From a bacterium (GTDB lineage: Bacteria > Myxococcota_A > UBA9160 > UBA6930), in the NCBI GenBank assembly GCA_024226235.1, contig JAAELW010000238.1, forward strand, positions 3,046 through 67,045: a stretch of DNA of 64,000 nt, read 5' to 3'. Made by a program: the position numbers and the translations under genes. The number at the start of each line of letters is the position of its first letter. Within the stretch, counting starts at the first letter, position 1. Below, in pieces: positions 1-64,000 of the stretch. The notes under the pieces are model-generated. The model saw nothing but the letters and a program-made list of their open reading frames with translations, made no database searches and was not told the DNA's origin.

Positions 1-297
1 GCCATTGCCCAGTTCCGAGAAGCGATCAGCGCGAATCCGAAGTACACGGCTGCGTACAACAACCTGGCGGGCAACCTGATCAAGCAGGGAAAACTGGACG
101 AAGCCGCGTCGAACTACCGGCTCTCTCTCCGCGAGAAGCCGAGCCCCATCCTCCATAACCAACTCGGAGTGATCCTCGTTCGGCTGGGCCGGACCGACGA
201 AGCCGCTCGGGAGTTCCGCAACGCACTCGCGTTGAACCCCGGGTATGCGGAGGCGCGAAGCAATCTCACGGCCCTTGGCGGGGGTCCCGAGCGCTAG
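1..297 (+). CDS. TPR-repeat protein, C-terminal fragment (5' end lies outside the window)
   Basis: Frame 1 is open from base 1 to TAG at 295-297. The translation AIAQFREAISANPKYTAAYNNLAGNLIKQGKLDEAASNYR...FRNALALNPGYAEARSNL shows repeated TPR-like A..Y.NLG....G..DEA periodicity. Confidence 0.75.
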   Translation, partial: AIAQFREAISANPKYTAAYNNLAGNLIKQGKLDEAASNYRLSLREKPSPILHNQLGVILVRLGRTDEAAREFRNALALNPGYAEARSNLTALGGGPER

Positions 298-423
298 CAT
301 CCGCATGCCATCTGACGAAGCCGCCGTCGGAACTCCCCTTCATCCCACCTCTTGACAGCGGAGATCCGGTGCTTGTTTGTTCCTTCTGAGCGCGTGAGGA
401 CAGGGCGAGATGTTTCGTCCGTG

Positions 424-442
424 CCTTTCGCGAGGAGGAAGG
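424..442 (+). promoter_or_regulatory. Candidate SD-sequestering hairpin (RNA-thermometer-like) in the hsp20 leader
   Basis: CCUUUC (424-429) can pair fully with GGAAGG (437-442) of the Shine-Dalgarno region, leaving a 7-nt loop, just upstream of ATG 446. A TTGACA -35-like hexamer sits at 352-357. Confidence 0.25.
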
Positions 443-445
443 GAC

Positions 446-901
446 ATGGCAACCGAGAGAGAGTCGAGACTGTCGCGAATCGATCCCACCTTCGATCTCG
501 AACCGTTCTTCGGGGGTTCGGGGATGGGGCGCCTGATGGAGGGGATGCTCGGCCGCTCCGCTGCGCGAACGGGAGCCTGGCTCCCAGCCGTCGACGTGAA
601 TGAGAGTGATCTGGCGTTCGTCGTGACGGCTGAGCTTCCCGGGGCGAAAAGCGAGGACATCACCGTCGAGGGTCATGGCGATCTGTTGACCATCCGGGGA
701 GAGAAACGCAGCGAACGCGACGAGAAGGACGAGCATCGGCGTCTGATCGAGCGCAGCTACGGCTCTTTCAGCCGCTCTTTCACGCTCCCGCCCACTGCAG
801 ATGGTGATCGCGTAGAGGCGGATTTCAAGGACGGCGTACTCACGATCACGATCCCCAAGCAAGAGGAGCACAAGCCGCGCACGGTGCCGATCCGGTCGTA
901 G
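446..901 (+). CDS. Hsp20/alpha-crystallin family small heat-shock protein
   Basis: Alpha-crystallin domain: PAVDVNESDLAFVVTAELPGAKSEDITVEGHGDLLTIRGEK...SYGSFSRSFTLP...ADFKDGVLTITIPK. I moved the start from 410 to ATG 446, which is preceded by GAGGAGGAAGGG. Confidence 0.9.
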   Translation: MATERESRLSRIDPTFDLEPFFGGSGMGRLMEGMLGRSAARTGAWLPAVDVNESDLAFVVTAELPGAKSEDITVEGHGDLLTIRGEKRSERDEKDEHRRLIERSYGSFSRSFTLPPTADGDRVEADFKDGVLTITIPKQEEHKPRTVPIRS

Positions 902-983
902 GCCGCGGAGGCGGAATTCGATCTGGAAGGCTCGCTTACGGCTGACTACGATCTGACTCTCGAGGCAACAACCAAGGAGAGTC

Positions 984-1862
984 ATGACGAAGACCATCGA
1001 TCAGGCAGTGCGGTACGAAGAGCGCGGGACGCTGGCGGTCATCACGCTGAATCGCCCGGACAAGCTCAATACCCTGACGGAGGCGATGGTCCAGGGCCTC
1101 GCCGATTGCATCGACACCGCGACGGCATCCCGCGAGGTCCGGGCCGTGGTGCTGCGGGGCGAGGGGCGTGTCTTCACCGCCGGCTACGACCTGACTGCTG
1201 GCGAATATGCGGACTGGTCGAACCCCTACGGCGCCCCGAGTGTCGAGCCCCGCCCGGGAGCCTGGGATCCGGTCCGCGACTGGCAGTTCATGGGGAAGAA
1301 CGTCGAGCGCTTCATGAAGATCTGGCACTGCCCCAAGCCGGTCATCGGACAGATCCACGGATTCGCAGTCGGTGGAGCGACTGACATGGTCTTGTGCTGT
1401 GACCAACTCTTCATGGCCGAGGATGCCTACATCGGGTACGCCCCGTCACGGATTTTCGGCACTCCGACGACCATGCTCTGGATCTACCGGCTGGGTCTGG
1501 AGCACGCGAAGCAGTTCTTGCTGACCGGTGAGGCCATCGATGCGGAGACGGCGCTGCGGATCGGTCTGGTGTCGAAGGTGTATCCGGCAGCCGAACTCGA
1601 TGCGCGCGTCGAAGAGCACGCGAGCCGGTTCCAACACATCCCGGCCAACCAGCTCGCGTTGAACAAGCTGCTGATCAACCAGGCCTTCGAGAACATGGGC
1701 CTGCGTACCACGCAGCTCCTCGGCACGTTCTTCGACGGGGTCACCCGCCACACCGAAGAGGCCTACCGCTGGGCCGAGTCCTTTGGGGAAAAGGGGTTCC
1801 GGGAGGTCATTCGCGAGCGCGATGAGCCTTGGGGGGACTACGGAGAGCGCCGCCGCCGATAG
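984..1862 (+). CDS. Enoyl-CoA hydratase/isomerase (crotonase) family protein
   Basis: LAVITLNRPDKLNTL...VVLRGEGRVFTAGYDL...IHGFAVGGATDMVLCCD. AAGGAG lies upstream of the ATG. Confidence 0.9.
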   Translation: MTKTIDQAVRYEERGTLAVITLNRPDKLNTLTEAMVQGLADCIDTATASREVRAVVLRGEGRVFTAGYDLTAGEYADWSNPYGAPSVEPRPGAWDPVRDWQFMGKNVERFMKIWHCPKPVIGQIHGFAVGGATDMVLCCDQLFMAEDAYIGYAPSRIFGTPTTMLWIYRLGLEHAKQFLLTGEAIDAETALRIGLVSKVYPAAELDARVEEHASRFQHIPANQLALNKLLINQAFENMGLRTTQLLGTFFDGVTRHTEEAYRWAESFGEKGFREVIRERDEPWGDYGERRRR

Positions 1863-1956
1863 GCGTCTACCGGCCGTGGGTCCGACCGCGACCGCATGGC
1901 GCCGGTGGTGGGCTACGCGTTGACCGGCCCGCTCGGCCAACGTAGCCTCGGGGCCT

Positions 1957-2400
1957 GTGCAACCCAACCTGACCCATGTCGCGATTCATGCAGAAGACCT
2001 CGCGCAGTGCGTAGCGTTCTATCAGAGCTACTGCTCGATGGCGGTCTGCCATCGACGAGATGATCAAGGCGCCGGGGTGGTGTGGTTGGCTGAGCCGGGA
2101 CGCGAGAGCGAACTCATCATCGTGATCATTGGCGGTGGTTCCGCATCAGACCAGAAGGATGGGGACTTCAGCCATCTGGGTTTCGCGGTCGAGAGCCGCG
2201 AGCAGGTGGATGCAATCGCGGCGCGAGCCAAGCGGGAAGGATGTCTCGTCTGGCCTCCTCGTCAGGAAGCCCAGCCTGTCGGCTATTTCTGCGGAATTCG
2301 AGATCCGAATGGGAACTGTGTAGAGTTCAGTTTCGGCCAGCCTCTGGGGCCCGGCGCGCGTGAGTCCGAGATCGAAGCCGAAGCCCAAACGCAGGACTGA
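1957..2400 (+). CDS. VOC (glyoxalase/bleomycin-resistance/dioxygenase) family protein
   Basis: LTHVAIHAEDLAQCVAFY...FSHLGFAVESREQVDAI...GIRDPNGNCVEFSFG fits the paired beta-alpha-beta-beta-beta VOC pattern. GTG start. Confidence 0.8.
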   Translation: MQPNLTHVAIHAEDLAQCVAFYQSYCSMAVCHRRDDQGAGVVWLAEPGRESELIIVIIGGGSASDQKDGDFSHLGFAVESREQVDAIAARAKREGCLVWPPRQEAQPVGYFCGIRDPNGNCVEFSFGQPLGPGARESEIEAEAQTQD

Positions 2401-2449
2401 GATACGACGAGGCGCGATCACCCATCGCCCGTGGGAATGGGGTGGGGGC

Positions 2450-5400
2450 TCAGCTCCTGATGCGTCGCGCGGCGCGTCTCGCTGCGGCGAGCAACGCGAG
2501 GGCCCCGGCGACTTCGAAGCCGAGTCCGCAGGCGAACGTGACACCCGGCGACTCCGTTTCCGATCTTCCCGCGGCGCATCGCGCATCCGCGGCATCGGTT
2601 GCTCCGTCGAGGTCGTTGTCGAGGCCATCGTCACAGGGCGGGTCCTCGCGCTGGCCTAGCGGGTGGGCGCAACCGGGATCGTCCGGGAAGTCCGTCCAGC
2701 CGTCACCGTCATCATCGAGGCCATTCTGGCAGACGGGCGCCGGCATATCGCAGTCGGGGTCGTCGCTGTCGATCCAGCCGTCGAGGTCGCCATCTTCCGC
2801 ATCGGAGCAGGCTTCCCCGGCCACGATCCGGACTTCGCGAGCAAGACTTGCATTGCCATCGGGGTCGGTGACGACCAGTTCGACCCGAAACGGGCCCGGA
2901 CGATCGATCGCGAGGGTCGGGGTCTTGGTATCGGCCTCCGAAAGAAGCCACTCGCTGCCCGGAGGTGCGGAGAGCAGCCGCCAGCGTGCGGAGAGTGGAT
3001 CGCCATCGGCGTCGCAACTCCAGGTGCTGTCGAGTGTGAGCAGCTCACCGACATTGGCTCTCCGATCGGGCCCCGGGTCGGCAGCCGGTCGAGCGTTGCC
3101 GGGAGCGGCACGCAACTTGAAGCGGGTCTCGCTGCCGAGCACGACGCGGGCGCCAGCCGGAGTGGCGGTGAAACCACAGACGCCGTCTGCGCCCGCCACT
3201 AGAAAGGGAAGGTTCTTCACGTCGACGAGATGTGCGGAGGCGTCGACCACCAGGTCGGCGCTTTGCTCGTGCAGCCGGATGGAGAGGAATCCGGGCTCCG
3301 GGGTCTCGAGGTAGGTCACCCCTCCGAACGCGAGCCGGCCGCCTCCCTCGACGATCGCGTGTCGCAGGCTTCCGTCCGTGTGGGCATCGAAGATGGCGAG
3401 GTTCGCGCTCACCTCGGTCTCCGGAAGGCCGGTCGCCGCAGTCGGCAACAGCAGCGCGGGTCCACGAGCGCGGCGATGCACCGCAATCAGCCGCCTGTCC
3501 GATGCTGGTTGGTCGAGGCGAATCCCGGCGGCGCCCACTAGATCGAGCGAAGTGAGGGTGGGGATCCCTTCATGGCTCGGTGACGGCGCCAGCAGGAGCA
3601 GGGAGCGAAGCCTCGAGCCGCTGGAAGTGGCCTCCAGCACGTCGTGGGTGAGGCTCGCTTTGCCCGGACCCTCGTGGTTGCTGACGCGCGTCGAGAAGGT
3701 CGGCGCTCCGGCACCATCATCGTCGAAGCCCGCATCGAGCCGTGCCTGCGCCCGGGTCCAGCGGCCGCCGTGAGGCAGCGCCTGGTAGCTCCCTCCACTG
3801 GTTCCGCCTCCATTGCCGTGGACCTGCCAGGTGAAGTCGTGTGCCTGCCCGGGTTCCGCGTCCAGCGAGTCGGCGATCAGCAGCAGGCTTCCATCGAGGA
3901 AGAGGAAGCGCCGGTCGATCCGCGGAGCGTTGGCAGAGGGGGCGGCGTAGCTCCAGGCGCCGTAGCGGGTGATGACGCGCGCGGCTGCGAGCCCCTCTGC
4001 ATCCAACAAGTCGGTCAGGATTGCGTGCCCATCCACAGGCGGGCGCAGATCCGGTGCGGTTGCCCAGAGGAGTGTTCCGCTGAGGTAATCGAACGGGCCC
4101 TGACCGTCGACCAGGATGATGCTGTGATCTTGCGGCTTGCCGACCATGGACCGTAGATCGAAGCTGAGGTACCCGGGATCGAGGGCCAGGCGCTCTCCGT
4201 AGGCGTGAAGCAGGAAGGCACCCGGCTCGGCATGTTCGTGCGATTGGGGGAACAGCGCGTTGCCGTCGCGATCGCGCCCGAATAGCGAGGCGACATCGTG
4301 CTCCGCCTGGACCACGGCCACGACCGCGTCCTCGGACCAGGCGCTGCGGAAAATGGCGTTTCCTCCTTCGGGGTAGAACGCGTTCGGGCGATCAGTGGGA
4401 GCCGCTGGCGTGATGCCATCGTCGTAGATCGCGATCGCATCTGGTCCGAGATCGACGTTTCCGTCAGTTTCGAATGGGGAAGGTGCATTCGCCCATCGCC
4501 AGGCAAAGGCGGCTGCATCGGGATGCGTCGTCGGGTAGGCGCCGAAGTAGTGGGAGCGCCCGACGTTGGCGTCGTCCTGTGGCACCAGGGAGCCATCGGG
4601 GAGGGTCATGTCGAGCAGCCACCGGAGCTGTCTCGACGTCACCGGGTGGCGCCATAGGCTCGGGTAGCTGCGCTCGCCAACCGACACCACGGCTCCACCG
4701 AACAGGCGATCCCAGGTGCGGGCGAATGGGATCCAGTTCTGGTGGGTGAAGCGGAGGTAGAAGGGGCCTTCCGCGTAGGCGCCGTCGCCGGTCACCAGCG
4801 CGTCGCGCAAGATGGTGTGGGTCAGGTCGAGGCCGAGCACGACCCAGTCGGCCGGGTCTCGGATCGCGTCCGGGTCGGTTCCCGGTGCGGGTGCGTACTC
4901 AGCCAGCGCCATGGCGGCCACGACCAGAGACATCCCGGTCTTGGAGCGGTGATTGTTCTGGTGCATGTTGGGATAGCCACCGGCCGTTTCCGGGTTGCGG
5001 TAGTTCAGGAACAGCTCGGAGGCGAGGGCGACCAGCCGGTCCACGATCTCCGCCTCGTCGTCCGGATCGAATGCATAACCAGCGCCCTTCAGCGTGTCGT
5101 AGGCGGTCGCGAATTGGAGGAGTTCCTCCGAGGTCGAGATGTCCCGGTCCGAGCCGCCGAGTGGCGGCGGGACGGCGATCCGGCTTCGGGGGTAGAGGTG
5201 GAGGAGCCAGTCGCGCACTCGGTCTCCCTCGGCTTGGCGCGCGGCGGGGCTGGGGAAGGGGACGATGGCGTTGTCGATCCGTGTCCGGTCGAGCGCGTAG
5301 AGAAATGCGCGAACCTTGGCCGCACGCGCCTTGAAGCGCTGCGCTTCGATGCCGTGGTCGTCCAGCAGGATCCCGTCCGCCATCATTGCGCGCCCGAGCA

Positions 5401-5578
5401 TCTGATCGAACAGAGTCCGGTAGGGCTCCCGCTCGAGCCGGTCCTGAAGCTCCGGGATGTCACCCGGGCGTGACAGGATCCGGGGCCGGGTCCAGTCCGC
5501 CTCCGTCGGGAGCCACTCTGCCAGGCCGAGGCTCGGCACGAGCAGGATCAGGAACGCGGCGACGGGAAGCCAACGCAT
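2450..5578 (-). CDS. Secreted heparinase II/III-like polysaccharide lyase with a PKD-like domain, Cys/Asp-rich calcium-type repeats and a C-terminal sorting-type tail
   Basis: Signal peptide MRWLPVAAFLILLVPSLGLA. Heparinase II/III-like core (DGAYAEGPFYLRFTHQNWIPF, LALDPGY). PKD-like segment (DADGDPLSARWRLLSAPPGS...VTDPDGN). Repeats CQNGLDDDGDGWTDFPDDPGC / CDDGLDNDLDGATD. Tail FACGLGFEVAGALALLAAARRAARRIRS. The alternative upstream start at 5632 is less likely. Confidence 0.8.
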   Translation of the reverse strand: MRWLPVAAFLILLVPSLGLAEWLPTEADWTRPRILSRPGDIPELQDRLEREPYRTLFDQMLGRAMMADGILLDDHGIEAQRFKARAAKVRAFLYALDRTRIDNAIVPFPSPAARQAEGDRVRDWLLHLYPRSRIAVPPPLGGSDRDISTSEELLQFATAYDTLKGAGYAFDPDDEAEIVDRLVALASELFLNYRNPETAGGYPNMHQNNHRSKTGMSLVVAAMALAEYAPAPGTDPDAIRDPADWVVLGLDLTHTILRDALVTGDGAYAEGPFYLRFTHQNWIPFARTWDRLFGGAVVSVGERSYPSLWRHPVTSRQLRWLLDMTLPDGSLVPQDDANVGRSHYFGAYPTTHPDAAAFAWRWANAPSPFETDGNVDLGPDAIAIYDDGITPAAPTDRPNAFYPEGGNAIFRSAWSEDAVVAVVQAEHDVASLFGRDRDGNALFPQSHEHAEPGAFLLHAYGERLALDPGYLSFDLRSMVGKPQDHSIILVDGQGPFDYLSGTLLWATAPDLRPPVDGHAILTDLLDAEGLAAARVITRYGAWSYAAPSANAPRIDRRFLFLDGSLLLIADSLDAEPGQAHDFTWQVHGNGGGTSGGSYQALPHGGRWTRAQARLDAGFDDDGAGAPTFSTRVSNHEGPGKASLTHDVLEATSSGSRLRSLLLLAPSPSHEGIPTLTSLDLVGAAGIRLDQPASDRRLIAVHRRARGPALLLPTAATGLPETEVSANLAIFDAHTDGSLRHAIVEGGGRLAFGGVTYLETPEPGFLSIRLHEQSADLVVDASAHLVDVKNLPFLVAGADGVCGFTATPAGARVVLGSETRFKLRAAPGNARPAADPGPDRRANVGELLTLDSTWSCDADGDPLSARWRLLSAPPGSEWLLSEADTKTPTLAIDRPGPFRVELVVTDPDGNASLAREVRIVAGEACSDAEDGDLDGWIDSDDPDCDMPAPVCQNGLDDDGDGWTDFPDDPGCAHPLGQREDPPCDDGLDNDLDGATDAADARCAAGRSETESPGVTFACGLGFEVAGALALLAAARRAARRIRS

Positions 5579-5718
5579 GAGGGCGCGTCTTCGTACCGGA
5601 GCTCTGCGTGGGTGCGTCTCGGGGAGGGGCATCAGCGGGGTTTCTCGAGGTTGCGCCCCGGGGCTCGGGCACGCCTCATCGCGAGTATACCAGCCGGGTG
5701 GAAGGCCCGGACGGGGCT

Positions 5719-8700
5719 ATGCTCGGCTGCGCAAACGAGTACCGAGGCCCACAGGAGCATCCCCGTTTGAGCTTTCTGGACATCGTCCGACGTGCGAAGG
5801 CCTACCTGGAGGAGCAGGGTAGGGTCTCGCTCCGCGCACTGAAGCGCGAGTTCGATCTCGATGAAGAGACCCTCGGCGATCTGGTCGACGAACTCGTGGA
5901 TGTGCAACTGGTTGCGGCCCACGAAGGCAAGATCCTCTCGTGGGTTGGTTCCACCCGGACGATTCGCGAGCCGGGAGCGCAGCCCGCCGGGGCCGAGCGT
6001 CGCCAGCTCACGGTCATGTTCTGCGATCTCGTCGGCTCCACGGATCTTTCGCAGCGTCTCGATGCAGAGGATCTGCGAACCATCGTGCGCGCCTACCATG
6101 AATCGGCCTCTGGGATCGTCGAGCGGTTCGAGGGCCATATCGCGCAGTACCTGGGTGACGGCCTGCTCGTCTACTTCGGTTATCCCCAAGCTTACGAAGA
6201 CGCCGCCGAACGGGCGGTCCGCGCCGGGCGCGGAATTCTCGCGGCACTCGTTCGGTTGAACGGCAGGTTGGAGGCAGAGTACGGCATTCGCCTTGCCGCG
6301 CGGATCGGCATCCACACCGGCCCGGTCGTGGTCGGCGAGATCGGGGGCGGCGGAAGGAGCGAGGCACTCGCTCTTGGAGACACGACGAATATTGCGGCGC
6401 GGCTTCAGGGCATCGCCGATCCGGGAACGGTCGTAGCGAGCGGAGCCACGTTGCGCCTGGTCGACGGGAAGTTCTCGACCAGGGATCTCGGCACTCCGAT
6501 GCTGAAGGGCATCACCGATCCGATCCGAGCCTATACGGTGCTTCGGGTACCGCGGGTTCGCAGTCACCTCGCGATGGATTCGAGCAGGCTCACGCCACTC
6601 GTCGGATGTGATCAGGAACTGGGGATTCTGCTCGAACGGTGGGACAAGGTCGCGGAAGGTGAGGGCCAGGCGGTGCTCATCTCGGGCGATGCGGGCCTCG
6701 GCAAATCGCGGCTGCAGATCGCGTTCCGAGACCGGCTGGCCAACACGCCGCACGCGTGGCTCGAATGCCGCTGCTCGGCATATACGCAGCGGAGTGCCTT
6801 CCATCCCGTGATCGAGCTGTTGGAACGAGAGCTGGGGTTTCAGCCTGGTGACGAGCCCGAAACGAGGCTCGCGCGCCTGGAAGAGGGCATCGCTGCCACG
6901 GGCCTCGCTGTCGACGAGAGCGTGTCCTTGCTGGCCCCGCTGCTCGGGCTGCCGATTCCGGATCGCATTCAGCCGCCCGGGTTCTCTCCCGAGCATCAGC
7001 GCCAGAAGACCATCGAAGTCATGGTCGGCTGTGTCATTGGCCTTGCGCAGTCGCAACCGCTGGTCTTGATGGTGGAAGACCTCCATTGGTGTGATGCCTC
7101 GACGGTGGAGCTCCTGGGGTGGCTTCTCGAGCAGAATCCGGCGGCCAAGATCCTGACGCTCGTGAGCTTCCGGCCCAGCTTCGAACCGCCCTGGCCGACG
7201 CGCTCCCACATCACACCGCTGGCCCTGAAACGGCTCTCGCGTCGGCAGGCTACGAATCTGGTCCACGAGATGACCCGTGGCGTAGAGCTTCCCGACTCGA
7301 TCGTCGAGCGCATCGTCGAGCGCGCAGATGGCGTGCCGTTATTCGTCGAAGAGCTCACGAAGATGGTGTTGGAGTCGGACCTCGTGGAAGAGCACAGCGG
7401 CCGCTACGAACTCACGGGGCCGATCGCAGAGCTCGCGGTGCCGTCCACTCTCCAGGATTCGCTGATGGCGCGGCTCGATCGGCTTGCAGAGGGCAAAGAG
7501 GTCGCACAGCTCGGTGCCACCCTTGGACGCGAGTTCGTCTACGAGTTGTTGCGCAGTGTCTCGCTCGATGAGGAGCCCCGTCTGCGCGCGGGGCTGACCC
7601 AGCTCGTCGACGCCGAGCTCCTGTATCAACGCGGGGTGGTGCCAAACGCCGAGTTCACGTTCAAGCATGCGCTGATCCAGGAGACCGCCTACCAATCGCT
7701 TCTTCGAAGTGTCCGCCAGCAGTTCCACACGCGCATCGTACGAGTGCTCGAGGAGCAGTTTCCGGAGCGGGCTTTGCAGGAGCCCGAGGTGATCGCACGG
7801 CACTACGATGCGGCCGGCCTCTCCGAGTCGGCGATCGCGCACTACCAAAGGGCGGGTGAGCGCGCGATGGAGCGAATGGCGAACAAGGAAGCCTCGGGGC
7901 ACATGAGGCGCGCGCTGGATCTGCTGGCGGAGCTCCCGGAATCTCCCGGGCGGGATCAGACCGAGATCGACCTCCAGATGGCGATCGGAGCGCCGCTCGG
8001 AGTGGCGCAGGGGTTTGCGCATCCGGATTGCGAAGCGGCCTACAAGCGAGCGCGCGAACTAGCCGACAGGATCGACGGCGCCCCGGAACTCCCTCGAATT
8101 CTCGTGGGGTTGTCGATGACCCACTACATCAGGGGCGAACTATCGGTTTCGAGAGGGCTCGCCGAACAGGCACTTGCTGCTGCCGAGCCGCGGGGTGATA
8201 CGAATAGCCTCGCCTATGCGCACGAGTCGATGGGTCAGTCCCTCTACTGGGAGGGTCAGCTCGCGGATGCACTGCAGCATTTCGAGCAGGCCATCCGTTT
8301 CGATGATGCCCGCGATCGGGCGCCGATCGTGAATCCGGGGATCGACTGGGAGCCCGGCGTCGTGTCGCGCAGCCACGCGGCGCATTGTCATTGGGTGCTA
8401 GGCCGTCCCGAGCAGGCACTGGCGCTCGGCCGGGAGGCCGTATCCCTGGCCGAAGGACGCCAGCGTGCGATGAGTCATGCGATCGCTCTCCATTTCCTGG
8501 GTTTGATTCACGCACTCCGCGGCGAGTGGGCGCTGACCCGGAAGAGCACCGAAGATCTCATTGCGCTCTGTGACCGGCTCGGGTTCCCGGTCTATCTGGG
8601 GTTGGGAAGAGCCTACCGGGGTTGGGCACGTGCTCATCTGGAGGATCCCGCACAGGGCGTTGCAGAGATGCAACAGGGAATCGCCGAGATCGTCGGAACC

Positions 8701-9120
8701 GGAGGTGCAATTGGCGCAGGAGAAGCGATGAGCATGCACGCCGAGATCCTCTGGTCGGTCGGGCGGGGCGATGAAGCGCAAGGTGCTCTCGAGGTCGGAA
8801 CCGCTCTGTCCGAACAGCACGGTGAGCATCTGTGGGATGCGGAGCTGCGTCGGCTCCGGGCGGGAATCCTTCTGGACCAGCCCGACGGCCAGACGGAAGT
8901 AGCGGAAGGCCTCTTCGACGAGGCCCTCGAGATTGCGCGCAACCAGGGGGCCAGATCCTGGGAGCTGCGTGCCGCCACTGGCCTGGCACGGCTTCGACAG
9001 CATCAGGGCAGGAGGGTCGAGGCCCAAAGTCTCCTCGCCCAGGTCCACGACACGTTCACAGAGGGCTTCGACACGCTGGACCTGAAGGCAGCGAAGGCAC
9101 TGCTGGACGATCTCGCGTAG
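5719..9120 (+). CDS. Class III adenylate/guanylate cyclase domain - AAA (STAND-type) ATPase - TPR signalling protein
   Basis: Cyclase domain LTVMFCDLVGSTDLSQRL...YLGDGLLVYFGYPQAYEDAAERAV...RIGIHTGPVVVGEIGG. P-loop ISGDAGLGKSRL. Long C-terminal TPR-like helical repeats. The start is set to ATG 5719 so that it does not overlap the divergent gene. Confidence 0.9.
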   Translation: MLGCANEYRGPQEHPRLSFLDIVRRAKAYLEEQGRVSLRALKREFDLDEETLGDLVDELVDVQLVAAHEGKILSWVGSTRTIREPGAQPAGAERRQLTVMFCDLVGSTDLSQRLDAEDLRTIVRAYHESASGIVERFEGHIAQYLGDGLLVYFGYPQAYEDAAERAVRAGRGILAALVRLNGRLEAEYGIRLAARIGIHTGPVVVGEIGGGGRSEALALGDTTNIAARLQGIADPGTVVASGATLRLVDGKFSTRDLGTPMLKGITDPIRAYTVLRVPRVRSHLAMDSSRLTPLVGCDQELGILLERWDKVAEGEGQAVLISGDAGLGKSRLQIAFRDRLANTPHAWLECRCSAYTQRSAFHPVIELLERELGFQPGDEPETRLARLEEGIAATGLAVDESVSLLAPLLGLPIPDRIQPPGFSPEHQRQKTIEVMVGCVIGLAQSQPLVLMVEDLHWCDASTVELLGWLLEQNPAAKILTLVSFRPSFEPPWPTRSHITPLALKRLSRRQATNLVHEMTRGVELPDSIVERIVERADGVPLFVEELTKMVLESDLVEEHSGRYELTGPIAELAVPSTLQDSLMARLDRLAEGKEVAQLGATLGREFVYELLRSVSLDEEPRLRAGLTQLVDAELLYQRGVVPNAEFTFKHALIQETAYQSLLRSVRQQFHTRIVRVLEEQFPERALQEPEVIARHYDAAGLSESAIAHYQRAGERAMERMANKEASGHMRRALDLLAELPESPGRDQTEIDLQMAIGAPLGVAQGFAHPDCEAAYKRARELADRIDGAPELPRILVGLSMTHYIRGELSVSRGLAEQALAAAEPRGDTNSLAYAHESMGQSLYWEGQLADALQHFEQAIRFDDARDRAPIVNPGIDWEPGVVSRSHAAHCHWVLGRPEQALALGREAVSLAEGRQRAMSHAIALHFLGLIHALRGEWALTRKSTEDLIALCDRLGFPVYLGLGRAYRGWARAHLEDPAQGVAEMQQGIAEIVGTGGAIGAGEAMSMHAEILWSVGRGDEAQGALEVGTALSEQHGEHLWDAELRRLRAGILLDQPDGQTEVAEGLFDEALEIARNQGARSWELRAATGLARLRQHQGRRVEAQSLLAQVHDTFTEGFDTLDLKAAKALLDDLA

Positions 9121-9189
9121 ACCCGGCCCGCAGCAGTGCCGGGCGTCGCTGGGAATTGCTGCTTTCGAGCGCGCAGCACTCTCAGTCGA

Positions 9190-9894
9190 TCAATTTGCCA
9201 GGGTCGGTGCGCCGGCCGAGCGAAGATGCTCGTACTCCGGCGGCGGGCCGACCCGGAGATCCTCACGCAGCTGCTCGAGCGGTTGCTGCAGGAGCGCTTC
9301 CCAATCCTGATCGATCAGCCATTCGGCGCGACGCCCCCGCCAGTACCCCTGGCGGATCACCCTGCCCATTTCGGAGCGCCAGCCCGCCCCACGCAGAACG
9401 CGTAGCGCCAGATAGCCGATACCGGTGTTCTTCGTCTGCGAGTAGGTGAAGGCGAGACACGCGACCTCTCCCCTCACATCACGTCCGTAGCCGGTCAGGA
9501 CGTGGAAGACATCGTGCAACTCGCGCAGACGTCGTGCGAAGCGCGTTCGATCATCGTCTCCCCCAAAGTAGCCATCCTCGCCTGCAGCGGTCTCGCTCGC
9601 GGCCTTCAGGCCTTGCGCGCTGAGCTCCTCGCTGGTGTAGAAGGCCCAGATGGCCCGGCCCAGCGAGCCTTCGGGCATGGCCCTGAGGTCATCGAGATTC
9701 GAAAGGATGTCGTAGAGTTCGCGCTTCTCGCGCAGGATCCGCTGGCCGCCACTGGACCGTGCGAAGCGATTGAAGCAGCGTTCCCCTGAATTGCCCGACA
9801 TCGCCCCGATCACCCGAATGGCCTGTGCTGTGTCATCGGGATTGGCGCTGAGCGCCATCATCGCACGCTGTGCTTCACGAAGTTGGAATGCCAT
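9190..9894 (-). CDS. coq4: Coq4-family protein (ubiquinone-biosynthesis COQ4 homolog)
   Basis: Carries the COQ4 zinc-ligand signature HDxxH-x11-E: LHDVFHVLTGYGRDVRGE. Length is about 234 aa from MAFQLREAQ. Confidence 0.75.
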   Translation of the reverse strand: MAFQLREAQRAMMALSANPDDTAQAIRVIGAMSGNSGERCFNRFARSSGGQRILREKRELYDILSNLDDLRAMPEGSLGRAIWAFYTSEELSAQGLKAASETAAGEDGYFGGDDDRTRFARRLRELHDVFHVLTGYGRDVRGEVACLAFTYSQTKNTGIGYLALRVLRGAGWRSEMGRVIRQGYWRGRRAEWLIDQDWEALLQQPLEQLREDLRVGPPPEYEHLRSAGAPTLAN

Positions 9895-10105
9895 GGGTTC
9901 GTTCTCTCGGGGAAACGGTTCGAGCGAGTTCCGTGGGGTTGTTCTCTCAGACGCGCTGGGCTGGAGCATTGCCCACTGCGGTTGATGACATTCTGGACCG
10001 TGGAAGTCGCAAACGCAACGCCTGAGGCACGGAGCCGCTGCTCCCCTCGACCAGGCTGTTGATCAACGTCTATTCTCGCGGAGCCATCTGGGTAAAGGGA
10101 GGGAA

Positions 10106-12040
10106 ATGTCACTGCTCCAAAGCCGCCTGGGCCGGGTTCGGCTTGCGCTGGCCGGGCTGCTTGGCGGCCTGGTGGTGCTCCTGGTCCGCAGCGAGAACCC
10201 ATGGACCGCGGGGGTCGCGCGCGCGCTGGAACAGGGCAGTAGCCCGAGGTCCGTCGACTACTGGGCCAGCCATGGCTGGGCCTTCGGAGTCGCCGATGCT
10301 GTGCTGTTGGCAGTGCTGATCCTGTGGGCAAACCACTGGTTGGGGCCGCGCGAGGTGCCGCGGGTGGGCCGCCTGACGCCACGCGAGATGCCCCGCGTGG
10401 CCGGCCTGACGCCACGTTCTTCGAGCAGAGCAGTGATCGGGCTCGTGGCGGCGGCCATGCTGGTGGGCGGAAGCCTCGGCGCGACGCGGCTCTCCTTCGG
10501 CCTGTGGGACGACGAGGTCTACAACGTCTACCGCTCGATCCACGGTGGCTGGGGTCTCGACAGGAAGAGCGGTGAGTACAAGTACCGCAAGGTGCGGTGG
10601 GCCAACACCCTCTGGTACTACAGGATCCCGAATAACCACGTCTTTCATTCCATCCTGGCGCGCGTCGCCTCGGAGATCCCCGAGAAGAGACAAGACCGGT
10701 TGGTGAACGAGGTGGCTGTGCGGATGCCGGCCTTCCTCGCGGGGATCCTGTCGATCGGAGCCATCGCCTGGTTCCTGTGGCGGATGGGCTTCCCCGGGGC
10801 GGGGGTCTTCGCGGCCTGGCTGCTCGCGCTGAACCCATGGGCGCTGCGCTACATCGCCGAGGCGCGGGGCTACTCGCTCGCGATGCTGCTCGTAAGCCTC
10901 ACCTTCGTGGCGGCCATCTCGGCGCTTCATCATGGGCTGTGGCGCAGGTGGCTGTGCTTCGGCCTCGTGCAGTTCCTGCTGCTCTGGAACCTTCCTTCGA
11001 TCCTCTGGATCGTGGTCGTTCTGAATCTCGCCCTTCCCGTGTCGATCTGGCACTTCAATGCGGAGCCCGAACCCCGCCGGGCATTCCTGACGCGGTGGGC
11101 GGCAGCAAATCTGATGGGGGCGATGCTGTGGCTGCCGCTGATGGCCCCGAACGTCGCGCAGCTCTTCGCCTACTTGGCCCGCAACGCGGGCAACTGGGTG
11201 GGTCCGGGCTGGCCGGCCAGGATTGCCAGCCATCTGATCGCGGGCATGGACTGGAAGCACGGCGGCTCTCCTGTCTATCCGGAGCTTTCGGCGGGTTTCG
11301 CGGCCCATCCGCTGCTCGCCGGAGCGACCTTCGCGGTGGCAGCCCTGGCGGTCGCGCTGGGCGTGGCACGACTGTGGCGGGCGGGCGGCATCGCCCGGCA
11401 CCTCTCGTGGGCCCTGTGGCTTCCGTTGCTCCTTACCTATCTGCAGCTGAGTTTGGGCCACGACCGCACGTACATCTGGTACTTCGTGATCTTCCTGCCC
11501 GGAATCCTTGCGCTGGCGGGTCTGGGCGCGGCCTGGCTGGCGGAGAGCGCCCGCACGCGACCTCGCTGGCTGGCGGGGGTCGGGGTCTGCCTGGCCTTCT
11601 TCGCTGCGTACACCTGGCTGGGCTCCCCCGCACGCGAGGCGCTTCGAGCCCGCCCGTACTATCCGACCCGCGATGCGGTTCTGCTGACCCGGCCGAACCT
11701 CGATCCGCTCTCCCCCGAAAACCAGCGCATCCTGACGGCCTCCTGGGCGGCCGGGCCGGTCTACTACGACCCGCGGATCCGTTACGTGTTGGAGCCCGGC
11801 CTGCTCCAGCAAGTGATGGATGAGGCCGACGCCACGGGCTTCCCCCTCTACATCAACCTCGGCGTGTATGGTCACGCGGCAGAGCGGTCGCCAGAGAACC
11901 TCGCGATCGTCGAAGATCCGAATCGCTTCGAGAAGGTCGATGTCCTGCCGGGCTTCATTCCCGCCCGAACCCGATATGTCTACCGGTACCTGGGTTCAGA
12001 GGTGGTGTCCGGCCCCACGGTGTCCGTGCCGAGCCCCTGA
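10106..12040 (+). CDS. Polytopic membrane protein, GT-C-type (ArnT/PMT-like) glycosyltransferase candidate
   Basis: Many hydrophobic helices. An acidic motif FGLWDDEVYNVY sits in an early loop, as in GT-C glycosyltransferases, and there is a soluble C-terminal domain. I recognise no closer family. Confidence 0.55.
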   Translation: MSLLQSRLGRVRLALAGLLGGLVVLLVRSENPWTAGVARALEQGSSPRSVDYWASHGWAFGVADAVLLAVLILWANHWLGPREVPRVGRLTPREMPRVAGLTPRSSSRAVIGLVAAAMLVGGSLGATRLSFGLWDDEVYNVYRSIHGGWGLDRKSGEYKYRKVRWANTLWYYRIPNNHVFHSILARVASEIPEKRQDRLVNEVAVRMPAFLAGILSIGAIAWFLWRMGFPGAGVFAAWLLALNPWALRYIAEARGYSLAMLLVSLTFVAAISALHHGLWRRWLCFGLVQFLLLWNLPSILWIVVVLNLALPVSIWHFNAEPEPRRAFLTRWAAANLMGAMLWLPLMAPNVAQLFAYLARNAGNWVGPGWPARIASHLIAGMDWKHGGSPVYPELSAGFAAHPLLAGATFAVAALAVALGVARLWRAGGIARHLSWALWLPLLLTYLQLSLGHDRTYIWYFVIFLPGILALAGLGAAWLAESARTRPRWLAGVGVCLAFFAAYTWLGSPAREALRARPYYPTRDAVLLTRPNLDPLSPENQRILTASWAAGPVYYDPRIRYVLEPGLLQQVMDEADATGFPLYINLGVYGHAAERSPENLAIVEDPNRFEKVDVLPGFIPARTRYVYRYLGSEVVSGPTVSVPSP

Positions 12041-12153
12041 CGATTCCTCTGCGGACTCGGCCGGTGCGATGGCGTATCATCGGCCGGCGGCACGGTCCGG
12101 AGGGATCGCGCTGCTCGAAGCATCAGCCACAACGCATTCCCGGAGAGAACTGA

Positions 12154-13344
12154 ATGGATTTCGAGCTTTCAGACAAGGCCAAGGCGGTAGAAGAGCAGCT
12201 TTGCCGGTTCATGGACGAGTACGTCTACCCCGCGGAGCGCGAATATGCCGAGCAGGCCGAGGCGAAACCCAACGAAGAGCCGGGCATCATGCTCGAGCTT
12301 CGCGCGAAGGCGAAGGAGATCGGGCTCTGGAACCTCTTCCTACCCGACGATGATTGGGGCGCGGGGCTCACGAACCTCGAATACACGCCGCTCTGCGAGA
12401 TCATGGGCCGCAGCGGCATCGCTTCCCGCGTCTTCAACTGCCAGGCACCGGATACGGGAAACGCCGAGATCCTGGCGGAATTCGGAACGCCGGAGCAGAA
12501 GGAGAAATGGCTCCAACCGCTGCTCGACGGAGAGATCCGGTCCTGCTTCTCGATGACAGAGCCGGAGGTTTCGGGGGCAGATCCGACCAAGCTGCAAGCC
12601 CGCGCGGTGAGCGACGGCGACGACTACGTGATCAATGGTCACAAGTGGTTCACCTCGGGCGCGATCGGCGCTGCCTTCGCCATCGCGATGGTCGTGACCG
12701 ATCGCGACGCCGCTCCCCACGAACGCATGAGTCAGATCCTGGTTCCGACCGACAATCCGGGCTTCGACATCATCCGGCCGGTTTCGGTCATGGGGCACAG
12801 CGGGGGCGGAGGGCATTGCGAGGTCCGCTACGAGGACTGCCGCGTGCCTGCGACCAATGTACTGGGGCCCGTGGGCTCGGGGTTCATGATCGCCCAGGCG
12901 CGGCTCGGCCCCGGGCGCATCCATCACTGCATGCGGGCAATCGGCATGGCGGAGCGCGGTTTCGAGATCATGTGCCGAAATGCCAACAGTCGAGAGGTTT
13001 CGGGTGGCCTGCTGCGCGACAAGCAGTTCATCCAGGAATTCGTGGCAACCTCCCGGATGGAGATCGATCAGGCGCGTCTGCTGACTCTGCATGCCGCTCA
13101 CAAGATGGACAAATACGGAAAGAAGCAGGCCCGGCAGGAGATCTCGATGATCAAGGTCGTGGTCCCGAACATGGTCATGACCGTCCTCGATCGCGTGATC
13201 CAGAGCCTGGGCGCACTCGGGGTTTCGGACGACACGCCGGTGGCGGCCATGTGGCGAAACGGACGAATGCTGCGCATCGCGGATGGCCCGGACGAGGTTC
13301 ACAAGATGGTGATCGCCAGGCGCGAGCTCAAGCGCTTCGCGTAG
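12154..13344 (+). CDS. Acyl-CoA dehydrogenase (FadE2/ACAD10-11-like)
   Basis: LWNLFLPDDDWGAGLTNLEYTPLCEIMG...CFSMTEPEVSGADPT...INGHKWFTSGA...RIADGPDEVH. Confidence 0.92.
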   Translation: MDFELSDKAKAVEEQLCRFMDEYVYPAEREYAEQAEAKPNEEPGIMLELRAKAKEIGLWNLFLPDDDWGAGLTNLEYTPLCEIMGRSGIASRVFNCQAPDTGNAEILAEFGTPEQKEKWLQPLLDGEIRSCFSMTEPEVSGADPTKLQARAVSDGDDYVINGHKWFTSGAIGAAFAIAMVVTDRDAAPHERMSQILVPTDNPGFDIIRPVSVMGHSGGGGHCEVRYEDCRVPATNVLGPVGSGFMIAQARLGPGRIHHCMRAIGMAERGFEIMCRNANSREVSGGLLRDKQFIQEFVATSRMEIDQARLLTLHAAHKMDKYGKKQARQEISMIKVVVPNMVMTVLDRVIQSLGALGVSDDTPVAAMWRNGRMLRIADGPDEVHKMVIARRELKRFA

Positions 13345-13380
13345 AGTGCTTCCGGGGGGAGCGCAATCGAGGAGAATCCG

Positions 13381-14076
13381 ATGGCAGACGACGGGACCCG
13401 GAACATGATCGAGGGCATGCTCGCCCAGCTCGAAAAGGAGAAGATGGCGGGCCTCTCGATCGACGATCTCCGAGATGCGATGATGGCGCCCGGTGCAGCC
13501 GAGTCCGTGGCGGAGCTGATGCCGATCGAAGCGGCGTCGGTGCAGCAGGGTGAACCGGCGCCGGATTTCGATCTGGCGTGGCTTCCAGGCAGTGGTCCCG
13601 AAGGAGAAACGCTTCGGCTCTCCTCCCATTTCGGCGACCGACCGGTGGCACTCGTATTCGGCAGTTACACCTGACCGCCTTTCCGGGCCCAGGCTGGGTC
13701 CATCAACCGCATCTACCGCCGCTTCAGGGATCAAGTCGCCTTCTACGTCGTCTACATCAAGGAGATCCATCCGACCGACGGCTGGCAGGTGAAGGAGAAC
13801 GAGCAGGACGCGGTGCTCTTTACACAACATCAGTCGATGGAAGAGCGCGTAGAAGTTGGCGAGGCCTGCATGTTGAAGCTCGCGCTGGAGCCTCCGGCTG
13901 TGGTCGATGAAATGGACGATGCCGTTGCGCGGAACTATGCGGCCGTGCCGGAGCGGCTCTACCTGATCGGCGCCGACGGTCGTGTGGCCTACAAGGGCGG
14001 CATGGGTCCGATGTTCTTCCGGCCCGATGAGTGGGAGGCCGCGATCGAGAGCCACATCGAGAGCACTGGCAAGTAG
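13381..14076 (+). CDS. Deiodinase-like thioredoxin-fold selenoprotein (in-frame UGA = Sec at 13672-13674), soluble form
   Basis: ORFs 13381-13674 and 13789-14076 share one frame, and TGA is the only stop between them. The joined protein reads ...RPVALVFGSYT-U-PPFRAQAGSINRIYRRFRDQVAFYVVYIKEIHPTDGWQ...RLYLIGADGRVAYKGGMGPMFF..., collinear with the iodothyronine deiodinase core. GAGGAG RBS lies before the ATG. Confidence 0.85.
13672..13674 (+). other. Predicted selenocysteine (UGA) recoding site
   Basis: TGA sits between GSYT and PPF, at the position of the catalytic Sec in deiodinases. Confidence 0.8.
13685..13701 (+). promoter_or_regulatory. Candidate bacterial SECIS-like hairpin
   Basis: GGGCCC-AGGCU-GGGUCC forms a 6-bp stem (one G:U pair) with a 5-nt loop containing GG. 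It starts 11 nt after the UGA. Confidence 0.4.
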
Positions 14077-14083
14077 CCCGCTC

Positions 14084-15127
14084 CTATAGCTGCGAAAGGT
14101 AGGCCTCCATCACGGGCTCGAGGTGGTCGGGGTTGAAGCCGAACGGGCCGATTCCCGGGTTGTAGATCACGCGGCCTTCCAGATCGATGAAGTAGATTCG
14201 AGTGGGCCGTGCCGTGTAGAGCGTGGCCACGCGGTTGTCCATCGCATCGACGTAGAGCGGGACGACGCCCTCGAACAGGTTGGCCTGGCAGCTTGCGGCC
14301 ACCCGTTGCCGCTGGGCCAGAGTCACCGGTTCCTTGATGTCGGTACGCGCGCGCTGGCCCGTGAGATCGTTCACGAGCCGCTGGGTACGTGAGCGGCCGA
14401 GCCACCAGCGATCGGTGGGATGGGCTTCCTTGATGTAGACGACGATGAACTCGACCCGATCGTGATACCGCTCGTAGAGGTCTTTGAGACGCACGGTCCC
14501 ATTGCTGAAGGGCGGTCACGTGTAACTGCCAAAGACCAGCGCAACGGGGAGCCTGCCCCGGAAGTCAGAGAGCCGGACCTGGGCGTTTCCCTCCGGGTCT
14601 AGGAGTTCGAAATCCGGTGCCAGATCGCCGGCCTTGGGAGATTTCACATCCTGGGCGAGCTGCCACGTGATCTCTTCATTGCGCCACTCGGCGGCCTGAA
14701 CCAGCAGATCCGTTCCGAGCGTCAGATTGTCCTCGCCCTCCCAGACCATGAAGAAGGACACCACCGCCGCGATCGCGACCGCACCCCCTCGGACGAAGCG
14801 ACCCGGGGAGCGCCGGTTTTCGGAGAGCCCACGTGCGACGTGGAGGAGCAACGCGAATGCTCCAAGCCCGGCCACCAGCGAGACCATCATCGGGGCACCC
14901 CACATCAGGGGCGCCAGCAGGAGAAGGCCCAGCAGCAACCGCAACGCACCGGCTCGGTGGTGCAAGAACAAGCCATGCGCACCGCTGGCAAGCAGGTAGC
15001 AGGAGAGGGCCGCGTGGAAGAAGGCGATCGCTGCGTGGAGGCCATAGACGAGCACGGTCCACAGCAGGTTGGTGGTGTCGACGACGGTTTCATAGCTGGG
15101 GTCCATCGGAGCCTCCACGCCGGGCAT
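14084..15127 (-). CDS. Membrane-anchored deiodinase-like thioredoxin-fold selenoprotein (in-frame UGA = Sec at 14516-14518)
   Basis: ORFs 14516-15127 and 14084-14494 share one frame with no other stop. The N-terminus has about four hydrophobic helices. It continues ...DLAPDFELLDPEGNAQVRLSDFRGRLPVALVFGSYT-U-PPFSNGTVRLKDLYERYHDRVEFIVVYIKEAHPTDRW...IYFIDLEGRVIYNPGIGPFGF. Confidence 0.85.
14485..14501 (-). promoter_or_regulatory. Candidate bacterial SECIS-like hairpin
   Basis: Minus-strand UGGGAC-CGUGC-GUCUCA forms a 6-bp stem (one G:U pair) with a 5-nt loop. It starts 15 nt after the UGA. Confidence 0.35.
14516..14518 (-). other. Predicted selenocysteine (UGA) recoding site
   Basis: Plus-strand tca is TGA on the minus strand, in the same GSYT-U-PPF context as the paralog. 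Confidence 0.8.
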
Positions 15128-15192
15128 GTGTGCCTGGCAACCCTAGCCGAGGCTGTTTGCCGCTGAAGACCGTGCGGACTAGAGTCGAATTT

Positions 15193-15204
15193 GTGAATGT
15201 GAAT
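15193..15204. promoter_or_regulatory. AT-rich GTGAAT-GTGAAT direct repeat in a divergent promoter region (possible operator)
   Basis: tcgaatttGTGAATGTGAATtccgga is an unusually AT-rich island. It lies in the 97-bp gap between the minus-strand selenoprotein gene and the TetR gene. Confidence 0.2.
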
Positions 15205-15224
15205 TCCGGATCCTATTTGCTCGG

Positions 15225-15902
15225 ATGCTTCGAGTGAGGACCCATACGCCCCGGATCGACGATCTCCGGTGGGCAAAGCCGGCCCATCAAGCCCGCAGCC
15301 AGCGCACCCTCGAGCTCCTGCTCGACGCGGCTGAGGCCGAGATCCGTGAGAAGGGCTACGCAGATGCGTCGGTCGCGGAGATCGCGCGTCGCGCGGGGTG
15401 CTCGGTCGGGACCGTCTACCGGCGGTTTCGCGACAAGACCGCGCTGCTCCACGCCCTCGACGAACGCTGGGGGGCGGCGTTCCGTGCCACGATGGAGGAT
15501 GCGGTCGCGCCCGAGCGCTGGCAGGGCGCTCCCATTCTCGAAGTGTTGACCGGCTACATCGCGTTCACACTCAACGAGGGTCACGAGCGTGCCGCACTGC
15601 AGCGCGCCGCGATCACGATGGCCTCGCGTGACGCCAGCTTTGCGGAGCGGCAGATGAAGCTCGCTTCCGAGCTTCATGCGGGACTGCGCGCACTACTCAC
15701 CGCGCGGATCGACGAGATCGGCCACGCCGATCCTCCGCTTGCGATCGAATTCGCACTCGAGCAGTTGAGAGCCATGCTGATGCTTCGTCTGGCTACGCTT
15801 CCGCTCGAAGCGACACTGTTTGGCAATAGTGATGAGCAGTTCATCGATCAGGCCTTGACCAGTATCGCGGCCTATCTGAAGCTCGAACCGCTATCCGCAT
15901 AG
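15225..15902 (+). CDS. TetR/AcrR family transcriptional regulator
   Basis: HTH region: TLELLLDAAEAEIREKGYADASVAEIARRAGCSVGTVYRRFRDKTALLHAL. The gene ends 21 nt before the molybdoenzyme alpha gene. Confidence 0.9.
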   Translation: MLRVRTHTPRIDDLRWAKPAHQARSQRTLELLLDAAEAEIREKGYADASVAEIARRAGCSVGTVYRRFRDKTALLHALDERWGAAFRATMEDAVAPERWQGAPILEVLTGYIAFTLNEGHERAALQRAAITMASRDASFAERQMKLASELHAGLRALLTARIDEIGHADPPLAIEFALEQLRAMLMLRLATLPLEATLFGNSDEQFIDQALTSIAAYLKLEPLSA

Positions 15903-15923
15903 CATCTGCTCAGGAGGGGAACC

Positions 15924-18902
15924 ATGGAAGAACGGAGCACACCGAAGGCCACTGCCGAGGCTACTGGCGGCAAGGCTCCCGCCGCGGGGCTGAGCCGTCG
16001 CCGCTTCCTTCACCTCAGTGGGCTCGGTGTGGCATCGCTGCCGCTGCTCCACTTCGAGAGTACGCCCGCGCGTGCGGCCGCCACGGCGAAACCCAAGCTC
16101 CTGAGCTGGGAGGATCTCTACCGGGAGCGCTGGACCTGGGATCGCGTGGCGAAGGGCTCCCACGGCTGGCTGAACTGCCGCAGCGCGTGCAACTGGGACC
16201 TCTACGTAAAAGATGGGATCGTCGTCCGAGAGGAGCAGGCGGCGAACTACGAGGCTTCGGAGCCCGGGGTACCCGATTTCAATCCTCGTGGTTGTCAGAA
16301 GGGCGCCTGCTACACGGAGGTGATGTATGGCCCGAGCCGACTGACGGTTCCGCTCAAGCGGGCCGGCGAGCGGGGAGAGGGCAAGTGGAAGCAGATCGGC
16401 TGGGACCAGGCCCTCCGCGAAATCGCCGAGAAGCTGATCGACATCTGCCAGCGGTATGGCGGCGAAGCGCTCGTCCAGGATCTGGGCCCCCACTTCGATC
16501 TCGGTGCAACCAATGCGGCTCGCAACCGATTCTTCGGCATGTTGGGTGCGTCTCTCCCCGATGACTGGGCGGAGATCGGGGACCTGAACATTGGCGCGAC
16601 GCTCTCGCTCGGAATCCCGCACATCGGAGGCTCTTCCGACGAGTGGTTCCTCTCGGACTTCCTGGTGGTCTGGATGATGAACCCCTCCGTCACCCAGATG
16701 TCCGATGCCCATTTCCTCTACGAGGCGAAGTACAACGGCGCGGAGCTGGCGGTGATCGACCCCGTCTACAGCGCCACCGCGATGCACGCGGATCAATGGG
16801 TCCCGATCCGGCCCGGCAGTGACGCAGCGCTCGGGCTGGCCACCGCGCGCCACATCTGGGAGAGCGGGCGGATCGATCTCGACTACGTCCGGGAGCAGAC
16901 CGACCTTCCCATCCTGGTCCGCCTGGATACCGGACGCTTCCTCCGCGAGTCGGATCTTCGCACGGGAGGGGCGGACGACCTGCTCTACCTCTGGGACTCC
17001 AAGCAGGACGCGCTCGTCCCTGCACCGGGCTCCCAGGGCAACGACGAGCGCGTAAAGCTCTTCCTGGAGGGACTCGAGCCCGTGATCGAGGGGCGCTTCG
17101 AGGTGGACCTCGCCGACGGCACCCGCATCGGGGTAGCGCCCGTGGGCTCACTACTGCGCGAGCACCTCGATCCATGGACCTTCGAGCGCGCGGCTGCGGT
17201 CACCGGCCTGGACGCTGCGGTGGTCGAGCAATTCGCCGAGGGCTTCGCGGCAGCCGAGCGGCCGATGGTGCTCTCGAGCTGGGGATCGAATCGCTACCTC
17301 CACTCAGACCTGATCAATCGGACCAAGCTGCTCTGCCTCTCGCTGAAGGGAGCGATCGGCAAGAAGGGCGCCGGCTACCACTCCACTGGCTGGGTCGGCA
17401 TCGATGGATTTGGCCAGGTTGCCCAGGACGCCGGAGAGGGTTTCATCGGAACGCTTCGCGGAATGGCGAAAGTGTTCGGAAGCGCCAAGGTGATCGGCAT
17501 GCTGGTGGACCAGATCGCCGGCAAGAAGTCCGAGGCGCAAGTCCAACACGAGCTGACGCGTCACCTGACCACCGGTGAGGATTCGTGCCTGACCAACTCG
17601 GCCAGCCAGAACTACAAATTCCAGGGCCTGGCCGACGATCTCGCGCGTGAGCAGGACCACCTGTATCCGCAACCGCTGGCTGCCTACGTGGCGGAATCCG
17701 AGGCCAAGGGCTGGATGCCCACGCATCCCGCGAAGGGCACCCGACCGCGCTGTTGGGTGACCGGGGGCAGCAACGTGCTGCGACGCACGAACCTGCCCCA
17801 GCGCATGCTCGAAACACTCTGGCCAGGGCTCGAACTCGTGATCGACGTGAACCAGAAGCACACCTTCACGGGGCTCCACGCCGACTACCTCCTGCCTGCT
17901 GCCGGCTACTACGAGAAGCCGGGCATCAAATACTCGGTGGCCTACGTCCCCTACCTGCACTACTGCGACCGGGCGGTGAAGCCGGTCGGTGAGGCGAAGG
18001 ACGAGTGGGAGCTCTACTCGCTGCTGGCCCGGGAGATCCAGCGGATTGCCCAGGAGCGCAACCTCGAGCCGACCCAGGGCTGTGGCACCCAGACGGTCGA
18101 GCTCAAGACGTTTGCCGACCGTTTCTCGTTTGCCGGAGAGTACGGGCCCGAGGATGTGGAGGCGGTCAACCAGTTGATCCTCGAGAAGAGCCCCTCGGCA
18201 GAAGGAATGACCGTCGAGAGCCTCAAAAAGACCGGTATCGCCAAATATCGGAGCGTCGGAGGGATGGGGATCCAGGAGAACCTCTTCAATTCGGATTGGA
18301 AGGGAGAGGGAATGATGCGTGCGCTCACGGACATGAGTGAGCAGCGCTGGCGCTGGCCGACATTGACCGGAAGGCAGCAGTGCTACATCGACCATCCGTG
18401 GTTCATCGGGGCCGGTGAAAGCCTGCCCGATCACAAGGAGAGCCCGAAGGCCGGCGGTGACCATCCGTTCCAGTTCGTTTCGTGCCACTCTCGCTGGAGC
18501 GTCCACAGCGTGTGGCGCGACACCACGATGCTGCTGCGCCTGCAACGTGGAGAGCCGGTCGTGTATCTGAACCCGGCCGAGGCTCAAAGGCTCGGAGTCG
18601 AAGACGGTGCCTGGGCCGAGATCAGCAACGACTACGGCAGCATCCTGATGCGCGCCAAGCACTCCGCCATGGTGCGTCCGACTGTGGCGTACTACTTCCA
18701 TGCCTGGGAGCCGCATCAGTTCCCGGAGCACAAGAGCTACAAGTGGTTGATTCCGGGTTTGATGAACCCACTGCATTTTGCGGGCGGAGAGGGACACCTC
18801 GGCTGGTTCTTCGGTCAGTACACGCCGGGCACCCACGTGCAGGACACGCGCGTTGCCATTGCACCCTCGAATGGCCCGCAGCGGCAGGGAGAACAGAGTT
18901 GA
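15924..18902 (+). CDS. Type II DMSO-reductase-family molybdoenzyme, catalytic alpha subunit (NarG/EbdA-like), Tat-exported
   Basis: Twin-arginine signal LSRRRFLHLSGLG. FS0 motif SHGWLNCRSACNWDLYVKDG...NPRGCQKGAC. NarG-like ...TQMSDAHF segment carrying the expected Mo-ligand Asp. Confidence 0.9.
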   Translation: MEERSTPKATAEATGGKAPAAGLSRRRFLHLSGLGVASLPLLHFESTPARAAATAKPKLLSWEDLYRERWTWDRVAKGSHGWLNCRSACNWDLYVKDGIVVREEQAANYEASEPGVPDFNPRGCQKGACYTEVMYGPSRLTVPLKRAGERGEGKWKQIGWDQALREIAEKLIDICQRYGGEALVQDLGPHFDLGATNAARNRFFGMLGASLPDDWAEIGDLNIGATLSLGIPHIGGSSDEWFLSDFLVVWMMNPSVTQMSDAHFLYEAKYNGAELAVIDPVYSATAMHADQWVPIRPGSDAALGLATARHIWESGRIDLDYVREQTDLPILVRLDTGRFLRESDLRTGGADDLLYLWDSKQDALVPAPGSQGNDERVKLFLEGLEPVIEGRFEVDLADGTRIGVAPVGSLLREHLDPWTFERAAAVTGLDAAVVEQFAEGFAAAERPMVLSSWGSNRYLHSDLINRTKLLCLSLKGAIGKKGAGYHSTGWVGIDGFGQVAQDAGEGFIGTLRGMAKVFGSAKVIGMLVDQIAGKKSEAQVQHELTRHLTTGEDSCLTNSASQNYKFQGLADDLAREQDHLYPQPLAAYVAESEAKGWMPTHPAKGTRPRCWVTGGSNVLRRTNLPQRMLETLWPGLELVIDVNQKHTFTGLHADYLLPAAGYYEKPGIKYSVAYVPYLHYCDRAVKPVGEAKDEWELYSLLAREIQRIAQERNLEPTQGCGTQTVELKTFADRFSFAGEYGPEDVEAVNQLILEKSPSAEGMTVESLKKTGIAKYRSVGGMGIQENLFNSDWKGEGMMRALTDMSEQRWRWPTLTGRQQCYIDHPWFIGAGESLPDHKESPKAGGDHPFQFVSCHSRWSVHSVWRDTTMLLRLQRGEPVVYLNPAEAQRLGVEDGAWAEISNDYGSILMRAKHSAMVRPTVAYYFHAWEPHQFPEHKSYKWLIPGLMNPLHFAGGEGHLGWFFGQYTPGTHVQDTRVAIAPSNGPQRQGEQS

Positions 18903-19936
18903 GCAAGCAACAAGCGAGCCGTCAGGTCGCGATGGTGATGGACCTGAACAAATGCCTCGGTTGCCAGACGTGTACGGTGGCCTGCAAGAAGCTCTGGAAT
19001 CGGGAGTCCGGCGCCGACTACGCGTACTGGAACAATGTCGAAACCATGCCGGGAAAGGGCTATCCGGGGCGATGGCAAGAGACCGGCGGCCGTCACGTCG
19101 ACGCTTCGGTCAAACGCGGCGAGCTTCCGAGCCTCGAACGCGACTACGGACGGGCGTGGAAGTTCAACCATCAGGACGTCGTCCGCTCGAACTCCAAGCG
19201 GGGGGACACCTGGCTTCGCCCGGAAGGCGATCCAAAGTGGGGTCCGAACTGGGACGAGGATCGTGGCGCGGGGAACTATCCCGAAGACAACCACTACTTC
19301 TACCTGCCTCGGATCTGCAACCACTGCACTCATCCGGCATGCCTGGACGCCTGCCCGCGCGCCGCGATCGAGAAACGGGACGAGGACGGGATCGTGTTGG
19401 TCGACCAGGATCGTTGCCACGGCTACCGCTTCTGCGTCGAGGCCTGCCCCTACAAGAAGGTCTTCTTCGATCCGGAAAGGCAGGTCGCGAACAAATGCAT
19501 CTTCTGCATGCCCCGGGTCGAACAAGGGGTGGCACCGGCCTGTGCGCGCCAATGCCCGGGGCGGATGCGCTTCGTCGGCTACCTGGATGACGAAGACGGA
19601 CCCATCCACAAGCTGGTATACGGCTGGAAGGTCGCGCTGCCGCTGCATCCGGAGTACGGGCTCCTGCCGAATGTGTTCTACGTCCCGCCGATGAGCCCGA
19701 GCGCGATGGATGCGAACGGGAAGCCGACGGAAGCGCCGCGCATTCCGATGGAAACCCTCGAGGGCCTGTTCGGACCCAGCGTACGCGAAGCGCTGGCGAC
19801 CGTCGAAGCCGAGCGCGCCAAGCGAAAACGGGGGGAGCCGAGCGAGCTGATGGACCTGCTGATCGCCTACGACTGGAACGAGAATTTCCAGCTCGGTGCG
19901 GGCGGGTCGGTCTGGCCGCGCGAAGGGAGGGCGTGA
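18899..19936 (+). CDS. Type II DMSO-reductase-family beta subunit (NarH/EbdB-like, four Fe-S clusters)
   Basis: Cys groups CLGCQTCTVACK, CNHCTHPACLDACP, CHGYRFCVEACPY (second Cys replaced, 3Fe-4S type) and CIFCMPRVEQGVAPACARQCP. I propose TTG 18899 as the start, overlapping the alpha stop; ATG 18932 is the alternative. Confidence 0.88.
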   Translation: MSKQQASRQVAMVMDLNKCLGCQTCTVACKKLWNRESGADYAYWNNVETMPGKGYPGRWQETGGRHVDASVKRGELPSLERDYGRAWKFNHQDVVRSNSKRGDTWLRPEGDPKWGPNWDEDRGAGNYPEDNHYFYLPRICNHCTHPACLDACPRAAIEKRDEDGIVLVDQDRCHGYRFCVEACPYKKVFFDPERQVANKCIFCMPRVEQGVAPACARQCPGRMRFVGYLDDEDGPIHKLVYGWKVALPLHPEYGLLPNVFYVPPMSPSAMDANGKPTEAPRIPMETLEGLFGPSVREALATVEAERAKRKRGEPSELMDLLIAYDWNENFQLGAGGSVWPREGRA

Positions 19937-20493
19937 TGGCGACGAGCCCCGGGAAGATCGAGCTGATTGCTGCACCCATCGGAATACAACCGGGTGGCTA
20001 TGTCCCGAAGGCCTACGCAGGCCGTGACAAGGCCCCGATGACACCGAGCCTCGAACTGGAGGTGGCGCAGCCGCCCGGAGCCTGGCGTCTGCGCCTGCGT
20101 TGGCCCTGCGCCGAGCCGGTCGTCGACGTGAGCGAGGATCCCTCGCTCTTCCCCGACGCGGCGGCGCTGTTCTCCCCCCAGCAAGAGGATACGCCCTGGG
20201 TCACGATGGGTGCGCCCGGCAACGGGGTGGATGGCGTGCTCTGGCGGGCCGATGGCGAACGCCTTCACCGCATTTCCGCCGAGGGTCTTGGCAGCATGAC
20301 GCGGTCCGACGCCCCGGAGAGCTGGCGCTCCAGCGCTGCGCACGAACGGGGCTTCTGGCAACTCGAGTTCACGCTTTCGGGCTGGGCCAGCTTGGATCGT
20401 TCGAAGAGAGTGGCGGTGGCCATCTGGCGCGGCTCGGCCCAGGATCGGGGCGGGCTCAAGTCCGTGACCGGGGGCTTTCTGGAGGTCGGGTGA
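19933..20493 (+). CDS. EbdC/NarM-like (EB_dh domain) putative heme-b gamma subunit, with no recognisable signal peptide
   Basis: ...DAAALFSPQQEDTPWVTMGAPG...VAVAIWRGSAQDRGGLKSVTG resembles the EB_dh heme-b domain, with candidate Met and Lys ligands. The start overlaps the beta stop. Confidence 0.65.
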   Translation: MMATSPGKIELIAAPIGIQPGGYVPKAYAGRDKAPMTPSLELEVAQPPGAWRLRLRWPCAEPVVDVSEDPSLFPDAAALFSPQQEDTPWVTMGAPGNGVDGVLWRADGERLHRISAEGLGSMTRSDAPESWRSSAAHERGFWQLEFTLSGWASLDRSKRVAVAIWRGSAQDRGGLKSVTGGFLEVG

Positions 20494-20495
20494 GC

Positions 20496-21020
20496 ATGGA
20501 AGCGCGGCTCGAAGCAGCGCTGCCCTTCGTCGCGTGGTCACGCGTCTGGAGCCCGCTCGCACCCGAAGCGTGGCGCCAGGAGGCGTGGACAGCGCTCTCG
20601 CTGCCGGGAAGTTTCGCAGATCTGGAGAGCGCCTTCCTCGATGCCTTCGTCATCGGGCTCGGTGGACCCGATGTCCCGCTGCTGCTCCACGCAGCGCTTG
20701 GCCGCGACGGCGGTACCGTGCGGGAGGATTGGATGCGGGTCATCCAGCACCTCGAGCTTCAATGGAAGGAGCAGGCGCTTCCGCCCGACCATCTCGGTGT
20801 GGCTTGCGACGTGGTGGCCCGTGCCATCGAGCGCGACGAGCCTCTGCTGATTCGCGAGCTCCGCAGGCGCTACCTGGATCCGTGGTGCGCGGTCGCATCC
20901 GAACGGCTTGTAGAAAAGGACGCCGGTCTGGCGGCGCTCCCCGAGGTCTTTGCCTCTGACCTGGCAGTCCTCGCACAAGCCGAGGCTGAGGCCGATCCGC
21001 CGTTCGGTGGCGTCTCATGA
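20496..21020 (+). CDS. TorD/NarJ/DmsD-family molybdoenzyme maturation chaperone (delta subunit)
   Basis: About 175 aa and helical: FADLESAFLDAFVIGLGGPDVPLLLHAALG...LPPDHLGVACDVVA...LRRRYLDPW. It sits immediately after the gamma gene. Confidence 0.7.
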   Translation: MEARLEAALPFVAWSRVWSPLAPEAWRQEAWTALSLPGSFADLESAFLDAFVIGLGGPDVPLLLHAALGRDGGTVREDWMRVIQHLELQWKEQALPPDHLGVACDVVARAIERDEPLLIRELRRRYLDPWCAVASERLVEKDAGLAALPEVFASDLAVLAQAEAEADPPFGGVS

Positions 21021-21054
21021 TAGGCTCGCCGTACCCGAATTGGAGCCCACGATC

Positions 21055-21432
21055 TTGAATACACCGATCCGTATCCTGGTTGCATTGCCCGGCGTCGTGA
21101 TGTTGATGAACGCATTGGGTTGGCTGATCCGCCCTGGACCCACGGCCGAAAGCCTCGCGATGCCGCTTCTGGAGGGGATGGCGCGCAGCACCCAGATTGG
21201 CGATCTGGGTGCGTTCTTCGCTGTGACCGGCATCGTGATCCTGCTCGGTGCCTGGCTACAGCAGCGCAGCTGGCTCTATTGCGGTGCGATGCTGCTTGGT
21301 GGTGCCGCGGCCTTTCGCACCCTCGCGTGGGCCTTCCACGATGCGGAGCTCGCAACCACATTCATCGCATCGGAGATCGTGATGACGGCGATCGTGCTAT
21401 TCGGCGCGTCGAGAGCCAATACGGAGGTATGA
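21055..21432 (+). CDS. Small 4-TM membrane protein (unknown function)
   Basis: Four hydrophobic segments (IRILVALPGVVMLMNALGWLI, LGAFFAVTGIVILLGAW, LYCGAMLLGGAAAF, IASEIVMTAIVLFG). The start is uncertain; I chose TTG 21055. Confidence 0.55.
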   Translation: MNTPIRILVALPGVVMLMNALGWLIRPGPTAESLAMPLLEGMARSTQIGDLGAFFAVTGIVILLGAWLQQRSWLYCGAMLLGGAAAFRTLAWAFHDAELATTFIASEIVMTAIVLFGASRANTEV

Positions 21433-21522
21433 TCCGCACGACACCACCCTCGCGAGTTCCCGCCGAGTGACTCGCACTGGGCCTTTGCATGTGCCAGCAT
21501 GGAACACGTTGGAGGTGCACGG

Positions 21523-22521
21523 ATGACGGATGTCCATCGGATCTGGGGGGCGGAAATATCCCCCTACTCAGTGAAGGTTCGCTCGTACTTTCGTTACAAA
21601 GCCATTCCCCACGAGTGGATCGTGCGCGGACCGGCCGAGATGGAAGAGTTCCAGAAGTACGCGAAGCTTCCGCTGATTCCCGCCGTGGCCACGCCTGAAG
21701 GCGAGGGGATGCAGGATTCGACTCCGATCCTGGAGACGATCGAGGCGCGCAACCCGGAACCTTCGATCCACCTTGGCGATCCGGTTTCGAATTTCGTCTC
21801 TGCACTGCTCGAGGAGTTCGGCGATGAATGGGGCAACAAGTGGATGTTCCATTTCCGGTGGGCCCGCGAGGCCGATCAGGACAGTACGGCTGCACGCCTT
21901 GCCGCCACGATGGCGCCAGGCGTCACGGGTGAGCCACTGCAGGGGATCATCGACGGTATCAAGGATCGGATGGTGAACCGGGTCTGGTTCGTTGGCTCGA
22001 ATGAACAGACGGCGCCGCAGATCGAACAATCCTTCAAGGACGCCCTTGTGCTGATCGAGGCCCATCTCGAAGGGCGTCACTACTTGTTTGGCGGCCGCCC
22101 CGCGTTCGGGGATTTCGGAATCTGGGGTCAGATCTACAATGCCTGGACCGATCCGACCTGCAAACAGATCATCGAGGCCGGGCACCCGAACGTATTGGCG
22201 TGGGTCCGGCGCATGCTGGATCCGAAGAGCGAGGGCGAGTTCGAGCCATGGTCTGCGCTCGAGCCGACCCTGCTGCCGTTGTTGAAGACCCAGGTCGGAG
22301 GGCTCTTCCTGCCCTGGTCGGAGGCGAATCGGAAGGCCCTGGAAGCCGGCGACGAGGAATTCACGGTCGAGTTGGCTTCCGGCCGGTGGACCCAGAAGCC
22401 CCAGAAGTACCACGCGCGGTCGCTGGCGAAGCTCCGGGAGCGCCTTGCGGCAGTTGCCGACAGGGCTGACCTCGATCCCGTGCTCGAGAGTGCGGGCTGC
22501 CTGCGCTGGCTCCAGGCCTAG
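21523..22521 (+). CDS. Glutathione S-transferase-like protein (long form, about 330 aa)
   Basis: GST N-terminal thioredoxin-like domain: IWGAEISPYSVKVRSYFRYKAIPHEWI...LPLIPAVATPEGEGMQDSTPILETIE. GST_C-like helices: YLFGGRPAFGDFGIWGQI. GGAGGT lies before ATG 21523. Confidence 0.8.
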   Translation: MTDVHRIWGAEISPYSVKVRSYFRYKAIPHEWIVRGPAEMEEFQKYAKLPLIPAVATPEGEGMQDSTPILETIEARNPEPSIHLGDPVSNFVSALLEEFGDEWGNKWMFHFRWAREADQDSTAARLAATMAPGVTGEPLQGIIDGIKDRMVNRVWFVGSNEQTAPQIEQSFKDALVLIEAHLEGRHYLFGGRPAFGDFGIWGQIYNAWTDPTCKQIIEAGHPNVLAWVRRMLDPKSEGEFEPWSALEPTLLPLLKTQVGGLFLPWSEANRKALEAGDEEFTVELASGRWTQKPQKYHARSLAKLRERLAAVADRADLDPVLESAGCLRWLQA

Positions 22522-22523
22522 AC

Positions 22524-23249
22524 ATGGCCACTGCCATTGTCGTCGGTGTGGGTGCCGAGAGGGGCGTGGGGGGTGCGTTGTGCCGGCGTTTCGCGAGCGA
22601 GGGGTTGCATGTACTGGTGGGTGGCCGCACCCCCTCCAAGATCGAAGCGGTCGTCGACCACCTGCGCGAGCAGGGGGGACGAGCGACTCCGGTCCAGATC
22701 GATGCCACACGCAGTGAAGACATCTCCCGAATCTTTGACGCAGCAGAGCAGGCCGGAGGCGTCCCCGAACTGGTCGTCTACAACGCTGGCAACAACCGGT
22801 TCAGCGGCCTGCGCGAGATGAGCGACGAGTTCTTCGAGGAGGTCTGGCGTATCTGCTGCTTCGGCGGCTTCCTGGTCGGGCGCGAAGCCGCGACGCGGAT
22901 GCTTCCTGCGGGCGGGGGGAGCCTGCTCTTTACCGGTGCCACCGCTTCGATGCGCGCCCGCCCACCTTTCACCGCCTTCGCGTCAGCCAAGGCGGCCCTT
23001 CGCATGGTGGCACACGGAATGGCCCGCGAATTCGGGGGCGAGGGCCTGCATGTCGGCCACGTCGTGATCGACGGCGTGATCGACGGCGACCGCATCAACG
23101 AACGCATGCCTGCGATCAAGGAGCGCCTCGGCGCGGAAGGGATGCTTCAGGTGGATGACATCGCATCTGCATTCTGGATGCTGCATACGCAGCCGAAGAG
23201 TAGCTGGACGCTGGAGCTCGACATCCGTCCGTTCAAGGAGAGCTTCTGA
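22524..23249 (+). CDS. Short-chain dehydrogenase/reductase (SDR)
   Basis: IVVGVGAERGVGGALCRRFASEG...YNAGN...FASAKAALR shows the Rossmann motif plus the SDR catalytic pattern. Confidence 0.85.
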   Translation: MATAIVVGVGAERGVGGALCRRFASEGLHVLVGGRTPSKIEAVVDHLREQGGRATPVQIDATRSEDISRIFDAAEQAGGVPELVVYNAGNNRFSGLREMSDEFFEEVWRICCFGGFLVGREAATRMLPAGGGSLLFTGATASMRARPPFTAFASAKAALRMVAHGMAREFGGEGLHVGHVVIDGVIDGDRINERMPAIKERLGAEGMLQVDDIASAFWMLHTQPKSSWTLELDIRPFKESF

Positions 23250-23252
23250 CCT

Positions 23253-24014
23253 TCAGCTGATGCGCGAAAAGCCGATCAGACCACCGCCATCGAGAACGAA
23301 AGCCTGGCCGGTGATCCAACCGCTGGCCTCGCCGTGGGCCAGGAAGAGGGCTGCAGCGGCCACGTCCTCGGGCTCGCCCAGGCGTTTCAACGGGTAGGAC
23401 CGCGCGACCTTGTCACCCTGGTCGCCCTCCCACAAGGCGCGGGCGAAGTCGGTCTTGATCAGGCCCGGCGCGATCGCATTGACCCGTACATGGGGTCCGA
23501 GTTCCGCCGCCAGCTGCTTGGTGAGATGGATCAGCGCAGTCTTGGTCAGATCGTAGACGCCGATAATCGGGCTGGTGCCGAAGGCACCGACACTGGCGAT
23601 GTTGATCACCGCGCCACCGTGCTCCTTCATGTGCCGCTGCCAGGCGCGTTGGGTCCAGAAGAGCGGGGCGGTGAGGTTCACTTCGAGGGTCTTCTGCCAG
23701 CGTGGCATGTCCACGTCGATGGTCGGCCCGGCATAGGGGTTGGTCGCGGCATTGTTGACCAGGATGTCGAGACCGCCCAGCCGGTCGAGGGTCGCGCTGA
23801 TCACGCGCTCTGAATCCTCGCTCTTTCCAATGTGGCCCGGTTCGAAGTGGGCGCGCTCGCCGATCTCTTTCACGGCCGCTTCGCAGCTCTCGGCGTTGCG
23901 CGAGGTGATCATCACCTCGGCACCGGCGTCGGCGAAGGCCTGGGCAATGCCCTTGCCGATGCCGCGAGAGCCACCCGTCACGAGCGCCACCTTGCCGTCT
24001 AGCCGCCATTCCAT
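23253..24014 (-). CDS. Short-chain dehydrogenase/reductase (SDR)
   Basis: GKVALVTGGSRGIGKGIA...NNAATNP...YDLTKTALIHLTKQLA...GQAFVLDGG. The start is moved to MEWRLDGK. Confidence 0.9.
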   Translation of the reverse strand: MEWRLDGKVALVTGGSRGIGKGIAQAFADAGAEVMITSRNAESCEAAVKEIGERAHFEPGHIGKSEDSERVISATLDRLGGLDILVNNAATNPYAGPTIDVDMPRWQKTLEVNLTAPLFWTQRAWQRHMKEHGGAVINIASVGAFGTSPIIGVYDLTKTALIHLTKQLAAELGPHVRVNAIAPGLIKTDFARALWEGDQGDKVARSYPLKRLGEPEDVAAAALFLAHGEASGWITGQAFVLDGGGLIGFSRIS

Positions 24015-24092
24015 CGCGGATTCTCCTCGGGCTCGAAAAATGACATGAGCAGTGTCATATTTCAAGGTTCACATCGATTCCGGAGACCCGAC

Positions 24093-25340
24093 ATGCCGAT
24101 GAACGTCCAATCCATCCCCACGCTTTCGGATCGCATCAACCAGGTGCGGTTGCTCACGGCCGAGATCGTCAATCGCGAGATCCTGCCCAACGAGAATACC
24201 CTGTGGCGTTGGCACCGGGATGGTTTCGAGGAGAGCGCGCGTGAGAAGGCGCGGGAACTGCGTCACGACATCCAGGCGAAGGTGAAGCAAGCGGGCCTGT
24301 GGGCACCCCACCTGCCGGAAGACTACGGCGGCTGCGGGCTCAGCTTCCTCGAGCACGCCTACATGAACGAGATCCTGGCCTACAGCGTGGGCGCGGCTTC
24401 GTTGTTCGGGGTGGTGGCACCGAACTCGGGCAACCAGAAGATCCTGCTCAAGTACGGCACCGAGGCGCAGCGCCAGAAGTGGCTGGTGCCGTTGACCGAA
24501 GGCAAGCTCGAGAGCGGTTTCTCGATGACCGAGCCCGACAACGCCGGCTCCGATCCCCGTTCCATCAAGACCACGGCTCGCAAGGACGGGGACCAATGGG
24601 TGATCAACGGCCACAAGTGGTTCACCTCGAACGGCAAGCGCGCCGACTTCCTGATCGTGATGTGCCGGACCGACGATCCGGATGCAGCGGGTGACAAGAA
24701 CACGAAGATGACGCAGATCATCGTTCCGACGGATACCCCCGGCGTGAACCTGATCCGCGGTGTCGAGGTCTGGGGACGCCAAAGCGACCACTGGGAGATC
24801 ATCTACGACGACGTTCGCGTGCCTCTCGAGAATCAGCTCGGTCAGACCGGCTCGGGCCACGCCGCGGCACAAGATCGGCTGGGCGCGGGAAGGGTCTACC
24901 ACTGCATGAATTCAGTGGGCTCGATGTGGCGTGCATTCGACCTGATGGTCGAACGCGCGATGGTTCGGGAAGTTCATGGTGGGCTCCTCGAAACCAAGCA
25001 ATTCGTCCAGGGCTGGATCGCCGATTCCTTCATCGATATCCAGGCCGCCCGCCTGATGACCATCAACTGTGCCGAGAAGATGGACGGAGGCACGGATGCG
25101 CGGACCGACATCTCGGCGCTCAAGATCTTCGTGCCCCATGTCTTCAGCAAGGTCGCGGATCGGGCCATCCAGGTCTGGGGCGCTGCCGGTGTGTCTGGGG
25201 ATCTGCCGCTTTCGGCCATGTATCAGGGCGCACGCACGCTGCGGCTTGCGGACGGTCCGGACGAGGTCCACAAGATCCTGATCGCCAAGAACGTGCTCAA
25301 GCAGTACCACTCGGGTGTGTCCTGGGACTTCGGAAACTAG
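24093..25340 (+). CDS. Acyl-CoA dehydrogenase (FadE2/ACAD10-11-like)
   Basis: GLWAPHLPEDYGGCGLSFLEHAYMNE...GFSMTEPDNAGSDP...INGHKWFTSNG...RLADGPDEVH. Confidence 0.92.
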   Translation: MPMNVQSIPTLSDRINQVRLLTAEIVNREILPNENTLWRWHRDGFEESAREKARELRHDIQAKVKQAGLWAPHLPEDYGGCGLSFLEHAYMNEILAYSVGAASLFGVVAPNSGNQKILLKYGTEAQRQKWLVPLTEGKLESGFSMTEPDNAGSDPRSIKTTARKDGDQWVINGHKWFTSNGKRADFLIVMCRTDDPDAAGDKNTKMTQIIVPTDTPGVNLIRGVEVWGRQSDHWEIIYDDVRVPLENQLGQTGSGHAAAQDRLGAGRVYHCMNSVGSMWRAFDLMVERAMVREVHGGLLETKQFVQGWIADSFIDIQAARLMTINCAEKMDGGTDARTDISALKIFVPHVFSKVADRAIQVWGAAGVSGDLPLSAMYQGARTLRLADGPDEVHKILIAKNVLKQYHSGVSWDFGN

Positions 25341-25366
25341 ACACCCTTCATCGGAGGAGGACATTC

Positions 25367-25912
25367 GTGAGACTCGACACCCCCCGCGTTCCGCCGCTCG
25401 ACCCGTCCGAGATGGACGAGAAACTCCGCGAACGGTTTGGGGACCGTCCGATCCTCAACATCTTCCGCACGCTGGCCCAGCATCCCGATCTGATGCGGCG
25501 CTGGCTCGTGTTCGGCAACCATGTACTCGCCAAATCGACGCTACCGGCCCGCGAACGCGAACTGGTGATCCTTCGCATCGGCTATCTGTGTCGCGCTGGC
25601 TACGAATGGGGCCAGCACGTGGAGATCGGCAAGCAGAGCGGCCTGACGGACGACGAGATCACCGCGATCGCAGAGGGTCCGGGTGCAGGTGGGTGGAGCG
25701 AGCTCGACCGGGCTCTGCTTCAGGCCACGGACGAACTGCACGGCGACGCATTCATCGGCGATGCGACCTGGCAGACGCTCAGCAAGCACCTCGATACCCA
25801 GCAGTTGATGGATCTGGTCTTTTCGGTCGGCCAGTACAACCTGGTGTCCATGGCCTTGAACACGCTGGGTGTCCAGCCTGAGCCCGGCTTGGCGAAGCTG
25901 CCCGACGCGTGA
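25367..25912 (+). CDS. Carboxymuconolactone decarboxylase (AhpD-like) family protein
   Basis: LPARERELVILRIGYLCRAGYEWGQHVEIGKQSGLTDDEI...LVFSVGQYNLVSMALN. GTG 25367 is preceded by GGAGGAGG. The upstream part of ORF 24926 overlaps the ACAD gene and is discarded. Confidence 0.8.
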   Translation: MRLDTPRVPPLDPSEMDEKLRERFGDRPILNIFRTLAQHPDLMRRWLVFGNHVLAKSTLPARERELVILRIGYLCRAGYEWGQHVEIGKQSGLTDDEITAIAEGPGAGGWSELDRALLQATDELHGDAFIGDATWQTLSKHLDTQQLMDLVFSVGQYNLVSMALNTLGVQPEPGLAKLPDA

Positions 25913-26709
25913 GCGGGCGGCTCCAGGGAAAGATCGCGCTGGTCATCGGCGCGGGCCAGACGCCGGGCGACACGATCGGCAACGGTCGAGCCACGGCGAT
26001 CCTGTTCGCCAGGGAAGGTGCTTTGGTCGTGGCCGTCGACCGCGACGGGGCTTCGGCCGAAGCCACCGTGGCCACGATCCTGGAAGAAGGTGGCCAGGCG
26101 AGTGCATACGCTGCGGATGCGACCGTGGAAGCCGAGGTCGAGGCGCTCGTCGCTTCGTGCAAGAGCAGCTACGGCCGGATCGACATCCTGCACAACAATG
26201 TCGGGATCGGCGGAGACGACGCGGGACCCGCCCACGTCACGGAGGAGGTCTGGGATCGGATCCTGGGCGTGAACCTGAAGAGTGCGATCTTCCCGTGCAA
26301 GCACGTGCTACCCGTGATGCGTGAGCAGCAGAGCGGTGCGATCGTCAACATTTCGTCGATCGCTGCGGTCTGTTCGACGGGGATCGTGGCCTACAAGACC
26401 TCCAAGGCCGGCCTGAATGCCTACACCCAGGCCCTGGCCGTCGGCAACGCGAAATACGGAATCCGGGCCAATGTGATCATGCCGGGCTTGATGAACACAC
26501 CGATGGCCATCGAGGGGATCTCGGCTGCACGGGGAGTGCCGAAGGACGATCTGATCCGCGCCCGCGATGCGATGGTTCCGTTGGGAGCCAAGATGGGTAC
26601 CGGCTGGGACATCGCCGCTGCAGCCGTCTTTCTCGCCTCGGACGAGGCGCAGTTCATCACCGGAATCGTACTTCCGGTCGATGGGGGCCAGAGCGCACGA
26701 GTAGGCTGA
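25909..26709 (+). CDS. Short-chain dehydrogenase/reductase (FabG-like)
   Basis: GKIALVIGAGQTPGDTIGNGRA...HNNVGI...YKTSKAGLNAYTQALA...GIVLPVDGG. The GTG start overlaps the previous stop (GTGA). Confidence 0.9.
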   Translation: MSGRLQGKIALVIGAGQTPGDTIGNGRATAILFAREGALVVAVDRDGASAEATVATILEEGGQASAYAADATVEAEVEALVASCKSSYGRIDILHNNVGIGGDDAGPAHVTEEVWDRILGVNLKSAIFPCKHVLPVMREQQSGAIVNISSIAAVCSTGIVAYKTSKAGLNAYTQALAVGNAKYGIRANVIMPGLMNTPMAIEGISAARGVPKDDLIRARDAMVPLGAKMGTGWDIAAAAVFLASDEAQFITGIVLPVDGGQSARVG

Positions 26710-26764
26710 TCGGAGGCAGCGTGGCAGCAGACGCGGAAGAGGCTTACTCGCCGGTCCTCTCGTC

Positions 26765-28048
26765 GTGAACCAAAAAAAGCCGTATCGCCCCTGGTGGACC
26801 TACACGGTCCCGTATTTTGGCCGCGTGCCGGAGCTGAAGCCTCGGCAGTGGCATGTGCTCGGGCTGCTCTCCGCGGCCGAACTCTTCGACAGCTACGATG
26901 TCGGCCTGCTCCTGCTCGCTCTGAAGCAGATCCAGGAGGGGATCGGCATCTCGGAGGCGGATGTCGGCTGGCTCACCGGGATCATTCGTCTCGGCGCGCT
27001 GCCTGCGCTGGCGATCACGGTGGCGGCCGACAGGATCGGCCGCCGACAACTGCTGCTGGGTACGGTCCTGGGTCTCACCGTCTGCACGGCCCTGACGGGC
27101 TTTGCCCAGACTCCACTGCAATTCGTCGCTCTGCAGTTCCTGGTGCGCACTTTTGCCTATGCGGAGACCGCTCTTGCGGTGGTGGTCCTGACCGAGGAAC
27201 TCAATTCCGAAGATCGGGGCTGGGGCATCGGCATGCTGGGCGCACTTGGCTCGCTGGGCCACGGGGTCGCCGCGCTCGCCTTCGGCTTCATCGAAGTCGT
27301 TCCGTTCGGCTGGCGAGGGTTGTACGTGCTGGGTGCCGCCCCCCTGCTGCTGCTGGCCTGGCTTCGCCGGGAGCTGCCCGAGACCCGGCGTTTCGAATCC
27401 CAGCAGACTCAACACGCAGAGGACAGCTGGTGGCACCCCGTCGTGCTGCTGTTCCGGAGCTACCCGGGGCGGATTGCCGCATTGTCCGCTGTCGTCTTCC
27501 CACTCGATTTCGTGATGATGGCGGGCTACACGTTCGCCCCCAAGACCCTTCAGGAGATGCACGGATACGGTCCGGGATCGATCGGCGTGCTCTATCTCTG
27601 CGGGGGGGCGATCGGGATCATGGGAAGCCTGTTGGCGGGCCGGCTGAGCGATCGCTTCGGCCGGCAAAGCGTCGTGGCGGCCGGTGCCCTGATGGCCTTC
27701 GTATCCTTCGCCGGCTTCTACAACATCCGTGGGGGCTGGATCGTGATCCCGTTCTGGATCTTCCAGGTGTTCGCGTTGATCGGACTCGGCGCGACACTCA
27801 AGACACTCGGGAGTGAGCTCTTTCCCACGTCCCATCGTTCGACCGCCTCTGGGGTCCGGGCTGCGATCGGCACCCTCGGAGGGGTGGCAGGGCTCGGGTT
27901 GGAATCCGTCCTCTATGGCATCACGGGCTCCCACGCCGAAGCGATCAGCTGGATGCTCCCCGTGCTGGTGATCCCACCGTTCGTGATGTGGTGGGTGATC
28001 CCGGAGACCGCCCGGCGTACGCTTGAAGAGATTGCGCCCGAACGTTGA
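26765..28048 (+). CDS. MFS transporter
   Basis: About 12 hydrophobic helices. MFS motif-A-like ADRIGRRQLL and GRLSDRFGRQ. Confidence 0.85.
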   Translation: MNQKKPYRPWWTYTVPYFGRVPELKPRQWHVLGLLSAAELFDSYDVGLLLLALKQIQEGIGISEADVGWLTGIIRLGALPALAITVAADRIGRRQLLLGTVLGLTVCTALTGFAQTPLQFVALQFLVRTFAYAETALAVVVLTEELNSEDRGWGIGMLGALGSLGHGVAALAFGFIEVVPFGWRGLYVLGAAPLLLLAWLRRELPETRRFESQQTQHAEDSWWHPVVLLFRSYPGRIAALSAVVFPLDFVMMAGYTFAPKTLQEMHGYGPGSIGVLYLCGGAIGIMGSLLAGRLSDRFGRQSVVAAGALMAFVSFAGFYNIRGGWIVIPFWIFQVFALIGLGATLKTLGSELFPTSHRSTASGVRAAIGTLGGVAGLGLESVLYGITGSHAEAISWMLPVLVIPPFVMWWVIPETARRTLEEIAPER

Positions 28049-28091
28049 TGCAGCATCATTCCCGGCCCGTCGCCTGCTAGCTTGAACGCCG

Positions 28092-28760
28092 ATGCTGGGC
28101 AAGCGATCCAATGAGAGGAATGGCTACGTCGGCGCGCGCCGGCGGCTGGTCGAGCGGCTTCGCGAGCAGGGCGTCCGGGATTCCCGAGTGCTCGAGGCGG
28201 TCGCGGAGATCCCCCGGCACCTGCTCGTGGACGAGGCGCTGCGCGACCGGGTCTACGAAGACGTCCCGTTGCCGATCGGTGGCGGGCAGACCATCTCTGC
28301 ACCTGGAATCGTGGCCGCCATGTCCGAGGCTCTCGAACTCAGTGGCGGCGATACCGTTCTGGAAATCGGTACCGGCTCCGGCTACCAGGCTGCGGTTCTC
28401 TCGCGGCTGGCCGCGAGAGTCGTTTCGATCGAAAGGGTTCCGGCGCTCGCGAACCGCGCCCGCTCTGCGCTCGATACGCTGGGCGTGACCAATGTGGTGG
28501 TCCACCTGGGCGATGGCACGCGAGGTCGACCCTCCGAGGCACCCTTCGACGCGATCGTGGTCACGGCAGGAGGGCCCGAGCTGCCCAAGCCCTTGATCGA
28601 ACAGCTGGCATCGGGCGGGCGCCTGGTGGGCCCCTTCGGCCCGCGCGGCCAGCAGCAACTGACACGTGTGCAGCGCGGGCCCGAAGGCGAACTGCTTGCC
28701 GAATCATTGGGCCCGTGTCGCTTCGTCGATCTGGTGGGCGAACACGGTTGGGTGGGCTGA
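28092..28760 (+). CDS. pcm: Protein-L-isoaspartate O-methyltransferase
   Basis: GGGQTISAPGIVAAMSEAL...VLEIGTGSGYQAAVLSRLA...FDAIVVTAGGPELP. Confidence 0.93.
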   Translation: MLGKRSNERNGYVGARRRLVERLREQGVRDSRVLEAVAEIPRHLLVDEALRDRVYEDVPLPIGGGQTISAPGIVAAMSEALELSGGDTVLEIGTGSGYQAAVLSRLAARVVSIERVPALANRARSALDTLGVTNVVVHLGDGTRGRPSEAPFDAIVVTAGGPELPKPLIEQLASGGRLVGPFGPRGQQQLTRVQRGPEGELLAESLGPCRFVDLVGEHGWVG

Positions 28761-29440
28761 CGCAAGCTGCGAGTGCGTCGCTGTGCTGCGGTCTCGTGGC
28801 ATTGCTGCTGATCGGAGCGGGCTGCGCCCATCGCAATGAGGGCGTCGTGCACACAGTGCAACGGGGTGAGAACCTGTTCCGGATCGCACGGCACTATCGC
28901 GTTCCGGTTTCCGACATCGTCGACGCAAATGACATCAACGATGTCCGGGATCTTCCGACCGGTGCACCGCTGTGGATCCCCGGGGCCCGAGTCCTCCATC
29001 CGGGGAGGCACCCGTTGCGTCCGCCGCTCCCCTCGAAACCGGCGGCGGAAGCCGATGCATTGACTCACGGAGGCTTGCGCTTCGCCTGGCCCGTTCGCGG
29101 ACGTCTGACTTCGGGCTACGGGCCGAGGGGGCGGCGCCTCCATCAGGGCCTGGACATCGCCGCATCCAGGGGAGTCCTGGTTCGGGCGGCCGAGGCGGGA
29201 AGGGTGGTCTTCAGCGGACGCATGGGCGACTACGGCAATATGGTCGTGGTCCGACACACTCCGGCGTATGCCAGTGTGTACGCCCACCACCGGCGAAACC
29301 GGGTGGGTCGGGGGGGGTTCGTGGACAAAGGGGACGTGGTGGGCGAAATCGGGACCACCGGGAACGCGTCCGGGCCTCATCTGCACTTCGAAATCCGCCG
29401 GGACGAGATTGCCCAGGACCCGCTATTCTTCCTGCCCTGA
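28715..29440 (+). CDS. nlpD: LysM domain / M23 peptidase family protein (NlpD-like)
   Basis: LysM: HTVQRGENLFRIARHYRVPVSDIVDAN. M23: HQGLDIAASRG...GNMVVVRH...YAH...GNASGPHLHFEIR. It follows pcm, as in the common pcm-nlpD arrangement. The exact start is uncertain. Confidence 0.85.
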   Translation: MSLRRSGGRTRLGGLTQAASASLCCGLVALLLIGAGCAHRNEGVVHTVQRGENLFRIARHYRVPVSDIVDANDINDVRDLPTGAPLWIPGARVLHPGRHPLRPPLPSKPAAEADALTHGGLRFAWPVRGRLTSGYGPRGRRLHQGLDIAASRGVLVRAAEAGRVVFSGRMGDYGNMVVVRHTPAYASVYAHHRRNRVGRGGFVDKGDVVGEIGTTGNASGPHLHFEIRRDEIAQDPLFFLP

Positions 29441-29465
29441 TGATGCGCATGGAGCCTGCACGATC

Positions 29466-29984
29466 GTGACACACGACAAATTGCGTTCGCTGATACGAGA
29501 TGTTCCGGACTTTCCGAAGGAGGGGATCCTGTTTCGGGACGTCACTCCGTTGTTGCTCGATCCGGACGGGTTGAATGCCGCGATCGAGGCAGTGGCCGTG
29601 CCGTTCAGGGAGGCTGGAGTCGATCGCGTGCTTGGAATCGAGGCGCGTGGCTTCATCTTCGGGGCTCCGATTGCGCAGGCCCTGGGGGCTGGCTTCGGAC
29701 TGATCCGCAAGGCGGGCAAACTGCCCTGGGAGAGCCACTCTGCCAGCTACGAGCTCGAGTACGGTACCGACAGCGTCGAAATGCACATCGACACGGTCGA
29801 AGCCGGGCAACGGATCTTGATCGTGGACGATCTGATCGCCACGGGCGGCACCGCATCAGCCGCAGTGGAGCTGGTTCGCAAGGCCGGCGGCGAAGTCGTC
29901 GCATGCTCCTTCCTGATCGAACTCCTCGCCCTGGCCGGACGCGAAAAGGTCGATACCGACTGCCACGCAGTACTGACCTACTAG
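29466..29984 (+). CDS. apt: Adenine phosphoribosyltransferase
   Basis: IRDVPDFPKEGILFRDVTPLL...LGIEARGFIFGAP...ILIVDDLIATGGTA (PRPP motif). GTG start. Confidence 0.92.
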   Translation: MTHDKLRSLIRDVPDFPKEGILFRDVTPLLLDPDGLNAAIEAVAVPFREAGVDRVLGIEARGFIFGAPIAQALGAGFGLIRKAGKLPWESHSASYELEYGTDSVEMHIDTVEAGQRILIVDDLIATGGTASAAVELVRKAGGEVVACSFLIELLALAGREKVDTDCHAVLTY

Positions 29985-30021
29985 ACACCCCGCACCTCAC
30001 CCACGCCAAGGTCGGAGCCAC

Positions 30022-30066
30022 GTCAAGAGAGGCGTCAAGATAGGGGCCACGTTAAGATAGGGGCCA
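30022..30066. repeat. Three tandem GTYAAGAKAGG(GGCCA) direct repeats in an unassigned intergenic region
   Basis: gtcaagagagg (30022-30032), gtcaagataggggcca (30034-30049) and gttaagataggggcca (30051-30066). A fourth gttaag lies near 30076. Confidence 0.6.
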
Positions 30067-30236
30067 GGCACTTTTGTTAAGTTGCGTGTCTCCTAGGGAT
30101 GCAGCTCGGCTCGTCCCGTTGGAGTCTGAGGCGCAGCTGGAATCTCCGGGGGATGGACTTGGGGCGGTAGCCGAGAGGGATGTCTCTGCGCAGGCCATCT
30201 GTCGAGCCTTCTGCCATCGCGGTCTCGATTCGTCAG

Positions 30237-30266
30237 TTGCCCGCGGGTGCTTCCCCCCAGTAGAAT
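30237..30266 (+). promoter_or_regulatory. Candidate sigma70-type promoter for the nfeD-SPFH operon
   Basis: TTGCCC-N18-TAGAAT. It is followed by an 8-bp-stem hairpin GGTGGTTC...GAACCACC (30279-30312) in the leader. Confidence 0.25.
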
Positions 30267-30357
30267 GCCGAGTTCCTGGGTGGTTCTTCTCCAGCGGAGT
30301 CCCCGAACCACCGAACACGCCCTAGACTGATGGATACGGATCGAAGGGGAGATCGTT

Positions 30358-30795
30358 TTGCCCTGGTGGGGATGGATGACACTCGGCGCCGCATTGCTGG
30401 CGGCCGAGCTTGGCGTGAGTGCCGACTTCTGGCTCGCAGTCGTCGGCGCGGCTGCGTTGGGTACATCCCTACTCGGGCTGTTCGGGTTCGATGCACCGAT
30501 CTGGACGCAGTGGTTGGTCTTTGCGGGGTTGGCCGTCTTCATGGCGGTGTTCGTCCGCGGGCCCGCATACGAGCGACTGATGGCCGGGACCGTCGACCTG
30601 GCGCCCGAGCTGCTGGGCGAAAGTGCACGGGTCGTGGGGTCGGCCATCGCGCCGGGTCAGGTGGGCAAGGTCGAGCTTCGTGGATCCACCTGGCGCGCAC
30701 GCAATGAAGGAACTGCAGCCCTTGAAGAGGGCGCCATCGCCCATGTCGATGGTGTCGATGGAGTCATGCTGCGAGTCCAGGCCAAAACGGCCTGA
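30358..30795 (+). CDS. NfeD family membrane protein
   Basis: Three N-terminal TM helices followed by an OB-fold-like C-terminus: GESARVVGSAIAPGQVGKVELRGSTWRARNEG...VMLRV. It lies upstream of an SPFH gene. Confidence 0.85.
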   Translation: MPWWGWMTLGAALLAAELGVSADFWLAVVGAAALGTSLLGLFGFDAPIWTQWLVFAGLAVFMAVFVRGPAYERLMAGTVDLAPELLGESARVVGSAIAPGQVGKVELRGSTWRARNEGTAALEEGAIAHVDGVDGVMLRVQAKTA

Positions 30796-30816
30796 CCCGC
30801 TGAAGGAGGATCGATC

Positions 30817-31770
30817 GTGGAGACGCTCATCGGTGTTGGGGTGATCGCGGCACTCGTCATCTTCGTGCTGGCGAAGACGGCGGTCGTCGTCCCCCAACAG
30901 AATGCGTTCGTCATCGAGCGGCTCGGCAAGTACTCCGACACGCTACATGCCGGCTTCCACATCTTGATGCCCTTCGTCGACCGGATCGCCTACAAGCACT
31001 CTCTCAAGGAGCGGGCGATCGATATCCAGGAGCAGGTCTGCATCACCCGGGACAACGTCCAGGTGGGTGTGGATGGTGTGCTGTATCTCCAGGTGCTGGA
31101 TGCCCGCCGCGCCTCCTACGGCATTGGCAACTACATCTTTGCGATCTCACAGCTGGCCCAGACCACACTGCGCAGCGAGGTAGGCAAGATCGATCTCGAC
31201 CGGACGTTCGAGGAACGGGCGCAGATGAATGCGTCTGTCGTCTCGGAACTCGACATGGCCTCGGACCCCTGGGGTGTGAAGGTGATGCGCTACGAGATCA
31301 AGAACATCAATCCGCCCCATGATGTACTGACCGCGATGGAGAAGCAGATGCGCGCTGAGCGCGAGAAGCGGGCCGTCATCCTGGAATCGGAGGGCCATCG
31401 CGATGCAGCCATCAACCAGGCCGAGGGCGACAAGCAGAAGGTGATCAAGGAATCCGAGGCTGCTCGTATGAGGCAGATCAACGAGGCGGAGGGGGAAGCG
31501 GAGGCGATCGAGGCCGTCGCTCGCGCCACTGCCGAGGGCCTGCGGCAGGTGGCCGGTGCACTGAGCTCACCCGGCGGCGGAGAGGCGATGCAGCTCCGAG
31601 TGGCGGAGCAGTACGTTCGCGAATTCGGAAACCTCGCGAAGGAGGGAAACACCTTCGTCGTGCCGTCCAACCTGAGCGATATCGCTTCGATGATCGCGTT
31701 GGCCACGGGCTTCAACAAGGGTACCGACGGAGCGCCCGGCCGTGCGGGCAGCGCGGGCGGCGGCAGCTAG
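30817..31770 (+). CDS. SPFH/Band 7 (stomatin/paraslipin-like) protein
   Basis: N-terminal TM, then VPQQNAFVIERLGKYSDTLHAGFHILMPFVDRI...RAIDIQEQVCITRDNVQVGVDGVLYLQV and a coiled-coil tail. Confidence 0.92.
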   Translation: METLIGVGVIAALVIFVLAKTAVVVPQQNAFVIERLGKYSDTLHAGFHILMPFVDRIAYKHSLKERAIDIQEQVCITRDNVQVGVDGVLYLQVLDARRASYGIGNYIFAISQLAQTTLRSEVGKIDLDRTFEERAQMNASVVSELDMASDPWGVKVMRYEIKNINPPHDVLTAMEKQMRAEREKRAVILESEGHRDAAINQAEGDKQKVIKESEAARMRQINEAEGEAEAIEAVARATAEGLRQVAGALSSPGGGEAMQLRVAEQYVREFGNLAKEGNTFVVPSNLSDIASMIALATGFNKGTDGAPGRAGSAGGGS

Positions 31771-31777
31771 ACGCCGG

Positions 31778-32503
31778 ATGCGTGCGGTCCTGCTGGCTGC
31801 CGGTTGGGGCACACGCCTGGGGCCCATTCGCGAGGCCAATGCAAAGGCGCTGATACCGATCGGTAGCCGCCGGGCGATCGATTGGGCGGCAGATGCAGCT
31901 GAAGCCGTGCAAGCGGTTCAGGCCATCGACGTTCTTGCGAACGAGAAGAGCAGGGCCGCCGTCACGTCCTGGGCAGCGAGCCGGGCGGGGCGATTGAGCG
32001 TTCGCGTGCTCGGTAACGGAGTCGCTTCGCCGGAGAGAAAGCGCGGGGCGGTCGCGGACCTGGCCGGCTACATCGCCAACACCGGAATCGACGAAGACTT
32101 GCTGATCCTGGCCGCCGACAACGTCTTCGACTTCAGCCTGGCAGATCTTGCCGAGCGCGTGCGCCAGACCCCGTCCGTGGCGGTCTACGATGTCGGGAGC
32201 CCTCGGAATGTGAAACGCTACGCCAGCGTGAAACTGGCCACTGACGGCGCGGTCACTGCGCTCGTGGAAAAGGATCCGGCACCTGCCTCCAGTCTCGCGG
32301 TGACGGCTCTCTACGGCATCCCGCGCGCGCGGCTCGCCGACGTCGAGACCTACCTCGCAGGTGGCCATCCAGCCGACAACCTCGGGTATCTGGCCGAGTG
32401 GTGGTGCGCCAGCGGATGCCTTCAGGCAGTACAGGTCGAAGGAACCTGGATCGACGTCGGCAGCCCCGACGACCTGGCCAGGGCCCGGCGCCTGCTCGGC
32501 TGA
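31778..32503 (+). CDS. Sugar-phosphate nucleotidyltransferase family protein
   Basis: MRAVLLAAGWGTRLGPI...KALIPIG matches the G-x-G-T-R-L NTP-transferase motif. Confidence 0.75.
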   Translation: MRAVLLAAGWGTRLGPIREANAKALIPIGSRRAIDWAADAAEAVQAVQAIDVLANEKSRAAVTSWAASRAGRLSVRVLGNGVASPERKRGAVADLAGYIANTGIDEDLLILAADNVFDFSLADLAERVRQTPSVAVYDVGSPRNVKRYASVKLATDGAVTALVEKDPAPASSLAVTALYGIPRARLADVETYLAGGHPADNLGYLAEWWCASGCLQAVQVEGTWIDVGSPDDLARARRLLG

Positions 32504-32540
32504 GCATCGTGCAGGGCCCTCTCTCGACACGAATCCGGGA

Positions 32541-33014
32541 TCAGGACTGGCCCTGCTTCGGCTTGAGCTGCGGGTTCAAGCGGGTCGAGTAGCTGAACTC
32601 TTCGACCCGCCGGCGGATCTTCCAGCCATCGGCCGTCCGGACGAGCTGATCGAGGTAGTAGCCACCTTCGAAGAAGAGCAGTTGGTCCCCTCCGTCCTCG
32701 ATCGGGAGCGCCATGGGGTTGTAGAAGCCCGCGCGGCTGGTCGCGGTGTCGCCGCTGACCTCGATCTCCTTGTTCAGGATCATGTGCTGGCACATGGAGA
32801 AGATCGGCATCGTCTTCTCGAGCCACCCGCGGATCTCTTTCAGGCCGCCACGGATTCCCCCGAACGCGGTGTAATCGATCACTGCATCCTCGGTGAAGCA
32901 GCTTTCCCACAGGTTCCAATCCTGGCGGTCGACCCCTGTCGCGTAGCGAGTGAGGAGATCTTCGATCTCGAGGCGGTCGAGCAACTGTTCATGGGTCATG
33001 CGAGGCTTCGTCAT
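32541..33014 (-). CDS. SnoaL-like / NTF2-fold protein
   Basis: LEIEDLLTRYATGVDRQDWNLWESCFTEDAVIDYT... is typical of SnoaL_4. Its start overlaps the upstream stop (ATGA). Confidence 0.75.
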   Translation of the reverse strand: MTKPRMTHEQLLDRLEIEDLLTRYATGVDRQDWNLWESCFTEDAVIDYTAFGGIRGGLKEIRGWLEKTMPIFSMCQHMILNKEIEVSGDTATSRAGFYNPMALPIEDGGDQLLFFEGGYYLDQLVRTADGWKIRRRVEEFSYSTRLNPQLKPKQGQS

Positions 33015-33832
33015 GACTCGACCCGTGCTCCCCAGGCCACCGCGTTGCGGAGCAGGCTTTGGTAGGCCTCACTCTCCCAGGAGCCGCGGAAGAGCAGTGG
33101 CGTCTTGCCTGCCGGGTCGACGCTCTCGTCGACGAAGGGTTGGCCGTTCGTTTCCGGGGAGTGGCAGTGTCCGAGTGCGATGTAGGTGACACCGCCGTTG
33201 CCGACTTCTCGGGTGTAACCGAGCGCTCGGGTCTGGCGGTCGGGAAAGAGCGAGGTGTCCTCGTCGTACGTGAAGCCGAAGCCCGGGGCGGGATCCTCCG
33301 GCAATTGGGTCGTCAGCAGGACCTGCGTGTGCTCGCGATCGAGAAGCTCGATGAAGTAGAGCTCATCGCTCACTTCGAACGAGGCGGGAAGGCCCTGCAC
33401 GAGCGGGTTCTCGACGTCTGCGACATCCACCTGGAAGCGGCGGATCGGGGGATGATTCAGGAAGAAGCTGCCAAGTGTGTCGTGGTGTGGAAGTCTCAGC
33501 ATGCGCCGCGCATGGGGTTGGCCTTCGATGCGTCCGGCTCGGCCGCCGCTCGTGCCGTGGAGCCCGAGCCAGCGTCCGCCTCCGGAAATCCACTCCTGGA
33601 CGACGCCATTCTGGTCCCCCTCCAGATGTGGGCCCGCGACGTAGCTCACGAGAAAGGTGCAGCCAGGCAGCCACCGCTCGATGTCGGTGAAGTCGTTCGA
33701 CACCGTGGTCAGTACGCCAGGGGTCTCCTCGAGCAAGCCCAGCAGACGACACCGCGCGTAGTCCATGTCATGGGCGGCCGTGGCTCCGGGCGGGAAGCCC
33801 CCCACGACCAGGTGAGTCCGGCAGATGCTCAT
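33011..33832 (-). CDS. ThuA-domain protein
   Basis: GGGRWLGLHGTSGG...FEVSDELYFIE...GNGGVTYIALGHCH are ThuA-like motifs. Confidence 0.72.
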   Translation of the reverse strand: MSICRTHLVVGGFPPGATAAHDMDYARCRLLGLLEETPGVLTTVSNDFTDIERWLPGCTFLVSYVAGPHLEGDQNGVVQEWISGGGRWLGLHGTSGGRAGRIEGQPHARRMLRLPHHDTLGSFFLNHPPIRRFQVDVADVENPLVQGLPASFEVSDELYFIELLDREHTQVLLTTQLPEDPAPGFGFTYDEDTSLFPDRQTRALGYTREVGNGGVTYIALGHCHSPETNGQPFVDESVDPAGKTPLLFRGSWESEAYQSLLRNAVAWGARVES

Positions 33833-33949
33833 GTCTCTACGCCTCCTTCAGCGGTTTCTGGCCGACCGATGATATTACAGAACTGGTTGAATGGTGTCGC
33901 ATTGCGTAATATCGAATGAATTAGCCCATCAGACCTCCACGAGGCTCAA

Positions 33950-34897
33950 ATGAACCAACCCATCCACACCTCGTCCAGCAAACAGCCGCACCAGCAGGCC
34001 AGGCCCGAGTCTCTCGGCGCTCGACGCCTCAGCATCGAGCCGCCGCCTCAGTACCCGGGCGCGATGGTGAACGTCACGAACCATTGCAACCTCGCATGCG
34101 CGCACTGCTTCGTCTTTCGCGACGGGAACCCGAATGAGTCGGAAGGCGAGATGCAACCCGATCGGATTCTCGCAGAGCTCGAACGCCTGCGCGACCGCCA
34201 CGGCATTCGCAGCATGATGTGGATGGGAGGCGAGCCGATGTTGCGCTGGCGCCTGGTCGAAAAAGGCCTCGCGCTGTTCCAGAAGAACACCATCACGACC
34301 AACGGCACCGTGGTATTCAAGGACTTCGGGCCCGAAGTCACCTACGTCGTCTCCCTGGACGGTCCGAAGGACATCAACGACCCGGTGCGCGGCGAAGGGG
34401 TCTTCGACCGCGTGATGAAGAACGTCGCTGCCCTCCCGGACGGCTTCCAGTCGACAGTGATGGCGCAGTGCGTGCTGCATCGCCAGAACCAGCACCGGCT
34501 CGAGGATCTCGTGCGCGAGCTACTCCCCACGAAGTTCCAGGGCCTGACGTTCAGCTTCTACGTACCCCGTGCAGGTGAGGTTTCACCGCGCGCTTGGGAT
34601 AGCGTCGAAGAGCGCGAGGCGGCGATCGACATCGTGTTCGACCTGAAGCGTCGCTACCCGGATTTCATCTGGAACTCGACCCGCAGCCTGGATCTGGCGC
34701 GTCCAGCTACCGCCAAGATCGTTACCGACCATTGTCCGATGCTGAAGACCATGCTCCCACTCTATATCGAAGGTGACGACTTCACCACGCCCTACTGTTG
34801 TTATGGCAACGACGTGGACTGCGACCGCTGCGGCTCCTGGGGCGTATTCGCGACCGCGGCAAGGATCGCTGGGCCCTGGGACTCACCCGGCACCTGA
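33950..34897 (+). CDS. Radical SAM protein with a Cys-rich C-terminus
   Basis: CxxxCxxC cluster motif NHCNLACAHCF. MGGEPML motif. C-terminal YCCYGNDVDCDRCGSWG may be an auxiliary cluster site. Confidence 0.8.
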   Translation: MNQPIHTSSSKQPHQQARPESLGARRLSIEPPPQYPGAMVNVTNHCNLACAHCFVFRDGNPNESEGEMQPDRILAELERLRDRHGIRSMMWMGGEPMLRWRLVEKGLALFQKNTITTNGTVVFKDFGPEVTYVVSLDGPKDINDPVRGEGVFDRVMKNVAALPDGFQSTVMAQCVLHRQNQHRLEDLVRELLPTKFQGLTFSFYVPRAGEVSPRAWDSVEEREAAIDIVFDLKRRYPDFIWNSTRSLDLARPATAKIVTDHCPMLKTMLPLYIEGDDFTTPYCCYGNDVDCDRCGSWGVFATAARIAGPWDSPGT

Positions 34898-35000
34898 GCC
34901 GGAGTGGAGCATCGGCTCCGACCCGCAGCCTTTGCGGCTCGGAGCTGGGGTAAAGACTGCAGTCCTTCCAAATTGAAAGGCCGGTCTGGTTCAGAGGCGC

Positions 35001-36866
35001 GTGCGACGCTCCGATAAATCCTCCATAGCATTGGAGGATGCGTTCGTGTCGTACGCAAAGATCGAAGATCATGGCATCGTCGGGAACCTGCGCACGAGCG
35101 CGCTGATCAGTCTCGACGGAACCATCGACTGGCTCTGTTTTCCCCGTTTCGATTCACCGAGTGTATTCGCGTCGATCCTGGATGACTCGAAAGGCGGCCA
35201 CTTCCGGGTCTCTCCCATCTCCTCTGGCGAAGTCACGCACAAGCAGTTCTATCTGCCCGAAACGAACGTGCTGATCACTCGCTTTCTTTCGGCGGATGGG
35301 GTCGGTCAGATCACGGATTTCATGCCTGTCGCAACGGATGGTGAGAAGGTCCCGTCGCTGGTCCGTCAGATCCACGCAGTCCGCGGGCGAGTGACCTTCG
35401 ATGTCGATTGCCAGCCCGCGTTCGACTACGCACGCACGGTTCACGAGACCCGGATCGAGAACGACGTAGCGTACTTCTCCACCGAAAAGCACGAACTGAT
35501 CCTGTCCACCAACGTGCCTCTCGAAATGCGAGGCAGCGGAGTGGGTGCTCGCCTCCAGCTTTCCGAGGGACAAACCTCGGTACTGACACTTGGCGATGGC
35601 GATACCGAGCAGATCTCCAGTGTGCAGGCGGATGTCCTGTTCCGCGACACGGTCGACTACTGGCGCCATTGGATCTCGGGATGCACGTATGCAGGGCGCT
35701 GGCGGGAGCAGGTGTATCGTTCTGCACTCACGCTCAAGCTGCTGACCTGCGAGGAGACGGGCGCGATCGTCGCTGCACCGACCTCGAGTCTGCCTGAAGA
35801 CATGGGGGGCGAACGGAACTGGGACTATCGCTACACCTGGATTCGAGATGCAGCCTTCACACTCTACGGCCTTCTCCGGATCGGTTTCACCGACGAAGCA
35901 GCGAAGTTCATGGAGTGGTTGGAAGGGCGCTGCCGTGAACTCGACGAAGACGGATCACTGGGGATCATGTACAGCCTGGATGGCCGAAGCGAGCTCACGG
36001 AAGAGACGCTCGAACACCTGGATGGCTATCGGGGTTCGCGGCCCGTCCGCGTGGGCAACGGCGCTCATGGACAGCTCCAACTGGACATCTATGGCGCGCT
36101 GATGGACTCGGTCTACCTGTTCAACAAATACGGCCGACCGATCTCCCACGACCTGTGGACGAAGCTTCGCGGCCTGGTCGACTGGGTGTGCGACAACTGG
36201 CAGCGCGAAGACGAAAGCATCTGGGAGGTCCGAGGCGGTCGCCGTCACTTCCTGTATTCGAAGCTGATGTGCTGGGTCGCGGTGGATCGCGCGCTCCGGT
36301 TGGCAGACAAGCGCTCCTTCCCTGCCGATCGGACACGGTGGCTGAAGGTTCGCGATGAAATCTACGAGCAGATCATGGAGCTCGGCTGGAACGAGGACAA
36401 ACAGGCATTCGTGCAGTCCTATGGGTCCGAGTCACTCGATGCTGCAGCGCTGATCATGCCGCTGGTATTCTTCCTTTCCCCGACCGATCCGAGGGCGTTG
36501 GCGACGCTGGACGCGATCAACCGAGCACCGAAGGATGGGGGCCTGGTCGAAGATGGCCTGGTTTATCGATACGACCCGGAGGTCACCGACGATGGCCTCT
36601 CCGGCGGAGAAGGCAGCTTCAACATGTGTAGCTTCTGGCTGGTCGAAGCGCTGACCCGAGCAGGTCAGGCCGATCCGAAGAGGCTCGAGGCGGCGCGGCT
36701 GACCTTCGAGCAGATGCTCGGCTACGCGAACCATCTGGGCCTGTACGCGGAAGAGACCGGCCCCCACGGTGAAGCGCTTGGCAACTTTCCGCAAGCATTC
36801 ACACATCTCGCGCTGATCAGTGCCGCGTTCAACCTCGATCGAGCACTCGGTACGCGAGCGGGCTGA
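35001..36866 (+). CDS. Glycoside hydrolase family 15 (glucoamylase/trehalase-like)
   Basis: [40 protein letters not shown]...[19 protein letters not shown]...[12 protein letters not shown]. The alternative start GTG 35046 lies after a local hairpin. Confidence 0.9.
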
Positions 36867-36873
36867 GGGTCCG

Positions 36874-37848
36874 CTACAAGCGTGAGGCCATCCTCGCTGC
36901 TCCTAGCAGCGGCGTCAGCGGATCGAGTGCGATCGCGATCGGGATCTCCGACATCAGGTTCGAGAAGCGACCCTTGTCCAGGAATGCCTGCATGAAGGCG
37001 CCACTCGAAAGGAACGGCAGGATCTTCGGTGCGACACCGCCGCCGATATAGACACCGCCGATGGCCATGCACCGAAGTGCATGGTTGCCCGCCTCGGCTC
37101 CGTAGAGTGAGGCGAACAGCTCGAGGGTCTCCACACAGACCGGGTCCCGTTTGGCGAGCGCGGCATCGGCGATGGCAGCGCTCGCATCGCCCGCCGCGCG
37201 CGCAGCGCAGAGCCACTCCGGTGCGGACGTGTCACGGAACTCGATCAGGAAGTCGTGGATCGAAGCGATCCCAGGGCCGGAGATCACCCGTTCCACACTC
37301 ACTCGGCCCCCGAGTTTGGCCCGAAGGTGGTGGAGCAGCGCCACATCGCGCTCGGTCCGGGGAGCGAAGTCCGCATGTCCGCCCTCGGATGCGGTCGGAG
37401 TGTGCTTCTCTCCGTCGAAGAAGAGCATGGCCTCGCCAAGCCCCGTGCCGGCTGCGATCACGGCGGCATTCCCCCTTCGCACCCGTCCCTGTTGCAAGGA
37501 GTGAAGGGAAGCCTCCGGAAGTTCGAGCATTCCGAGGCCTGCGGCCTCGAGATCGTTCAGGAGTTTCACCCGGCAGCCGCCGAGCGCCAGCCCGAGAGCC
37601 TGCTCGTCGAGCTTCCACGGAAGGTTCGTCGTCTGCGCACAACCATCAATGATGGCCCCGGCTACACCGAAGCAGGCTGCGGTGATCTCCGTGGGGTATT
37701 CGGAGCGGAAGGCTTCGACGACCTCCTCGAAAGTGGGGTGCTCCTGGCTCGGGAAGATGGCCATCTCCCGCCTCTCCAGGCTTCCCTCATGAGTGTCGAA
37801 CAATGCAAGGACAGTCTTCGTGCCACCGATATCACCAGCGAGAATCAT
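36874..37848 (-). CDS. glk: Glucokinase
   Basis: MILAGDIGGTKTVLALFD...AACFGVAGAI...IGGGVAPKILP. Confidence 0.92.
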   Translation of the reverse strand: MILAGDIGGTKTVLALFDTHEGSLERREMAIFPSQEHPTFEEVVEAFRSEYPTEITAACFGVAGAIIDGCAQTTNLPWKLDEQALGLALGGCRVKLLNDLEAAGLGMLELPEASLHSLQQGRVRRGNAAVIAAGTGLGEAMLFFDGEKHTPTASEGGHADFAPRTERDVALLHHLRAKLGGRVSVERVISGPGIASIHDFLIEFRDTSAPEWLCAARAAGDASAAIADAALAKRDPVCVETLELFASLYGAEAGNHALRCMAIGGVYIGGGVAPKILPFLSSGAFMQAFLDKGRFSNLMSEIPIAIALDPLTPLLGAARMASRL

Positions 37849-38621
37849 GACGCCTCCAGTGCCTGCGGCAGCGCTGCAGCCGCGGCCTCGTCCACGAACC
37901 AGGTCAAGGCGCCGTCTCGAGGCACCACCGCCTGGGCCGGCAAATCCCGCGGTCTTCGCGGGCCCGCGAGCACTTCCGCCAACTTCGTTGCTTTGTCCGG
38001 CCCGGTCACCAGGAACAGCACTTCCCGCGCCCGCTGCAGGATCGGAAGCGTGAGCGTGATGCGCGGCACCAGACCTGCCGGATGGTTTGGGGCGACCCAG
38101 CGGTGAGTCTCCGCGAGTGCCGTGCTGCCCGGGAAGAGCGAGGCCGTGTGTCCATCAGTGCCCATTCCAAGCAGCACGAGATCGAAACGTGGTGGCTCGC
38201 CCATGGGGTCGGACCCGAAAACGCTCGCAATCTCGCGCTGGTAGTCTTCGCTTGCTGCAACGAGATCACTGGCTTCTCCGTGCATCCGATGGACCTGGGC
38301 CGATGTGGCATGGATCGGACCCAGCAGGCCGTCCTGGGCAAAGCGGTAATTGGAGTCGGCATGGTCGGGAGGCACGGCTCGTTCGTCTCCAAAGAAGAAA
38401 TCCACGTGTTCCCAGGAGACGAGCGGCTGCGACGCGCTGCCGAGAAGTGAATACAGGTGCCCGGGCGTCGATCCCCCAGAGAGCACCAGCCTGAAACGAC
38501 CGCGCTGCTCGATGGCCTTGGAGGCGACTTCGGTGAGGAACTCGGCGGCAGCAGAAGCGACGCCAGCCTGGTTCCGGAACCGCTCGATGTGGATTCCGCC
38601 CAAGGCCAGGTCCGGCTTCAC
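37845..38621 (-). CDS. pgl: 6-phosphogluconolactonase
   Basis: RFRLVLSGGSTPGHLY...VLLGMGTDGHTASLFPGS. The GTG start overlaps the zwf stop (GTGA). Confidence 0.9.
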   Translation of the reverse strand: MKPDLALGGIHIERFRNQAGVASAAAEFLTEVASKAIEQRGRFRLVLSGGSTPGHLYSLLGSASQPLVSWEHVDFFFGDERAVPPDHADSNYRFAQDGLLGPIHATSAQVHRMHGEASDLVAASEDYQREIASVFGSDPMGEPPRFDLVLLGMGTDGHTASLFPGSTALAETHRWVAPNHPAGLVPRITLTLPILQRAREVLFLVTGPDKATKLAEVLAGPRRPRDLPAQAVVPRDGALTWFVDEAAAAALPQALEAS

Positions 38622-40153
38622 GGCTGCCTCCAGCTCCGGTCGCGGGTGCCTCCGATCAGACGATCCGCCTCGATCGGACCCCAGCCGCCAGCATCGTATT
38701 CGGGAAGCCAACGGGCACCGCCGGCCGACCAGGCTTCGAAGATCGGATCGATGAAACGCCACGAAGCCTCGACAGCGTCGCGTCGCATGAAGAGCGTCGA
38801 ATCTCCGGCCATCACGTCGAGGAGCAGCCGCTCGTACGCCTCGGGGGACGGCTCCTGGAAGGAGTCTCCGTAGCCGAAGTCCATCTGGACGGGGCGCACC
38901 TTCACCTTCGGTCCGGGCAGCTTCGCCGAGATGCCGAATGCGAAACCCTCTTCGGGCTGCAGCCGCAGGGTCAACACATTGGGCGTCAGCAGATGCTCGG
39001 GGTCGCGGTTGAAGAGCGTATGCGGGACGTGCTTGAACTGGACGGCGACCTCACTCGTCCGCTTCGGGAGGTTCTTGCCTGTCCTGATGTAGAACGGAAC
39101 GCCGGCCCAGCGCCAGTTGTCGATGTAGACCCGCATCGCGACGTAGGTTTCGGTCGTCGAATCGTGTGCGACGCCAACTTCCTGCCTGTACCCAGGTACG
39201 GCAGTACCCTCGGACGAGAAGCCAGCGCCGTATTGAGCGCGAACCACCTCTCGCCCGACATCCTCGCCGCGAATCGGCCGGAGGCTCTTCAGTACGGCGA
39301 GCTTGTGGTCTCTCACGGCCTCAGGATCGAGGCTCCAGGGCGGTTCCATGGCTGTCATGCACAGGACCTGGAGGATGTGGTTCTGCACCATGTCGCGCAG
39401 TGCTCCGGCCTCTTCGTAGTACCCGGCCCGGGTTCCCACTCCCTCCGCCTCGGCGACGGTGATCTGCACGTGGTCGATGTACTTCTGATTCCACAACGGC
39501 TCGAGAATCGTATTCCCGAAGCGCATCACCAGGATGTTCTGAACGGTCTCCTTGCCCAGGTAGTGGTCGATGCGGAAGATCTGCCGCTCGTCGAAGGCCT
39601 GGGCAAGAGTCTCGTTCACGACCTCGGCACTCTGCAGGTCGTGGCCGATCGGCTTCTCCACGATGATCCGGGAGAAATTCACCGGATCTTCGGCGTCGGA
39701 AACCAGGCCTGCAGCGCGGAGCTGCTCGATGCAGGTTGCAAAGCGGCTCGGAGGGATCGACAGGTAGAAGATGCGGTTCGGCGGCAGGCCGGCTTCCAGC
39801 TCGACCTCCTCAATGCGGCGTCGCAGCTGAACATAGCTCTCCGGATCATCGAGTGAGCCGGAATGGTAGAAGAGCTTGGATTCGAACTCAGCCCAGTGGG
39901 TGCGTTCCGGCGCCTGGCGGGAGAACTTCTCGGTGCCCTCACGGGCGAATTGTCGGAAACCCTCGTCGCCGAGTTCCTTGCGGCCCGTACCGATCACTGC
40001 GATCTCGGACGGCAGCACGCCATCCATCGACAGATTGTAGAGAGCCGGGAGCAGCTTGCGTCCCGCGAGATCACCGCTTCCCCCGAAGATCACCAGGGTG
40101 CACGGCGAGGGCGCAGGATCCGCTCCGACGGACTGGAGCGGTTCCGTACTCAC
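38618..40153 (-). CDS. zwf: Glucose-6-phosphate dehydrogenase
   Basis: [20 protein letters not shown]...[15 protein letters not shown]. The GTG start overlaps the gnd stop (GTGA). Confidence 0.95.
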
Positions 40154-41127
40154 GAACCGGTCTCCACGTGTCCGCCGAACTGCTTGCGCATGGCCGAGAG
40201 CACCTTCTCTGCAAAGGTGTGGTCCTGGCGCGAGCGGAAGCGGGCGTAGAGTGAGGCGGTGAGGACCTCGGCCGGCGTACCGGACTCCACCGCGGCCTGC
40301 ACCGTCCAGCGTCCTTCCCCCGAGTCCTGGACACTGCCTGAGAACTCTTCCAGGTCCGGGCTCGCCTGTAGTGCGATTGCGGTCAGGTCGAGCAACCACG
40401 AGCCCACGACACTTCCGCGACGCCACAGCTCGGTGATCTCGCCCAACTCGAGCGGGAATCGGAATTCGTCGGAAACCGTATCGCCGCCCTGGCAACGCAT
40501 GATGTCGAGACCCTCGGCATACGCCTGCATCAGGCCGTACTCGATTCCGTTGTGGACCATCTTCACGAAGTGTCCCGCCCCAGGCGGACCACAGCGCAGG
40601 TAACCCGCCTCCGCGGTTCCCTGCCCAGACGGCCGCCCCGGAGTGCGTTCGACGTCACCCTGGCCCGGCGCCAGCGCCTTGAAGATCGGGTCGAGGCGCT
40701 CCGCCACGGCGGGCTCCGCTCCGATCATCAGGCAGTAGCCACGTTCCAGGCCCCATACGCCGCCGCTGGTCCCGACATCCGCGTAGTGGATTCCGCTCTC
40801 GGCAAGGGTCGCGGCTCGGCGCACGTCGTCCTTGTACATCGAGTTTCCACCATCGATGATCGTGTCTCCGGATGCGACCAGCTCGGCCAGTTGCCCGACG
40901 GTCGTCTCGGTGGCCGGACCCGCGGGAACCATCACCCAGATCGCCCGCGGTGCCTCGAGCTTGTCGACCAGCGCCTGAAGGGAGCTCGCGCCTACCGCGC
41001 CTTCATCTTCAAGGCTTCCGACCGCTTCGGGGTCGAGATCGAAGACCACGCATTCGTGGCCGGCACGGATCAGACGCCGAACCATGTTCGCGCCCATCTT
41101 CCCAAGGCCTACCATTCCCAACTGCAT
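40150..41127 (-). CDS. gnd: 6-phosphogluconate dehydrogenase, decarboxylating (short, about 325-aa form)
   Basis: [19 protein letters not shown]...[12 protein letters not shown]...[32 protein letters not shown] lies before ATG 41127. Confidence 0.9.
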
Positions 41128-41206
41128 GTTGTTTCCTCCTGTTCGATCGTTCGTGGCGATCCGAGTTCTTGATGGCCGGTCGACCGCAGATGGGCTGCGC
41201 TCTCCG

Positions 41207-43291
41207 TCAGCTACGTTCTCCGAACGGGTCATTGCCCTGCATCGCTTCGTGAGCGGCCTCGACGACGCGCTCCGTCGTGAAGCCGAACCGCTTCTGTAGC
41301 TCCGCCAACGGCGCGGAAGCGCCGAAGGTCTCCATCCCGATGCGAACACCGGTCGGCCCCACATAGCGTTCCCAGCCGAATACAGACGCCTGCTCGACGG
41401 AAACTCGCGCCTGCTGCTCCGGGGGCAGCACCTGGTTTCGGTAGGTCGCATCCTGGCGCTCGAAGAGTTCCCAGCACGGCATGCTCACCACCCGAGCAGA
41501 CACGCCCTCACTGTTCAGCTTCTCCCAGGCTTCGACGCAAAGCGAGAGCTCGGTCCCGGTGCCGATCAGGATCACGTCCGGATCCCCATCGGAGGCATCT
41601 GCAAGCACGTAGCCACCGCGAGCGAGGCCTGCTGCTGGTGCGTAGAGTTGCCTGTCCAGGGTCGGCATCGCCTGGCGCGAGAGCACCAGCACCGCCGGTT
41701 CGTGGCGAAGCTGCATGATCACCCGCCACGCCTCGGATACCTCGTTGGCGTCGCCTGGCCGGATCGTCAGCAAGCCGGGAATGGCACGCAACGAAGCGAT
41801 CTGCTCAATCGGTTGATGCGTCGGGCCGTCTTCGCCCACACCGATCGAATCGTGGGTGAACACGTGGATCACCGGAATTTCCATCAGTGCAGCGAGCCGC
41901 AGTGCCGGCCGGGCATAATCACTGAAGATCAGGAAGCCCGATCCGAAGGGGCGCAACTTCGCTAGGGACAAGCCGTTCATGAACGAGGCCATGGAGTGTT
42001 CGCGCACTCCAAAGTGGAAGTTCCGGCCCGCGGGTTCTTCGGCCGAGAAATCCCCAGCTCCGTCGAAAACCAGGCTCGTCTTCGTCGAGGGGCTGAGATC
42101 TGCGGAGCCTCCGAGCAGCCAGGGCACGTTCTCCGCAACCGCATTCAAGACCTTGCCTGAAGCCTCGCGGCCGGCCAAGCCCTTGGGGTCTGTGGGAAAA
42201 ACCGGGAGATCGGCATCCCATGCCTCCGGAAGCTGTCGGTGCTGCATCCGGTAGAGCTCATCAGCGCGCGCGGGATGCTCTTCGCGATAGCGTTCGAAAT
42301 CCGCCATCCAGGCTTCGCGGAGTTCGTGGCCGCGACGGCCGATGCCTTCGGCGAAGTGCTCCTGCACGCCCTCGGGCACATGGAATGCCTCATCCTCGGG
42401 CCACCCGTAGGCGCGCTTCGTGAGGCGGACCTCCTCCTCTCCGAGCGGTTCACCGTGAGCGCTGGGCGTGCCTTCCTTGTGCGGCGAGCCCCAACCGATA
42501 TGACTCTCGACGATCAGCAGCGTGGGCCGATCCTCGGTCGCGCGGAAGGTCTCCAGTGCTGCGGTGGTCGCGTCGAGATCGTTGGCGTCCTCAACGCGCA
42601 GCGTGTTCCAACCGTAGGCCTGGAAACGTGCGGCCACGTCCTCAGTGAAGGCCAGATCCGTACTGCCCTCGATGGTGATCTGGTTGCTGTCGTAGATCCA
42701 GCACAGATTCGACAGGCGGAGATGGCCCGCCAAGGAGGCTGCTTCCGCGGAAACCCCTTCCATCAAACAGCCATCACCGCAGATCGCATACACATCGTAG
42801 TCGAACAGGTTGTGGCCCGGCCGATTGAATTGTGCGGCCTGCGCGCGTTGGCCCGTGGCGATTCCGACGCTGGTCGCGACACCCTGGCCGAGGGGACCCG
42901 TGGTCATCTCGACACCCGAGGTCCAGCGGTATTCGGGATGCCCGGGGCAACGGCTATCGAGCTGCCGGAAGCGTCGGATGTCGTCCAGCGAGACCGCCGG
43001 CGAACCCAGCGTTTCGTACTTCGTGTTGACGGCTTTCACACGACTGAGATGGAGCATCGAGTACAACAACATCGAGGCATGTCCCGCCGAGAGCACGAAT
43101 CGATCCCGGTTGGGCCAGATGGGATCCTGGGGATCGAACCGCAAGAAACGCTGCCAGAGGCAATACACCACCGGCGCCAGTGCCATCGCCGTACCCGGAT
43201 GTCCCGAGTTGGCGGCCTGGACCGCATCGATGGAAAGGGTGCGAATCGTGTCGATCGCGCTGGTTTCAATTTCGTTGGGCGGCATGCTCAT
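41207..43291 (-). CDS. tkt: Transketolase
   Basis: [20 protein letters not shown]...[12 protein letters not shown]...[16 protein letters not shown]. Confidence 0.96.
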
Positions 43292-46155
43292 TCTCCGTCA
43301 GTCGATCGCTCGACCATGTCCATCAGATGGGCGAGCCCGGAACCGACGTCATCGCCGAGGTCGATCCGAAGCACTCGTCTTCCCCGTTCTGCCAGGACTT
43401 CGTGGTCTCCCGCGGCCTGGGCACGTGCCAGCACGCCGAAGGTTGCACGCTGGCCCGGGACCGCGATGTCTTCACCGGGATCGGCCGTGATGTGGAGGAA
43501 CACTCCGCTGTCGGGTCCACCCTTGTGGAGCTGGCCTGTCGAGTGGAGGAAACGAGGCCCGTAGCCGAGCGTCGTCGCCGCGTTCTTCCAATTGCGCAGG
43601 GTGTGACGCAGATGCTGCAACGCGTGATCGTGGTCGTCGCAGCGCTCGACGTAGGCGTTCACCGCGACATAGTCGTTCTCGCCGATCCGGTCGATATGTG
43701 CACGGAGCAGTGCGACAGCGTCGTCGGATCCTGCGCTCGTGCGAAGTGCTTCCGCGTTCTTCGCATCTGCGTACAGCCTTACGGGCCCATCTTGAGCCAA
43801 CGGTTCCTCTTCGCCAAGTGTGCCGCTCTCCTCGAATGCGGCGATGCGGGAACGGGCCGCGTTCTTCGCGGCCTCTACATCGGGCTGATCGAAGGGATTG
43901 ATTCCGAGAATCGCCCCAGCCACCGCGGTGGCGAACTCCCAGCGGAAGAATGCCTGACCGATGTCCATCGGATCGGCGATGGACAATCGCACGACCGGAT
44001 GGCCGGCTGCGGCCAGAGCCGCCACCCCGGCATCCTGCTCGGGTGAGGCATCGCCTTCGAGACGTGCATACACGAACAGCCGGTCATCGCCGTAGCGATC
44101 CGGTGTCGTGAGACGTTCGCCATCGATCGGTACGATTCCGAGCCCGAGCTTGCCGGTCGATTCCGCAACCAGCTGCTCGACCCAGGCTCCAAGCCCCGAA
44201 ATCGCTGGAGTCGTGATCAGGGTGAGCTTGTTTCGACCTTGCTTGGCGAGGGTCCCGAGCGTCGCGCCGAGGACCAGTCCCGGATTCGATTCAGGCGGCA
44301 CGCATGATTCGCACGCCAGGACCATCTGCTCCGCGCGATCCATGAGGTCCCGGACATCGAGCCCCATCATCGCGGCGGGGACGGTTCCGAACGCGGAGAG
44401 CGCCGAGTAGCGCCCGCCGATGCTCGGCTCTCCACGGAAAATGTGGCGGAAGCCAGCCTGCTTTGCGGTTTCGCGCAATGAGGTTCCGGGGTCGGTGACC
44501 GCGACAAAGCGACTTCCGATCTGTTCCGATCCGATCACTTCGCCCACGCGCTCCATGAAGTACGCTCGAAGCGTGGCGGTTTCGCTGGTTCCGCCGGATT
44601 TCGACGAAACCAGGAAGAGAGTTCGCGCCAGATCGATGCGTGCTTCGACGCTCCGAATCTGGTCCGGAAGGATCGAATCCAGCACGATCAGCTCCGGCGC
44701 ATCAGCCTGGGGGCCGAAAGTGTGCCAGAGCACTTCGGGACAAAGGCTCGAGCCACCCATTCCGAGCAATACCACGTGCTTGATCTCGTCTTGTCGAACT
44801 TTCGAGGCTATGCGCTGGAGCTCATCGGCTTCGTCGCGCTGGCTCCCCACCACATGTAGCCAGCCGAGCCAATCCGCCTCGTCCGCACCCGTCCAGAGAG
44901 CGGCATCTCCTGCCCAGAGCGCCCGATGCTTTCCGCTTTGACGCCACTCGGCAAGTGTTTCCGTTACCGCGGCTTCCGCCTCTCCGAGTTCGCTCTCCTG
45001 GTGAGCGAGTGCGGTCCCCAACAAAGTCTGCCGCTTGCACTCGACGGCGCCGAGAAGCTTGTCGAATGCCTCTGAGAAACTCTCGGCACCCGCATCGAGG
45101 AGCTCGGCCCCCACGGCTTCCAAGGAGATCCCGAGCTGGTCGAGGGCTTCGGCTTCGGACTGCGCCTCGGCCTCGAGCGCTTCGAAATCACCCGGAAGCG
45201 TCGTACTGGCAGTTCCGTCCTCTCGGAAGAGCCGGTAGGTCTCCGTGGGAACGGTGTTCACCGTATCCTTCCCGATCAACTCATCGACGTAGCGGGTCTT
45301 CGAAAACGCCGGGTCCTTCACGCCGGTGCTTGCCCAGAGGAGCCGCTGGTTGCGGGCTCCATCTGCTTCGAGCGCTGACCAGCGCTCACTCTTCATCACG
45401 TGCAGAAAGCTCCCATAGCAGAGGCGAGCGTTTGCAATGGCAGCGTTGCCGAGCCGATCCTTGTACAGCTTGCGTTTCGCGGCGTCCTGCGTGGCGTCGA
45501 GACCGCGCTTCAATTCGGCATCCACGAGGGAATCGACACGACTGATGAAGACACTCGCGACGCTTTCGACGTGCAGGTCTTCGCCCCGCGCTTGCCGGTC
45601 CTCGAGGCCAGACATGTAGACATCCGCAACGCGTTCGTAGGTCGCCTTCGAAAAGATCAGGGTCACGTTGACCGGGATTCCATCTGCGATCAGAGTCCGG
45701 ATCGCCGGCAGCCCGGCGTCGGTCGCAGGAACCTTGATCATCACGTTGTCGCGACCGATCGCGTCGTGAAGGCGGCGCCCCTCTTCGACCGTGCCTTCGG
45801 TATCGTGCGCAAGGTAGGGTGAGACCTCGAGGCTGATGTATCCGTCGCGGCGGGTCGTCCGCTCCCAGATCGGGCGCAGAACGTCTGCAGTGAGCTGGAT
45901 GTCCTCGATCGCGAGGCGCTCATAGAGATCCTTGGCATCGCCCACGCCTTGTCGGACCAGGGCCTGCAACGCCGGGTCGTAGTCCGTACTCCCCGCGACT
46001 GCCTTCTCGAAGATTGCGGGGTTCGACGTCACACCGAGGACTCCGCCCTCCGCGACGAGCTCTTGCAGCTCACCGGACAGGATGAGACCCCGCCGGATGT
46101 TGTCGAACCAGATGCTCTGACCGAGAGCTTGTACCTGTACCACGGGGTTGGGCAT
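43288..46155 (-). CDS. Bifunctional transaldolase / glucose-6-phosphate isomerase fusion
   Basis: N-terminal transaldolase: SIWFDNIRR...GVTSNPAIFEKA...MIKVPAT. C-terminal PGI: VLLGMGGSSL...VSSKSGGTSET. AGGAGGC RBS lies before ATG 46155. Confidence 0.92.
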   Translation of the reverse strand: MPNPVVQVQALGQSIWFDNIRRGLILSGELQELVAEGGVLGVTSNPAIFEKAVAGSTDYDPALQALVRQGVGDAKDLYERLAIEDIQLTADVLRPIWERTTRRDGYISLEVSPYLAHDTEGTVEEGRRLHDAIGRDNVMIKVPATDAGLPAIRTLIADGIPVNVTLIFSKATYERVADVYMSGLEDRQARGEDLHVESVASVFISRVDSLVDAELKRGLDATQDAAKRKLYKDRLGNAAIANARLCYGSFLHVMKSERWSALEADGARNQRLLWASTGVKDPAFSKTRYVDELIGKDTVNTVPTETYRLFREDGTASTTLPGDFEALEAEAQSEAEALDQLGISLEAVGAELLDAGAESFSEAFDKLLGAVECKRQTLLGTALAHQESELGEAEAAVTETLAEWRQSGKHRALWAGDAALWTGADEADWLGWLHVVGSQRDEADELQRIASKVRQDEIKHVVLLGMGGSSLCPEVLWHTFGPQADAPELIVLDSILPDQIRSVEARIDLARTLFLVSSKSGGTSETATLRAYFMERVGEVIGSEQIGSRFVAVTDPGTSLRETAKQAGFRHIFRGEPSIGGRYSALSAFGTVPAAMMGLDVRDLMDRAEQMVLACESCVPPESNPGLVLGATLGTLAKQGRNKLTLITTPAISGLGAWVEQLVAESTGKLGLGIVPIDGERLTTPDRYGDDRLFVYARLEGDASPEQDAGVAALAAAGHPVVRLSIADPMDIGQAFFRWEFATAVAGAILGINPFDQPDVEAAKNAARSRIAAFEESGTLGEEEPLAQDGPVRLYADAKNAEALRTSAGSDDAVALLRAHIDRIGENDYVAVNAYVERCDDHDHALQHLRHTLRNWKNAATTLGYGPRFLHSTGQLHKGGPDSGVFLHITADPGEDIAVPGQRATFGVLARAQAAGDHEVLAERGRRVLRIDLGDDVGSGLAHLMDMVERSTDGE

Positions 46156-46481
46156 GAATAGCCTCCTGTTTCCGGGATACCTGGCTTGCGCAGGCACCAC
46201 ACCAGGGAACTAACGGCGTTTCGCTTTGGGAGCCTGAGACTCCAACCGGGCGGGTTTCAAATCGCACGAATCAACGCTGGCTTCCCTCAGGCTTTGGCGT
46301 TTCAAAATGGAATCCGCCCATCGGTGGAACACCTGTGTCATCCATCCTTCGGCGGATCCGATCACCCGCCAGGGGATTCATCAAGGCTTCTCTGTATGGC
46401 GGGAGCGAGTCGCAAACCCTGAAATCACCCCCGCTACCGACTTGCCCTTGCGTCCGACCGGTCGGTCGGGTTACGGTCCAC

Positions 46482-47195
46482 ATGAAACCAACCGGACCCG
46501 AGGTTCCCCTGACACAACCCGCCTCGAATCAGATCCAGCGTGGAGCCGATACCCACGCCGGAGAGAGTCGCGAGACGATTCTCGACACCGCGGAGGCGTT
46601 GTTCGCTCGGCACGGCTACGAGGGTGTGGGATTGCGCGAGATCGCTCGCCTTGCCCAGCTCTCGAAGTCCGCGCTTTTCCATCACTTTCCCACCAAGATG
46701 GACCTGTATCTGGCCGTCCTGGCGCGGATCTTTGGTGATCTCGAGGGGTGTCTGTCGGAGGCTTCCAGCAGCGAGGGGAGCGCTCTCGCGCGTCTTCTGG
46801 CCTGGGTGGATGCAATGCTCGACGCGCTCGCCGAGCGCGACACCCGTGCGCCGCTCTTGATGCGGACACTCTTCGAGGGTGAAGTGCTCGAGCACGACTC
46901 CGACACGCCCGAGGTCAATGGCCCGCTGAAGAGGATTCTCGAAGCTGTTTCATCACTGTTGCACGAAGGCATCGAGGCTGGAGATCTCCGCCCGATCCCG
47001 GTGCCGCATGCCACGCAGAGCCTGATCGGCGTACTGCTCTTCCATTTCGCTTCGGGTGGCTTCGGGGACGAGATCCTCGGTCGACCCGTATTCTCAGCGA
47101 CGGAGATCCGTCGCCACAAGGAGTTCGTTCTCTCATTCATAGAGACCGGCCTGTCCGCCAGACCGAACCACCCACAAGGAGCCCTGGGATCATGA
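46482..47195 (+). CDS. TetR/AcrR family transcriptional regulator
   Basis: ILDTAEALFARHGYEGVGLREIARLAQLSKSALFHHFPTKMDLY. Its stop overlaps the next start (ATGA). Confidence 0.9.
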   Translation: MKPTGPEVPLTQPASNQIQRGADTHAGESRETILDTAEALFARHGYEGVGLREIARLAQLSKSALFHHFPTKMDLYLAVLARIFGDLEGCLSEASSSEGSALARLLAWVDAMLDALAERDTRAPLLMRTLFEGEVLEHDSDTPEVNGPLKRILEAVSSLLHEGIEAGDLRPIPVPHATQSLIGVLLFHFASGGFGDEILGRPVFSATEIRRHKEFVLSFIETGLSARPNHPQGALGS

Positions 47196-48250
47196 GTATG
47201 AAGTTTCTAGCCGAGAACCGGCGCAAGATCGGTGATTTCGAAGTTCTGGACATCGTCGACCAGGAGCAGATCGACGGATTGCGCAACAAGCTGACCGTCG
47301 AGGCCCCCACGACCGTTCGCTGGAACGACTGGGACTACGGCAGCAATGTGACCGAACTGCGTGCTCTCTACGAAAAGGGCAAGCTGAACCAATGGAACTC
47401 GACGACGGACCTCGACTGGGACATCCCGGTCTCGAAGGACGAGTGGTTCGGCAAGATGGAGATGTCGCTTCTCGCCAACCTCCTCAAGCTGATGGGCAAG
47501 GACGAGAAGGAGCAGAAGGTCGCGATGCTCGACGAGATCGCCTTCACCTGCTCGCAGCTCCTTCACGGTGAGCAAGCGGCCCTGCAGCTCTGTGGCCAGT
47601 TGACATCGCTTTGTCCGACGACCGACGAGAAGCTCTACGCTGCAAACCAGGTCGCCGACGAGGCGCGGCATGTCGAGGCGTTTGCCCGCTTCGCCAGCGA
47701 CAAATGCGGCGAGATCTTCCCGGTCACACCGACGCTCAAGTTCCTGCTCGATGAACTGCTCACCGTCGAAGGCCACAAGATGAAGACCCTCGGGATGCAG
47801 ACGCTCTTCGAAGGCATGGCGGTGGGCATCATGGATATGCTCCGTTCGAATTCGAAGAACGCGCTCTTCACGGAGTTGATCCGGAAGGCAGAGCAGGACG
47901 AATCGCGCCACGCAGCCTTCGGTGTTCTGTCCATGCGCCGGGTCGTCGCCGAAGCGACCGAGGAAGAGATGCACGAAATGGAGGATTGGGCGTTCGCGGT
48001 GCTCGAGGCGCTGAACGCGAACCAACAGCTCGACATGCTGCGCGTTCTCGGGCCCCGCTACGATATCGACCCCGACACCATCGCACAGACGATACTCGCC
48101 ATGCCCCAGTGGGCCGAGTTGAATAGTACGATCTACATGCACACCGTGGTTCCGAACCTGCAGCGGCTCGGCCTCATCACCGAGCGCACCGAGCAGAAGT
48201 GGCGAGACCGCGGCATGCTCAGCGACAACCGCGGCGGACAAGCGTCGTAG
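47192..48250 (+). CDS. Ferritin-like diiron-carboxylate protein (oxygenase-like, AurF/R2-like fold)
   Basis: Two half-sites: LLHGEQAAL...VADEARHVEAF and LFEGMAV...EQDESRHAAF (E...(D)ExRH twice). Confidence 0.65.
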   Translation: MSMKFLAENRRKIGDFEVLDIVDQEQIDGLRNKLTVEAPTTVRWNDWDYGSNVTELRALYEKGKLNQWNSTTDLDWDIPVSKDEWFGKMEMSLLANLLKLMGKDEKEQKVAMLDEIAFTCSQLLHGEQAALQLCGQLTSLCPTTDEKLYAANQVADEARHVEAFARFASDKCGEIFPVTPTLKFLLDELLTVEGHKMKTLGMQTLFEGMAVGIMDMLRSNSKNALFTELIRKAEQDESRHAAFGVLSMRRVVAEATEEEMHEMEDWAFAVLEALNANQQLDMLRVLGPRYDIDPDTIAQTILAMPQWAELNSTIYMHTVVPNLQRLGLITERTEQKWRDRGMLSDNRGGQAS

Positions 48251-48289
48251 CTCCCCGCGCCAGCTGATCCAGGCCAGACCCACCTGATC

Positions 48290-48318
48290 GCTGCGGCCGG
48301 CTTCGTGTCGGCCGCAGC
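48290..48318 (+). terminator. Strong GC hairpin (terminator/attenuator-like) between the diiron gene and the Mo-oxidoreductase gene
   Basis: gctgcggccg-gcttcgtgt-cggccgcagc forms a perfect 10-bp stem. No clear U-tract follows. Confidence 0.4.
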
Positions 48319-48387
48319 GACTGGGGCTGTTCGCCGTGTCCGTAGTATAGTCGCAGGGCCGCCTTCATCCCGAAGAGAGGAGCCCCG

Positions 48388-50583
48388 ATGAACTCCAGGA
48401 CCGCCGGCGATTGGCATTCGACCTCCTGCGTCCTTTGCTCGCTCAACTGTGGCCTGTCGGTCCAGGTGAGTGACAACCGGATCATGAAGGTGAAGGGCGA
48501 CAAGTCGAACCCATTCAGTCGGGGCTACACCTGCAGCAAGGGGCTGACTGTCGGAAAGTACGCTCATCACGAGCAGCGCGTGCGCGAGCCGATGAAACGC
48601 ATGCCGGATGGGACTCACCAGGAAATCACCTGGGAGCAGGCCACGACCGAGATCGCCGAGAAACTGAATCAGATCATTGCCCGATCCGGCGGCCATTCGG
48701 TGGGGTTGGTGGGCGGCGGTGGGCAGGCCAACCACATGGACTTCGTCTATGCAGCGGGCCTGCTCCAGATGATCGGCTCGCATTGGCACTTCAATGCACT
48801 CGCCCAGGAGTTCACCCAGAAGTATTGGATCAACGGCCACGTCTTCGGGAGCGAGGCGATCGACTTCGAGGCCAACGCCCACGAGTCCGAGCTGCTGCTG
48901 GTGATGGGCTCGAACCCTTGGTTGAGCCATGGCATCCAACGCGCGCGCGTCGTGTTGAAGGAGATCGCCAAGGATCCCTCGCGCTCACTGGTGGTCGTCG
49001 ATCCGCGCCGCACCGAGACCGCGAAGATGGCAGATACGCATCTTCGGATCCGGCCCGGTACGGATCTCTTCCTGCTGCTGGCGATGCTGAACGTGATCGT
49101 TCACGAAGGGCTGGTGGACGAGGCCTTCGTCGCAGAACACGCCCACGGTTGGGACGACGCGCGGTTCATCGCCGACCTCGTGACGCCCGCCCGGGCGGCA
49201 GAGCTCTGCGATCTGGACGAGCAGGGGATCATCGCGCTCGCCCGCCGCTTTGCCAACGCGAAGAGCGCCAGCATCAAGTTCGACCTCGGCATCTACCACA
49301 ACCGATACATGGTCGAGAACTGCTTCCTGCTGCCCCTGCTCCAGATCGTGACCGGGAACATGTGTACACCTGAGGGCGCCCACTTCGCCGCAACCATGTT
49401 CAGTGGCGCCAGCCTGTTTTCAGGGGATCGCGAGAAGCCGCGAACACGGGTGGCAGGCATCCCGATGGTCCGAGGCCTCTTTCCCCCCAACGCACTGCCC
49501 GAGGAGATCCTCGAGGCCGGCGAGGGGCAGATCCGTGCGCTCTTCGTGGAAGGTTGCAACCCGTTGCGCTCCTATGCCGACACCCGGGCCATGACCCGCG
49601 CGTTCGAAGACCTGGAGCTATTGGTGGTGATCGATCCCGCGATGACCGAGGCTGCGATGCTGGCGCACTACGTGCTGCCCGCTCCGGTTGGCTATGAGAA
49701 ATGGGAGGCCTCGGTGTTTCCGAAGGGGCACCCCGAAATCTACATGCACCTGCGCGCCCCGGTTCTGCAAGGCCCACCCGAGGCGAAGCAGGAGTGCTCG
49801 ATCTTCTACGAGATCGCCAAGGCGATGGGGCTCGACCTCTCTTCCCATCCATTGTTCGCGATGCTGGAGCAAGCGATCGAGGCCGGTGAGACAGCCCCAG
49901 TGCTCTCCTTCATGAAGCTGGTGTGCGGGGTCTTTGCGGCCCAGAATCACGACCGCCTGATCGAGGCCGGGACGCTGAGCGCAGGGGACGACCCTGCACA
50001 GGCGCTCTTCGAGAAGCTGCTCGAGAACCCGCAAGGTCTGCTGCTATGTCGTTCGGATCCGAAGGACAATTGGAGCCAGGTCCGAACCCCGGACCAGATG
50101 GCGGTGCTTGGTGTTCCCGAGGTGCTGGCATTGTTCCGGGAGCTGGAGATTCCCGATGACACCGACTTCCGAAAGAACACGGAGTTCCCGTTCATGCTGC
50201 AGACCGGAGAGCGCACGGACTCGAACGCGAACACCATCCACCGGGATCCCAGCTGGCGGAAGGCCCTCAAGACCAGCTATCTGCGAATGAACGGAACGGA
50301 TGCCGAGGGCCTGCTCATCGAGGACGGGGAGCGCGTCAGGGTTGTCACGGAGGCCGGGGAGGCGACGGTACCCGCCATGCTGACCGACGACATCTATCCC
50401 GGGAACCTCAGCATGCCTCACGGCTACGGCCTGCTGGCCCGCGACCCCGAGACGGGCAAGATGGAGCCCGTCGGAGTGAACGTCCAGGAGTTGATTCGCG
50501 CCAGCCACCGGGACCCACTCAGCGGGATTCCCTACCACAAAGCCATTCCCGCAAGGGTGGAGAAGGTCGAGGCCAGCCACTAG
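48388..50583 (+). CDS. Molybdopterin-dependent oxidoreductase (MopB superfamily, cytoplasmic, Fdh/Nas/BisC-like)
   Basis: N-terminal 4Fe-4S motif SCVLCSLNCGLSV...KGDKSNPFSRGYTCSKG. C-terminal molybdopterin dinucleotide-binding domain VRVVTEAGEATVPAMLTDDIYPGNLSMPHGYG. No Tat signal. Confidence 0.85.
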   Translation: MNSRTAGDWHSTSCVLCSLNCGLSVQVSDNRIMKVKGDKSNPFSRGYTCSKGLTVGKYAHHEQRVREPMKRMPDGTHQEITWEQATTEIAEKLNQIIARSGGHSVGLVGGGGQANHMDFVYAAGLLQMIGSHWHFNALAQEFTQKYWINGHVFGSEAIDFEANAHESELLLVMGSNPWLSHGIQRARVVLKEIAKDPSRSLVVVDPRRTETAKMADTHLRIRPGTDLFLLLAMLNVIVHEGLVDEAFVAEHAHGWDDARFIADLVTPARAAELCDLDEQGIIALARRFANAKSASIKFDLGIYHNRYMVENCFLLPLLQIVTGNMCTPEGAHFAATMFSGASLFSGDREKPRTRVAGIPMVRGLFPPNALPEEILEAGEGQIRALFVEGCNPLRSYADTRAMTRAFEDLELLVVIDPAMTEAAMLAHYVLPAPVGYEKWEASVFPKGHPEIYMHLRAPVLQGPPEAKQECSIFYEIAKAMGLDLSSHPLFAMLEQAIEAGETAPVLSFMKLVCGVFAAQNHDRLIEAGTLSAGDDPAQALFEKLLENPQGLLLCRSDPKDNWSQVRTPDQMAVLGVPEVLALFRELEIPDDTDFRKNTEFPFMLQTGERTDSNANTIHRDPSWRKALKTSYLRMNGTDAEGLLIEDGERVRVVTEAGEATVPAMLTDDIYPGNLSMPHGYGLLARDPETGKMEPVGVNVQELIRASHRDPLSGIPYHKAIPARVEKVEASH

Positions 50584-50766
50584 CCCTCGAACAAGCGAGC
50601 ATCGAGTTCAGGCTGTCGCAGTGCGATGGCGCAGAGGCGATCGATCCGTCCGAACAACCTGAACCCGGGTGAACGATCCAGCCCGAACCGTGGAAGAGCC
50701 CAAACCACCGGGGCCTTTCCCGGAGATCGACGCCATCGACGCTCCGGACTGCCTGTCGTCGCGCCG

Positions 50767-51639
50767 ATGAGTGTGGAAAAGAGCCCGGAGCCCCCCATCT
50801 CCCTCACCCTCCGCGACAGCAGCCTGTCGCTGGGCATCCAGCGTCAGCTCGCCCTGCATACGCGCGCCGCCCAGCGCTCGATGCAACGGCTCTCCTCGGG
50901 CCGGCGCATCACCCGCGCCGCGGACGACCCGGCCGGGCTTGCGATCGGGCTGCGGCTGGCAGCCCGTGTGCGCAGCACGGTCCGCGCGCAGCGCAATGCG
51001 CTCGACGGAGTCTCGCTGCTGCAGGTTGGCGAAGGCGCGTTGAACGAGGTGAGCGACATGCTTGTGCGCATCCGCGAGTTGGCCATCCAGGCCGCCAGCG
51101 GAACGCTCAGCGACCGCGAACGCTCGCTGCTGCAGCAGGAGGCCGACGGCCTGATCCAGGAGATCGACCGCATTGCGAACGTCACCGAGTTCAACGGTGC
51201 CTCCCTGCTGGATGGCTCCAACGGAGGGATCGTGCTCCAGGTCGGCGCCTCCGTAGGGGACGTGCTGAGCCTCTCGCCGGTCGACGCGCGCAGCTCCCAG
51301 TTGGGCGGCGGGGCGCTGGCCGCACTCGACTTGTCCAGTCAGACGGGAGCGCAGAACGCCCTGGCGGTGGCGGATCTGGCGATCGGGGAGGTGACCCGGC
51401 ACCGCGCCAGCTTCGGTACCCAGCAGGTGCGGCTCGAGCATCGCATCCGCAGCCTGGGTGTGCAGGCGGAGAACGAGTCGGCGGCTCGGTCGCGCATCTT
51501 CGATGTGGACTTCGCACTAGAGACGGCGGAGCTCACCCGATCCCAGATCCTCCAGCAGGTCGGCATTTCACTCCTGGCGCAGGCCAACATCCAGCAACAG
51601 GCGGCGCTGCAACTCCTCCAGGCCACGTTGGGCCGGTAG
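50767..51639 (+). CDS. fliC: Flagellin (short form, conserved N and C helical domains only)
   Basis: N-domain: MQRLSSGRRITRAADDPAGLAIGLRL...NALDGVSLLQVGEGALNEV...IRELAIQAASGT...EIDRIANVTEFNG. C-domain: RASFGTQQVRLEHRI...SRIFDVDFALETAELTRSQILQQVGISLLAQAN. Confidence 0.88.
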   Translation: MSVEKSPEPPISLTLRDSSLSLGIQRQLALHTRAAQRSMQRLSSGRRITRAADDPAGLAIGLRLAARVRSTVRAQRNALDGVSLLQVGEGALNEVSDMLVRIRELAIQAASGTLSDRERSLLQQEADGLIQEIDRIANVTEFNGASLLDGSNGGIVLQVGASVGDVLSLSPVDARSSQLGGGALAALDLSSQTGAQNALAVADLAIGEVTRHRASFGTQQVRLEHRIRSLGVQAENESAARSRIFDVDFALETAELTRSQILQQVGISLLAQANIQQQAALQLLQATLGR

Positions 51640-51714
51640 GCCCTCGTCCCACGCCTCCGGCGATACGTAACTGAACATCGTGGGCTGGTTTCGCAGTGAG
51701 GCCAAGCACGGGGC

Positions 51715-54165
51715 TCAGTACACAGCCTCGTCTTCCATCAGCTGCGAGATCTCCTGGTCATCCAGACCGAGAAGCGTGCCCAGCACATCGCGGTTGTGCT
51801 GGCCCAGCAGCGGACTGGGCTGATTCAACTTCGCACCCTCCATCCGCCAGGGTGGGCGGAGCACCTGGAGGCTGCCCAGCCTCGGATGCTCGATGGATTG
51901 GAAGACCTGGCGCGCGAGCACGTGGCGATCCCGCGAAAGACTCGCGCCCGAATTCAGACGCGCCGCCGCGATCCCGGCGGTCTGCAGCTCCTGAACCACA
52001 TCTTCAGCCGAGCGGCCCTGCGTCCAATGCTCGATCCGTGCATCGAGGGGCTCCTGGTTCCGGTGGCGAGATTGGGCCGTCGCGAACATGGCCGCATCAA
52101 GCTGGGGGTCGGCAAGCAGCGAACGAAAGGCGTTCCACTCTTCCTCGGTCTCGACCGCGATCGTGACCCACTCACCCTCCGAGCGACAGCGATAGCATCC
52201 ATGCGGTGCCATCTGTTCGTCGCGATTCCCGATCCGTTCCGGTATCCGGCCATCGAGCCCGTAGCCCACGAACGCGTGGCCCATCATCGTGCTCATCACT
52301 TCCGTGGACGACAGGTCGATGTTCTGGCCCTCACCCTTGCGCTGGCGATGGATGAGCGCCGCCAGCACCGCAAAGGCCGACGCGGTTCCGACGCGCAAAT
52401 CGACGGATCCGCTGAGCGGCATCGGCGGCTCGTCGGGGTACCCGGAGATGCTGGCGATTCCCGACAGGCAAGCAAACGTCGGCGCATAACCCACGTAGCG
52501 TCGCTCGGGGCCGGTCGCGCCTACCGTGGATGACGAGAGCATGACGATTTCCGGATTCACTTTCCGAAGGTCGTCGTATCCGAGCTCCAGGCGGTCGAGC
52601 ACGCCGGGGCGCATGTTCTGGAGCACGACATCGCATTCGGCCACGAGCTTGCGCACAAGCCCACGCCCAGCATCGCTGCGCAGGTTCAATGTGACGGAGC
52701 GCTTGCCGAGATTGAGATCGTTGAAGATCGGGGACTCATCGATGCCGCCGCGCAGCCCGCCCGCGGTCAAGGAGTGGACTCGTGCGTGATCGGGCCTCGC
52801 GCGACTCTCGATCTTGATGACCTCGGCCCCCAGCATGCCGAGCAGCAGAGAGCCTTGTGGACCGGCCCAGGCCCAGGTGAAGTCCGCAATGCGAATGCCG
52901 TCGAGGGGCCCGCGGGCACCGCCCGAACCGACTCCGGAGGGCTGCATGCCGGCCGCCGCCTTCGCATCACCGGCTGGTTGCGGGCGCCCCAGCCCGGTCA
53001 GGATTTCATCGCTGTGCTCGCCCAGCAAGGGTGCGCGTGTCCCCACCCAGGCCGTCCGTGAAAACTGGTAGGGCGCGGTCGGGAAGGTCACTCGGCCCGC
53101 TTCCGGATGGTCGAGCTCCCGGAAGAAACCGCGCGACCGGCTCTGCTCGGATTGCATCACTTCTGCGACATTCCGGACGGGTGCGGCCGGTGTTCCCTCC
53201 TGTTGCACGAGGTGGTAGATCTCCTCGCGGGTTCGGGTGGAAGCCCATTCACTCCTGTGTTCATCGATTTCCTGTTGATGCGCCACGCGCCCGGCCAGGC
53301 TTTTGCACCACTCGGCTTCGGTCCAGGCCGGGTTGCCCATGGCCCGCACCAAACCCTCCCATTGGTGGTTTTCGAGCGTAGTCAGCATGACCCAGCCGTC
53401 TTTCGCACGGATCAGACCACCGATCCCGCCACCGGGGAACGGATTCGCTTCGTTCGCAAACCGCCCGATCGTCACGCGCTCGAGGCCCATCATGGCCTCC
53501 TGCTTCGACACGTCGATGTGTTGGCCTCGCCCGGTGATTTCGCGACCGAAGACCGCTCCAAGCGTTCCCACTGCAGCCATCAGGCCGGCGTCATACTCGC
53601 CCAGGTGCCCACCGGCGCGCGCGGGCGCACGCCCTCCAGCGGTCTCGAGGGAGGCGAAAGGCGAGGAATGCCCGGCCGAGTGAAACAGGTTGATCGGATG
53701 GCTCTTGTGCCCGCGATTCGGGCCGGTCTGCCCGAACGGCGAGATCGAAGTGACGATCAGTCGTGGGTTGCGAGCAGCAAGCGAGGCGTAGCCGAGGCCG
53801 AGTGCGTCGAGAGCCTCCGGCGCGCGGTCCTCGATCAGGATGTCCGATCGCGAGGCGAGGGCTTCGAACGCATCGCGATCCTGTGGCAAAGCGAGATCCA
53901 GGCAGACCGAACGCTTGCTGGTATTCAGGTAGAGGAAGAGTCCGCTGCGCTCTGGATTCGGCTGATCCCCGGAAAACGGGCCGCGCCAACGCGAGGGATC
54001 GCCGTGCTCGGGGCGTTCCACCTTGATGACGTCTGCGCCAAGGTCCCCGAGCAGCTTCGCGCAGTAGGGAGCCGCCACCATTTCACCCAGTTCGAGCACA
54101 CGAAGACCCTCGAGGGGGCCATGTGCGACCTGGGGCTCGGTCTCATCCGCTTCGCTTTCCGTCAT
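51715..54165 (-). CDS. Tandem-fused family III CoA-transferase (two CaiB/BaiF-type modules in one polypeptide)
   Basis: Module 1: LEGLRVLELGEMVAAPYCAKLLGDLGADVIKVERP. Module 2: LDGIRIADFTWAWAGPQGSLLLGMLGAEVIKIESR. About 816 aa from MTESEADE. Confidence 0.85.
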   Translation of the reverse strand: MTESEADETEPQVAHGPLEGLRVLELGEMVAAPYCAKLLGDLGADVIKVERPEHGDPSRWRGPFSGDQPNPERSGLFLYLNTSKRSVCLDLALPQDRDAFEALASRSDILIEDRAPEALDALGLGYASLAARNPRLIVTSISPFGQTGPNRGHKSHPINLFHSAGHSSPFASLETAGGRAPARAGGHLGEYDAGLMAAVGTLGAVFGREITGRGQHIDVSKQEAMMGLERVTIGRFANEANPFPGGGIGGLIRAKDGWVMLTTLENHQWEGLVRAMGNPAWTEAEWCKSLAGRVAHQQEIDEHRSEWASTRTREEIYHLVQQEGTPAAPVRNVAEVMQSEQSRSRGFFRELDHPEAGRVTFPTAPYQFSRTAWVGTRAPLLGEHSDEILTGLGRPQPAGDAKAAAGMQPSGVGSGGARGPLDGIRIADFTWAWAGPQGSLLLGMLGAEVIKIESRARPDHARVHSLTAGGLRGGIDESPIFNDLNLGKRSVTLNLRSDAGRGLVRKLVAECDVVLQNMRPGVLDRLELGYDDLRKVNPEIVMLSSSTVGATGPERRYVGYAPTFACLSGIASISGYPDEPPMPLSGSVDLRVGTASAFAVLAALIHRQRKGEGQNIDLSSTEVMSTMMGHAFVGYGLDGRIPERIGNRDEQMAPHGCYRCRSEGEWVTIAVETEEEWNAFRSLLADPQLDAAMFATAQSRHRNQEPLDARIEHWTQGRSAEDVVQELQTAGIAAARLNSGASLSRDRHVLARQVFQSIEHPRLGSLQVLRPPWRMEGAKLNQPSPLLGQHNRDVLGTLLGLDDQEISQLMEDEAVY

Positions 54166-54264
54166 CGGGAGAGGATCGCGCACACCAAGGCCCCAGTCGA
54201 CTCGGGCGGGCCCGCGGGGTCCGCACGGATGATTCAACCGAGAACCGATCCGGGCCGAGTGTTC

Positions 54265-54711
54265 TCATCCTGAGGAGAGGGAAGGGTGGTGCGGGCTCTC
54301 CCAAACAACCTTGTAGTTCCGCTTCTCTACGCGATGGTTCGGGCGAAGTGCAAGGACCTTCTCCCAGCCAGTCCCCGCCAGCGGAGTATCGACCCGTGCC
54401 TGCCCCATTTCATCGCCGTAGAGTTCGATCAGATAGGCAACGATGCGTTGTACCGGCGAGGCGGGGATCAGCGGAGGCGTCGGATGCGCAGCCTCGAGTT
54501 GGTCGAGGATGTCACTCGTGTCCTGCCACATGTCCCCGTCCGGCGTCTCGACGGCCGGAAAGTAGTGCATACCCGTCCTGCGCTTGATTTCGAGGATGTC
54601 GGGCATCACCTCACGCATCCATAGAGTCTTGTGAGCAAAGGCAGGGCGCAGTTTTCCGGAGAAATAGGACACGTCGGCGCCGTGCATGATGTGGGGGGCG
54701 TTATGGGTCAT
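54265..54711 (-). CDS. Short GST-N-domain protein (possible internally deleted paralog of 21523-22521)
   Basis: MHGADVSYFSGKLRPAFAHKTLW...FPAVETPDGDMWQDTSDILDQLE...AYLIELYGDEMG parallels the N-terminal third of the long GST-like gene. It then jumps to a short tail. Confidence 0.55.
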   Translation of the reverse strand: MTHNAPHIMHGADVSYFSGKLRPAFAHKTLWMREVMPDILEIKRRTGMHYFPAVETPDGDMWQDTSDILDQLEAAHPTPPLIPASPVQRIVAYLIELYGDEMGQARVDTPLAGTGWEKVLALRPNHRVEKRNYKVVWESPHHPSLSSG

Positions 54712-54730
54712 CAGGGCTTCCGGTTGATCC

Positions 54731-56386
54731 TCAATCGGGATCTTGCTCGAAGGAACAGTCGAAGCCGTCGCGAGCTGCAGCGTCTTCCGCCACGAGCCGC
54801 CGGCTCGACGCCTGGGTGATCGTCGCAGGGCCGAAGTCGGCACAGATACGCAGGGTTCCCAAAGTGATCCGGAGTCCGAGCCCATCAATGACCTCGGCTG
54901 GTGAGAGCGGACTATTCCAGATCTCGAGTTCGAGGCCATCGCCTTCGCGAAGCTCCAGCCAGACCGGAGGAATCTGCCCACCGGGCGACAGCCATGACAG
55001 CAGGCCGCCCCAGTAGCTCGTGTGGCCTTCGCGGGCCCGCCATCCGGTTCCGGCCGGCAGTGTGATGATGTGCTGGGCACCCCCGGGAACAAGCAGTTCG
55101 ACCGTAGCAGGGCCCGAACTCTCTTGCTCCGGATCGTTCCGCGACGCGGGAGAGGGTGAGACGACGGCCAGATCGCTCGACGAGAACGCGAGTGATGTCC
55201 TGCCGAACCCTCTACTGCGAAGAGCCAGGCGTTTGCCGGAAACCGGATGGTCACCGGACCTGCCCCGCAGCAATGCTTCGCGCACCGCGTAGTACGCCGG
55301 CTTGGGGTGCAGGTTTTCATCGAAGAGCAACGGATCGGGATCGGGGCCCGTCAGCAGATCGAAGTTGTGCAGCCATGTATGCGCGTCATCGATTCCCCAG
55401 ACCACGATCATGTCACACGCCGGGACGGCGAGGCAGGTCTCGACGACACGTCGATATCGCTCAGCTTGCACCGTGAAGCGGTCCTCCAGATCGACCGGCA
55501 CCGGAACGTCGAGTTCGCTCACGAAGACGCGAAGGCCGAGAGCAGCAATCGACTCGAGGACTTCGCGGAAGACCTCCCAATCCGGATCGCCGAGTAGCAG
55601 ATGCGTCTGGATGCCGACTACGTCGATCGGAGCACCTCCCTCTACCAGATCGCGGACGAGTGCCACCCATGCCTCCGCGCGCGGTCGAGTGTACTCGACG
55701 AAATTCTCGTTCAGGAAGAGGTCGACATGGGGAGGTGCTTCTTCGTCTACGATCTGGAAGAGCTTTGCGATGTAGTCTGGGCCGAAGACCTGGTAGAAGT
55801 GATTGGGGTAGAGGGTCGTCATCAAGAGGGGCCCGAGCGGTTCGTTGATGACGTCGAGCCGGTCGATCCCCGGACAGCGGTTGAAGATGATTCGCACCCG
55901 CTCTCTCATCACGGTCTCCAACTCGACCGGATCATCAATCTCGAGCACCCAGTCCGCGAGGTCGTCGAGGAGCGCCTGGTTCCAGGCGAAGTGGTAGCCG
56001 ACCTGGTAGAGGTCGTGCTCGGACGAGAACGCGCAGTTTGCGTCCATGGACCCACTCACCACGTCGGGCATGGGTTGGAGCCCTGCCCAGCTCACTCCAT
56101 GATTGGTCGTCACATTGCCCTCATGGACGGCCAACTCGCCATCGGGTCCGCCTGCACCACTCTCGTCATGAAACCCGAAACGGATGCCCGAGACCGCGGC
56201 TGCTTCTTGGAGTGTGCAATCTGCGGGGTCCTCGCAAAGAGCGCCGTCGCCCGGCCGCTGGCAGGGACCGCTCCCGAGCGTGACCAGGAGGAGCAGCAGC
56301 AGCGTTCCGCCCCGCGCTACACCCCAACACGCGAAACCATCCGTCTTCCTCAATGATCCTCTAGATGATCCTCTAGACATCCGCAT
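54731..56386 (-). CDS. Secreted glycoside hydrolase family 10 (xylanase-like) with an extra C-terminal domain
   Basis: Signal peptide GGTLLLLLLVTLGSG. GH10 motifs GYHFAWNQ, RLDVINEP (acid/base Glu), GIQTHL and VFVSELDV (nucleophile Glu). Confidence 0.8.
   Translation of the reverse strand: MRMSRGSSRGSLRKTDGFACWGVARGGTLLLLLLVTLGSGPCQRPGDGALCEDPADCTLQEAAAVSGIRFGFHDESGAGGPDGELAVHEGNVTTNHGVSWAGLQPMPDVVSGSMDANCAFSSEHDLYQVGYHFAWNQALLDDLADWVLEIDDPVELETVMRERVRIIFNRCPGIDRLDVINEPLGPLLMTTLYPNHFYQVFGPDYIAKLFQIVDEEAPPHVDLFLNENFVEYTRPRAEAWVALVRDLVEGGAPIDVVGIQTHLLLGDPDWEVFREVLESIAALGLRVFVSELDVPVPVDLEDRFTVQAERYRRVVETCLAVPACDMIVVWGIDDAHTWLHNFDLLTGPDPDPLLFDENLHPKPAYYAVREALLRGRSGDHPVSGKRLALRSRGFGRTSLAFSSSDLAVVSPSPASRNDPEQESSGPATVELLVPGGAQHIITLPAGTGWRAREGHTSYWGGLLSWLSPGGQIPPVWLELREGDGLELEIWNSPLSPAEVIDGLGLRITLGTLRICADFGPATITQASSRRLVAEDAAARDGFDCSFEQDPD
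56355..56378. repeat. 12-bp tandem duplication (gatcctctagat / gatcctctagac) in the GH10 signal-peptide n-region
   Basis: Encodes SRGS-SRGS on the minus strand. Read directly from the sequence. Confidence 0.8.
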
Positions 56387-56594
56387 TCCATCCACGCATT
56401 CCGGTCCAAGCACAGCAGAGAAGAGACAGTCTACCACGGTGCTCGATCGAGTCGGAGGAATCACTTCATTGCCAGCCGCAGATCATCCCTCTGCCCCAAC
56501 GCGCCAGCTCGATGCTGCCGTTGCTCTCCGTGCGATTTGGAAAACGTACGCATAGCGGAGTAGGATTCCCTGAGAGGACTATTCGGGAGAGGGC

Positions 56595-59285
56595 GTGCAA
56601 GATCAGCTGCTCATTGTCCTGCCGGCCGGCCTGATCGGAATTCCGGCGGGAATCTACTTCTGGCGCTACTTCCGGGGCCAGGACGCCATGCTGACCTGGA
56701 GCCTGGCCTGGCTCGCACTGTGGCTCTCGGGCACGCTGGAGGGAGCCGCCGACTACTATCCCTTCCTATCCGCACCAGCGAACCTGATGGTGGTACTCTT
56801 CGCGAGCCTGTTGTTGGCAGGCGCCTTCCGCTTCGCCTTGCGACCGGTTCCGCGCTGGCTCCCAGCCGTCTGCCTGACCGCATGTATTGCGGCACCGGCT
56901 ACCGCCGTGCTGGTGGACGAAAATGCAGGAAACATGGCGGTCGGTTTCGTGACGGCGCTCATCCTCTTGAGGACAGCTGCCGTAGTCAGCGGCAACTCGA
57001 GGCGATCCCCGGTGGGTCCTGCCGCGCGGTTCCTGGGGCCCGTGATCGTCGTTCTCGGGGTGCTGGCTGCCTTCAACTGGATGCGGTACTCGAACGAGAA
57101 TGTTCGCGAGATCCTGCTCGCCAGCTGGTACACCGGATCCTTCGCCGCGATCTTCCTGCAGCTGCTGATCTTCGCGGAGCGCTCGGGAACACTCAGCAGC
57201 CGCCCGCTCGAGGAGCGCTCAGGAACGCTCAGCAGCCGCCTGCTCGAGGAGCGCGAATTGCTGCGCCGGATCGCGCTGGTCATGGGCGACGATCAAAACC
57301 CCCGAGAGCAACTCGTCCAGGTGCTCGAAGAAACGCAGTACCTGGACCTGTTCCTGGCCTTCGGTGCCTGGATCCTCCCTTTGGGCGGCGATAGGCTCGA
57401 GTACCTCGCGGGTCACCTCCCAGGAAAGATGCCGCTCCCCACGGTTCTACGCGATCCGCAGCTGAATCGCCCGATCCTCCAGACCGCGTTGGCGTCTTCG
57501 GGTCCGCTGTTTCTCGAAGACCTGGCCGGGGATTCACGAATTCTCCCGGAATTACGGGCCGCTGGCCTACAGCGCGGATTCATCGCTCCGCTGAGGGTCA
57601 CCGGAGAGGTGGTAGGCGTCCTGGGAGCGATACTCGCCCCCACGCGCCCGCTGGACAAGGATCGGCGTCGGTTCATCGGCGACCTGGCTGACGTCATCGC
57701 GCTCGTGCTCGCGAACCTCCGACTTCGCGACCAGCAGCGGGACCATACCGAGGCTCTGGACGCCGAGCGCCGTCTGTTCCGCGAAATGATCGAGGCAGTT
57801 CCGGAGGGGATCCTGCTCACCGACTACGAAGGGCGGGTCCAGGTCGTGAACCGCCACCTGTGCGAGCAATTCGGTATCGCAGAACCCGAACTATGGGTCG
57901 GCCGTCTGGAGCGCGAGATCACGCTCTTGGTGATGAGTCGTATCGCGAAGCCGATTCGTGACTCCATCGTCCGCGATGTGGAGACCTTTTCGGCCAACCG
58001 CGAGCTGAGCTTCGATCCTTTCGAGGTCCAGATTGACGGCGAGTCCGGGACGATCCTGCTGCTCAGCGCGCAGCCCGTCAGGGCGCACGATGGTCACCAC
58101 CTCGGACGTGTGTGGGTCAGCCGCGACGTGACCGAGGAGCGGCGCATGGGCGAACGGATTCAGCACGCCGAGCGGATGCAGACCTTCGGAACCCTGGCGG
58201 GAGGGCTCGCCCACGACTTCAACAACAACCTCACTGCCATCCTCGGCAACGCGGAACTCATCCGCTCAGAGTTTGCAGCCGATGCTCCTTCGCTCGAGAT
58301 GCTCGATGACCTGGAGCAAGCTGCAGAACACTGCGCTGACCTCACCCGAGGGCTCCTCACCTTCGCTCGGCAAGACCCCGCGGATTCCGTTCCGGTCGAG
58401 GTGAAGGCAGCCGTCGCGGAGGTGCAGACGCTCCTTCGTCCCTCGATGCCTCCGGGGGTCCAACTGATGGTCGAGGTGGACGAGACGGCCGGCTGGGTGA
58501 AAGCGGACGCGCCCCAACTGCGACGCGTCCTGACGAATCTGATCGTGAATGCGCGCGATGCCATGGCGCGCGAGGGGCAGATCCGGGTGGAGGCACGACG
58601 CCTCCAGGACGGGAAAGAGCCCGCCGAACTCGAACTCCTCGTCATCGACGATGGCCTGGGGATGGACACGGATACCCAGAACCGGATCTTCGACCCCTTC
58701 TTCACCACCAAGGAGAAAGGGCGGGGCACGGGCCTTGGCTTGGCAATCGTCTATAGCATCGTCGAGCGCCACGGAGGCAGCATCACTGTGAGTAGCGCGC
58801 CAGGCCTCGGATCGACGTTCCGGGTCACCTGGCCTGCACTATTGCACCCGCCACAGGGTTCTCCCGAGGTCGTTGCGAACCCGCCCACACGCCCCCTCGA
58901 GGGGGTGACGGTGCTGCTCGCCGAGGACGAAACCGCGGTACGGCGGCTCGCCCGCACGACGCTCGAAAGCGCGGGCTTTCGCGTTCTCGAGGCCGAAGAC
59001 GGCGATGCCGCGATCGCCTGTTTTCGGAAGCATCGGGACGAAATATCGGCGGCGGTCTTCGACCTGAGCATGCCGCAACGAGACGGACTCGAAGCGCTGA
59101 GGGCCATCCGGAAAGAGGCGCCGGAGCTTCCCGCCCTGATCGTGAGTGGACACCCGGACCGGGAGCAATATCCCTCCTGGCCGAAAGACGTTCCGCTGCT
59201 TCCGAAACCCTACAAGCCCAACACTCTAGTGGCGCGAGTCGCGGCCCTCCTGGCGCCCGAGGCTGATTCGCCGCCGGTCGCATGA
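56595..59285 (+). CDS. Hybrid sensor histidine kinase / response regulator (multi-TM - GAF - PAS - HisKA - HATPase - REC)
   Basis: N-terminal hydrophobic helices. GAF: GFIAPLRVTGEVVGVLGA. PAS: MIEAVPEGILLTDYEGRVQVVN. H-box: LAGGLAHDFNNNLTAILG. ATPase: DDGLGMD...GRGTGLGLAIV. REC: VLLAEDE...FDLSMPQRDG. Confidence 0.92.
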   Translation: MQDQLLIVLPAGLIGIPAGIYFWRYFRGQDAMLTWSLAWLALWLSGTLEGAADYYPFLSAPANLMVVLFASLLLAGAFRFALRPVPRWLPAVCLTACIAAPATAVLVDENAGNMAVGFVTALILLRTAAVVSGNSRRSPVGPAARFLGPVIVVLGVLAAFNWMRYSNENVREILLASWYTGSFAAIFLQLLIFAERSGTLSSRPLEERSGTLSSRLLEERELLRRIALVMGDDQNPREQLVQVLEETQYLDLFLAFGAWILPLGGDRLEYLAGHLPGKMPLPTVLRDPQLNRPILQTALASSGPLFLEDLAGDSRILPELRAAGLQRGFIAPLRVTGEVVGVLGAILAPTRPLDKDRRRFIGDLADVIALVLANLRLRDQQRDHTEALDAERRLFREMIEAVPEGILLTDYEGRVQVVNRHLCEQFGIAEPELWVGRLEREITLLVMSRIAKPIRDSIVRDVETFSANRELSFDPFEVQIDGESGTILLLSAQPVRAHDGHHLGRVWVSRDVTEERRMGERIQHAERMQTFGTLAGGLAHDFNNNLTAILGNAELIRSEFAADAPSLEMLDDLEQAAEHCADLTRGLLTFARQDPADSVPVEVKAAVAEVQTLLRPSMPPGVQLMVEVDETAGWVKADAPQLRRVLTNLIVNARDAMAREGQIRVEARRLQDGKEPAELELLVIDDGLGMDTDTQNRIFDPFFTTKEKGRGTGLGLAIVYSIVERHGGSITVSSAPGLGSTFRVTWPALLHPPQGSPEVVANPPTRPLEGVTVLLAEDETAVRRLARTTLESAGFRVLEAEDGDAAIACFRKHRDEISAAVFDLSMPQRDGLEALRAIRKEAPELPALIVSGHPDREQYPSWPKDVPLLPKPYKPNTLVARVAALLAPEADSPPVA
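57177..57248 (+). repeat. In-frame 36-bp tandem duplication inside the kinase linker (ERSGTLSSRPLE / ERSGTLSSRLLE)
   Basis: Unit 1 is 57177-57212 and unit 2 is 57213-57248. They differ at 3 nucleotide positions. Confidence 0.9.
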
Positions 59286-59347
59286 CGAGCCTCTCACCCT
59301 GAAACGAAGAAAACCCCGGAACCCGTTTGGGATTCGGAGGGCTTGAT

Positions 59348-59375
59348 TGGCAGCAAGGACAGGATTCGAACCTGC
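59348..59375 (-). other. tRNA-like 3' fragment (T-arm + acceptor 3' strand + CCA) with no matching 5' half
   Basis: The minus strand reads GCAGG-TTCGAAT-CCTGT-CCTTGCT-G-CCA. No complementary 5' acceptor strand or anticodon arm could be folded in the 174-bp intergenic region. Confidence 0.35.
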
Positions 59376-59459
59376 GACCTGCGGGAGAGGCGCCCCAGCT
59401 TCTGGCGCTGCGGCGGGACCACGTGGCCTTCGGCACCGACGAGAAGTGAGGAATGAAGC

Positions 59460-59876
59460 GTGACTGATTCGTCCGAGCACGTGTACGGTGTCGTCGTGGG
59501 CTGTCGGGCCGACGACGATCGCTGGCTCTTGATCCGACGCAGTACCACGGTTCGCTCACCGCTGGCAGTGTGCTTTCCGGGAGGACACATCGAATTCGGC
59601 GAGCAGGCGCACGAAGCCGTCGTCCGTGAGATGCGCGAAGAACTCGGCCTCGAAGTCACGCCGCTCCAGCACGTCTGGTCGCATACCTTGATGGAGCGTC
59701 CGGTCACGCTCTTCGGCTGGCTTGCAGAACTCGGCAATGCCGCCGTGGTGCCGTCGCCCGACGAGGTACACGAGGTACTCTGGCTCACGGCTGAACAAGC
59801 CAGCAACCACCCCGATGGCATGCCCCACACCCGGGAGTTCGTGGCGGCGCTATTGGAGGCCGTCCGGAACTGCTAG
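59460..59876 (+). CDS. NUDIX hydrolase
   Basis: Nudix box GGHIEFGEQAHEAVVREMREELGL (Gx5Ex7REUxEExGU). Confidence 0.9.
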   Translation: MTDSSEHVYGVVVGCRADDDRWLLIRRSTTVRSPLAVCFPGGHIEFGEQAHEAVVREMREELGLEVTPLQHVWSHTLMERPVTLFGWLAELGNAAVVPSPDEVHEVLWLTAEQASNHPDGMPHTREFVAALLEAVRNC

Positions 59877-60122
59877 CTCCTGCGTAGTGGATGAGCGTGG
59901 TGGCCCCTCGATCAATCACAGTCTGCACGGGCCTCGGCGGATGCCTTGGCATTTTGGCATAGGGTGTGCCAACATTCGACAGGCAGCCAGTCGAGCCTTC
60001 GCGCATTGTTCGAGGCGCGATTCGATAGCAACGCATTTGTTTCGAACACCTACTCCGAGCACGGCTGACCACCGTCTTCCGCCGTACTCGGGTTCGTTCG
60101 ACGATTCAACACACCCATACCG

Positions 60123-61466
60123 ATGATCAAGGAGAGGGATATGGCCGGCCTCGAGACCCATGACGAGATGTACGACCTGAGGATGTCGAAGGGCGCCAAA
60201 CCGCTCTTCGAGAAGGTCAAAGCCTTCGTCAAGGAAGAAATCGAGCCGATCACGCTCGAGTTCTACCAACTCGGCGAGAACAGGGAGGAGCGCTGGGCAT
60301 GGGCTCCCGGACAACTCGAACTGCTCGACGGCGTCAAGGCCAAGGCGAAGGCAGCCGGCCTGTGGAACTTCTTCCTTCCCGACGATGACACGGGGCAGGG
60401 CCTGTCGAACCTCGACTACGCCTACATTGCAGCCGAGTTGGGCAAGAACCCGCTTGCGCCGGAGTGCCTCAACTGCTCCGCACCCGATACCGGAAACATG
60501 GAGGTCCTCGAACGCGTCGGGACACAGGAACAGAAGGAGACGTGGCTCACTCCGCTCCTGAACGGCGAGATCCGCTCGGCCTATGCAATGACGGAGCCCG
60601 ACCTCGCTTCATCGGATGCCAGGAACATCTCCTGCCGGGCCGATCTCGTCGGCGACGAATGGGTGATCAACGGCGAGAAGTACTACATCTCCGGCGCCGG
60701 AGATCCGCGTTGCAAGATCATGATCGTGATGGTGCAGACAGACCAGGACGCGGCGCCCCACCTCAAGCAGTCGCAGATCCTCGTTCCGACCGACGCCCCC
60801 GGCTTCGAAATCCTCGGCCCGATGCACGTATTCGGCAAGGACGACGCGCCCCACGGCCACATGCACCTGCGCTTCACGAATTGCCGCGTCCCCAAGGAGA
60901 ATATCCTGCTCGGAGAGGGTCGGGGCTTCGAGATTTCGCAGGTGCGGCTCGGGCCGGGACGCATCCACCACTGCATGCGATCGATCGGTGCCGCCGAACG
61001 AGCCGTCGAGATGATGGCGAAGCGGAGCCTGGCTCGAGAGGCGTTCGGAAGGCGAATCGCCAACCTCGGGAAGACCGCCGAGGTGATCGCCAAGGCGCGC
61101 ATCGAGATCGAGGCCATGCGCATGATGGTGCTCAAGGCAGCCAAGGCCATGGACGTCCTGGGCAACGCGGAGGCTCGCGTCTGGGTGAGTGCGATCAAGG
61201 CGATGGTCCCGATTCGCGTCTGCGCGATCATCGATGAGGCGATCCAGCTCCACGGCGCAACCGGTGTCTCGCAGTGGACCCCGCTGACGGACATGTACAC
61301 GGGGCAACGAACGCTTCGCCTGGCCGACGGTCCGGACGAGGTGCACTGGTTCGTCGTGGGACGAGCCGAGCTCTCGCGTTGGGCGGAGGATGGCGCGAGC
61401 GACTACGACCCGAAGGCCGCCTTCGAAGCACTCCCGGTGATGGGCAAGAACTTCACGGGCCCGTGA
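60123..61466 (+). CDS. Acyl-CoA dehydrogenase (FadE2/ACAD10-11-like)
   Basis: GLWNFFLPDDDTGQGLSNLDYAYIAAELG...AYAMTEPDLASSDA...INGEKYYISGAG...RLADGPDEVH. Alternative start at ATG 60141. Confidence 0.92.
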   Translation: MIKERDMAGLETHDEMYDLRMSKGAKPLFEKVKAFVKEEIEPITLEFYQLGENREERWAWAPGQLELLDGVKAKAKAAGLWNFFLPDDDTGQGLSNLDYAYIAAELGKNPLAPECLNCSAPDTGNMEVLERVGTQEQKETWLTPLLNGEIRSAYAMTEPDLASSDARNISCRADLVGDEWVINGEKYYISGAGDPRCKIMIVMVQTDQDAAPHLKQSQILVPTDAPGFEILGPMHVFGKDDAPHGHMHLRFTNCRVPKENILLGEGRGFEISQVRLGPGRIHHCMRSIGAAERAVEMMAKRSLAREAFGRRIANLGKTAEVIAKARIEIEAMRMMVLKAAKAMDVLGNAEARVWVSAIKAMVPIRVCAIIDEAIQLHGATGVSQWTPLTDMYTGQRTLRLADGPDEVHWFVVGRAELSRWAEDGASDYDPKAAFEALPVMGKNFTGP

Positions 61467-61507
61467 GCCCTCAGGGCGGACCTGGAATCAGCCGATTTGA
61501 CAGCCCA

Positions 61508-63487
61508 CTAGTGGACGAGCGCTCGCTCCTTGAGTTCGGCGACGCTTTCCTGACCCGGGACCCCAGTATTCTCATCCCACCCGAAGTGTTTCCAGTGGAG
61601 TGAGACCATCTCCTGGATCGGCAGGGTGATGCCCTTGAGATTTCCGCTCTCGAGCGGCGGTTCGCCCATCACCCGTCCGGTCATGATCGCCTCCTTCGGC
61701 TCGATGCCGTGCTTCACGCCGAACATCTGTCGCAGGGTCTGGATGCGCTTGCCAATCTCCATGTACTCGTCCGCGGAAAGGCCCCAGCCCGTGGTGTCGT
61801 TGAACATCCGGAACAGGTTCCAATGTTCAAGGCCCGCGATGAGCGCGAAGAAGCAGCCACCGGCCGCGTCGTTGAGCATCTTGTAGCAGGCGAGCGCGAC
61901 GCTCTTCAGCGCCTCCTCATCTGAAGGGATGTACTCCTGCGATTTTGGATACTTCGTCACCTTCGGCGCCCAGGAGACCTCCTGCCACAGGCTTATCATG
62001 TTGTAGTAGTTGCCGGCGCCGATGGTGTGCCGGCCGGGCGTCGGATCCGCGCTGAAGTGGACTCCGAGCATGGGATCGAGTTTCGGGTCGTGCATGCCGG
62101 GTTCCTGTCCGCCGCAGTGGATCGCATACGCTTCGGAGTTCTTCCCGATCTTCTGGGCGGCGACTCTCACGCCATCGGCCAGCAGATCGCCAATGCCCTC
62201 TCGCGCGATCATCATCTCGAGCAGCCTGGTCGCAGCATCCGCGTCGCCCCAGCGCAACTGCAGGCCACCCGTGTCCTCTTCCGTGATGATGCCGTTCTCG
62301 AAGCACTCGAACGCGTAAGCGAGGGTCGTCCCGGCTGAGATGCTGTCCATCCCGGCGCGGTTCAGGCTCTCGCTCATCAGGAAGATCGCGTCGAGATCGT
62401 TGATCAGCAGGTTCGTTCCGAGCGAGCAGCAATTCTCGTACTCGGGCTTGTGAGTGTGCTCGATCTTTCCATCGCCCAGATCGCTGATGTCGCAGGTGTC
62501 GCCGCAGGCGATCGTGCACGAGTAGCACGAGTAGCTCTTGATCTTCCGATCCAGGATCCGGTCCGGGTTCAGCTTCTTGTACTTGCGCAGCGGAAAGTCC
62601 TTGACCGAGCCGCCCCAGTTTTTGACCGGCGAGTCGCCATTCGGCAACCCCATGGTGTTGACGGCGATCGTCCCGTACTTCTTGTTCATCATGACGCCCA
62701 TCATGCCGTCGGTGGCCGATACGGATTTGACCTTCGACAGCACCCAACCGAGGACGGGGAAGGCGGAGCCCTTGATGAAGCCCGGTGCCGAGGCCTGCTT
62801 GAACTTCGCGCCGACCTCCTTGCTGTACGCCTTCATGCCTGCAGGGTCGTGGATCTTCGTTCGTTGCTTGCCCGCCAGCACCACGGCTTTGAGGAGCTTC
62901 GAGCCCATCACCGCCCCCACCCCCGAGCGCGCTGCGATCCGGCCGCCGTCGTTGACGATCCCCGAGATCAGCGACTTCTTCTCACCGGCGGGTCCGATCG
63001 TGATCACCTTGGGAACGAGTTTGACCCGACACGTCTTCCGAAGGATGTCCTCGGTCTCGATCGCGTCAGTTCCCCAGAGATGGGAGGCATCGCGCAACTC
63101 GGCACCGCCGTCGTCGACGTGGAGAAAGACCGGCTTGGAAGAGATCCCCTTGAAGAAGATCGCATCGTAGCCGCACGCCTTGATCGCGGGCGCGAAGTCG
63201 CCTCCGCAGTTGGCATCCCCCCATCCGCCAGTGAGCGGCGACTTGCAGACAGCCATCCAGCGGCCGGTCACGAGGCTTCCACTTCCCACCAGCATACCGC
63301 TCGTGAGACCCAGGATGTTGTCGGGGCCGAGGGGATCCGCACCAGCGGGGATGTTGTTGTAGAGGTAGTAGGCCCCCAACCCGATGCCGGAGAGGACGTT
63401 CTCGTAGACGCTGTCGGGAATCGTTTCATCGGCGATCTCACCGGTCGTGAGATCGACCTTCAATACCTTCCCCAGATACCCCTTCAT
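61508..63487 (-). CDS. Aldehyde:ferredoxin oxidoreductase family (tungsto/molybdopterin AOR)
   Basis: MKGYLGKVLKVDLTTGEI...LSGIGLGAYYLY...LVTGRWMAVCKSPLTGGWGDANCGG. 4Fe-4S motif CYSCTIAC. GGGAGGAGAG RBS. Confidence 0.92.
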   Translation of the reverse strand: MKGYLGKVLKVDLTTGEIADETIPDSVYENVLSGIGLGAYYLYNNIPAGADPLGPDNILGLTSGMLVGSGSLVTGRWMAVCKSPLTGGWGDANCGGDFAPAIKACGYDAIFFKGISSKPVFLHVDDGGAELRDASHLWGTDAIETEDILRKTCRVKLVPKVITIGPAGEKKSLISGIVNDGGRIAARSGVGAVMGSKLLKAVVLAGKQRTKIHDPAGMKAYSKEVGAKFKQASAPGFIKGSAFPVLGWVLSKVKSVSATDGMMGVMMNKKYGTIAVNTMGLPNGDSPVKNWGGSVKDFPLRKYKKLNPDRILDRKIKSYSCYSCTIACGDTCDISDLGDGKIEHTHKPEYENCCSLGTNLLINDLDAIFLMSESLNRAGMDSISAGTTLAYAFECFENGIITEEDTGGLQLRWGDADAATRLLEMMIAREGIGDLLADGVRVAAQKIGKNSEAYAIHCGGQEPGMHDPKLDPMLGVHFSADPTPGRHTIGAGNYYNMISLWQEVSWAPKVTKYPKSQEYIPSDEEALKSVALACYKMLNDAAGGCFFALIAGLEHWNLFRMFNDTTGWGLSADEYMEIGKRIQTLRQMFGVKHGIEPKEAIMTGRVMGEPPLESGNLKGITLPIQEMVSLHWKHFGWDENTGVPGQESVAELKERALVH

Positions 63488-63553
63488 CGACTCTCTCCTC
63501 CCGAAATCATTCCTTGGACTTCAACCTGTCTCGTTCGCCCCGGTTTCGCCGTT

Positions 63554-63608
63554 CGCCTGGCTCGCCCGATCTTCATCCGCCTGGCTCGCCCGATCTTCAT
63601 CCGCCTGA
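63554..63608. repeat. 24-bp tandem repeat (2.3 copies) spanning the stop codon of the MoaD-like gene
   Basis: cgcctggctcgcccgatcttcatc occurs twice (63554-63577 and 63578-63601), followed by a partial cgcctga. The copies are perfect. Confidence 0.9.
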
Positions 63609-63830
63609 CATCGCGCTGAGCAGGCTTACCACGTCACCGTCCTTCAACACGGTCCCCGGCTTCGCCTGATTGTAGTTCACTGCCGCAAACCGGAAGCGGC
63701 GCAACAGCAGCGGGATGCCAAGCCTCTTGAGCACATCGTTCACGCTCGCGCCCTCGGGCAGGGTCATGAAGCCGTCGTCATCGATATGTTCGAAGTTGCA
63801 GTACCCGGAGGCGTAGATCTTCACTCTCAT
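63597..63830 (-). CDS. MoaD/ThiS-family ubiquitin-like sulfur-carrier protein (C-terminal GG)
   Basis: 77 aa: MRVKIYASG...LKDGDVVSLLSAMSGG-stop. It lies directly upstream of the AOR gene. The start is moved to ATG 63830. Confidence 0.75.
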   Translation of the reverse strand: MRVKIYASGYCNFEHIDDDGFMTLPEGASVNDVLKRLGIPLLLRRFRFAAVNYNQAKPGTVLKDGDVVSLLSAMSGG

Positions 63831-64000
63831 GGCCGACTCCGAGTGTCGCGGAGAATGGCCGTGGCTACCATCGCGAAATGGGGACAGAAGGTTCAGGCTG
63901 CGTATTTCGCTCAATGACCGGGTAGTAGATGTTCCGTCGACTACCCGCGAACCTGGGATCGATCCAAAGCAGCGGGCCCCGAGATCCCCCGATCAGACGA

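Follow-up and report, generated by a model that had tools for sequence, protein, structure and literature searches.

Two genes for deiodinase-like proteins converge tail to tail beside a molybdoenzyme operon headed by a TetR gene in the 64-kb stretch of DNA analysed here, termed the window. An earlier note on this DNA proposed that these genes form one redox or dehalogenation module. A dehalogenation module that joins deiodinase-like proteins to a molybdoenzyme would be a new pathway if true, and the question raised by the locus is whether its genes function together. The proposal is unsupported by comparative genomics, and it is likely that the region consists of three independent units placed side by side. 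The first unit would comprise an acyl-CoA dehydrogenase (ACAD) gene and the gene for a cytoplasmic deiodinase-like selenoprotein, the second a separately transcribed gene for a deiodinase-like selenoprotein with a four-transmembrane (4-TM) anchor, and the third a portable tetR-alpha-beta-gamma-delta cassette. The features of the locus are as follows.

12154-13344, plus strand: ACAD, recognised by Pfam Acyl-CoA_dh_N/M/1
13381-14076, plus strand: predicted soluble deiodinase-like selenoprotein of 231 amino acids, from read-through translation and Pfam PF00837
13685-13702, plus strand: SECIS-like hairpin of the soluble gene, from pairing and covariation
14084-15127, minus strand: predicted membrane-anchored deiodinase-like selenoprotein, 340 amino acids from ATG 15106, from translation and Pfam PF00837
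14485-14501, minus strand: SECIS-like hairpin of the membrane gene, from pairing and covariation
15188-15218, plus strand: conserved 31-bp block upstream of tetR, AATTTGTGAATGTGAATTCCGGATCCTATTT, from sequence comparison, with a predicted function only
15225-15902, plus strand: TetR-family regulator, first gene of the Mo cassette, recognised by Pfam TetR_N
15924-18902, plus strand: type II DMSO-reductase-family catalytic (alpha) subunit, from PDB matches and NCBIfam TIGR03479
18899-19936, plus strand: Fe-S (beta) subunit, from NCBIfam TIGR03478 and Pfam Fer4_11
19933-20493, plus strand: haem-b (gamma) subunit, EbdC-like, from 2ivf_C and TIGR03477
20496-21020, plus strand: probable NarJ/TorD-like assembly chaperone (delta), from a weak match to Pfam Nitrate_red_del and from position

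The gene arrangement described in the earlier note proved accurate, including its identification of one soluble and one membrane-anchored deiodinase-like protein, both predicted to be selenoproteins. The soluble gene begins 36 nt after the ACAD gene and has its own ribosome-binding site, with the Shine-Dalgarno sequence GAGGAG; given this gap, the two genes are probably co-transcribed. The stop codons of the convergent genes (14074-14076 for the soluble and 14084-14086 for the membrane gene) are 7 nt apart. The 97-bp spacer between the divergent membrane gene and tetR (15128-15224), which had been called AT-rich, has a GC content of 54.6%, compared with ~64% for the window. Judging from homologues and a GGAGG site, the membrane gene more likely starts at ATG 15106 than at 15127, and GTG 15234 may be the true start of tetR; with both start corrections, the spacer is 118-127 bp. 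The gap from tetR to the alpha gene is 21 nt. Genes of the beta-oxidation type (ACAD, ECH, SDR, and GST) occur in the vicinity, and Pfam recognises three ACAD genes within the window.

Both deiodinase-like proteins exceed the gathering cut-off of 27 bits for Pfam T4_deiodinase (PF00837), with 114 bits for the soluble and 89 bits for the membrane form. They miss the 250-bit cut-off of NCBIfam NF038285 ("deiodinase family protein," a hypothetical equivalog), at 192.5 and 163 bits, and both match only the C-terminal half of this 347-position profile. The only PDB sequence matches of the soluble protein are Dio3 (4TR3, 6e-24) and Dio2. With the mammalian deiodinases (the mouse Dio3 core, 4TR3, and Dio2, 9H48), the window proteins share the motifs FGSxT-U-PPF, Y-I-x-E-x-H-P-(S/T)-D-G-W, E-R-L-Y, and GGxGP. 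The E-x-H-P element, equivalent to Dio3 Glu200 and His202, is present as KEIHP and KEAHP, and EAH and a second Cys are each retained by at least 90% of a set of 47 sequences. Dio3, the best PDB match by sequence, also comes first by fold for an AF2 model of P0122, a Cys-containing homologue 59% identical to the membrane protein. This model matches 4TR3 best (TM-score 0.66 relative to the target) and peroxiredoxins next; its mean pLDDT is 72, with low values within the catalytic domain in places. The soluble and membrane paralogues are ~37% identical, and their post-Sec motifs and hairpins differ. They appear to represent two anciently diverged subfamilies and no recent duplication.

The proteins could be true reductive dehalogenases of halogenated phenolics, rather than proteins of the peroxidase or thiol-oxidoreductase type. 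Among solved structures, Dio3 and Dio2 are closer to them than any peroxiredoxin is, the catalytic residues of S-x-T-U and E-x-H are conserved, and soluble-type genes often adjoin oxygenases (Rieske, luciferase-like, and PhyH). However, alignment places Met (soluble) and Ile (membrane) at the position of Dio3 Arg275, which, with His219, we take to be a substrate-binding residue of Dio3. A His aligned with His219 is retained by the soluble form, which favours dehalogenation, but not by the membrane form, and this position varies across the family. Moreover, the resolving-type Cys and the peroxiredoxin fold matches suit general redox chemistry equally well, and no characterised bacterial member was found in the searchable literature. 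We regard a true dehalogenase function as unlikely. Iodo- or bromo-tyrosine-like marine metabolites can be named as candidate substrates for a dehalogenase of this kind, and thyroid hormone, the substrate of the mammalian enzymes, is not expected to be one for the window proteins. The most likely chemistry would instead be a peroxiredoxin-like cycle, in which the selenolate would attack an oxidised or halogenated substrate, the conserved second Cys would resolve the selenenyl intermediate, and a thiol or membrane donor would re-reduce the enzyme.

Hydropathy and charge analysis of the membrane protein indicates an N-terminal 4-TM anchor, which no Pfam or NCBIfam model matched, followed by a C-terminal deiodinase domain. 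The N-terminus is devoid of Lys and Arg and has a net charge of -4, and five Lys/Arg residues fall in the loop at residues 99-116; by the positive-inside rule, these charges suggest that the catalytic domain probably lies on the periplasmic side. Mammalian deiodinases also have an N-terminal membrane anchor, but it consists of one transmembrane segment, and the probably periplasmic location is a further difference. A membrane-tethered, outward-facing domain of thioredoxin/peroxiredoxin fold is likewise found in ResA, SdbA, Etrx2, and FetE, which are among the fold matches, although the catalytic residue of the window protein is Sec in a deiodinase motif and not CxxC.

At five sites, orthologues of the membrane deiodinase have a DoxX_2 gene directly upstream. 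At four of these loci it is part of a TetR-DoxX_2-deiodinase operon, whose regulator is of the TetR_C_29 type and thus of a different subfamily from the window TetR, and at one more site DoxX_2 occurs alone. This association resembles DoxX-containing membrane redox complexes, but the 64-kb window itself has no DoxX_2 gene. It may be that the 4-TM protein forms the catalytic subunit of a membrane-coupled selenoenzyme system, as yet undescribed, that faces the periplasm. Such a system would receive electrons via DoxX_2, possibly from the quinone pool, and would pass them to halogenated phenolics or to some other oxidised substrate in the periplasm; here the TetR and DoxX_2 genes of the system would have been lost from the locus, which would leave it next to an unrelated Mo cassette. 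This proposal is tentative and, taken as a whole, doubtful. The link of the membrane form to quinones or DoxX is one that we infer.

The operon on the other side of the spacer was indeed found to be, as had been claimed, a TetR-headed operon for a periplasmic enzyme of the type II DMSO-reductase family. It appears to encode a Tat-exported enzyme resembling ethylbenzene dehydrogenase or perchlorate reductase. The alpha subunit carries a twin-arginine motif (SRRRFLHLSG, a Tat signal), an FS0 His/Cys motif (SHGWLNCRSAC), and the Mo ligand Asp220 (in IGD), which aligns with EbdA D223; its PDB matches are PcrA and EbdA, both at ~1e-142. The beta subunit passes the TIGR03478 cut-off (503 bits vs 481). 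The gamma subunit matches 2ivf_C at 2e-10, and the haem ligands Met108 and Lys201 are conserved in its alignment with EbdC. The probable delta chaperone gives a weak match to Pfam Nitrate_red_del (E=0.005, under the cut-off), and its position downstream of gamma is kept in two related loci (L093 and L154) at 42-43% identity. With EbdABCD/PcrAB, the operon has in common the genes for alpha, beta, gamma, and probably delta, an alpha subunit with Tat signal, FS0 His/Cys, and Asp as Mo ligand, a four-cluster beta, and a haem-b gamma with Met/Lys ligands. Unlike those systems, the window operon begins with a TetR gene, and its alpha and gamma subunits fall under the NCBIfam subfamily cut-offs (819 bits against 985 for TIGR03479, and 72 bits for TIGR03477, with the Pfam score of gamma also under its cut-off). 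Because alpha is equidistant from EbdA and PcrA (~480 bits each), the substrate cannot be assigned. The cassette groups with metagenomic relatives at 55-87% identity in a clade of its own.

The window TetR scores 58 bits against Pfam TetR_N, and orthologues that are 74-77% identical lie directly upstream of the alpha gene (MoA) in the closest cassettes (L088, L093, and L112). Of the spacer, these cassettes share with the window nothing but the 31-bp block, which is kept in both closest relatives whose contigs reach the upstream DNA and was seen in no cassettes other than the closest. It is unique in the window (0.01 chance matches expected), and within it GTGAAT is repeated in tandem and -35/-10-like hexamers occur. 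The block is a probable promoter/operator of the tetR-Mo cassette, at which a ligand of the cassette TetR would probably relieve repression.

Because tetR and the membrane gene are on a common spacer of 118-127 bp, TetR occupancy could influence the membrane gene. The cassette TetR might thus repress the membrane gene here as well, which would amount to a local coupling with no common biochemical pathway. The shortness of the spacer is consistent with such coupling, as is the location of the block 61-91 nt upstream of the membrane start codon (82-112 nt from 15106). However, the conserved block abuts tetR rather than the membrane gene, the remaining spacer sequence is specific to this genome, and neither a palindrome or second operator nor a scoring sigma-70-like promoter was found in the spacer. 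Such cross-regulation is quite improbable.

Synteny had been named beforehand as the test of the single-module proposal, and we compared ~90 related loci. A deiodinase-like gene was present in the contig DNA at 0 of 77 metagenomic loci related to Mo alpha. Many of the related loci are short contigs, so this absence is firm only for the ~11 orthologous Mo loci with at least 5 kb of upstream flank, and the corresponding result from the other side only for ~14 membrane-deiodinase loci. At these ~14 loci, which carry an orthologue of the membrane paralogue, the Mo operon, the window TetR, and the soluble paralogue were found at none. Likewise, none of the soluble-type contexts examined, in which the neighbours vary, had the Mo operon or the window TetR. 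The tetR-MoABCD cassette is found again in the three closest relatives (86-87% identity), all of which keep tetR directly upstream of MoA. In L093, the sole closest relative with long flanks, nothing matches the window beyond tetR-MoABCD and the upstream block. The same arrangement as in the window occurs on a second assembly (L006), with 99.3-100% identity across the shared genes, which is essentially the same organism. Thus, with synteny conserved in no direction, one redox/dehalogenation module is not supported.

The broadest form of the proposal would place all of the genes in one pathway co-regulated from the divergent spacer, for example one in which a halogenated organic compound is first reductively dehalogenated, then hydroxylated anaerobically and degraded by beta-oxidation. 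It would account for the physical adjacency of the genes, the divergence of tetR and the membrane gene, the nearby ACAD, ECH, SDR, and GST genes, and the presence of an ACAD gene directly after the Mo cassette in L093. It is highly unlikely, however, because beyond the lack of synteny, TetR and the upstream block accompany only the Mo cassette, and a different TetR of their own is found with the relatives of the membrane gene. The adjacency of ACAD and the soluble gene is not conserved in the relatives examined and is at background level; the density of three ACAD genes in 64 kb explains this proximity. Three independent units therefore remain the likely reading of the region.

Two of these units depend on the decoding of in-frame TGA codons. 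In the soluble gene, the TGA lies at 13672-13674 (plus strand) in the motif FGSYT-U-PPFRAQAG, and in the membrane gene at 14516-14518 (minus strand) in FGSYT-U-PPFSNGTV, so that ALVFGSYT-U-PPF surrounds it in both. These TGAs are far beyond chance; 51 of 52 motif matches, from many phyla, have TGA at the catalytic codon; the remaining one has a Cys codon (TGC). The reading frame and coding signal run on past the TGA in both genes, and full-length Cys-containing homologues exist for both the soluble protein (P0001, 63% identical) and the membrane protein (P0122). About 100 metagenomic homologues of the membrane protein end exactly at FGSYT.

Each TGA is followed by a hairpin. That of the soluble gene begins 11 nt past the UGA and has a 6-bp stem and a 5-nt AGGCU loop; in an alignment of 15 sequences, pairing reaches 86.7% of cells, compared with 34-54% in slid controls, with compensatory changes in five pairs. 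That of the membrane gene begins 14 nt past the UGA, with the stem UGGGAC/GUCUCA and the loop CGUGC; 88.7% of cells are paired across 28 sequences (32-53% in slid controls), with compensatory changes in four pairs, and one A-U to G-C change arises via a synonymous AGU to AGC substitution. For either hairpin, the observed covariation score was reached by 0 of 500 shuffles. No Rfam SECIS family matched the hairpins, which nevertheless appear to fit the bacterial SECIS pattern of a small apical loop with a G shortly past the UGA. On this sequence evidence, both genes are predicted to decode UGA as selenocysteine, aided by the hairpin just downstream. That the TGAs are instead genuine stops, or the genes pseudogenes, so that the locus holds four small fragments, agrees with the four fragments yielded by automated annotation and with a 64-kb window in which no selA, selB, selC, or selD and no tRNA (hence no tRNA-Sec) was seen, but its probability is negligible given the near-invariant TGA at the catalytic position, the persisting frame and coding signal, the Cys homologues, and the covarying hairpins.

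Bacterial deiodinase-like selenoproteins have been known since a survey of the Sargasso Sea (Zhang, Fomenko and Gladyshev 2005), and they are also listed, with a presumed redox function, in prokaryotic selenoproteome reviews of 2022 and 2026. The window proteins share with them PF00837, a UGA-encoded catalytic Sec, a SECIS hairpin directly downstream, Cys homologues, and a marine metagenomic origin. As in bacteria generally, the window hairpins are inside the coding region, whereas mammalian deiodinases have theirs in the 3'UTR. The window differs from the known bacterial cases in having two anciently diverged subfamilies tail to tail, one with a 4-TM N-terminal anchor, and in the motif U-P-P-F, where the table of the 2026 review gives UxxC.

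The locus thus provides two clean, well-supported candidates for bacterial deiodinase-like selenoproteins, each of which standard annotation breaks into two fragments, and each subfamily appears to have its own SECIS hairpin backed by covariation. Beside them lies tetR-MoABCD, a cassette that recurs in public metagenomes and stands for a so far uncharacterised clade among the relatives of ethylbenzene dehydrogenase and perchlorate reductase. The 4-TM subfamily and its putative DoxX_2 partner are the one fresh lead, and they offer a concrete experimental handle on partner, regulator, and topology.

Two convergent deiodinase-like genes, with 7 nt between their true stop codons, lie between an acyl-CoA dehydrogenase (ACAD) gene and a TetR gene that heads a molybdenum-enzyme (Mo) operon of the type II DMSO-reductase family. 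This layout is as the earlier note had described it. The ACAD gene (12154-13344, + strand) is followed, after a 36-nt gap and a GAGGAG ribosome-binding site, by the soluble deiodinase-like ORF starting at 13381. The gene for the membrane-anchored paralog is divergent from tetR, and the 97-bp spacer between them (15128-15224) has a GC content of 54.6%, compared with ~64% for the window. The tetR gene occupies 15225-15902, and the gene for the alpha subunit (MoA) begins 21 nt later. Homologs of the membrane protein all start with MDPxYETV, which corresponds to the ATG at 15106, preceded by GGAGG; this codon, rather than the longest-ORF start at 15127, is probably the true start of the membrane gene. 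The NCBI annotation and L093, a related Mo locus, suggest that TetR starts at the GTG at 15234. Both deiodinase-like genes contain an in-frame TGA codon:

13381-14076, + strand: soluble deiodinase-like gene; TGA at 13672-13674; read-through gives 231 aa, with ALVFGSYT-U-PPFRAQAG
15127-14084, - strand: membrane deiodinase-like gene; TGA at 14516-14518; ALVFGSYT-U-PPFSNGTV

The products match Pfam T4_deiodinase with 114 bits (soluble) and 89 bits (membrane), the cut-off being 27. Comparison with homologs indicates with high confidence that both TGAs are selenocysteine (Sec) codons. Protein searches, together with a scan of 185,579 genomes, supplied loci with 52 motif hits. In 51 of them FGS(Y/F)T is followed by TGA, and in the remaining one by TGC. 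Their sources include Myxococcota, Chloroflexota, Planctomycetota, Latescibacterota, Acidobacteriota, and Gaiellales. In the case of the membrane protein, annotation reduces ~100 metagenomic homologs to fragments of 196-221 aa (mostly 216 aa) with ...FGSYT as their last residues, and Cys occupies the Sec position in full-length homologs of the soluble protein (P0001, 63% identity) and of the membrane protein (P0122, 59%). Two database proteins, P0152 and P0220, have the N-terminal anchor fused straight to the C-terminal half of the deiodinase domain, with the Sec region missing. They may represent a real deletion variant, but are probably gene-calling artifacts around the TGA.

Each deiodinase-like subfamily has its own hairpin just 3' of the UGA:

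14485-14501, - strand: membrane-type hairpin; stem (U)GGGAC/GUCUC(A), loop CGUGN
13685-13702, + strand: soluble-type hairpin; loop AGGYK

In 28 sequences of the membrane type, 88.7% of cells are paired; sliding the 3' arm lowers this share to 32-53%. Double changes occur at four pairs, and none of 500 shuffles attains the observed covariation score. In one compensatory change, an ACC codon (Thr) has become GCC (Ala) and its partner AGU the synonymous AGC, a combination that protein-level selection does not explain. In 15 sequences of the soluble type, 86.7% of cells are paired, versus 34-54% in slid controls, and double changes at five pairs include complete CCC/GGG to GGG/CCC flips. When single sequences around the TGAs were folded, the z-scores were unremarkable, and the hairpins were revealed only by comparative analysis. 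Rfam searches of the whole window at the gathering threshold, and of 13600-14600 at E ≤ 10, found no SECIS and no other RNA family; this result is taken to reflect the absence of suitable bacterial SECIS models and is not counted against Sec. The 64-kb window holds no tRNA-Sec, which is unremarkable at that length. A scan of the window for further selenoproteins with in-frame TGA candidates gave antisense-frame artifacts only.

A 2005 study of the Sargasso Sea (PMC1088965) described deiodinase-like selenoproteins of bacteria that have SECIS elements of the bacterial kind, as well as Cys homologs. The window genes are thus further members of an already known group. According to a 2026 review, bacterial deiodinase-like selenoproteins are still functionally uncharacterized (PMC13188914), and our literature search found no paper characterizing a bacterial member.

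When the soluble protein was compared by sequence with the PDB, its sole relatives were the mouse iodothyronine deiodinases Dio3 (4TR3, 6e-24) and Dio2 (9H48), with which it shares FGSxT-U-PPF, YI-x-E-x-HP(S/T)DGW, ERLY, and GGxGP. For the membrane type, the fold was taken from the AlphaFold2 model of the Cys homolog P0122, not of the window protein; it matches Dio3 best, then peroxiredoxins (Bcp, AhpE) and membrane-tethered thiol-disulfide oxidoreductases. The likeness to Dio3 would fit true dehalogenases. The positions aligned with Dio3 His219 and Arg275, the substrate-binding residues of Dio3, show no conservation in 47 bacterial sequences, and we consider dehalogenation an unlikely function of these proteins. 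A second Cys is kept in at least 90% of the bacterial sequences in the same alignment, within VGEAC in the soluble protein and VAASC in the membrane protein. It precedes the Dio3 Cys239 position by ~9 alignment columns (8 Dio3 residues) and is a candidate for the resolving residue.

With only ~37% identity to each other, the window proteins differ in post-Sec motif and hairpin. They belong to different subfamilies as ancient paralogs and did not arise by tandem duplication. At some Planctomycetota loci (among them L041, L045, and L046), two deiodinase-like genes lie 1-4 kb apart, those of L045 (6530-8392) as a tandem pair. Thus, deiodinase-like pairs exist elsewhere, though not as a convergent soluble/membrane pair.

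The first ~130 residues of the membrane protein form four helices that are confidently modeled in P0122. No Pfam or NCBIfam model matches this anchor (14675-15127, - strand). A search of 1.84 billion representative proteins with the anchor recovered only 47 clusters, mostly of 196-220 aa, the length expected for a cut at the Sec codon. Thus, the anchor appears to occur mainly within deiodinase-like selenoproteins, and its family appears to be small and dedicated to selenoproteins. The N-terminus lacks Lys and Arg and has a net charge of -4, the loop at residues 99-116 has five Lys/Arg, and an acidic segment follows the fourth helix. This charge pattern points to an N-out, C-out topology, which would place the catalytic domain in the periplasm.

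The earlier note had identified the components correctly, but its proposal that the deiodinase-like pair, TetR, and the Mo operon form one redox/dehalogenation module was not borne out: synteny of the pair with the Mo operon is absent among orthologs in public data. A metagenome scan with the alpha subunit gave 77 loci, which were searched by tblastn with all window proteins. The beta and gamma genes adjoin alpha almost everywhere, and a deiodinase-like gene lies near alpha at none of the 77 loci, ~11 orthologous ones having at least 5 kb of upstream flank. None of the ~14 distinct membrane-paralog loci (L007-L016, L165/166, L167, and L169) has the Mo operon, the window-type TetR, or the soluble paralog, and none of the closest soluble-type loci (L001-L005 and L170-L172) adjoins a type II Mo operon, a membrane paralog, or an ACAD gene. 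Neighbors of soluble-type genes vary (Rieske proteins, luciferase-like monooxygenases, a PhyH dioxygenase, and, beside one gene, a sulfite-oxidase-type Mo enzyme), and no single partner is conserved. Two candidate linkages were rejected. ACAD genes lie within 5 kb at ~5 of 14 membrane-deiodinase loci, in agreement with the ~40% expected from the ACAD density of the window; the Mo gene near the L013 deiodinase-like gene belongs to another enzyme family, its 710-aa product being cytoplasmic and sharing 26% identity with MoA.

Oxygenase-type genes (Rieske ring-hydroxylating alpha, small Rieske protein, luciferase-like monooxygenases, and PhyH) are recurrent beside soluble-type genes. The soluble-type loci with oxygenase-type or sulfite-oxidase-type neighbors are:

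L170, 201-2996
L001, 7717-10151
L005, 8640-10365
L171, 4363-7087

Genes of redox and beta-oxidation type abound in the window itself, which contains three ACAD genes, that at 12154-13344 and two more. Its other redox or beta-oxidation-type genes encode an enoyl-CoA hydratase (ECH), three SDRs, a GST, an MFS transporter, and an aldehyde:ferredoxin oxidoreductase, and a second molybdopterin oxidoreductase is of the cytoplasmic type (731 aa).

24045-25340, 60123-61466, 984-1862, 22524-26709, 61508-63487, and 48388-50583: beta-oxidation-type and redox gene regions of the window

A Coq4-family gene (9190-9969, - strand) lies ~5 kb from the membrane gene, and one is found at a like distance at the membrane-paralog locus L169 (276-1001; 8.1-Mb contig). 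This proximity may be residual synteny or chance.

The Mo alpha subunit (992 aa) carries a twin-arginine motif, SRRRFLHLSG, and, with ~480 bits in each case, is equally similar to the alpha subunits of perchlorate reductase (PcrA) and of ethylbenzene dehydrogenase (EbdA). Its FS0 His/Cys motif is retained, as is the Asp Mo ligand, D220, which corresponds to EbdA D223 in the alignment. The Fe-S (beta) subunit scores above the TIGR03478 cut-off, the gamma subunit is EbdC-like and retains the EbdC Met and Lys heme ligands, and alpha and gamma fall below NCBIfam subfamily cut-offs. The last gene of the operon gives a weak NarJ-like chaperone match. Orthologs sharing 55-87% identity make up a separate group in metagenomes. 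At the three closest loci (L088, L093, and L112), MoA is 86-87% identical, and an orthologous TetR (74-77%) is encoded directly upstream. L093, on a 376-kb contig, has only the tetR-alpha-beta-gamma-delta block in common with the window, both flanks being unrelated. A 31-bp block abutting tetR (15188-15218, AATTTGTGAATGTGAATTCCGGATCCTATTT) is the sole part of the spacer conserved at these three loci, and its surroundings diverge. It occurs once in the window and elsewhere only in these closest tetR-Mo cassettes. Thus, TetR belongs to a portable Mo cassette.

Within the 31-bp block are a tandem GTGAAT repeat and hexamers resembling -35 and -10 elements. The hexamers lie only 6-15 nt from the start codon, a proximity that suggests a short-leader or leaderless tetR mRNA. 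An inverted-repeat search of the spacer for an operator found none, and in a promoter scan of 13300-16000 nothing scored. In the proposed regulation, TetR would occupy the 31-bp block until released by a ligand akin to the substrate of the Mo enzyme. At L093, the gene immediately after that for the Mo chaperone (15153-16289) encodes an ACAD 45% identical to the product of the window ACAD gene at 12154. Thus, an association with acyl-CoA metabolism may be that of the Mo cassette, not of the deiodinase genes. Both the TetR head gene and the L093 ACAD give a hint that the Mo enzyme may act as a catabolic hydroxylase, as ethylbenzene dehydrogenase does.

The region most likely consists of three independent units. 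For the deiodinase-like proteins we favor a peroxiredoxin-like selenol cycle, in which the selenolate would attack the substrate, the conserved Cys would resolve the resulting selenenyl intermediate, and an external donor would re-reduce the enzyme. Peroxides, disulfides, and halogenated phenols are all candidate substrates. The soluble enzyme would act in the cytoplasm and the membrane enzyme on the outward-facing side of the membrane, where in relatives DoxX_2 is probably its working partner. Four relatives carry a co-directional operon of TetR (TetR_C_29 domain), DoxX_2, and the membrane deiodinase gene, and at one further site, found in two samples (L165/L166), DoxX_2 precedes the deiodinase gene:

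L007, 5837-8146: TetR-DoxX_2-deiodinase operon
L008, 8873-11080: TetR-DoxX_2-deiodinase operon
L009, 4745-6912: TetR-DoxX_2-deiodinase operon
L010, 7377-9608: TetR-DoxX_2-deiodinase operon
L165, 5553-7083: DoxX_2-deiodinase site

One membrane-paralog locus has a divergent MauE-like gene. Neither DoxX_2 nor a TetR_C_29-type TetR is encoded in the window. From this gene association, DoxX_2 is possibly a membrane redox partner of the membrane deiodinase-like protein; a literature search for deiodinase-like proteins together with DoxX found no paper linking them. To our knowledge, the subfamily anchored by four transmembrane helices and the TetR-DoxX_2 operon of its relatives are undescribed so far, and they are the most interesting by-product of examining the proposed module.

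Follow-up and report, generated by a model that had tools for sequence, protein, structure and literature searches.

Deiodinase-like selenoproteins of bacteria were first reported in 2005 by Zhang, Fomenko and Gladyshev, who found four selenocysteine (Sec) and six cysteine (Cys) sequences in the Sargasso Sea data, described bacterial SECIS elements, and proposed only 'a redox function' for the family (PMC1088965). The GOS data of 2008 contained 22 Sec and 21 Cys deiodinase-like sequences (PMC2398784). Reviews published in 2022 and 2026 describe the function of the bacterial family as unknown, with no experimental work on any member, and give its motif as UxxC (PMC9312934, PMC13188914). This bacterial counterpart of the thyroid-hormone deiodinases is a 20-year-old orphan family.

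The 64-kb stretch of DNA analysed here (the window) carries two convergent genes, designated gene A and gene B, that we are confident are genuine and intact Sec-encoding genes of the deiodinase-like family (PF00837), judging from their sequences and those of their relatives. In each, one single UGA occupies the catalytic position of a deiodinase-type domain with a thioredoxin fold. A short hairpin with a G in its small apical loop comes a few nucleotides after it, and the UGA codon and the hairpin are conserved together across many phyla.

13381..14076, + strand: gene A, predicted soluble deiodinase-like selenoprotein, from the read-through translation (231 codons including Sec98)

13672..13674, + strand: UGA read as selenocysteine (Sec98) in the motif FGSYT-U-PPF, aligned to the homolog Cys and to Dio3 Sec170

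The first open reading frame of gene A (13381..13674, 97 aa) starts at ATG 13381, with GGAG upstream, and ends at TGA 13672-13674. The preliminary description of this DNA had reported a stop at this TGA and a restart in the same frame at 13789 with no stop between them. The sequence confirmed this: the frame is open up to TAG 14074-14076, the next listed ORF starting from GTG 13789. The joined translation given in that description was identical to the read-through product, ...VALVFGSYT*PPFRAQAGSINRIYRRFRDQVAFYVVYIKEIHPTDGWQ.... Flanking the TGA, third-position GC was 0.73 and 0.79, both of which are coding-like, and one match to the Pfam T4_deiodinase profile (PF00837, E 9.1e-33, 114 bits, cutoff 27) covered residues 53-223 and ran across the TGA. 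Because of the third-position GC and the single match spanning the TGA, the read-through frame is considered more than chance. The alignment with orthologs begins at residue 1. The product had been described as soluble, and the highest Kyte-Doolittle value of any 19-mer was 1.05, so that gene A has no hydrophobic segment that would qualify as transmembrane.

It had also been expected that gene callers would fragment gene A, and this has happened in the public record. On the near-identical contig JAAEUC010000606.1 (GCA_024227775.1), gene A is called as products of 97 aa and 124 aa and gene B is split into 196 aa and 136 aa, which makes four 'hypothetical' fragments altogether; the reading given here corrects this annotation error for both genes. 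The same TGAs are present in genes A and B of that independent assembly. The term 'hidden' selenoprotein, used earlier for gene A, holds for the gene callers and does not hold for the field, in which the family has been described since 2005 (PMC1088965, PMC2398784, PMC9312934, PMC13188914).

15106..14084, - strand: gene B, predicted membrane-anchored deiodinase-like selenoprotein paralog, from translation and PF00837 (340 codons from ATG 15106)

14518..14516, - strand: UGA of gene B read as selenocysteine in the motif FGSYT-U-PPF, with TGA in 48/48 metagenomic orthologs

15106..14678, - strand: N-terminal membrane domain of gene B, about four hydrophobic helices predicted from hydropathy

Gene B lies directly downstream of gene A, in convergent orientation, and was absent from the preliminary description. 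Its ORF ends in '...VALVFGSYT' at the TGA and goes on in frame as 'PPF...VYIKEAHPTD...GIGP', with a match to PF00837 (E 2.9e-25, 89.4 bits, cutoff 27) and 35-38% identity to gene A. The first ATG of the ORF is at 15127; the start at 15106 is supported by the homolog P0121 and by the public gene call. Full-length homologs in the Cys form were found for gene B also (P0121, 69% identical; P0195; P0197), and the codon at the Sec column of these Cys forms is TGC. Hydropathy peaks at residues 14-36, 52-95 and 103-122 place the putative helices within the first ~125 residues, and this N-terminal domain is kept across orthologs and is free of cysteine. No Pfam or NCBIfam match to the membrane domain was obtained. 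A resemblance to DoxX_2 was considered for it and rejected (hhalign probability 0.1).

The deiodinase relationship of gene A was recovered by sequence and by structure. In phmmer searches of PDB sequences, residues 55-225 matched the mouse Dio3 core (4tr3, E 5.8e-24), and Dio2 (9h48) was matched with E 7.9e-19. The motif FGSYT-U-PPF aligns with FGSCTCPPF and FGSATCPPF of the Dio crystals, in which the aligned Cys is the engineered Sec-to-Cys residue; in Dio3 this column is Sec170. The same column holds Cys in full-length bacterial homologs, for example P0003 and P0001, the latter a Cys form 63% identical to gene A with the sequence 'FGSYTCPPFRAQAG'. The AlphaFold model of the Cys ortholog P0001 (pLDDT 86.6) gave its best structural matches to 9h48 (TM-score 0.79) and 4tr3 (0.74, both target-normalised). 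The earlier statements that gene A is collinear with the iodothyronine deiodinase core and that its TGA falls at the vertebrate Sec position are upheld by these matches, and the Cys-containing orthologs that had been suggested as a check are present at full length. On these sequence and model comparisons gene A is assigned to the deiodinase fold family. Both genes also matched NCBIfam NF038285 (deiodinase_rel) over its C-terminal catalytic half only (profile positions ~156-340), at 192.5 bits for gene A and 163 bits for gene B. Membership in NF038285 was rejected for both, since these scores are below the curated cutoff of 250 and the N-terminal ~155 residues of that family are missing.

Gene A holds all six residues of the proton relay, Ser95, Thr97, Tyr125, Glu128, His130 and His150. 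Their counterparts in Dio2 are Ser127, Thr129, Tyr157, Glu160, His162 and His182, and it is for this Ser/Thr/Tyr/Glu/His/His set that a role as the deiodinase proton relay has been proposed (PMC11592359). In the family (n = 78), conservation was 77/78 for the Ser and 78/78 for each of Thr, Tyr, Glu and His130; the position of His150 is His in only 52/78 members and is Pro in gene B. The tryptophan of the HP-x-DGW motif is retained in gene A. Cys163 is present in 75/78 family members and in 49/49 of the gene-B family, and on this pattern it is the obvious candidate for a resolver of oxidised selenium. The position of Dio3 Arg275 is occupied by Met208 in gene A and by Ile in gene B. Dio3 Arg275 and its equivalent, Dio2 Lys241, form the clamp for the thyronine carboxylate. 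Of the 78 family sequences tallied, 73 have A, P, M, I or V here, and neither Arg nor Lys occurs in those 73. Because the carboxylate clamp residue is absent, thyroid hormone appears an unlikely substrate.

If the two genes are translated as proposed, the products would be a soluble enzyme of 231 aa (gene A) and a membrane-anchored enzyme of 340 aa (gene B). From its place at the N-terminal end of helix alpha1, the selenolate would attack an electrophilic atom of a small substrate, with protons supplied through the deiodinase-type relay Ser95/Thr97/Tyr125/Glu128/His130/His150. Cys163 would then resolve the oxidised selenium as a selenenyl-sulfide, which a thiol reductant would reduce. By analogy with the animal deiodinases, the single most likely activity would be reductive dehalogenation of small phenolic or aromatic compounds that carry iodine or bromine; this assignment is tentative and stays appreciably short of probable. 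Peroxide chemistry, or thiol-redox chemistry of another sort, has about the same likelihood as dehalogenation. The features counted against the proposed chemistry were the loss of the clamp Arg275, the presence of His150 in only 52/78 sequences, the Pro of gene B, and neighbourhoods that are not conserved.

The main alternative concerns the chemical step only. Here both genes would encode selenoproteins acting as peroxiredoxin-like or thiol-disulfide oxidoreductases and would not be dehalogenases, which we regard as a serious possibility that still falls somewhat below probable. It draws on weak Pfam matches to Redoxin and to AhpC/TSA (PF00578; 27.9 and 30.7 bits, cutoff 26, far below PF00837), on the ResA/TlpA-type oxidoreductases and 1-Cys peroxiredoxins that are the next structural neighbours of the P0001 model after Dio2 and Dio3, with peroxiredoxins ranked below ResA as well, on the absence of the thyronine clamp Arg, and on the general redox role proposed by the discoverers of the family (PMC1088965). 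However, Dio2 and Dio3 are clearly the best matches in both sequence and structure (E 1e-13 versus 1e-9), and the deiodinase-specific insertion and the relay, by which deiodinases are distinguished from peroxiredoxins, are still present (PMC11592359).

Conservation of the TGA was followed in related genomes, with one genome taken per GTDB species. At least 590 relatives were returned, and among the best 80 loci, which were examined, 77 had TGA at the Sec codon of gene A and three had TGT or TGC. Represented among these 80 loci are Myxococcota, Dehalococcoidia/SAR202, Binatia, Entotheonella, Planctomycetota, Acidobacteriota and Alphaproteobacteria. The Sec form is common in these best-matching species-representative genomes, which span several phyla. 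In every TGA locus the frame around the TGA was open for 150 codons or more, and gene A and its orthologs were 59-86% identical before the TGA and 68-87% identical after it. Frame disruptions at varied positions in relatives, which the preliminary description had named as the mark of a true pseudogene, were sought in the best 80 gene A-related loci and none was seen.

Each UGA is followed by a hairpin of the SECIS type.

13685..13701, + strand: SECIS-type hairpin of gene A, GGGCCCA-GGC-UGGGUCC, 7 bp

14501..14485, - strand: SECIS-type hairpin of gene B, U-GGGAC-CGUGC-GUCUC-A, stem of 5-6 bp

The hairpin of gene A begins 10 nt past the UGA, has a 3-nt loop (GGC) and a folding energy of -11.6 kcal/mol, and is present in both the MFE and the centroid folds. 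Covariation was measured on an ungapped alignment of 77-78 sequences, with a slid 3' arm and 500 shuffles as controls. In this alignment 86.8% of cells were paired as against 26-52% for the slid controls, and the covariation value was 0.438 as against 0.04-0.11. Changes on both sides were found in six of the seven pairs (85 cells), with G-C, C-G and U-A occurring at one position, for example, and none of the 500 shuffles reached the observed values. The search for a bacterial SECIS after the gene A TGA, another check suggested earlier, thus ended in a covarying hairpin at 13685-13701 whose loop starts with GG. The loop starts with G in nearly all gene A-related sequences, and a loop G is the feature by which Zhang et al. 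define bacterial SECIS elements (PMC1088965). In the distant Cys forms L076, L079 and L081 only 3-4 of the 7 pairs can form, and their local MFE is -1.8 to -6.8 compared to a mean of -10.4. The very close Cys orthologs L138 and L139 still have the hairpin, which is what a recent change from Sec to Cys would lead one to expect.

The hairpin of gene B begins 14-15 nt past the UGA, with a 5-nt loop (CGUGC) and an energy of -6.0 kcal/mol. Among 43 distinct sequences, whose proteins share only 45-83% identity, its codons GGG ACC GUG CGU CUC had a third-position entropy of zero, compared to 0.6-1.8 bits in the flanking codons, and the GU of the 3' arm is retained where the amino acid shifts from Arg to Ser or Gly. 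No covariation was found in this hairpin, the core stem being invariant so that covariation has nothing to act on. The codon pattern indicates constraint at the RNA level, with weaker support than for the gene A hairpin. The whole region after each UGA (windows of 39-101 nt) did not fold more stably than shuffled sequences (z +0.1 to +1.7), so the evidence for both hairpins is comparative and not thermodynamic. These comparative data yield a well-supported SECIS consensus for the bacterial deiodinase-like family.

In bacterial Sec insertion, SelB-GTP-Sec-tRNASec binds a hairpin of the mRNA that lies immediately 3' of the UGA. By analogy, the hairpins of genes A and B would recruit SelB, and the ribosome would insert selenocysteine at the UGA. 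From the conserved pairing of UGA and hairpin, together with this SelB/SECIS biology, we infer Sec incorporation in both genes.

A different decoding of the UGA is very unlikely. The codon could be reassigned to Trp or Gly, be read through by a near-cognate Trp or Cys tRNA, or act as a terminator to give two polypeptides, and some database entries do have Trp or Gly in the Sec column (P0026, P0027, P0066, P0105, P0019). These entries are best explained as TGA translated by pipelines under code 4 or 25. TGA is the ordinary stop of 29 of the 45 Pfam-supported genes of the window, from which it follows that its organism uses the standard code and that UGA is not reassigned. All true full-length forms have Cys at this column, which is where the catalytic nucleophile sits; both the placement of the hairpin and its loop G are those of a bacterial SECIS (PMC1088965); and the 97-aa N-terminal piece left by termination would be only part of a thioredoxin fold. 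That the two genes are pseudogenes or sequencing errors, with the TGA a nonsense mutation in a former Cys gene, would agree with the two fragments per gene from gene callers and with the lack of Sec machinery within the 64-kb window, but this reading is extremely improbable and effectively refuted by the comparative data, in which the TGA is at the same codon in 77/80 best loci and 48/48 gene B-related loci across phyla with frames otherwise intact, the residues after it are as conserved as those before, a covarying hairpin follows it in gene A, two paralogs of one genome share the feature, and an independent assembly has the identical TGA.

15225..15902, + strand: TetR-family regulator, divergent from gene B (PF00440, E 6.7e-16)

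The rest of the window was searched for Sec machinery and for further selenoprotein genes. No selA, selB or selD was detected by Pfam among the ~45 ORFs of the window, and no tRNA (ARAGORN) or RNA family (Rfam, including SECIS) was matched in its 64 kb. In the 139 related loci there was no tRNA-Sec and no Sec machinery. A scan of the window for TGA codons flanked by coding-like sequence picked out only gene B and position 54271, the latter a weak and probably spurious candidate; gene A narrowly missed the thresholds used.

The adjacency of genes A and B, and the ACAD, TetR and Mo-enzyme neighbours, were not conserved in orthologous loci. Gene A orthologs have an assortment of catabolic or redox enzymes beside them, and the enzymes around orthologs include a Rieske dioxygenase, epoxide and alpha/beta hydrolases, SDRs, GMC and Mo oxidoreductases, and a 'cyclase'. 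The only recurring pattern was TetR and/or DoxX_2 beside some gene-B-type genes, directly upstream in L087, L092, L102 and L139 and not in most other loci examined. The TetR gene at 15225..15902 is a possible candidate regulator of gene B.

A broader proposal, which is speculative and rather unlikely, is that gene B represents an undescribed subtype: a deiodinase-like selenoenzyme fused to a ~4-helix membrane domain, with its own invariant SECIS and recurrently found beside TetR/DoxX-like genes. Paired with the soluble gene A, it might make up a regulated module with a membrane part and a cytosolic part, serving for the reductive dehalogenation or other detoxification of lipophilic marine organohalogens or quinone-like compounds. 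A non-exhaustive search of the family literature found no separate description of such a subtype. If true, the module would be the first physiological role for bacterial deiodinase homologs.

Compared with the bacterial deiodinase-like selenoproteins described previously, gene A differs in nothing essential: it has PF00837 and a catalytic Sec with Cys homologs and, as far as its sequence can tell, it agrees with the family in every computationally testable criterion. Genes A and B both have the hairpin right after the UGA, with a G in a small apical loop, and they come from marine or environmental uncultured bacteria, as does the known family. Gene B differs from the known family in the added N-terminal membrane domain of ~4 helices and in a different, sequence-invariant hairpin. 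The motif also differs from the UxxC of recent reviews: all 127 Sec forms examined (125 from related loci, and genes A and B) are U-P-P-F, without a Cys at +3. The core shared with NF038285 is the C-terminal catalytic one.

With vertebrate Dio1-3 (4TR3, 9H48), the two genes share the thioredoxin fold with the deiodinase-specific insertion, the FGS-x-T-U-PPF motif, the relay residues, the Trp of HP-x-DGW and ~30% identity over the whole catalytic core, except that gene B is without the second His. In contrast to the 3'-UTR element of Dio1-3, the SECIS here is intragenic and of bacterial type. Dio1-3 have a single-pass N-terminal anchor, whereas gene A is soluble and gene B has a multi-helix domain; the clamp formed by Dio3 Arg275 or Dio2 Lys241 is replaced by Met (gene A) or Ile (gene B), and a conserved Cys163 is found here in place of Dio3 Cys239. 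Three features missing from gene A, namely the clamp residue, a single-pass anchor and a 3'-UTR SECIS, keep it from being a strict vertebrate-type deiodinase. Peroxiredoxins and TlpA/ResA proteins share the thioredoxin-fold core and a nucleophile at the start of helix alpha1, but they are without the deiodinase insertion, usually have a CxxC or Prx motif, and were weaker structural matches.

What the window adds is a soluble/membrane paralog pair, which offers an experimental entry point, and a list of which active-site residues are conserved and which are not, with the relay retained and the thyronine clamp lost. The pair and the list could guide experiments, although they do not make the question much easier than other members in the databases would. 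Genes A and B are two further members of a bacterial family that has been known for two decades.

Stop codon usage was tallied for the 45 window genes with Pfam support: 29 ended in TGA, 16 in TAG and none in TAA. Gene A, which encodes the soluble deiodinase-like selenoprotein, and gene B, its convergent membrane-anchored paralog, both terminate in TAG, not TGA.

The closest Cys orthologs of the two genes were found to retain a SECIS-type hairpin after the TGC codon, with 6/7 pairs in the ortholog of gene A (P0001, L138:2289-2996) and 5/5 pairs in that of gene B (P0121, L139:5001-6062), whereas the hairpin is gone in distant Cys forms. This distribution fits a recent Sec-to-Cys replacement in which the hairpins of L138 and L139 are fossil SECIS elements.

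Window features and related loci discussed in the text, with strand in brackets.
10106-12040 (+), 644-aa ORF, strong coding signal, GC3 0.85
15225-15902 (+), TetR gene, divergent from gene B
15924-20493 (+), three-gene operon, ethylbenzene dehydrogenase/type II DMSO-reductase-like from subunit profile matches
21499-22521 (+), GST-like protein
25343-25912 (+), CMD/AhpD-like protein
36874-46200 (-), glucose/pentose-phosphate cluster, contiguous
L087:2374-3484, L092:888-1562, L102:3114-3584 and L139:3753-4984, TetR and/or DoxX_2 genes upstream of gene-B-type genes

On several unrelated metagenomic contigs, gene-B-type genes immediately follow a gene for a TetR regulator (TetR_C_29), for a DoxX_2 membrane protein or for each of these, and short-chain dehydrogenases are also common beside such genes. 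In the window, the three-gene operon begins 22 nt downstream of the end of the TetR gene. The alpha subunit (992 aa) matched TIGR03479 with 819 bits and EbdA with 502 bits, and a 4Fe-4S dicluster domain is present in the beta subunit. For the gamma subunit, the EB_dh match was weak, at 24.6 bits, and did not reach the cutoff of 33.3. By these matches, the predicted enzyme is ethylbenzene dehydrogenase-like or type II DMSO-reductase-like.

The 644-aa ORF, without a match in Pfam or NCBIfam, is flanked by a Coq4-like gene and an acyl-CoA dehydrogenase gene, the latter upstream of gene A. The sugar cluster contains glucokinase, 6-phosphogluconolactonase, G6PD, 6PGD-like, transketolase and a 970-aa transaldolase-phosphoglucose isomerase fusion. 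Selenoprotein forms of the CMD/AhpD-like and GST-like families exist in marine bacteria; the reading frames of both window genes are unbroken, and the proteins are therefore presumably Cys or non-Sec forms.

Five "full-length" database homologs of gene A (P0019, P0026, P0027, P0066 and P0105) carry W (four) or G (one) at the Sec column, most likely because metagenome pipelines read the TGA with genetic code 4 or 25. Such entries represent an additional type of mis-annotation among deiodinase-like selenoproteins. U-P-P-F occurred in 127/127 Sec forms (125 related loci, among L002-L134, plus genes A and B). Two reviews tabulate the motif of deiodinase-like selenoproteins as "UxxC" (PMC9312934, PMC13188914), and none is listed in the 2008 GOS table (PMC2398784). 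Either the reviews cover a different subgroup or their table entry is wrong.

Follow-up and report, generated by a model that had tools for sequence, protein, structure and literature searches.

One selenoprotein gene or two ORFs

Two open reading frames (ORFs) on the minus strand of the window (the entire 64-kb stretch of DNA analyzed here), at positions 14516–15127 and 14084–14494, lie in a common frame, in which the TGA codon at 14516–14518 is the only stop between them. This arrangement raises the question of whether the locus, hereinafter gene B, is a pair of genes, a gene in decay, or a single gene in which UGA is read as selenocysteine (Sec), and, in the last case, what kind of protein it encodes. 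In GenBank, gene B is represented by two hypothetical proteins, GY723_11990 (the N-terminal half) and GY723_11985 (the C-terminal half). An earlier note on this DNA joined the two ORFs; the frame and the lone TGA are as described there, and the joined product, ...LPVALVFGSYT-*-PPFSNGTVRLKDLYERYHDRVEFIVVYIKEAHPTDRWW...GIGPFGF, matches the translation. Both halves look coding, with GC3 values of 0.79 (N-terminal) and 0.83 (C-terminal) versus an overall GC content of 0.64. Taken as a whole, the locus is very probably explained by a membrane-anchored, periplasm-facing selenoprotein of the deiodinase family, with Sec insertion directed by a hairpin in the mRNA.

The single frame of the earlier note stands, but its start codon, the ATG at 15125–15127, does not: the ATG at 15104–15106 (MDPSYETV...), located 7 codons (21 nt) downstream, fits better and, judging from the homologs, is most likely the true start. 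The N-terminal signature MDP[SGNTD] is present in 93 of the 115 truncated homologs (MDPS in 52, MDPG in 23, MDPN in 10, and others), the GenBank entry P0001 has the same start, and inspection of the sequence reveals a Shine-Dalgarno-like GGAGG (15112–15116, minus strand) 5 nt before this ATG. With this start, the complete gene B spans positions 14084–15106 of the minus strand and consists of 340 codons followed by TAG (14084–14086), so that the protein is 340 residues long and codon 197 is the recoded one.

A deiodinase-family catalytic domain

The C-terminal part of the joined product, residues 153–340 (14087–14650, minus strand), is a predicted thioredoxin-fold catalytic domain, and its deiodinase-like character, as proposed previously, was confirmed by profile, sequence, and fold comparisons. 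The PF00837 profile matches with 89.4 bits against a gathering threshold of 27 (E = 2.9e-25), covering profile positions 68–236 of 237 and residues 152–336 when counted from ATG 15106 (159–343 from ATG 15127). When the PDB was searched with phmmer using the window's own domain as the query, mouse Dio3 (7.6e-19) and Dio2 were the only matches. Foldseek, for which the query was the model of a Cys ortholog with 59% identity (the N-terminal half of the window protein was modeled separately), likewise placed deiodinases at the top, namely, 4TR3 (E = 5.5e-10, 30% identity, TM-score of 0.78 on the target) followed by 9H48 (2.7e-08); the subsequent matches, to ResA and Prx, were at 1e-6 or weaker.

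The key residues of this domain, supported by invariant alignment columns, are S194-Y-T-U197-P-P-F, Y224, E227-A-H229-P-T-D-R-W234, C273, and R303. Under the Dio3 numbering of PMC7506546, S194, T196, U197, and Y224 align with Ser167, Thr169, Sec170, and Tyr197, respectively; E227, H229, and W234, all invariant in 10 full-length family members, align with Glu200, His202, and Trp207; and Cys273 aligns with Cys239. Accordingly, animal Dio1–3 (4TR3, 9H48) share with gene B the FGS-x-T-U-P-P-F motif, the Y...E-A-H-P-x-D-x-W loop, and the Cys corresponding to Dio3 Cys239. In contrast, Cys168 of Dio3 is replaced by Tyr in the gene B protein; Ile takes the place of the thyroid-hormone clamp residue Arg275, and nothing corresponds to His219, so that deiodination of iodothyronines is not expected.

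The NCBIfam model NF038285 (deiodinase_rel) also matches (E = 1.3e-47), but with 163 bits versus the curated cutoff of 250, and only at profile positions 174–338 of 347. Membership in this family was rejected given the score and the restriction of the match to the C-terminal half of the profile, which resembles the catalytic domain of gene B. The N-terminal approximately 170 positions of the profile, which are unlike gene B, match neither the window protein nor any of nine full-length relatives, and gene B therefore represents a different architecture.

A four-helix membrane domain and its orientation

The catalytic domain is preceded by a hydrophobic domain, residues 11–123 (14738–15076, minus strand), for which AlphaFold2 predicts helices at residues 11–47, 51–69, 73–92, and 103–123 with pLDDT of 94–98, in agreement with hydropathy. 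The multi-pass anchor of about four N-terminal hydrophobic helices that had been postulated is thus recovered by both approaches and is conserved in more than 100 clusters; the N-terminal region, which could have turned out to be non-coding, is coding and conserved. His24, Gly42, Pro66, Ser76, and Arg106 stand out as conserved in the alignment. The comparison of this anchor with the tether of animal deiodinases, also drawn in the earlier note, holds as an analogy only, the domain being unrelated to any known family: both types of proteins are membrane-tethered via the N-terminus, but the animal enzymes possess a single-pass anchor, whereas gene B encodes four helices and a linker helix of unrelated sequence.

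No Pfam match at E ≤ 10 and no PDB fold match were detected for the membrane domain, which is a previously undescribed family. We considered several candidate affiliations. The DoxX/MauE assignment was rejected given that there is no Pfam match and that hhalign against the alignment of the neighboring DoxX_2 proteins yields a probability of 0.15%; DoxX/MauE, DsbB, and VKOR alike were rejected because the domain lacks both a conserved Cys pair and a PDB fold match. A bis-His site that, like a Cys pair, could serve electron transfer is absent from the membrane domain as well. The fourth helix is followed by the WE[GR]EDNL motif and a conserved acidic amphipathic linker helix, residues 127–152 (14651–14728, minus strand), that ends in the invariant W148-Q149.

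On which side of the membrane does the catalytic domain reside? Among 23 homologs, the mean number of Lys and Arg residues is 4.3 and 4.0 in two of the loops and 0.17 in the N-terminal tail, whereas 8.2 Asp and Glu residues make the segment that follows helix 4 strongly acidic. Under the positive-inside rule, this distribution would put both termini outside the cytoplasm and hence the catalytic domain in the periplasm. Judging from charge counts alone, the membrane domain thus probably places the enzyme on the periplasmic side. In the wider family, one hydrophobic segment is present at the N-terminus of 25 of the 81 Cys forms, suggesting that many members are located outside the cytoplasm.

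The opposite orientation, with both termini inside, would also yield a selenoprotein, but one with a cytoplasmic catalytic domain, helices that function as an anchor or dimerization module, and thioredoxin or glutathione as reductants. In animal Dio1 and Dio2, the catalytic domain is exposed to the cytosol, and with cytoplasmic reductants at hand, the problem of electron supply would be solved, in keeping with a membrane domain that contains neither a conserved Cys pair nor a bis-His site; furthermore, the adjacent paralog, gene A (see below), lacks a signal peptide and is presumably cytoplasmic. However, this topology would expose to the periplasm precisely those loops that are rich in Lys and Arg, with the N-tail almost devoid of these residues, and it agrees poorly with the acidic segment after helix 4, with the signal peptide-like N-termini of many relatives, and with the identity of the next-best folds after Dio, the periplasmic ResA and DsbE. 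We therefore regard a cytoplasmic catalytic domain as unlikely and favor the periplasmic orientation.

The in-frame UGA as a selenocysteine codon

The TGA at 14516–14518, codon 197, aligns with TGA or TGC in the orthologs and, as far as can be judged from comparative sequence analysis, is almost certainly a Sec codon. Among the best 120 database matches to gene B, 115 break off precisely at ...FGS[YF]T, and P0002 is a Cys form without interruption; eight more full-length Cys forms have the same membrane domain. Cys or Sec is retained at this column in the homologs, as the earlier note had anticipated for a genuine selenoprotein: the residue is Cys in P0002 and in P0121–P0133, and the Cys orthologs are uninterrupted (GSFT-C-PPF). 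At the nucleotide level, the codon is TGA in 8 of the 9 genomic orthologs (from Myxococcota MAGs and Desulforhopalus) and TGC in the ortholog from Flavobacteriaceae; among the individual loci, TGA is found in the window and in L001–L008, and TGC in L009 and L161. More than 100 independent clusters of sequences, and 102 of the 108 family loci fetched, are interrupted in the identical column, a recurrence that is far beyond the chance expectation. Across more than 100 clusters, the C-terminal halves share 70–99% identity, and in the model of the Cys ortholog, the predicted fold continues unbroken across the UGA junction. Because TGA terminates 10 of the 19 confident genes in the window as an ordinary stop, the genetic code is not reassigned.

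A SECIS element downstream of the UGA on the minus strand had been suggested as a check, and comparative analysis yields a hairpin at 14486–14500. This predicted bSECIS, GGGAC-CGUGC-GUCUC, consists of a 5-bp stem and a 5-nt loop with GU, begins 15 nt downstream of the UGA, and overlaps the codons for G203-T-V-R-L207. In 18 Sec loci, the synonymous sites of these codons (GGG ACC GTG CGT CTC) are invariant while the flanking codons vary, and the codons are altered in the Cys ortholog L009; based on local codon usage, the expected frequency of this codon combination is about 0.002. Across 56 sequences, 97.9% of the hairpin cells are paired, compared to 30–59% in slid controls, and compensatory changes (G-C to A-U, A-U to G-C, and C-G to U-A) are observed in three of the five pairs. 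The stem is short, at 5 bp, and is revealed by the comparative analysis only: Rfam, searched for a SECIS family at gathering and E ≤ 10 thresholds, contains no model that matches the hairpin, and RNAfold applied to the single sequence after the UGA does not single it out (z = +1.4). Part of the conservation could be accounted for by the conserved G-T-V-R-L peptide. Because the close Cys ortholog L161 retains the hairpin, the link between hairpin and TGA is not a strict one, although such retention would be accounted for by a recent Sec-to-Cys change. Very short yet well supported, the putative SECIS of gene B should be a useful test case for SECIS predictors.

A second gene of this type lies next to gene B. 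Gene A (13381–14076, plus strand), convergent with gene B, encodes a soluble deiodinase-like selenoprotein of the UPPFRAQ subfamily (PF00837, 9e-33), in which the UGA at 13675–13677 follows the peptide PVALVFGSYT, identical to that in gene B. The two proteins are 37% identical over 201 residues. Comparison within the gene A subfamily predicts a SECIS, GGGCCCA-GGC-UGGGUCC, at 13688–13704 of the plus strand. Its inner pairs are kept in 23–30 of 33 sequences, full stem flips occur (GCCCA..UGGGC becoming CGGGA..UCCCG), and 28 of the 33 have GGU or GGC as the loop. The description of the two genes as independent paralogs thus holds, given the level of identity, the separate subfamilies, and the different SECIS hairpins. 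The gene A product, from which a signal peptide is absent, would presumably reside in the cytoplasm.

If the GenBank annotation were correct, the locus would comprise two genes, one for a 196-residue membrane protein with a true TGA stop and the other for a 136-residue protein translated from GTG 14494. Gene callers split gene B in this manner (GY723_11990, GY723_11985), TGA otherwise serves this genome as an ordinary stop, and the Sec machinery was not seen in the window. Such products, however, would make little structural sense: the first would terminate in the middle of the thioredoxin fold, one residue before the catalytic position, and the second would lack beta1 and the active site. Also at odds with two genes are the conservation of the approximately 8 codons between the TGA and the GTG (PPFSNGT), the existence of continuous Cys orthologs with one confident fold over the junction (model pLDDT of 89), and the covariation in the hairpin, so that we consider this possibility highly improbable. 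Decay of a former Cys gene through a nonsense mutation would take only one base change, from TGC or TGT to TGA, and the internally deleted relatives P0100 and P0032 show that family members do decay, but this explanation is barely credible considering that more than 100 clusters, as well as orthologs that are only 40–65% identical, retain the same TGA, that gene B contains no frameshifts or further stops, that the region downstream of the TGA shows a strong coding signal and the high conservation noted above, and that the adjacent gene A is interrupted in the same way but has another SECIS.

The view of the earlier note that the TGA reflects Sec decoding and not decay is thus upheld by the Sec/Cys column, the conserved TGA, the coding sequence downstream, and the covarying bSECIS hairpin. 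Genes for selA, selB, selD, and tRNA-Sec were not found within the 64-kb window, nor was tRNA-Sec found in the 161 fetched loci of homologs; Sec decoding by this organism is therefore inferred only from the two selenoprotein genes.

Genomic neighborhood

A gene for a TetR-family regulator (15225–15902, plus strand; PF00440, 7.5e-16) is divergently oriented, with 118 bp separating it from the gene B start, and is a candidate regulator of gene B. In five loci (L001, L002, L003, L082, and L161), genes for TetR and DoxX_2 are located immediately upstream of the gene B orthologs, and clustering of the flanking ORFs identified these two, in 5 loci, as the only recurrent neighbors. DoxX_2 is absent beside gene B of the window, and tblastn searches with the window neighbors showed that the neighborhood is otherwise not conserved. 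No operator-like inverted repeat, promoter, or terminator was found around gene B.

Relationship to known systems and a possible mechanism

In bacteria, deiodinase-like selenoproteins have been on record since 2005 (Zhang, Fomenko & Gladyshev, PMC1088965; reviewed in PMC9312934 and PMC13188914), mainly, from uncultured marine and sediment bacteria, with a presumed redox role. Like gene B, these proteins belong to PF00837, carry Sec or Cys in the same catalytic position, and have, right after the UGA, a bSECIS whose apical loop contains a G. However, the known family is described as a thioredoxin fold, with no membrane domain mentioned, whereas in gene B, the fold is preceded by the four-helix domain and the linker helix; also, the reviews (PMC9312934, PMC13188914) give a UxxC motif, whereas gene B and every relative inspected contain U-P-P-F, without a Cys at +3. 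A literature search for deiodinase-like proteins combined with transmembrane domains found no bacterial paper. Thus, although the enzyme family is known in bacteria, its polytopic membrane-bound form is new, with no description found in the literature.

Apart from the anchor, gene B differs from the animal deiodinases in its predicted periplasmic location and in the position of the SECIS, which is eukaryotic and located in the 3'UTR in animals but is a mini-hairpin within the coding region in gene B. ResA, CcmG/DsbE, and TlpA resemble the predicted arrangement of gene B in that a thioredoxin fold is tethered at the outer face of the cytoplasmic membrane, and the NCBIfam ResA profile weakly matches the gene B protein. 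These proteins, however, are anchored by one helix, contain a CxxC motif, and receive their electrons via DsbD or CcdA, unlike gene B, with its single Sec without a CxxC partner, four helices, and Dio-specific insertion. In VKOR-Trx fusions, DsbB, and DoxX/MauE, a module of four to five helices is found beside a periplasmic thioredoxin-fold domain, as predicted for gene B, and a DoxX_2 gene adjoins gene B orthologs; nevertheless, the membrane domain of gene B differs from all of these in lacking a conserved Cys pair and any Pfam or PDB match.

Combining these comparisons, we propose a protein in which a four-helix bundle would be connected by the amphipathic helix to a thioredoxin-fold deiodinase domain with the active site FGSYT-U-PPF. 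During translation, the hairpin at 14486–14500 would recruit SelB carrying Sec-tRNA(Sec), according to the standard bacterial mechanism, so that the UGA at 14516–14518 would be read as Sec; by the positive-inside rule, the catalytic domain would end up at the inner membrane, facing the periplasm. By analogy to Dio3 and peroxiredoxins, the selenolate could attack a hydrophobic or membrane-associated substrate at an electrophilic atom, which might be a halogen in a halophenolic compound or the oxygen of a peroxide. Either Cys273 or an external reductant might then resolve the Se-X or Se-OH intermediate that results. The active-site network of Dio is kept but the clamp for the hormone carboxylate is lost, and the substrate is therefore presumably not an iodothyronine. 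The linked TetR, which implies a small-molecule inducer, would provide for ligand-induced expression, and DoxX_2, in the relatives, could be a membrane redox partner. A specific version of this scheme, in which gene B is a periplasm-facing Sec reductive dehalogenase or peroxidase for hydrophobic halogenated phenolics or lipid-soluble oxidants, with the selenolate cycle coupled to the membrane quinol pool via the four-helix domain and DoxX_2, is speculative, and we consider it doubtful. If true, it would signify corrinoid-independent organohalide reduction in marine sediment Myxococcota, and the membrane-bound deiodinase would have a prototype in bacteria.

The subfamily offers several functional handles, namely, the fixed membrane location, the probable periplasmic orientation, the linked TetR, and the putative DoxX_2 partner, and the natural Cys orthologs could be expressed without Sec machinery. 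With an active site nearly identical to that of the animal deiodinases but no hormone-binding residues, it should also be a useful outgroup for the ancestral chemistry of the family.

The division of gene B into two hypothetical proteins in GenBank and metagenome catalogs is a mis-annotation, and with more than 100 relatives truncated likewise, this appears to be a widespread selenoprotein that is missed by standard gene calling and naming. Two other ORF pairs in the window were examined as potential TGA-joined selenoproteins and turned out to be adjacent genes: 20914–21432 and 21433–22521 encode a small membrane protein and a GST-like protein, and 30331–30795 and 30796–31770 encode an NfeD-like protein and an SPFH protein.

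A predicted selenoprotein gene annotated as two ORFs

Gene B (minus strand, 14084-15106) appears to be a real, unannotated selenoprotein gene of a known family, with a new, conserved polytopic-membrane architecture. In the frame running from 15127 to 14084, the sole internal stop is the TGA at 14516-14518, and the joined translation reads ...LPVALVFGSYT-*-PPFSNGTVRLKDLYERYHDRVEFIVVYIKEAHPTDRWW...GIGPFGFNPDHLEPVMEAYLSQL. The earlier note had joined the two ORFs across this codon into the identical product, and its observation and interpretation were right, except for the start codon. In place of ATG 15127, the start is most likely ATG 15106, which is used in GenBank (P0001, the entry for the N-terminal half), is preceded by GGAGG 5 nt upstream, and agrees with the MDP[SGNTD] N-terminus of 93 of the 115 homologues that end at the recoded codon; counted from there, the protein is 340 residues long and its recoded codon is number 197. 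GenBank splits the gene into GY723_11990 and GY723_11985, each named 'hypothetical protein'; some C-terminal fragments of the family are named 'type I thyroxine 5'-deiodinase' by JGI.

Both halves look coding because their GC3 values are 0.79 and 0.83 (window GC, 64%). The code itself is not reassigned, given that TGA is the usual stop for 10 of the 19 confident genes in the window. A database search with the joined protein gave 146 matches; among the best 120 clusters, 115 are of about 200-216 residues and terminate exactly at ...FGS[YF]T, and P0002 (353 aa) continues through the recoded site with Cys (GSFT-C-PPFSNG). The C-terminal half matches a separate set of >100 clusters (136-142 residues, 70-99% identical) that begin at the first GTG or ATG past the TGA.

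Nine loci in a species-level genome collection carry the whole architecture. Eight of these, in seven Myxococcota or 'Deltaproteobacteria' MAGs and one Desulforhopalus MAG, carry TGA at the catalytic codon, followed in every case by the conserved C-terminal half; the ninth, from a Flavobacteriaceae MAG, has TGC. An exhaustive HMMER search added eight full-length Cys forms (GANS-C-PPFSEGT) that share the membrane domain of gene B. Of all the family loci retrieved, 102 carry TGA at the catalytic codon and 6 carry TGC or TGT. Gene B is a single gene, and its catalytic column holds Sec or Cys codons, as the earlier note's reading implied. This column, the conserved in-frame continuation and a covarying hairpin past the UGA support Sec decoding over gene decay. 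The gene B family comes mainly from uncultured Myxococcota; the GS[YF]T-U-PPF family at large (loci L010-L160) is very widespread as the TGA form, occurring in Chloroflexota, Planctomycetota, Acidobacteriota, Gaiellales, Latescibacterota, Poribacteria and others.

The predicted recoding hairpin

Single-sequence folding of the region did not single out a recoding hairpin; comparative analysis was decisive. Across 18 Sec-containing orthologues, the synonymous positions of codons GGG ACC GTG CGT CTC (Gly203-Leu207) are invariant, and the neighbouring Gly, Ser, Tyr, Thr and Pro codons are free to vary. Under the window codon usage (GGG, 20% of Gly; CGT, 11% of Arg), the expected frequency of this combination is ~0.002. 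The predicted SECIS hairpin, GGGAC-CGUGC-GUCUC (15 nt, minus strand 14486-14500), begins 15 nt past the UGA, within the interval 14440-14518 where the earlier note had proposed to look. The Desulforhopalus orthologue shows a G-C to A-U double change (GGAAC...GUUUC), and the related soluble subfamilies UPPFV and UPPYV, mostly from Chloroflexota, share the hairpin without any shift in register; their variants include GGGGC...GCCUC, GAGGC...GCCUC and GGGAU...AUCUC. Among 56 sequences, 97.9% of cells are paired, with both-sided changes in three of the five stem pairs; when the 3' arm is shifted by 1-3 nt, pairing falls to 30-59%.

In the Flavobacteriaceae Cys orthologue, these codons are replaced by GGA ACT GTT CGT ATT and the stem is weakened. 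The closest Cys orthologue (P0002, TGC; locus L161, 7085-8146) keeps a SECIS-like GGGGC-CGUGC-GUCUC stem, which suggests a recent Sec-to-Cys replacement. In size, distance from the UGA and a GU in the loop, the gene B hairpin resembles the minimal E. coli fdhF SECIS. Decoding would presumably be SelB-dependent; neither Sec machinery nor a tRNA was found within the 64-kb window.

Catalytic domain

The deiodinase-like fold proposed in the earlier note holds, and gene B is a member of the Dio family. Pfam PF00837 (T4_deiodinase) scores 89 bits (cutoff, 27), and a phmmer search of the domain against all PDB sequences retrieved only mouse Dio3 (7.6e-19) and Dio2 (3.7e-13). The AlphaFold2 model of P0002, 59% identical to the gene B protein (pLDDT 89, pTM 0.83), best matches Dio3 (4TR3; 30% identity, TM-score 0.78 on target) and Dio2 (9H48) in Foldseek, followed by ResA, DsbE and peroxiredoxins.

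By the phmmer alignment and published residue numbering (PMC7506546), mouse Dio3 Ser167, Thr169, Sec170, Pro171 and Pro172 correspond to S194, T196, U197, P198 and P199, and Tyr197, Glu200, His202, Trp207 and Arg260 to Y224, E227, H229, W234 and R303. Cys239 aligns with C273, a Cys kept in Sec-type orthologues and gene A and missing from some Cys forms. In contrast, Cys168 is replaced by Tyr and the thyroid-hormone clamp Arg275 by Ile, and His219 has no counterpart. Thus, gene B keeps the catalytic network without the hormone-binding residues; the substrate of its product, probably hydrophobic, would be something other than the hormone and would be turned over in a selenolate cycle of the Dio/Prx type.

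A 2005 study of the Sargasso Sea described deiodinase-like selenoproteins that had bacterial SECIS elements and also Cys homologues, giving their function as unknown, probably redox (PMC1088965), and reviews of 2022 and 2026 still list them without function (PMC9312934, PMC13188914). A membrane form is mentioned in none of these three papers, and searching full texts for 'deiodinase-like' together with 'transmembrane' brought up no paper on bacteria. The polytopic-membrane architecture is therefore new, within a known family. Published tables give the family motif as UxxC (PMC9312934, PMC13188914), which is seen in none of the GS[YF]T-U-PPF sequences of L010-L160. NCBIfam NF038285 differs from gene B in architecture, scoring 163 (below its cutoff of 250) and leaving the N-terminal half unmatched.

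Membrane domain and topology

Gene B has four conserved membrane helices, as the earlier note had estimated, at residues 11-47, 51-69, 73-92 and 103-123 of the AlphaFold2 model of the N-terminal half (pLDDT 94-98); an acidic amphipathic helix comes next (127-152). The region is coding and conserved in homologues, which disposes of the possibility, raised in that note, that it is non-coding; conserved positions include Y5, H24, G42, G60, P66, S76, R106, a WE[GR]EDNL motif and W148-Q149. Pfam yields nothing for residues 1-152 at a threshold as loose as E<=10, and the model has no PDB fold match (best E-value 0.035, a designed protein). Kinship with the DoxX_2 proteins beside orthologues was rejected (hhalign probability 0.15%). 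Homologue alignments contain no conserved Cys pair, and the sole conserved His is substituted in two Cys forms, so that neither a thiol relay of the DsbB or VKOR type nor a bis-His haem site seems likely.

Averaged over 23 homologues, Lys+Arg and Asp+Glu counts are 0.17 and 3.0 in the N-tail, 4.3 and 1.7 in loop 1-2, 0.04 and 0.09 in turn 2-3, 4.0 and 2.0 in loop 3-4, and 2.7 and 8.2 after helix 4. Under the positive-inside rule, these counts predict an N-out, C-out topology, in which the selenoenzyme domain would face the periplasm. Such an orientation fits the single N-terminal hydrophobic segment in 25 of 81 Cys-type relatives and the periplasmic ResA and DsbE as next-best fold matches.

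Gene A and genomic context

The paralogue interrupted at the same codon, pointed out in the earlier note, is gene A (plus strand, 13381-14076), apparently a second, soluble deiodinase-like selenoprotein of the UPPFRAQ subfamily. Its TGA (13675-13677) follows a PVALVFGSYT identical to that of gene B; the two proteins share 37% identity and fall into separate subfamilies. The genes are convergent, their stop codons separated by 7 nt, and adjoin only in this window. Gene A has a different predicted SECIS hairpin of its own, GGGCCCA-GGC-UGGGUCC (plus strand, 13688-13704; subfamily form GCCCA-GGU-UGGGC). Among 33 relatives its stem flips completely in some, to CGGGA...UCCCG, and 28 have GGU or GGC as the loop.

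At five related loci (L001 4846-5961, L002 4658-5859, L003 4735-5983, L082 1139-2321 and L161 5837-7068), the order TetR, DoxX_2, membrane-deiodinase-like gene is conserved on one strand. Beside gene B lies only a divergent TetR gene (15225-15902), with no adjacent DoxX_2, and no conservation of the remaining neighbours was found across related loci. Gene B may be linked to TetR and DoxX_2 through regulation or redox chemistry.

Two other same-frame, TGA-joined ORF pairs on the plus strand look like selenoprotein genes and are ordinary neighbours: a small membrane protein and a GST-like protein (20914-22521), and an NfeD-like and an SPFH/Band 7 protein (30331-31770). The window also encodes two plus-strand molybdopterin oxidoreductases (15924-18902, with a twin-arginine signal, SRRRFLHL, and 48346-50583); both genes lack an in-frame TGA, which excludes Sec-type formate-dehydrogenase-like enzymes. 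Two independent relatives of gene B, P0100 (L162 6001-6687, on a 708-kb contig) and P0032, have internal in-frame deletions and so lack the linker together with the first, Sec-containing half of the catalytic domain (~residues 131-243). Both proteins resume at the same place, ...SGNPARLD...; these forms may reflect gene decay, a new function or an assembly error.
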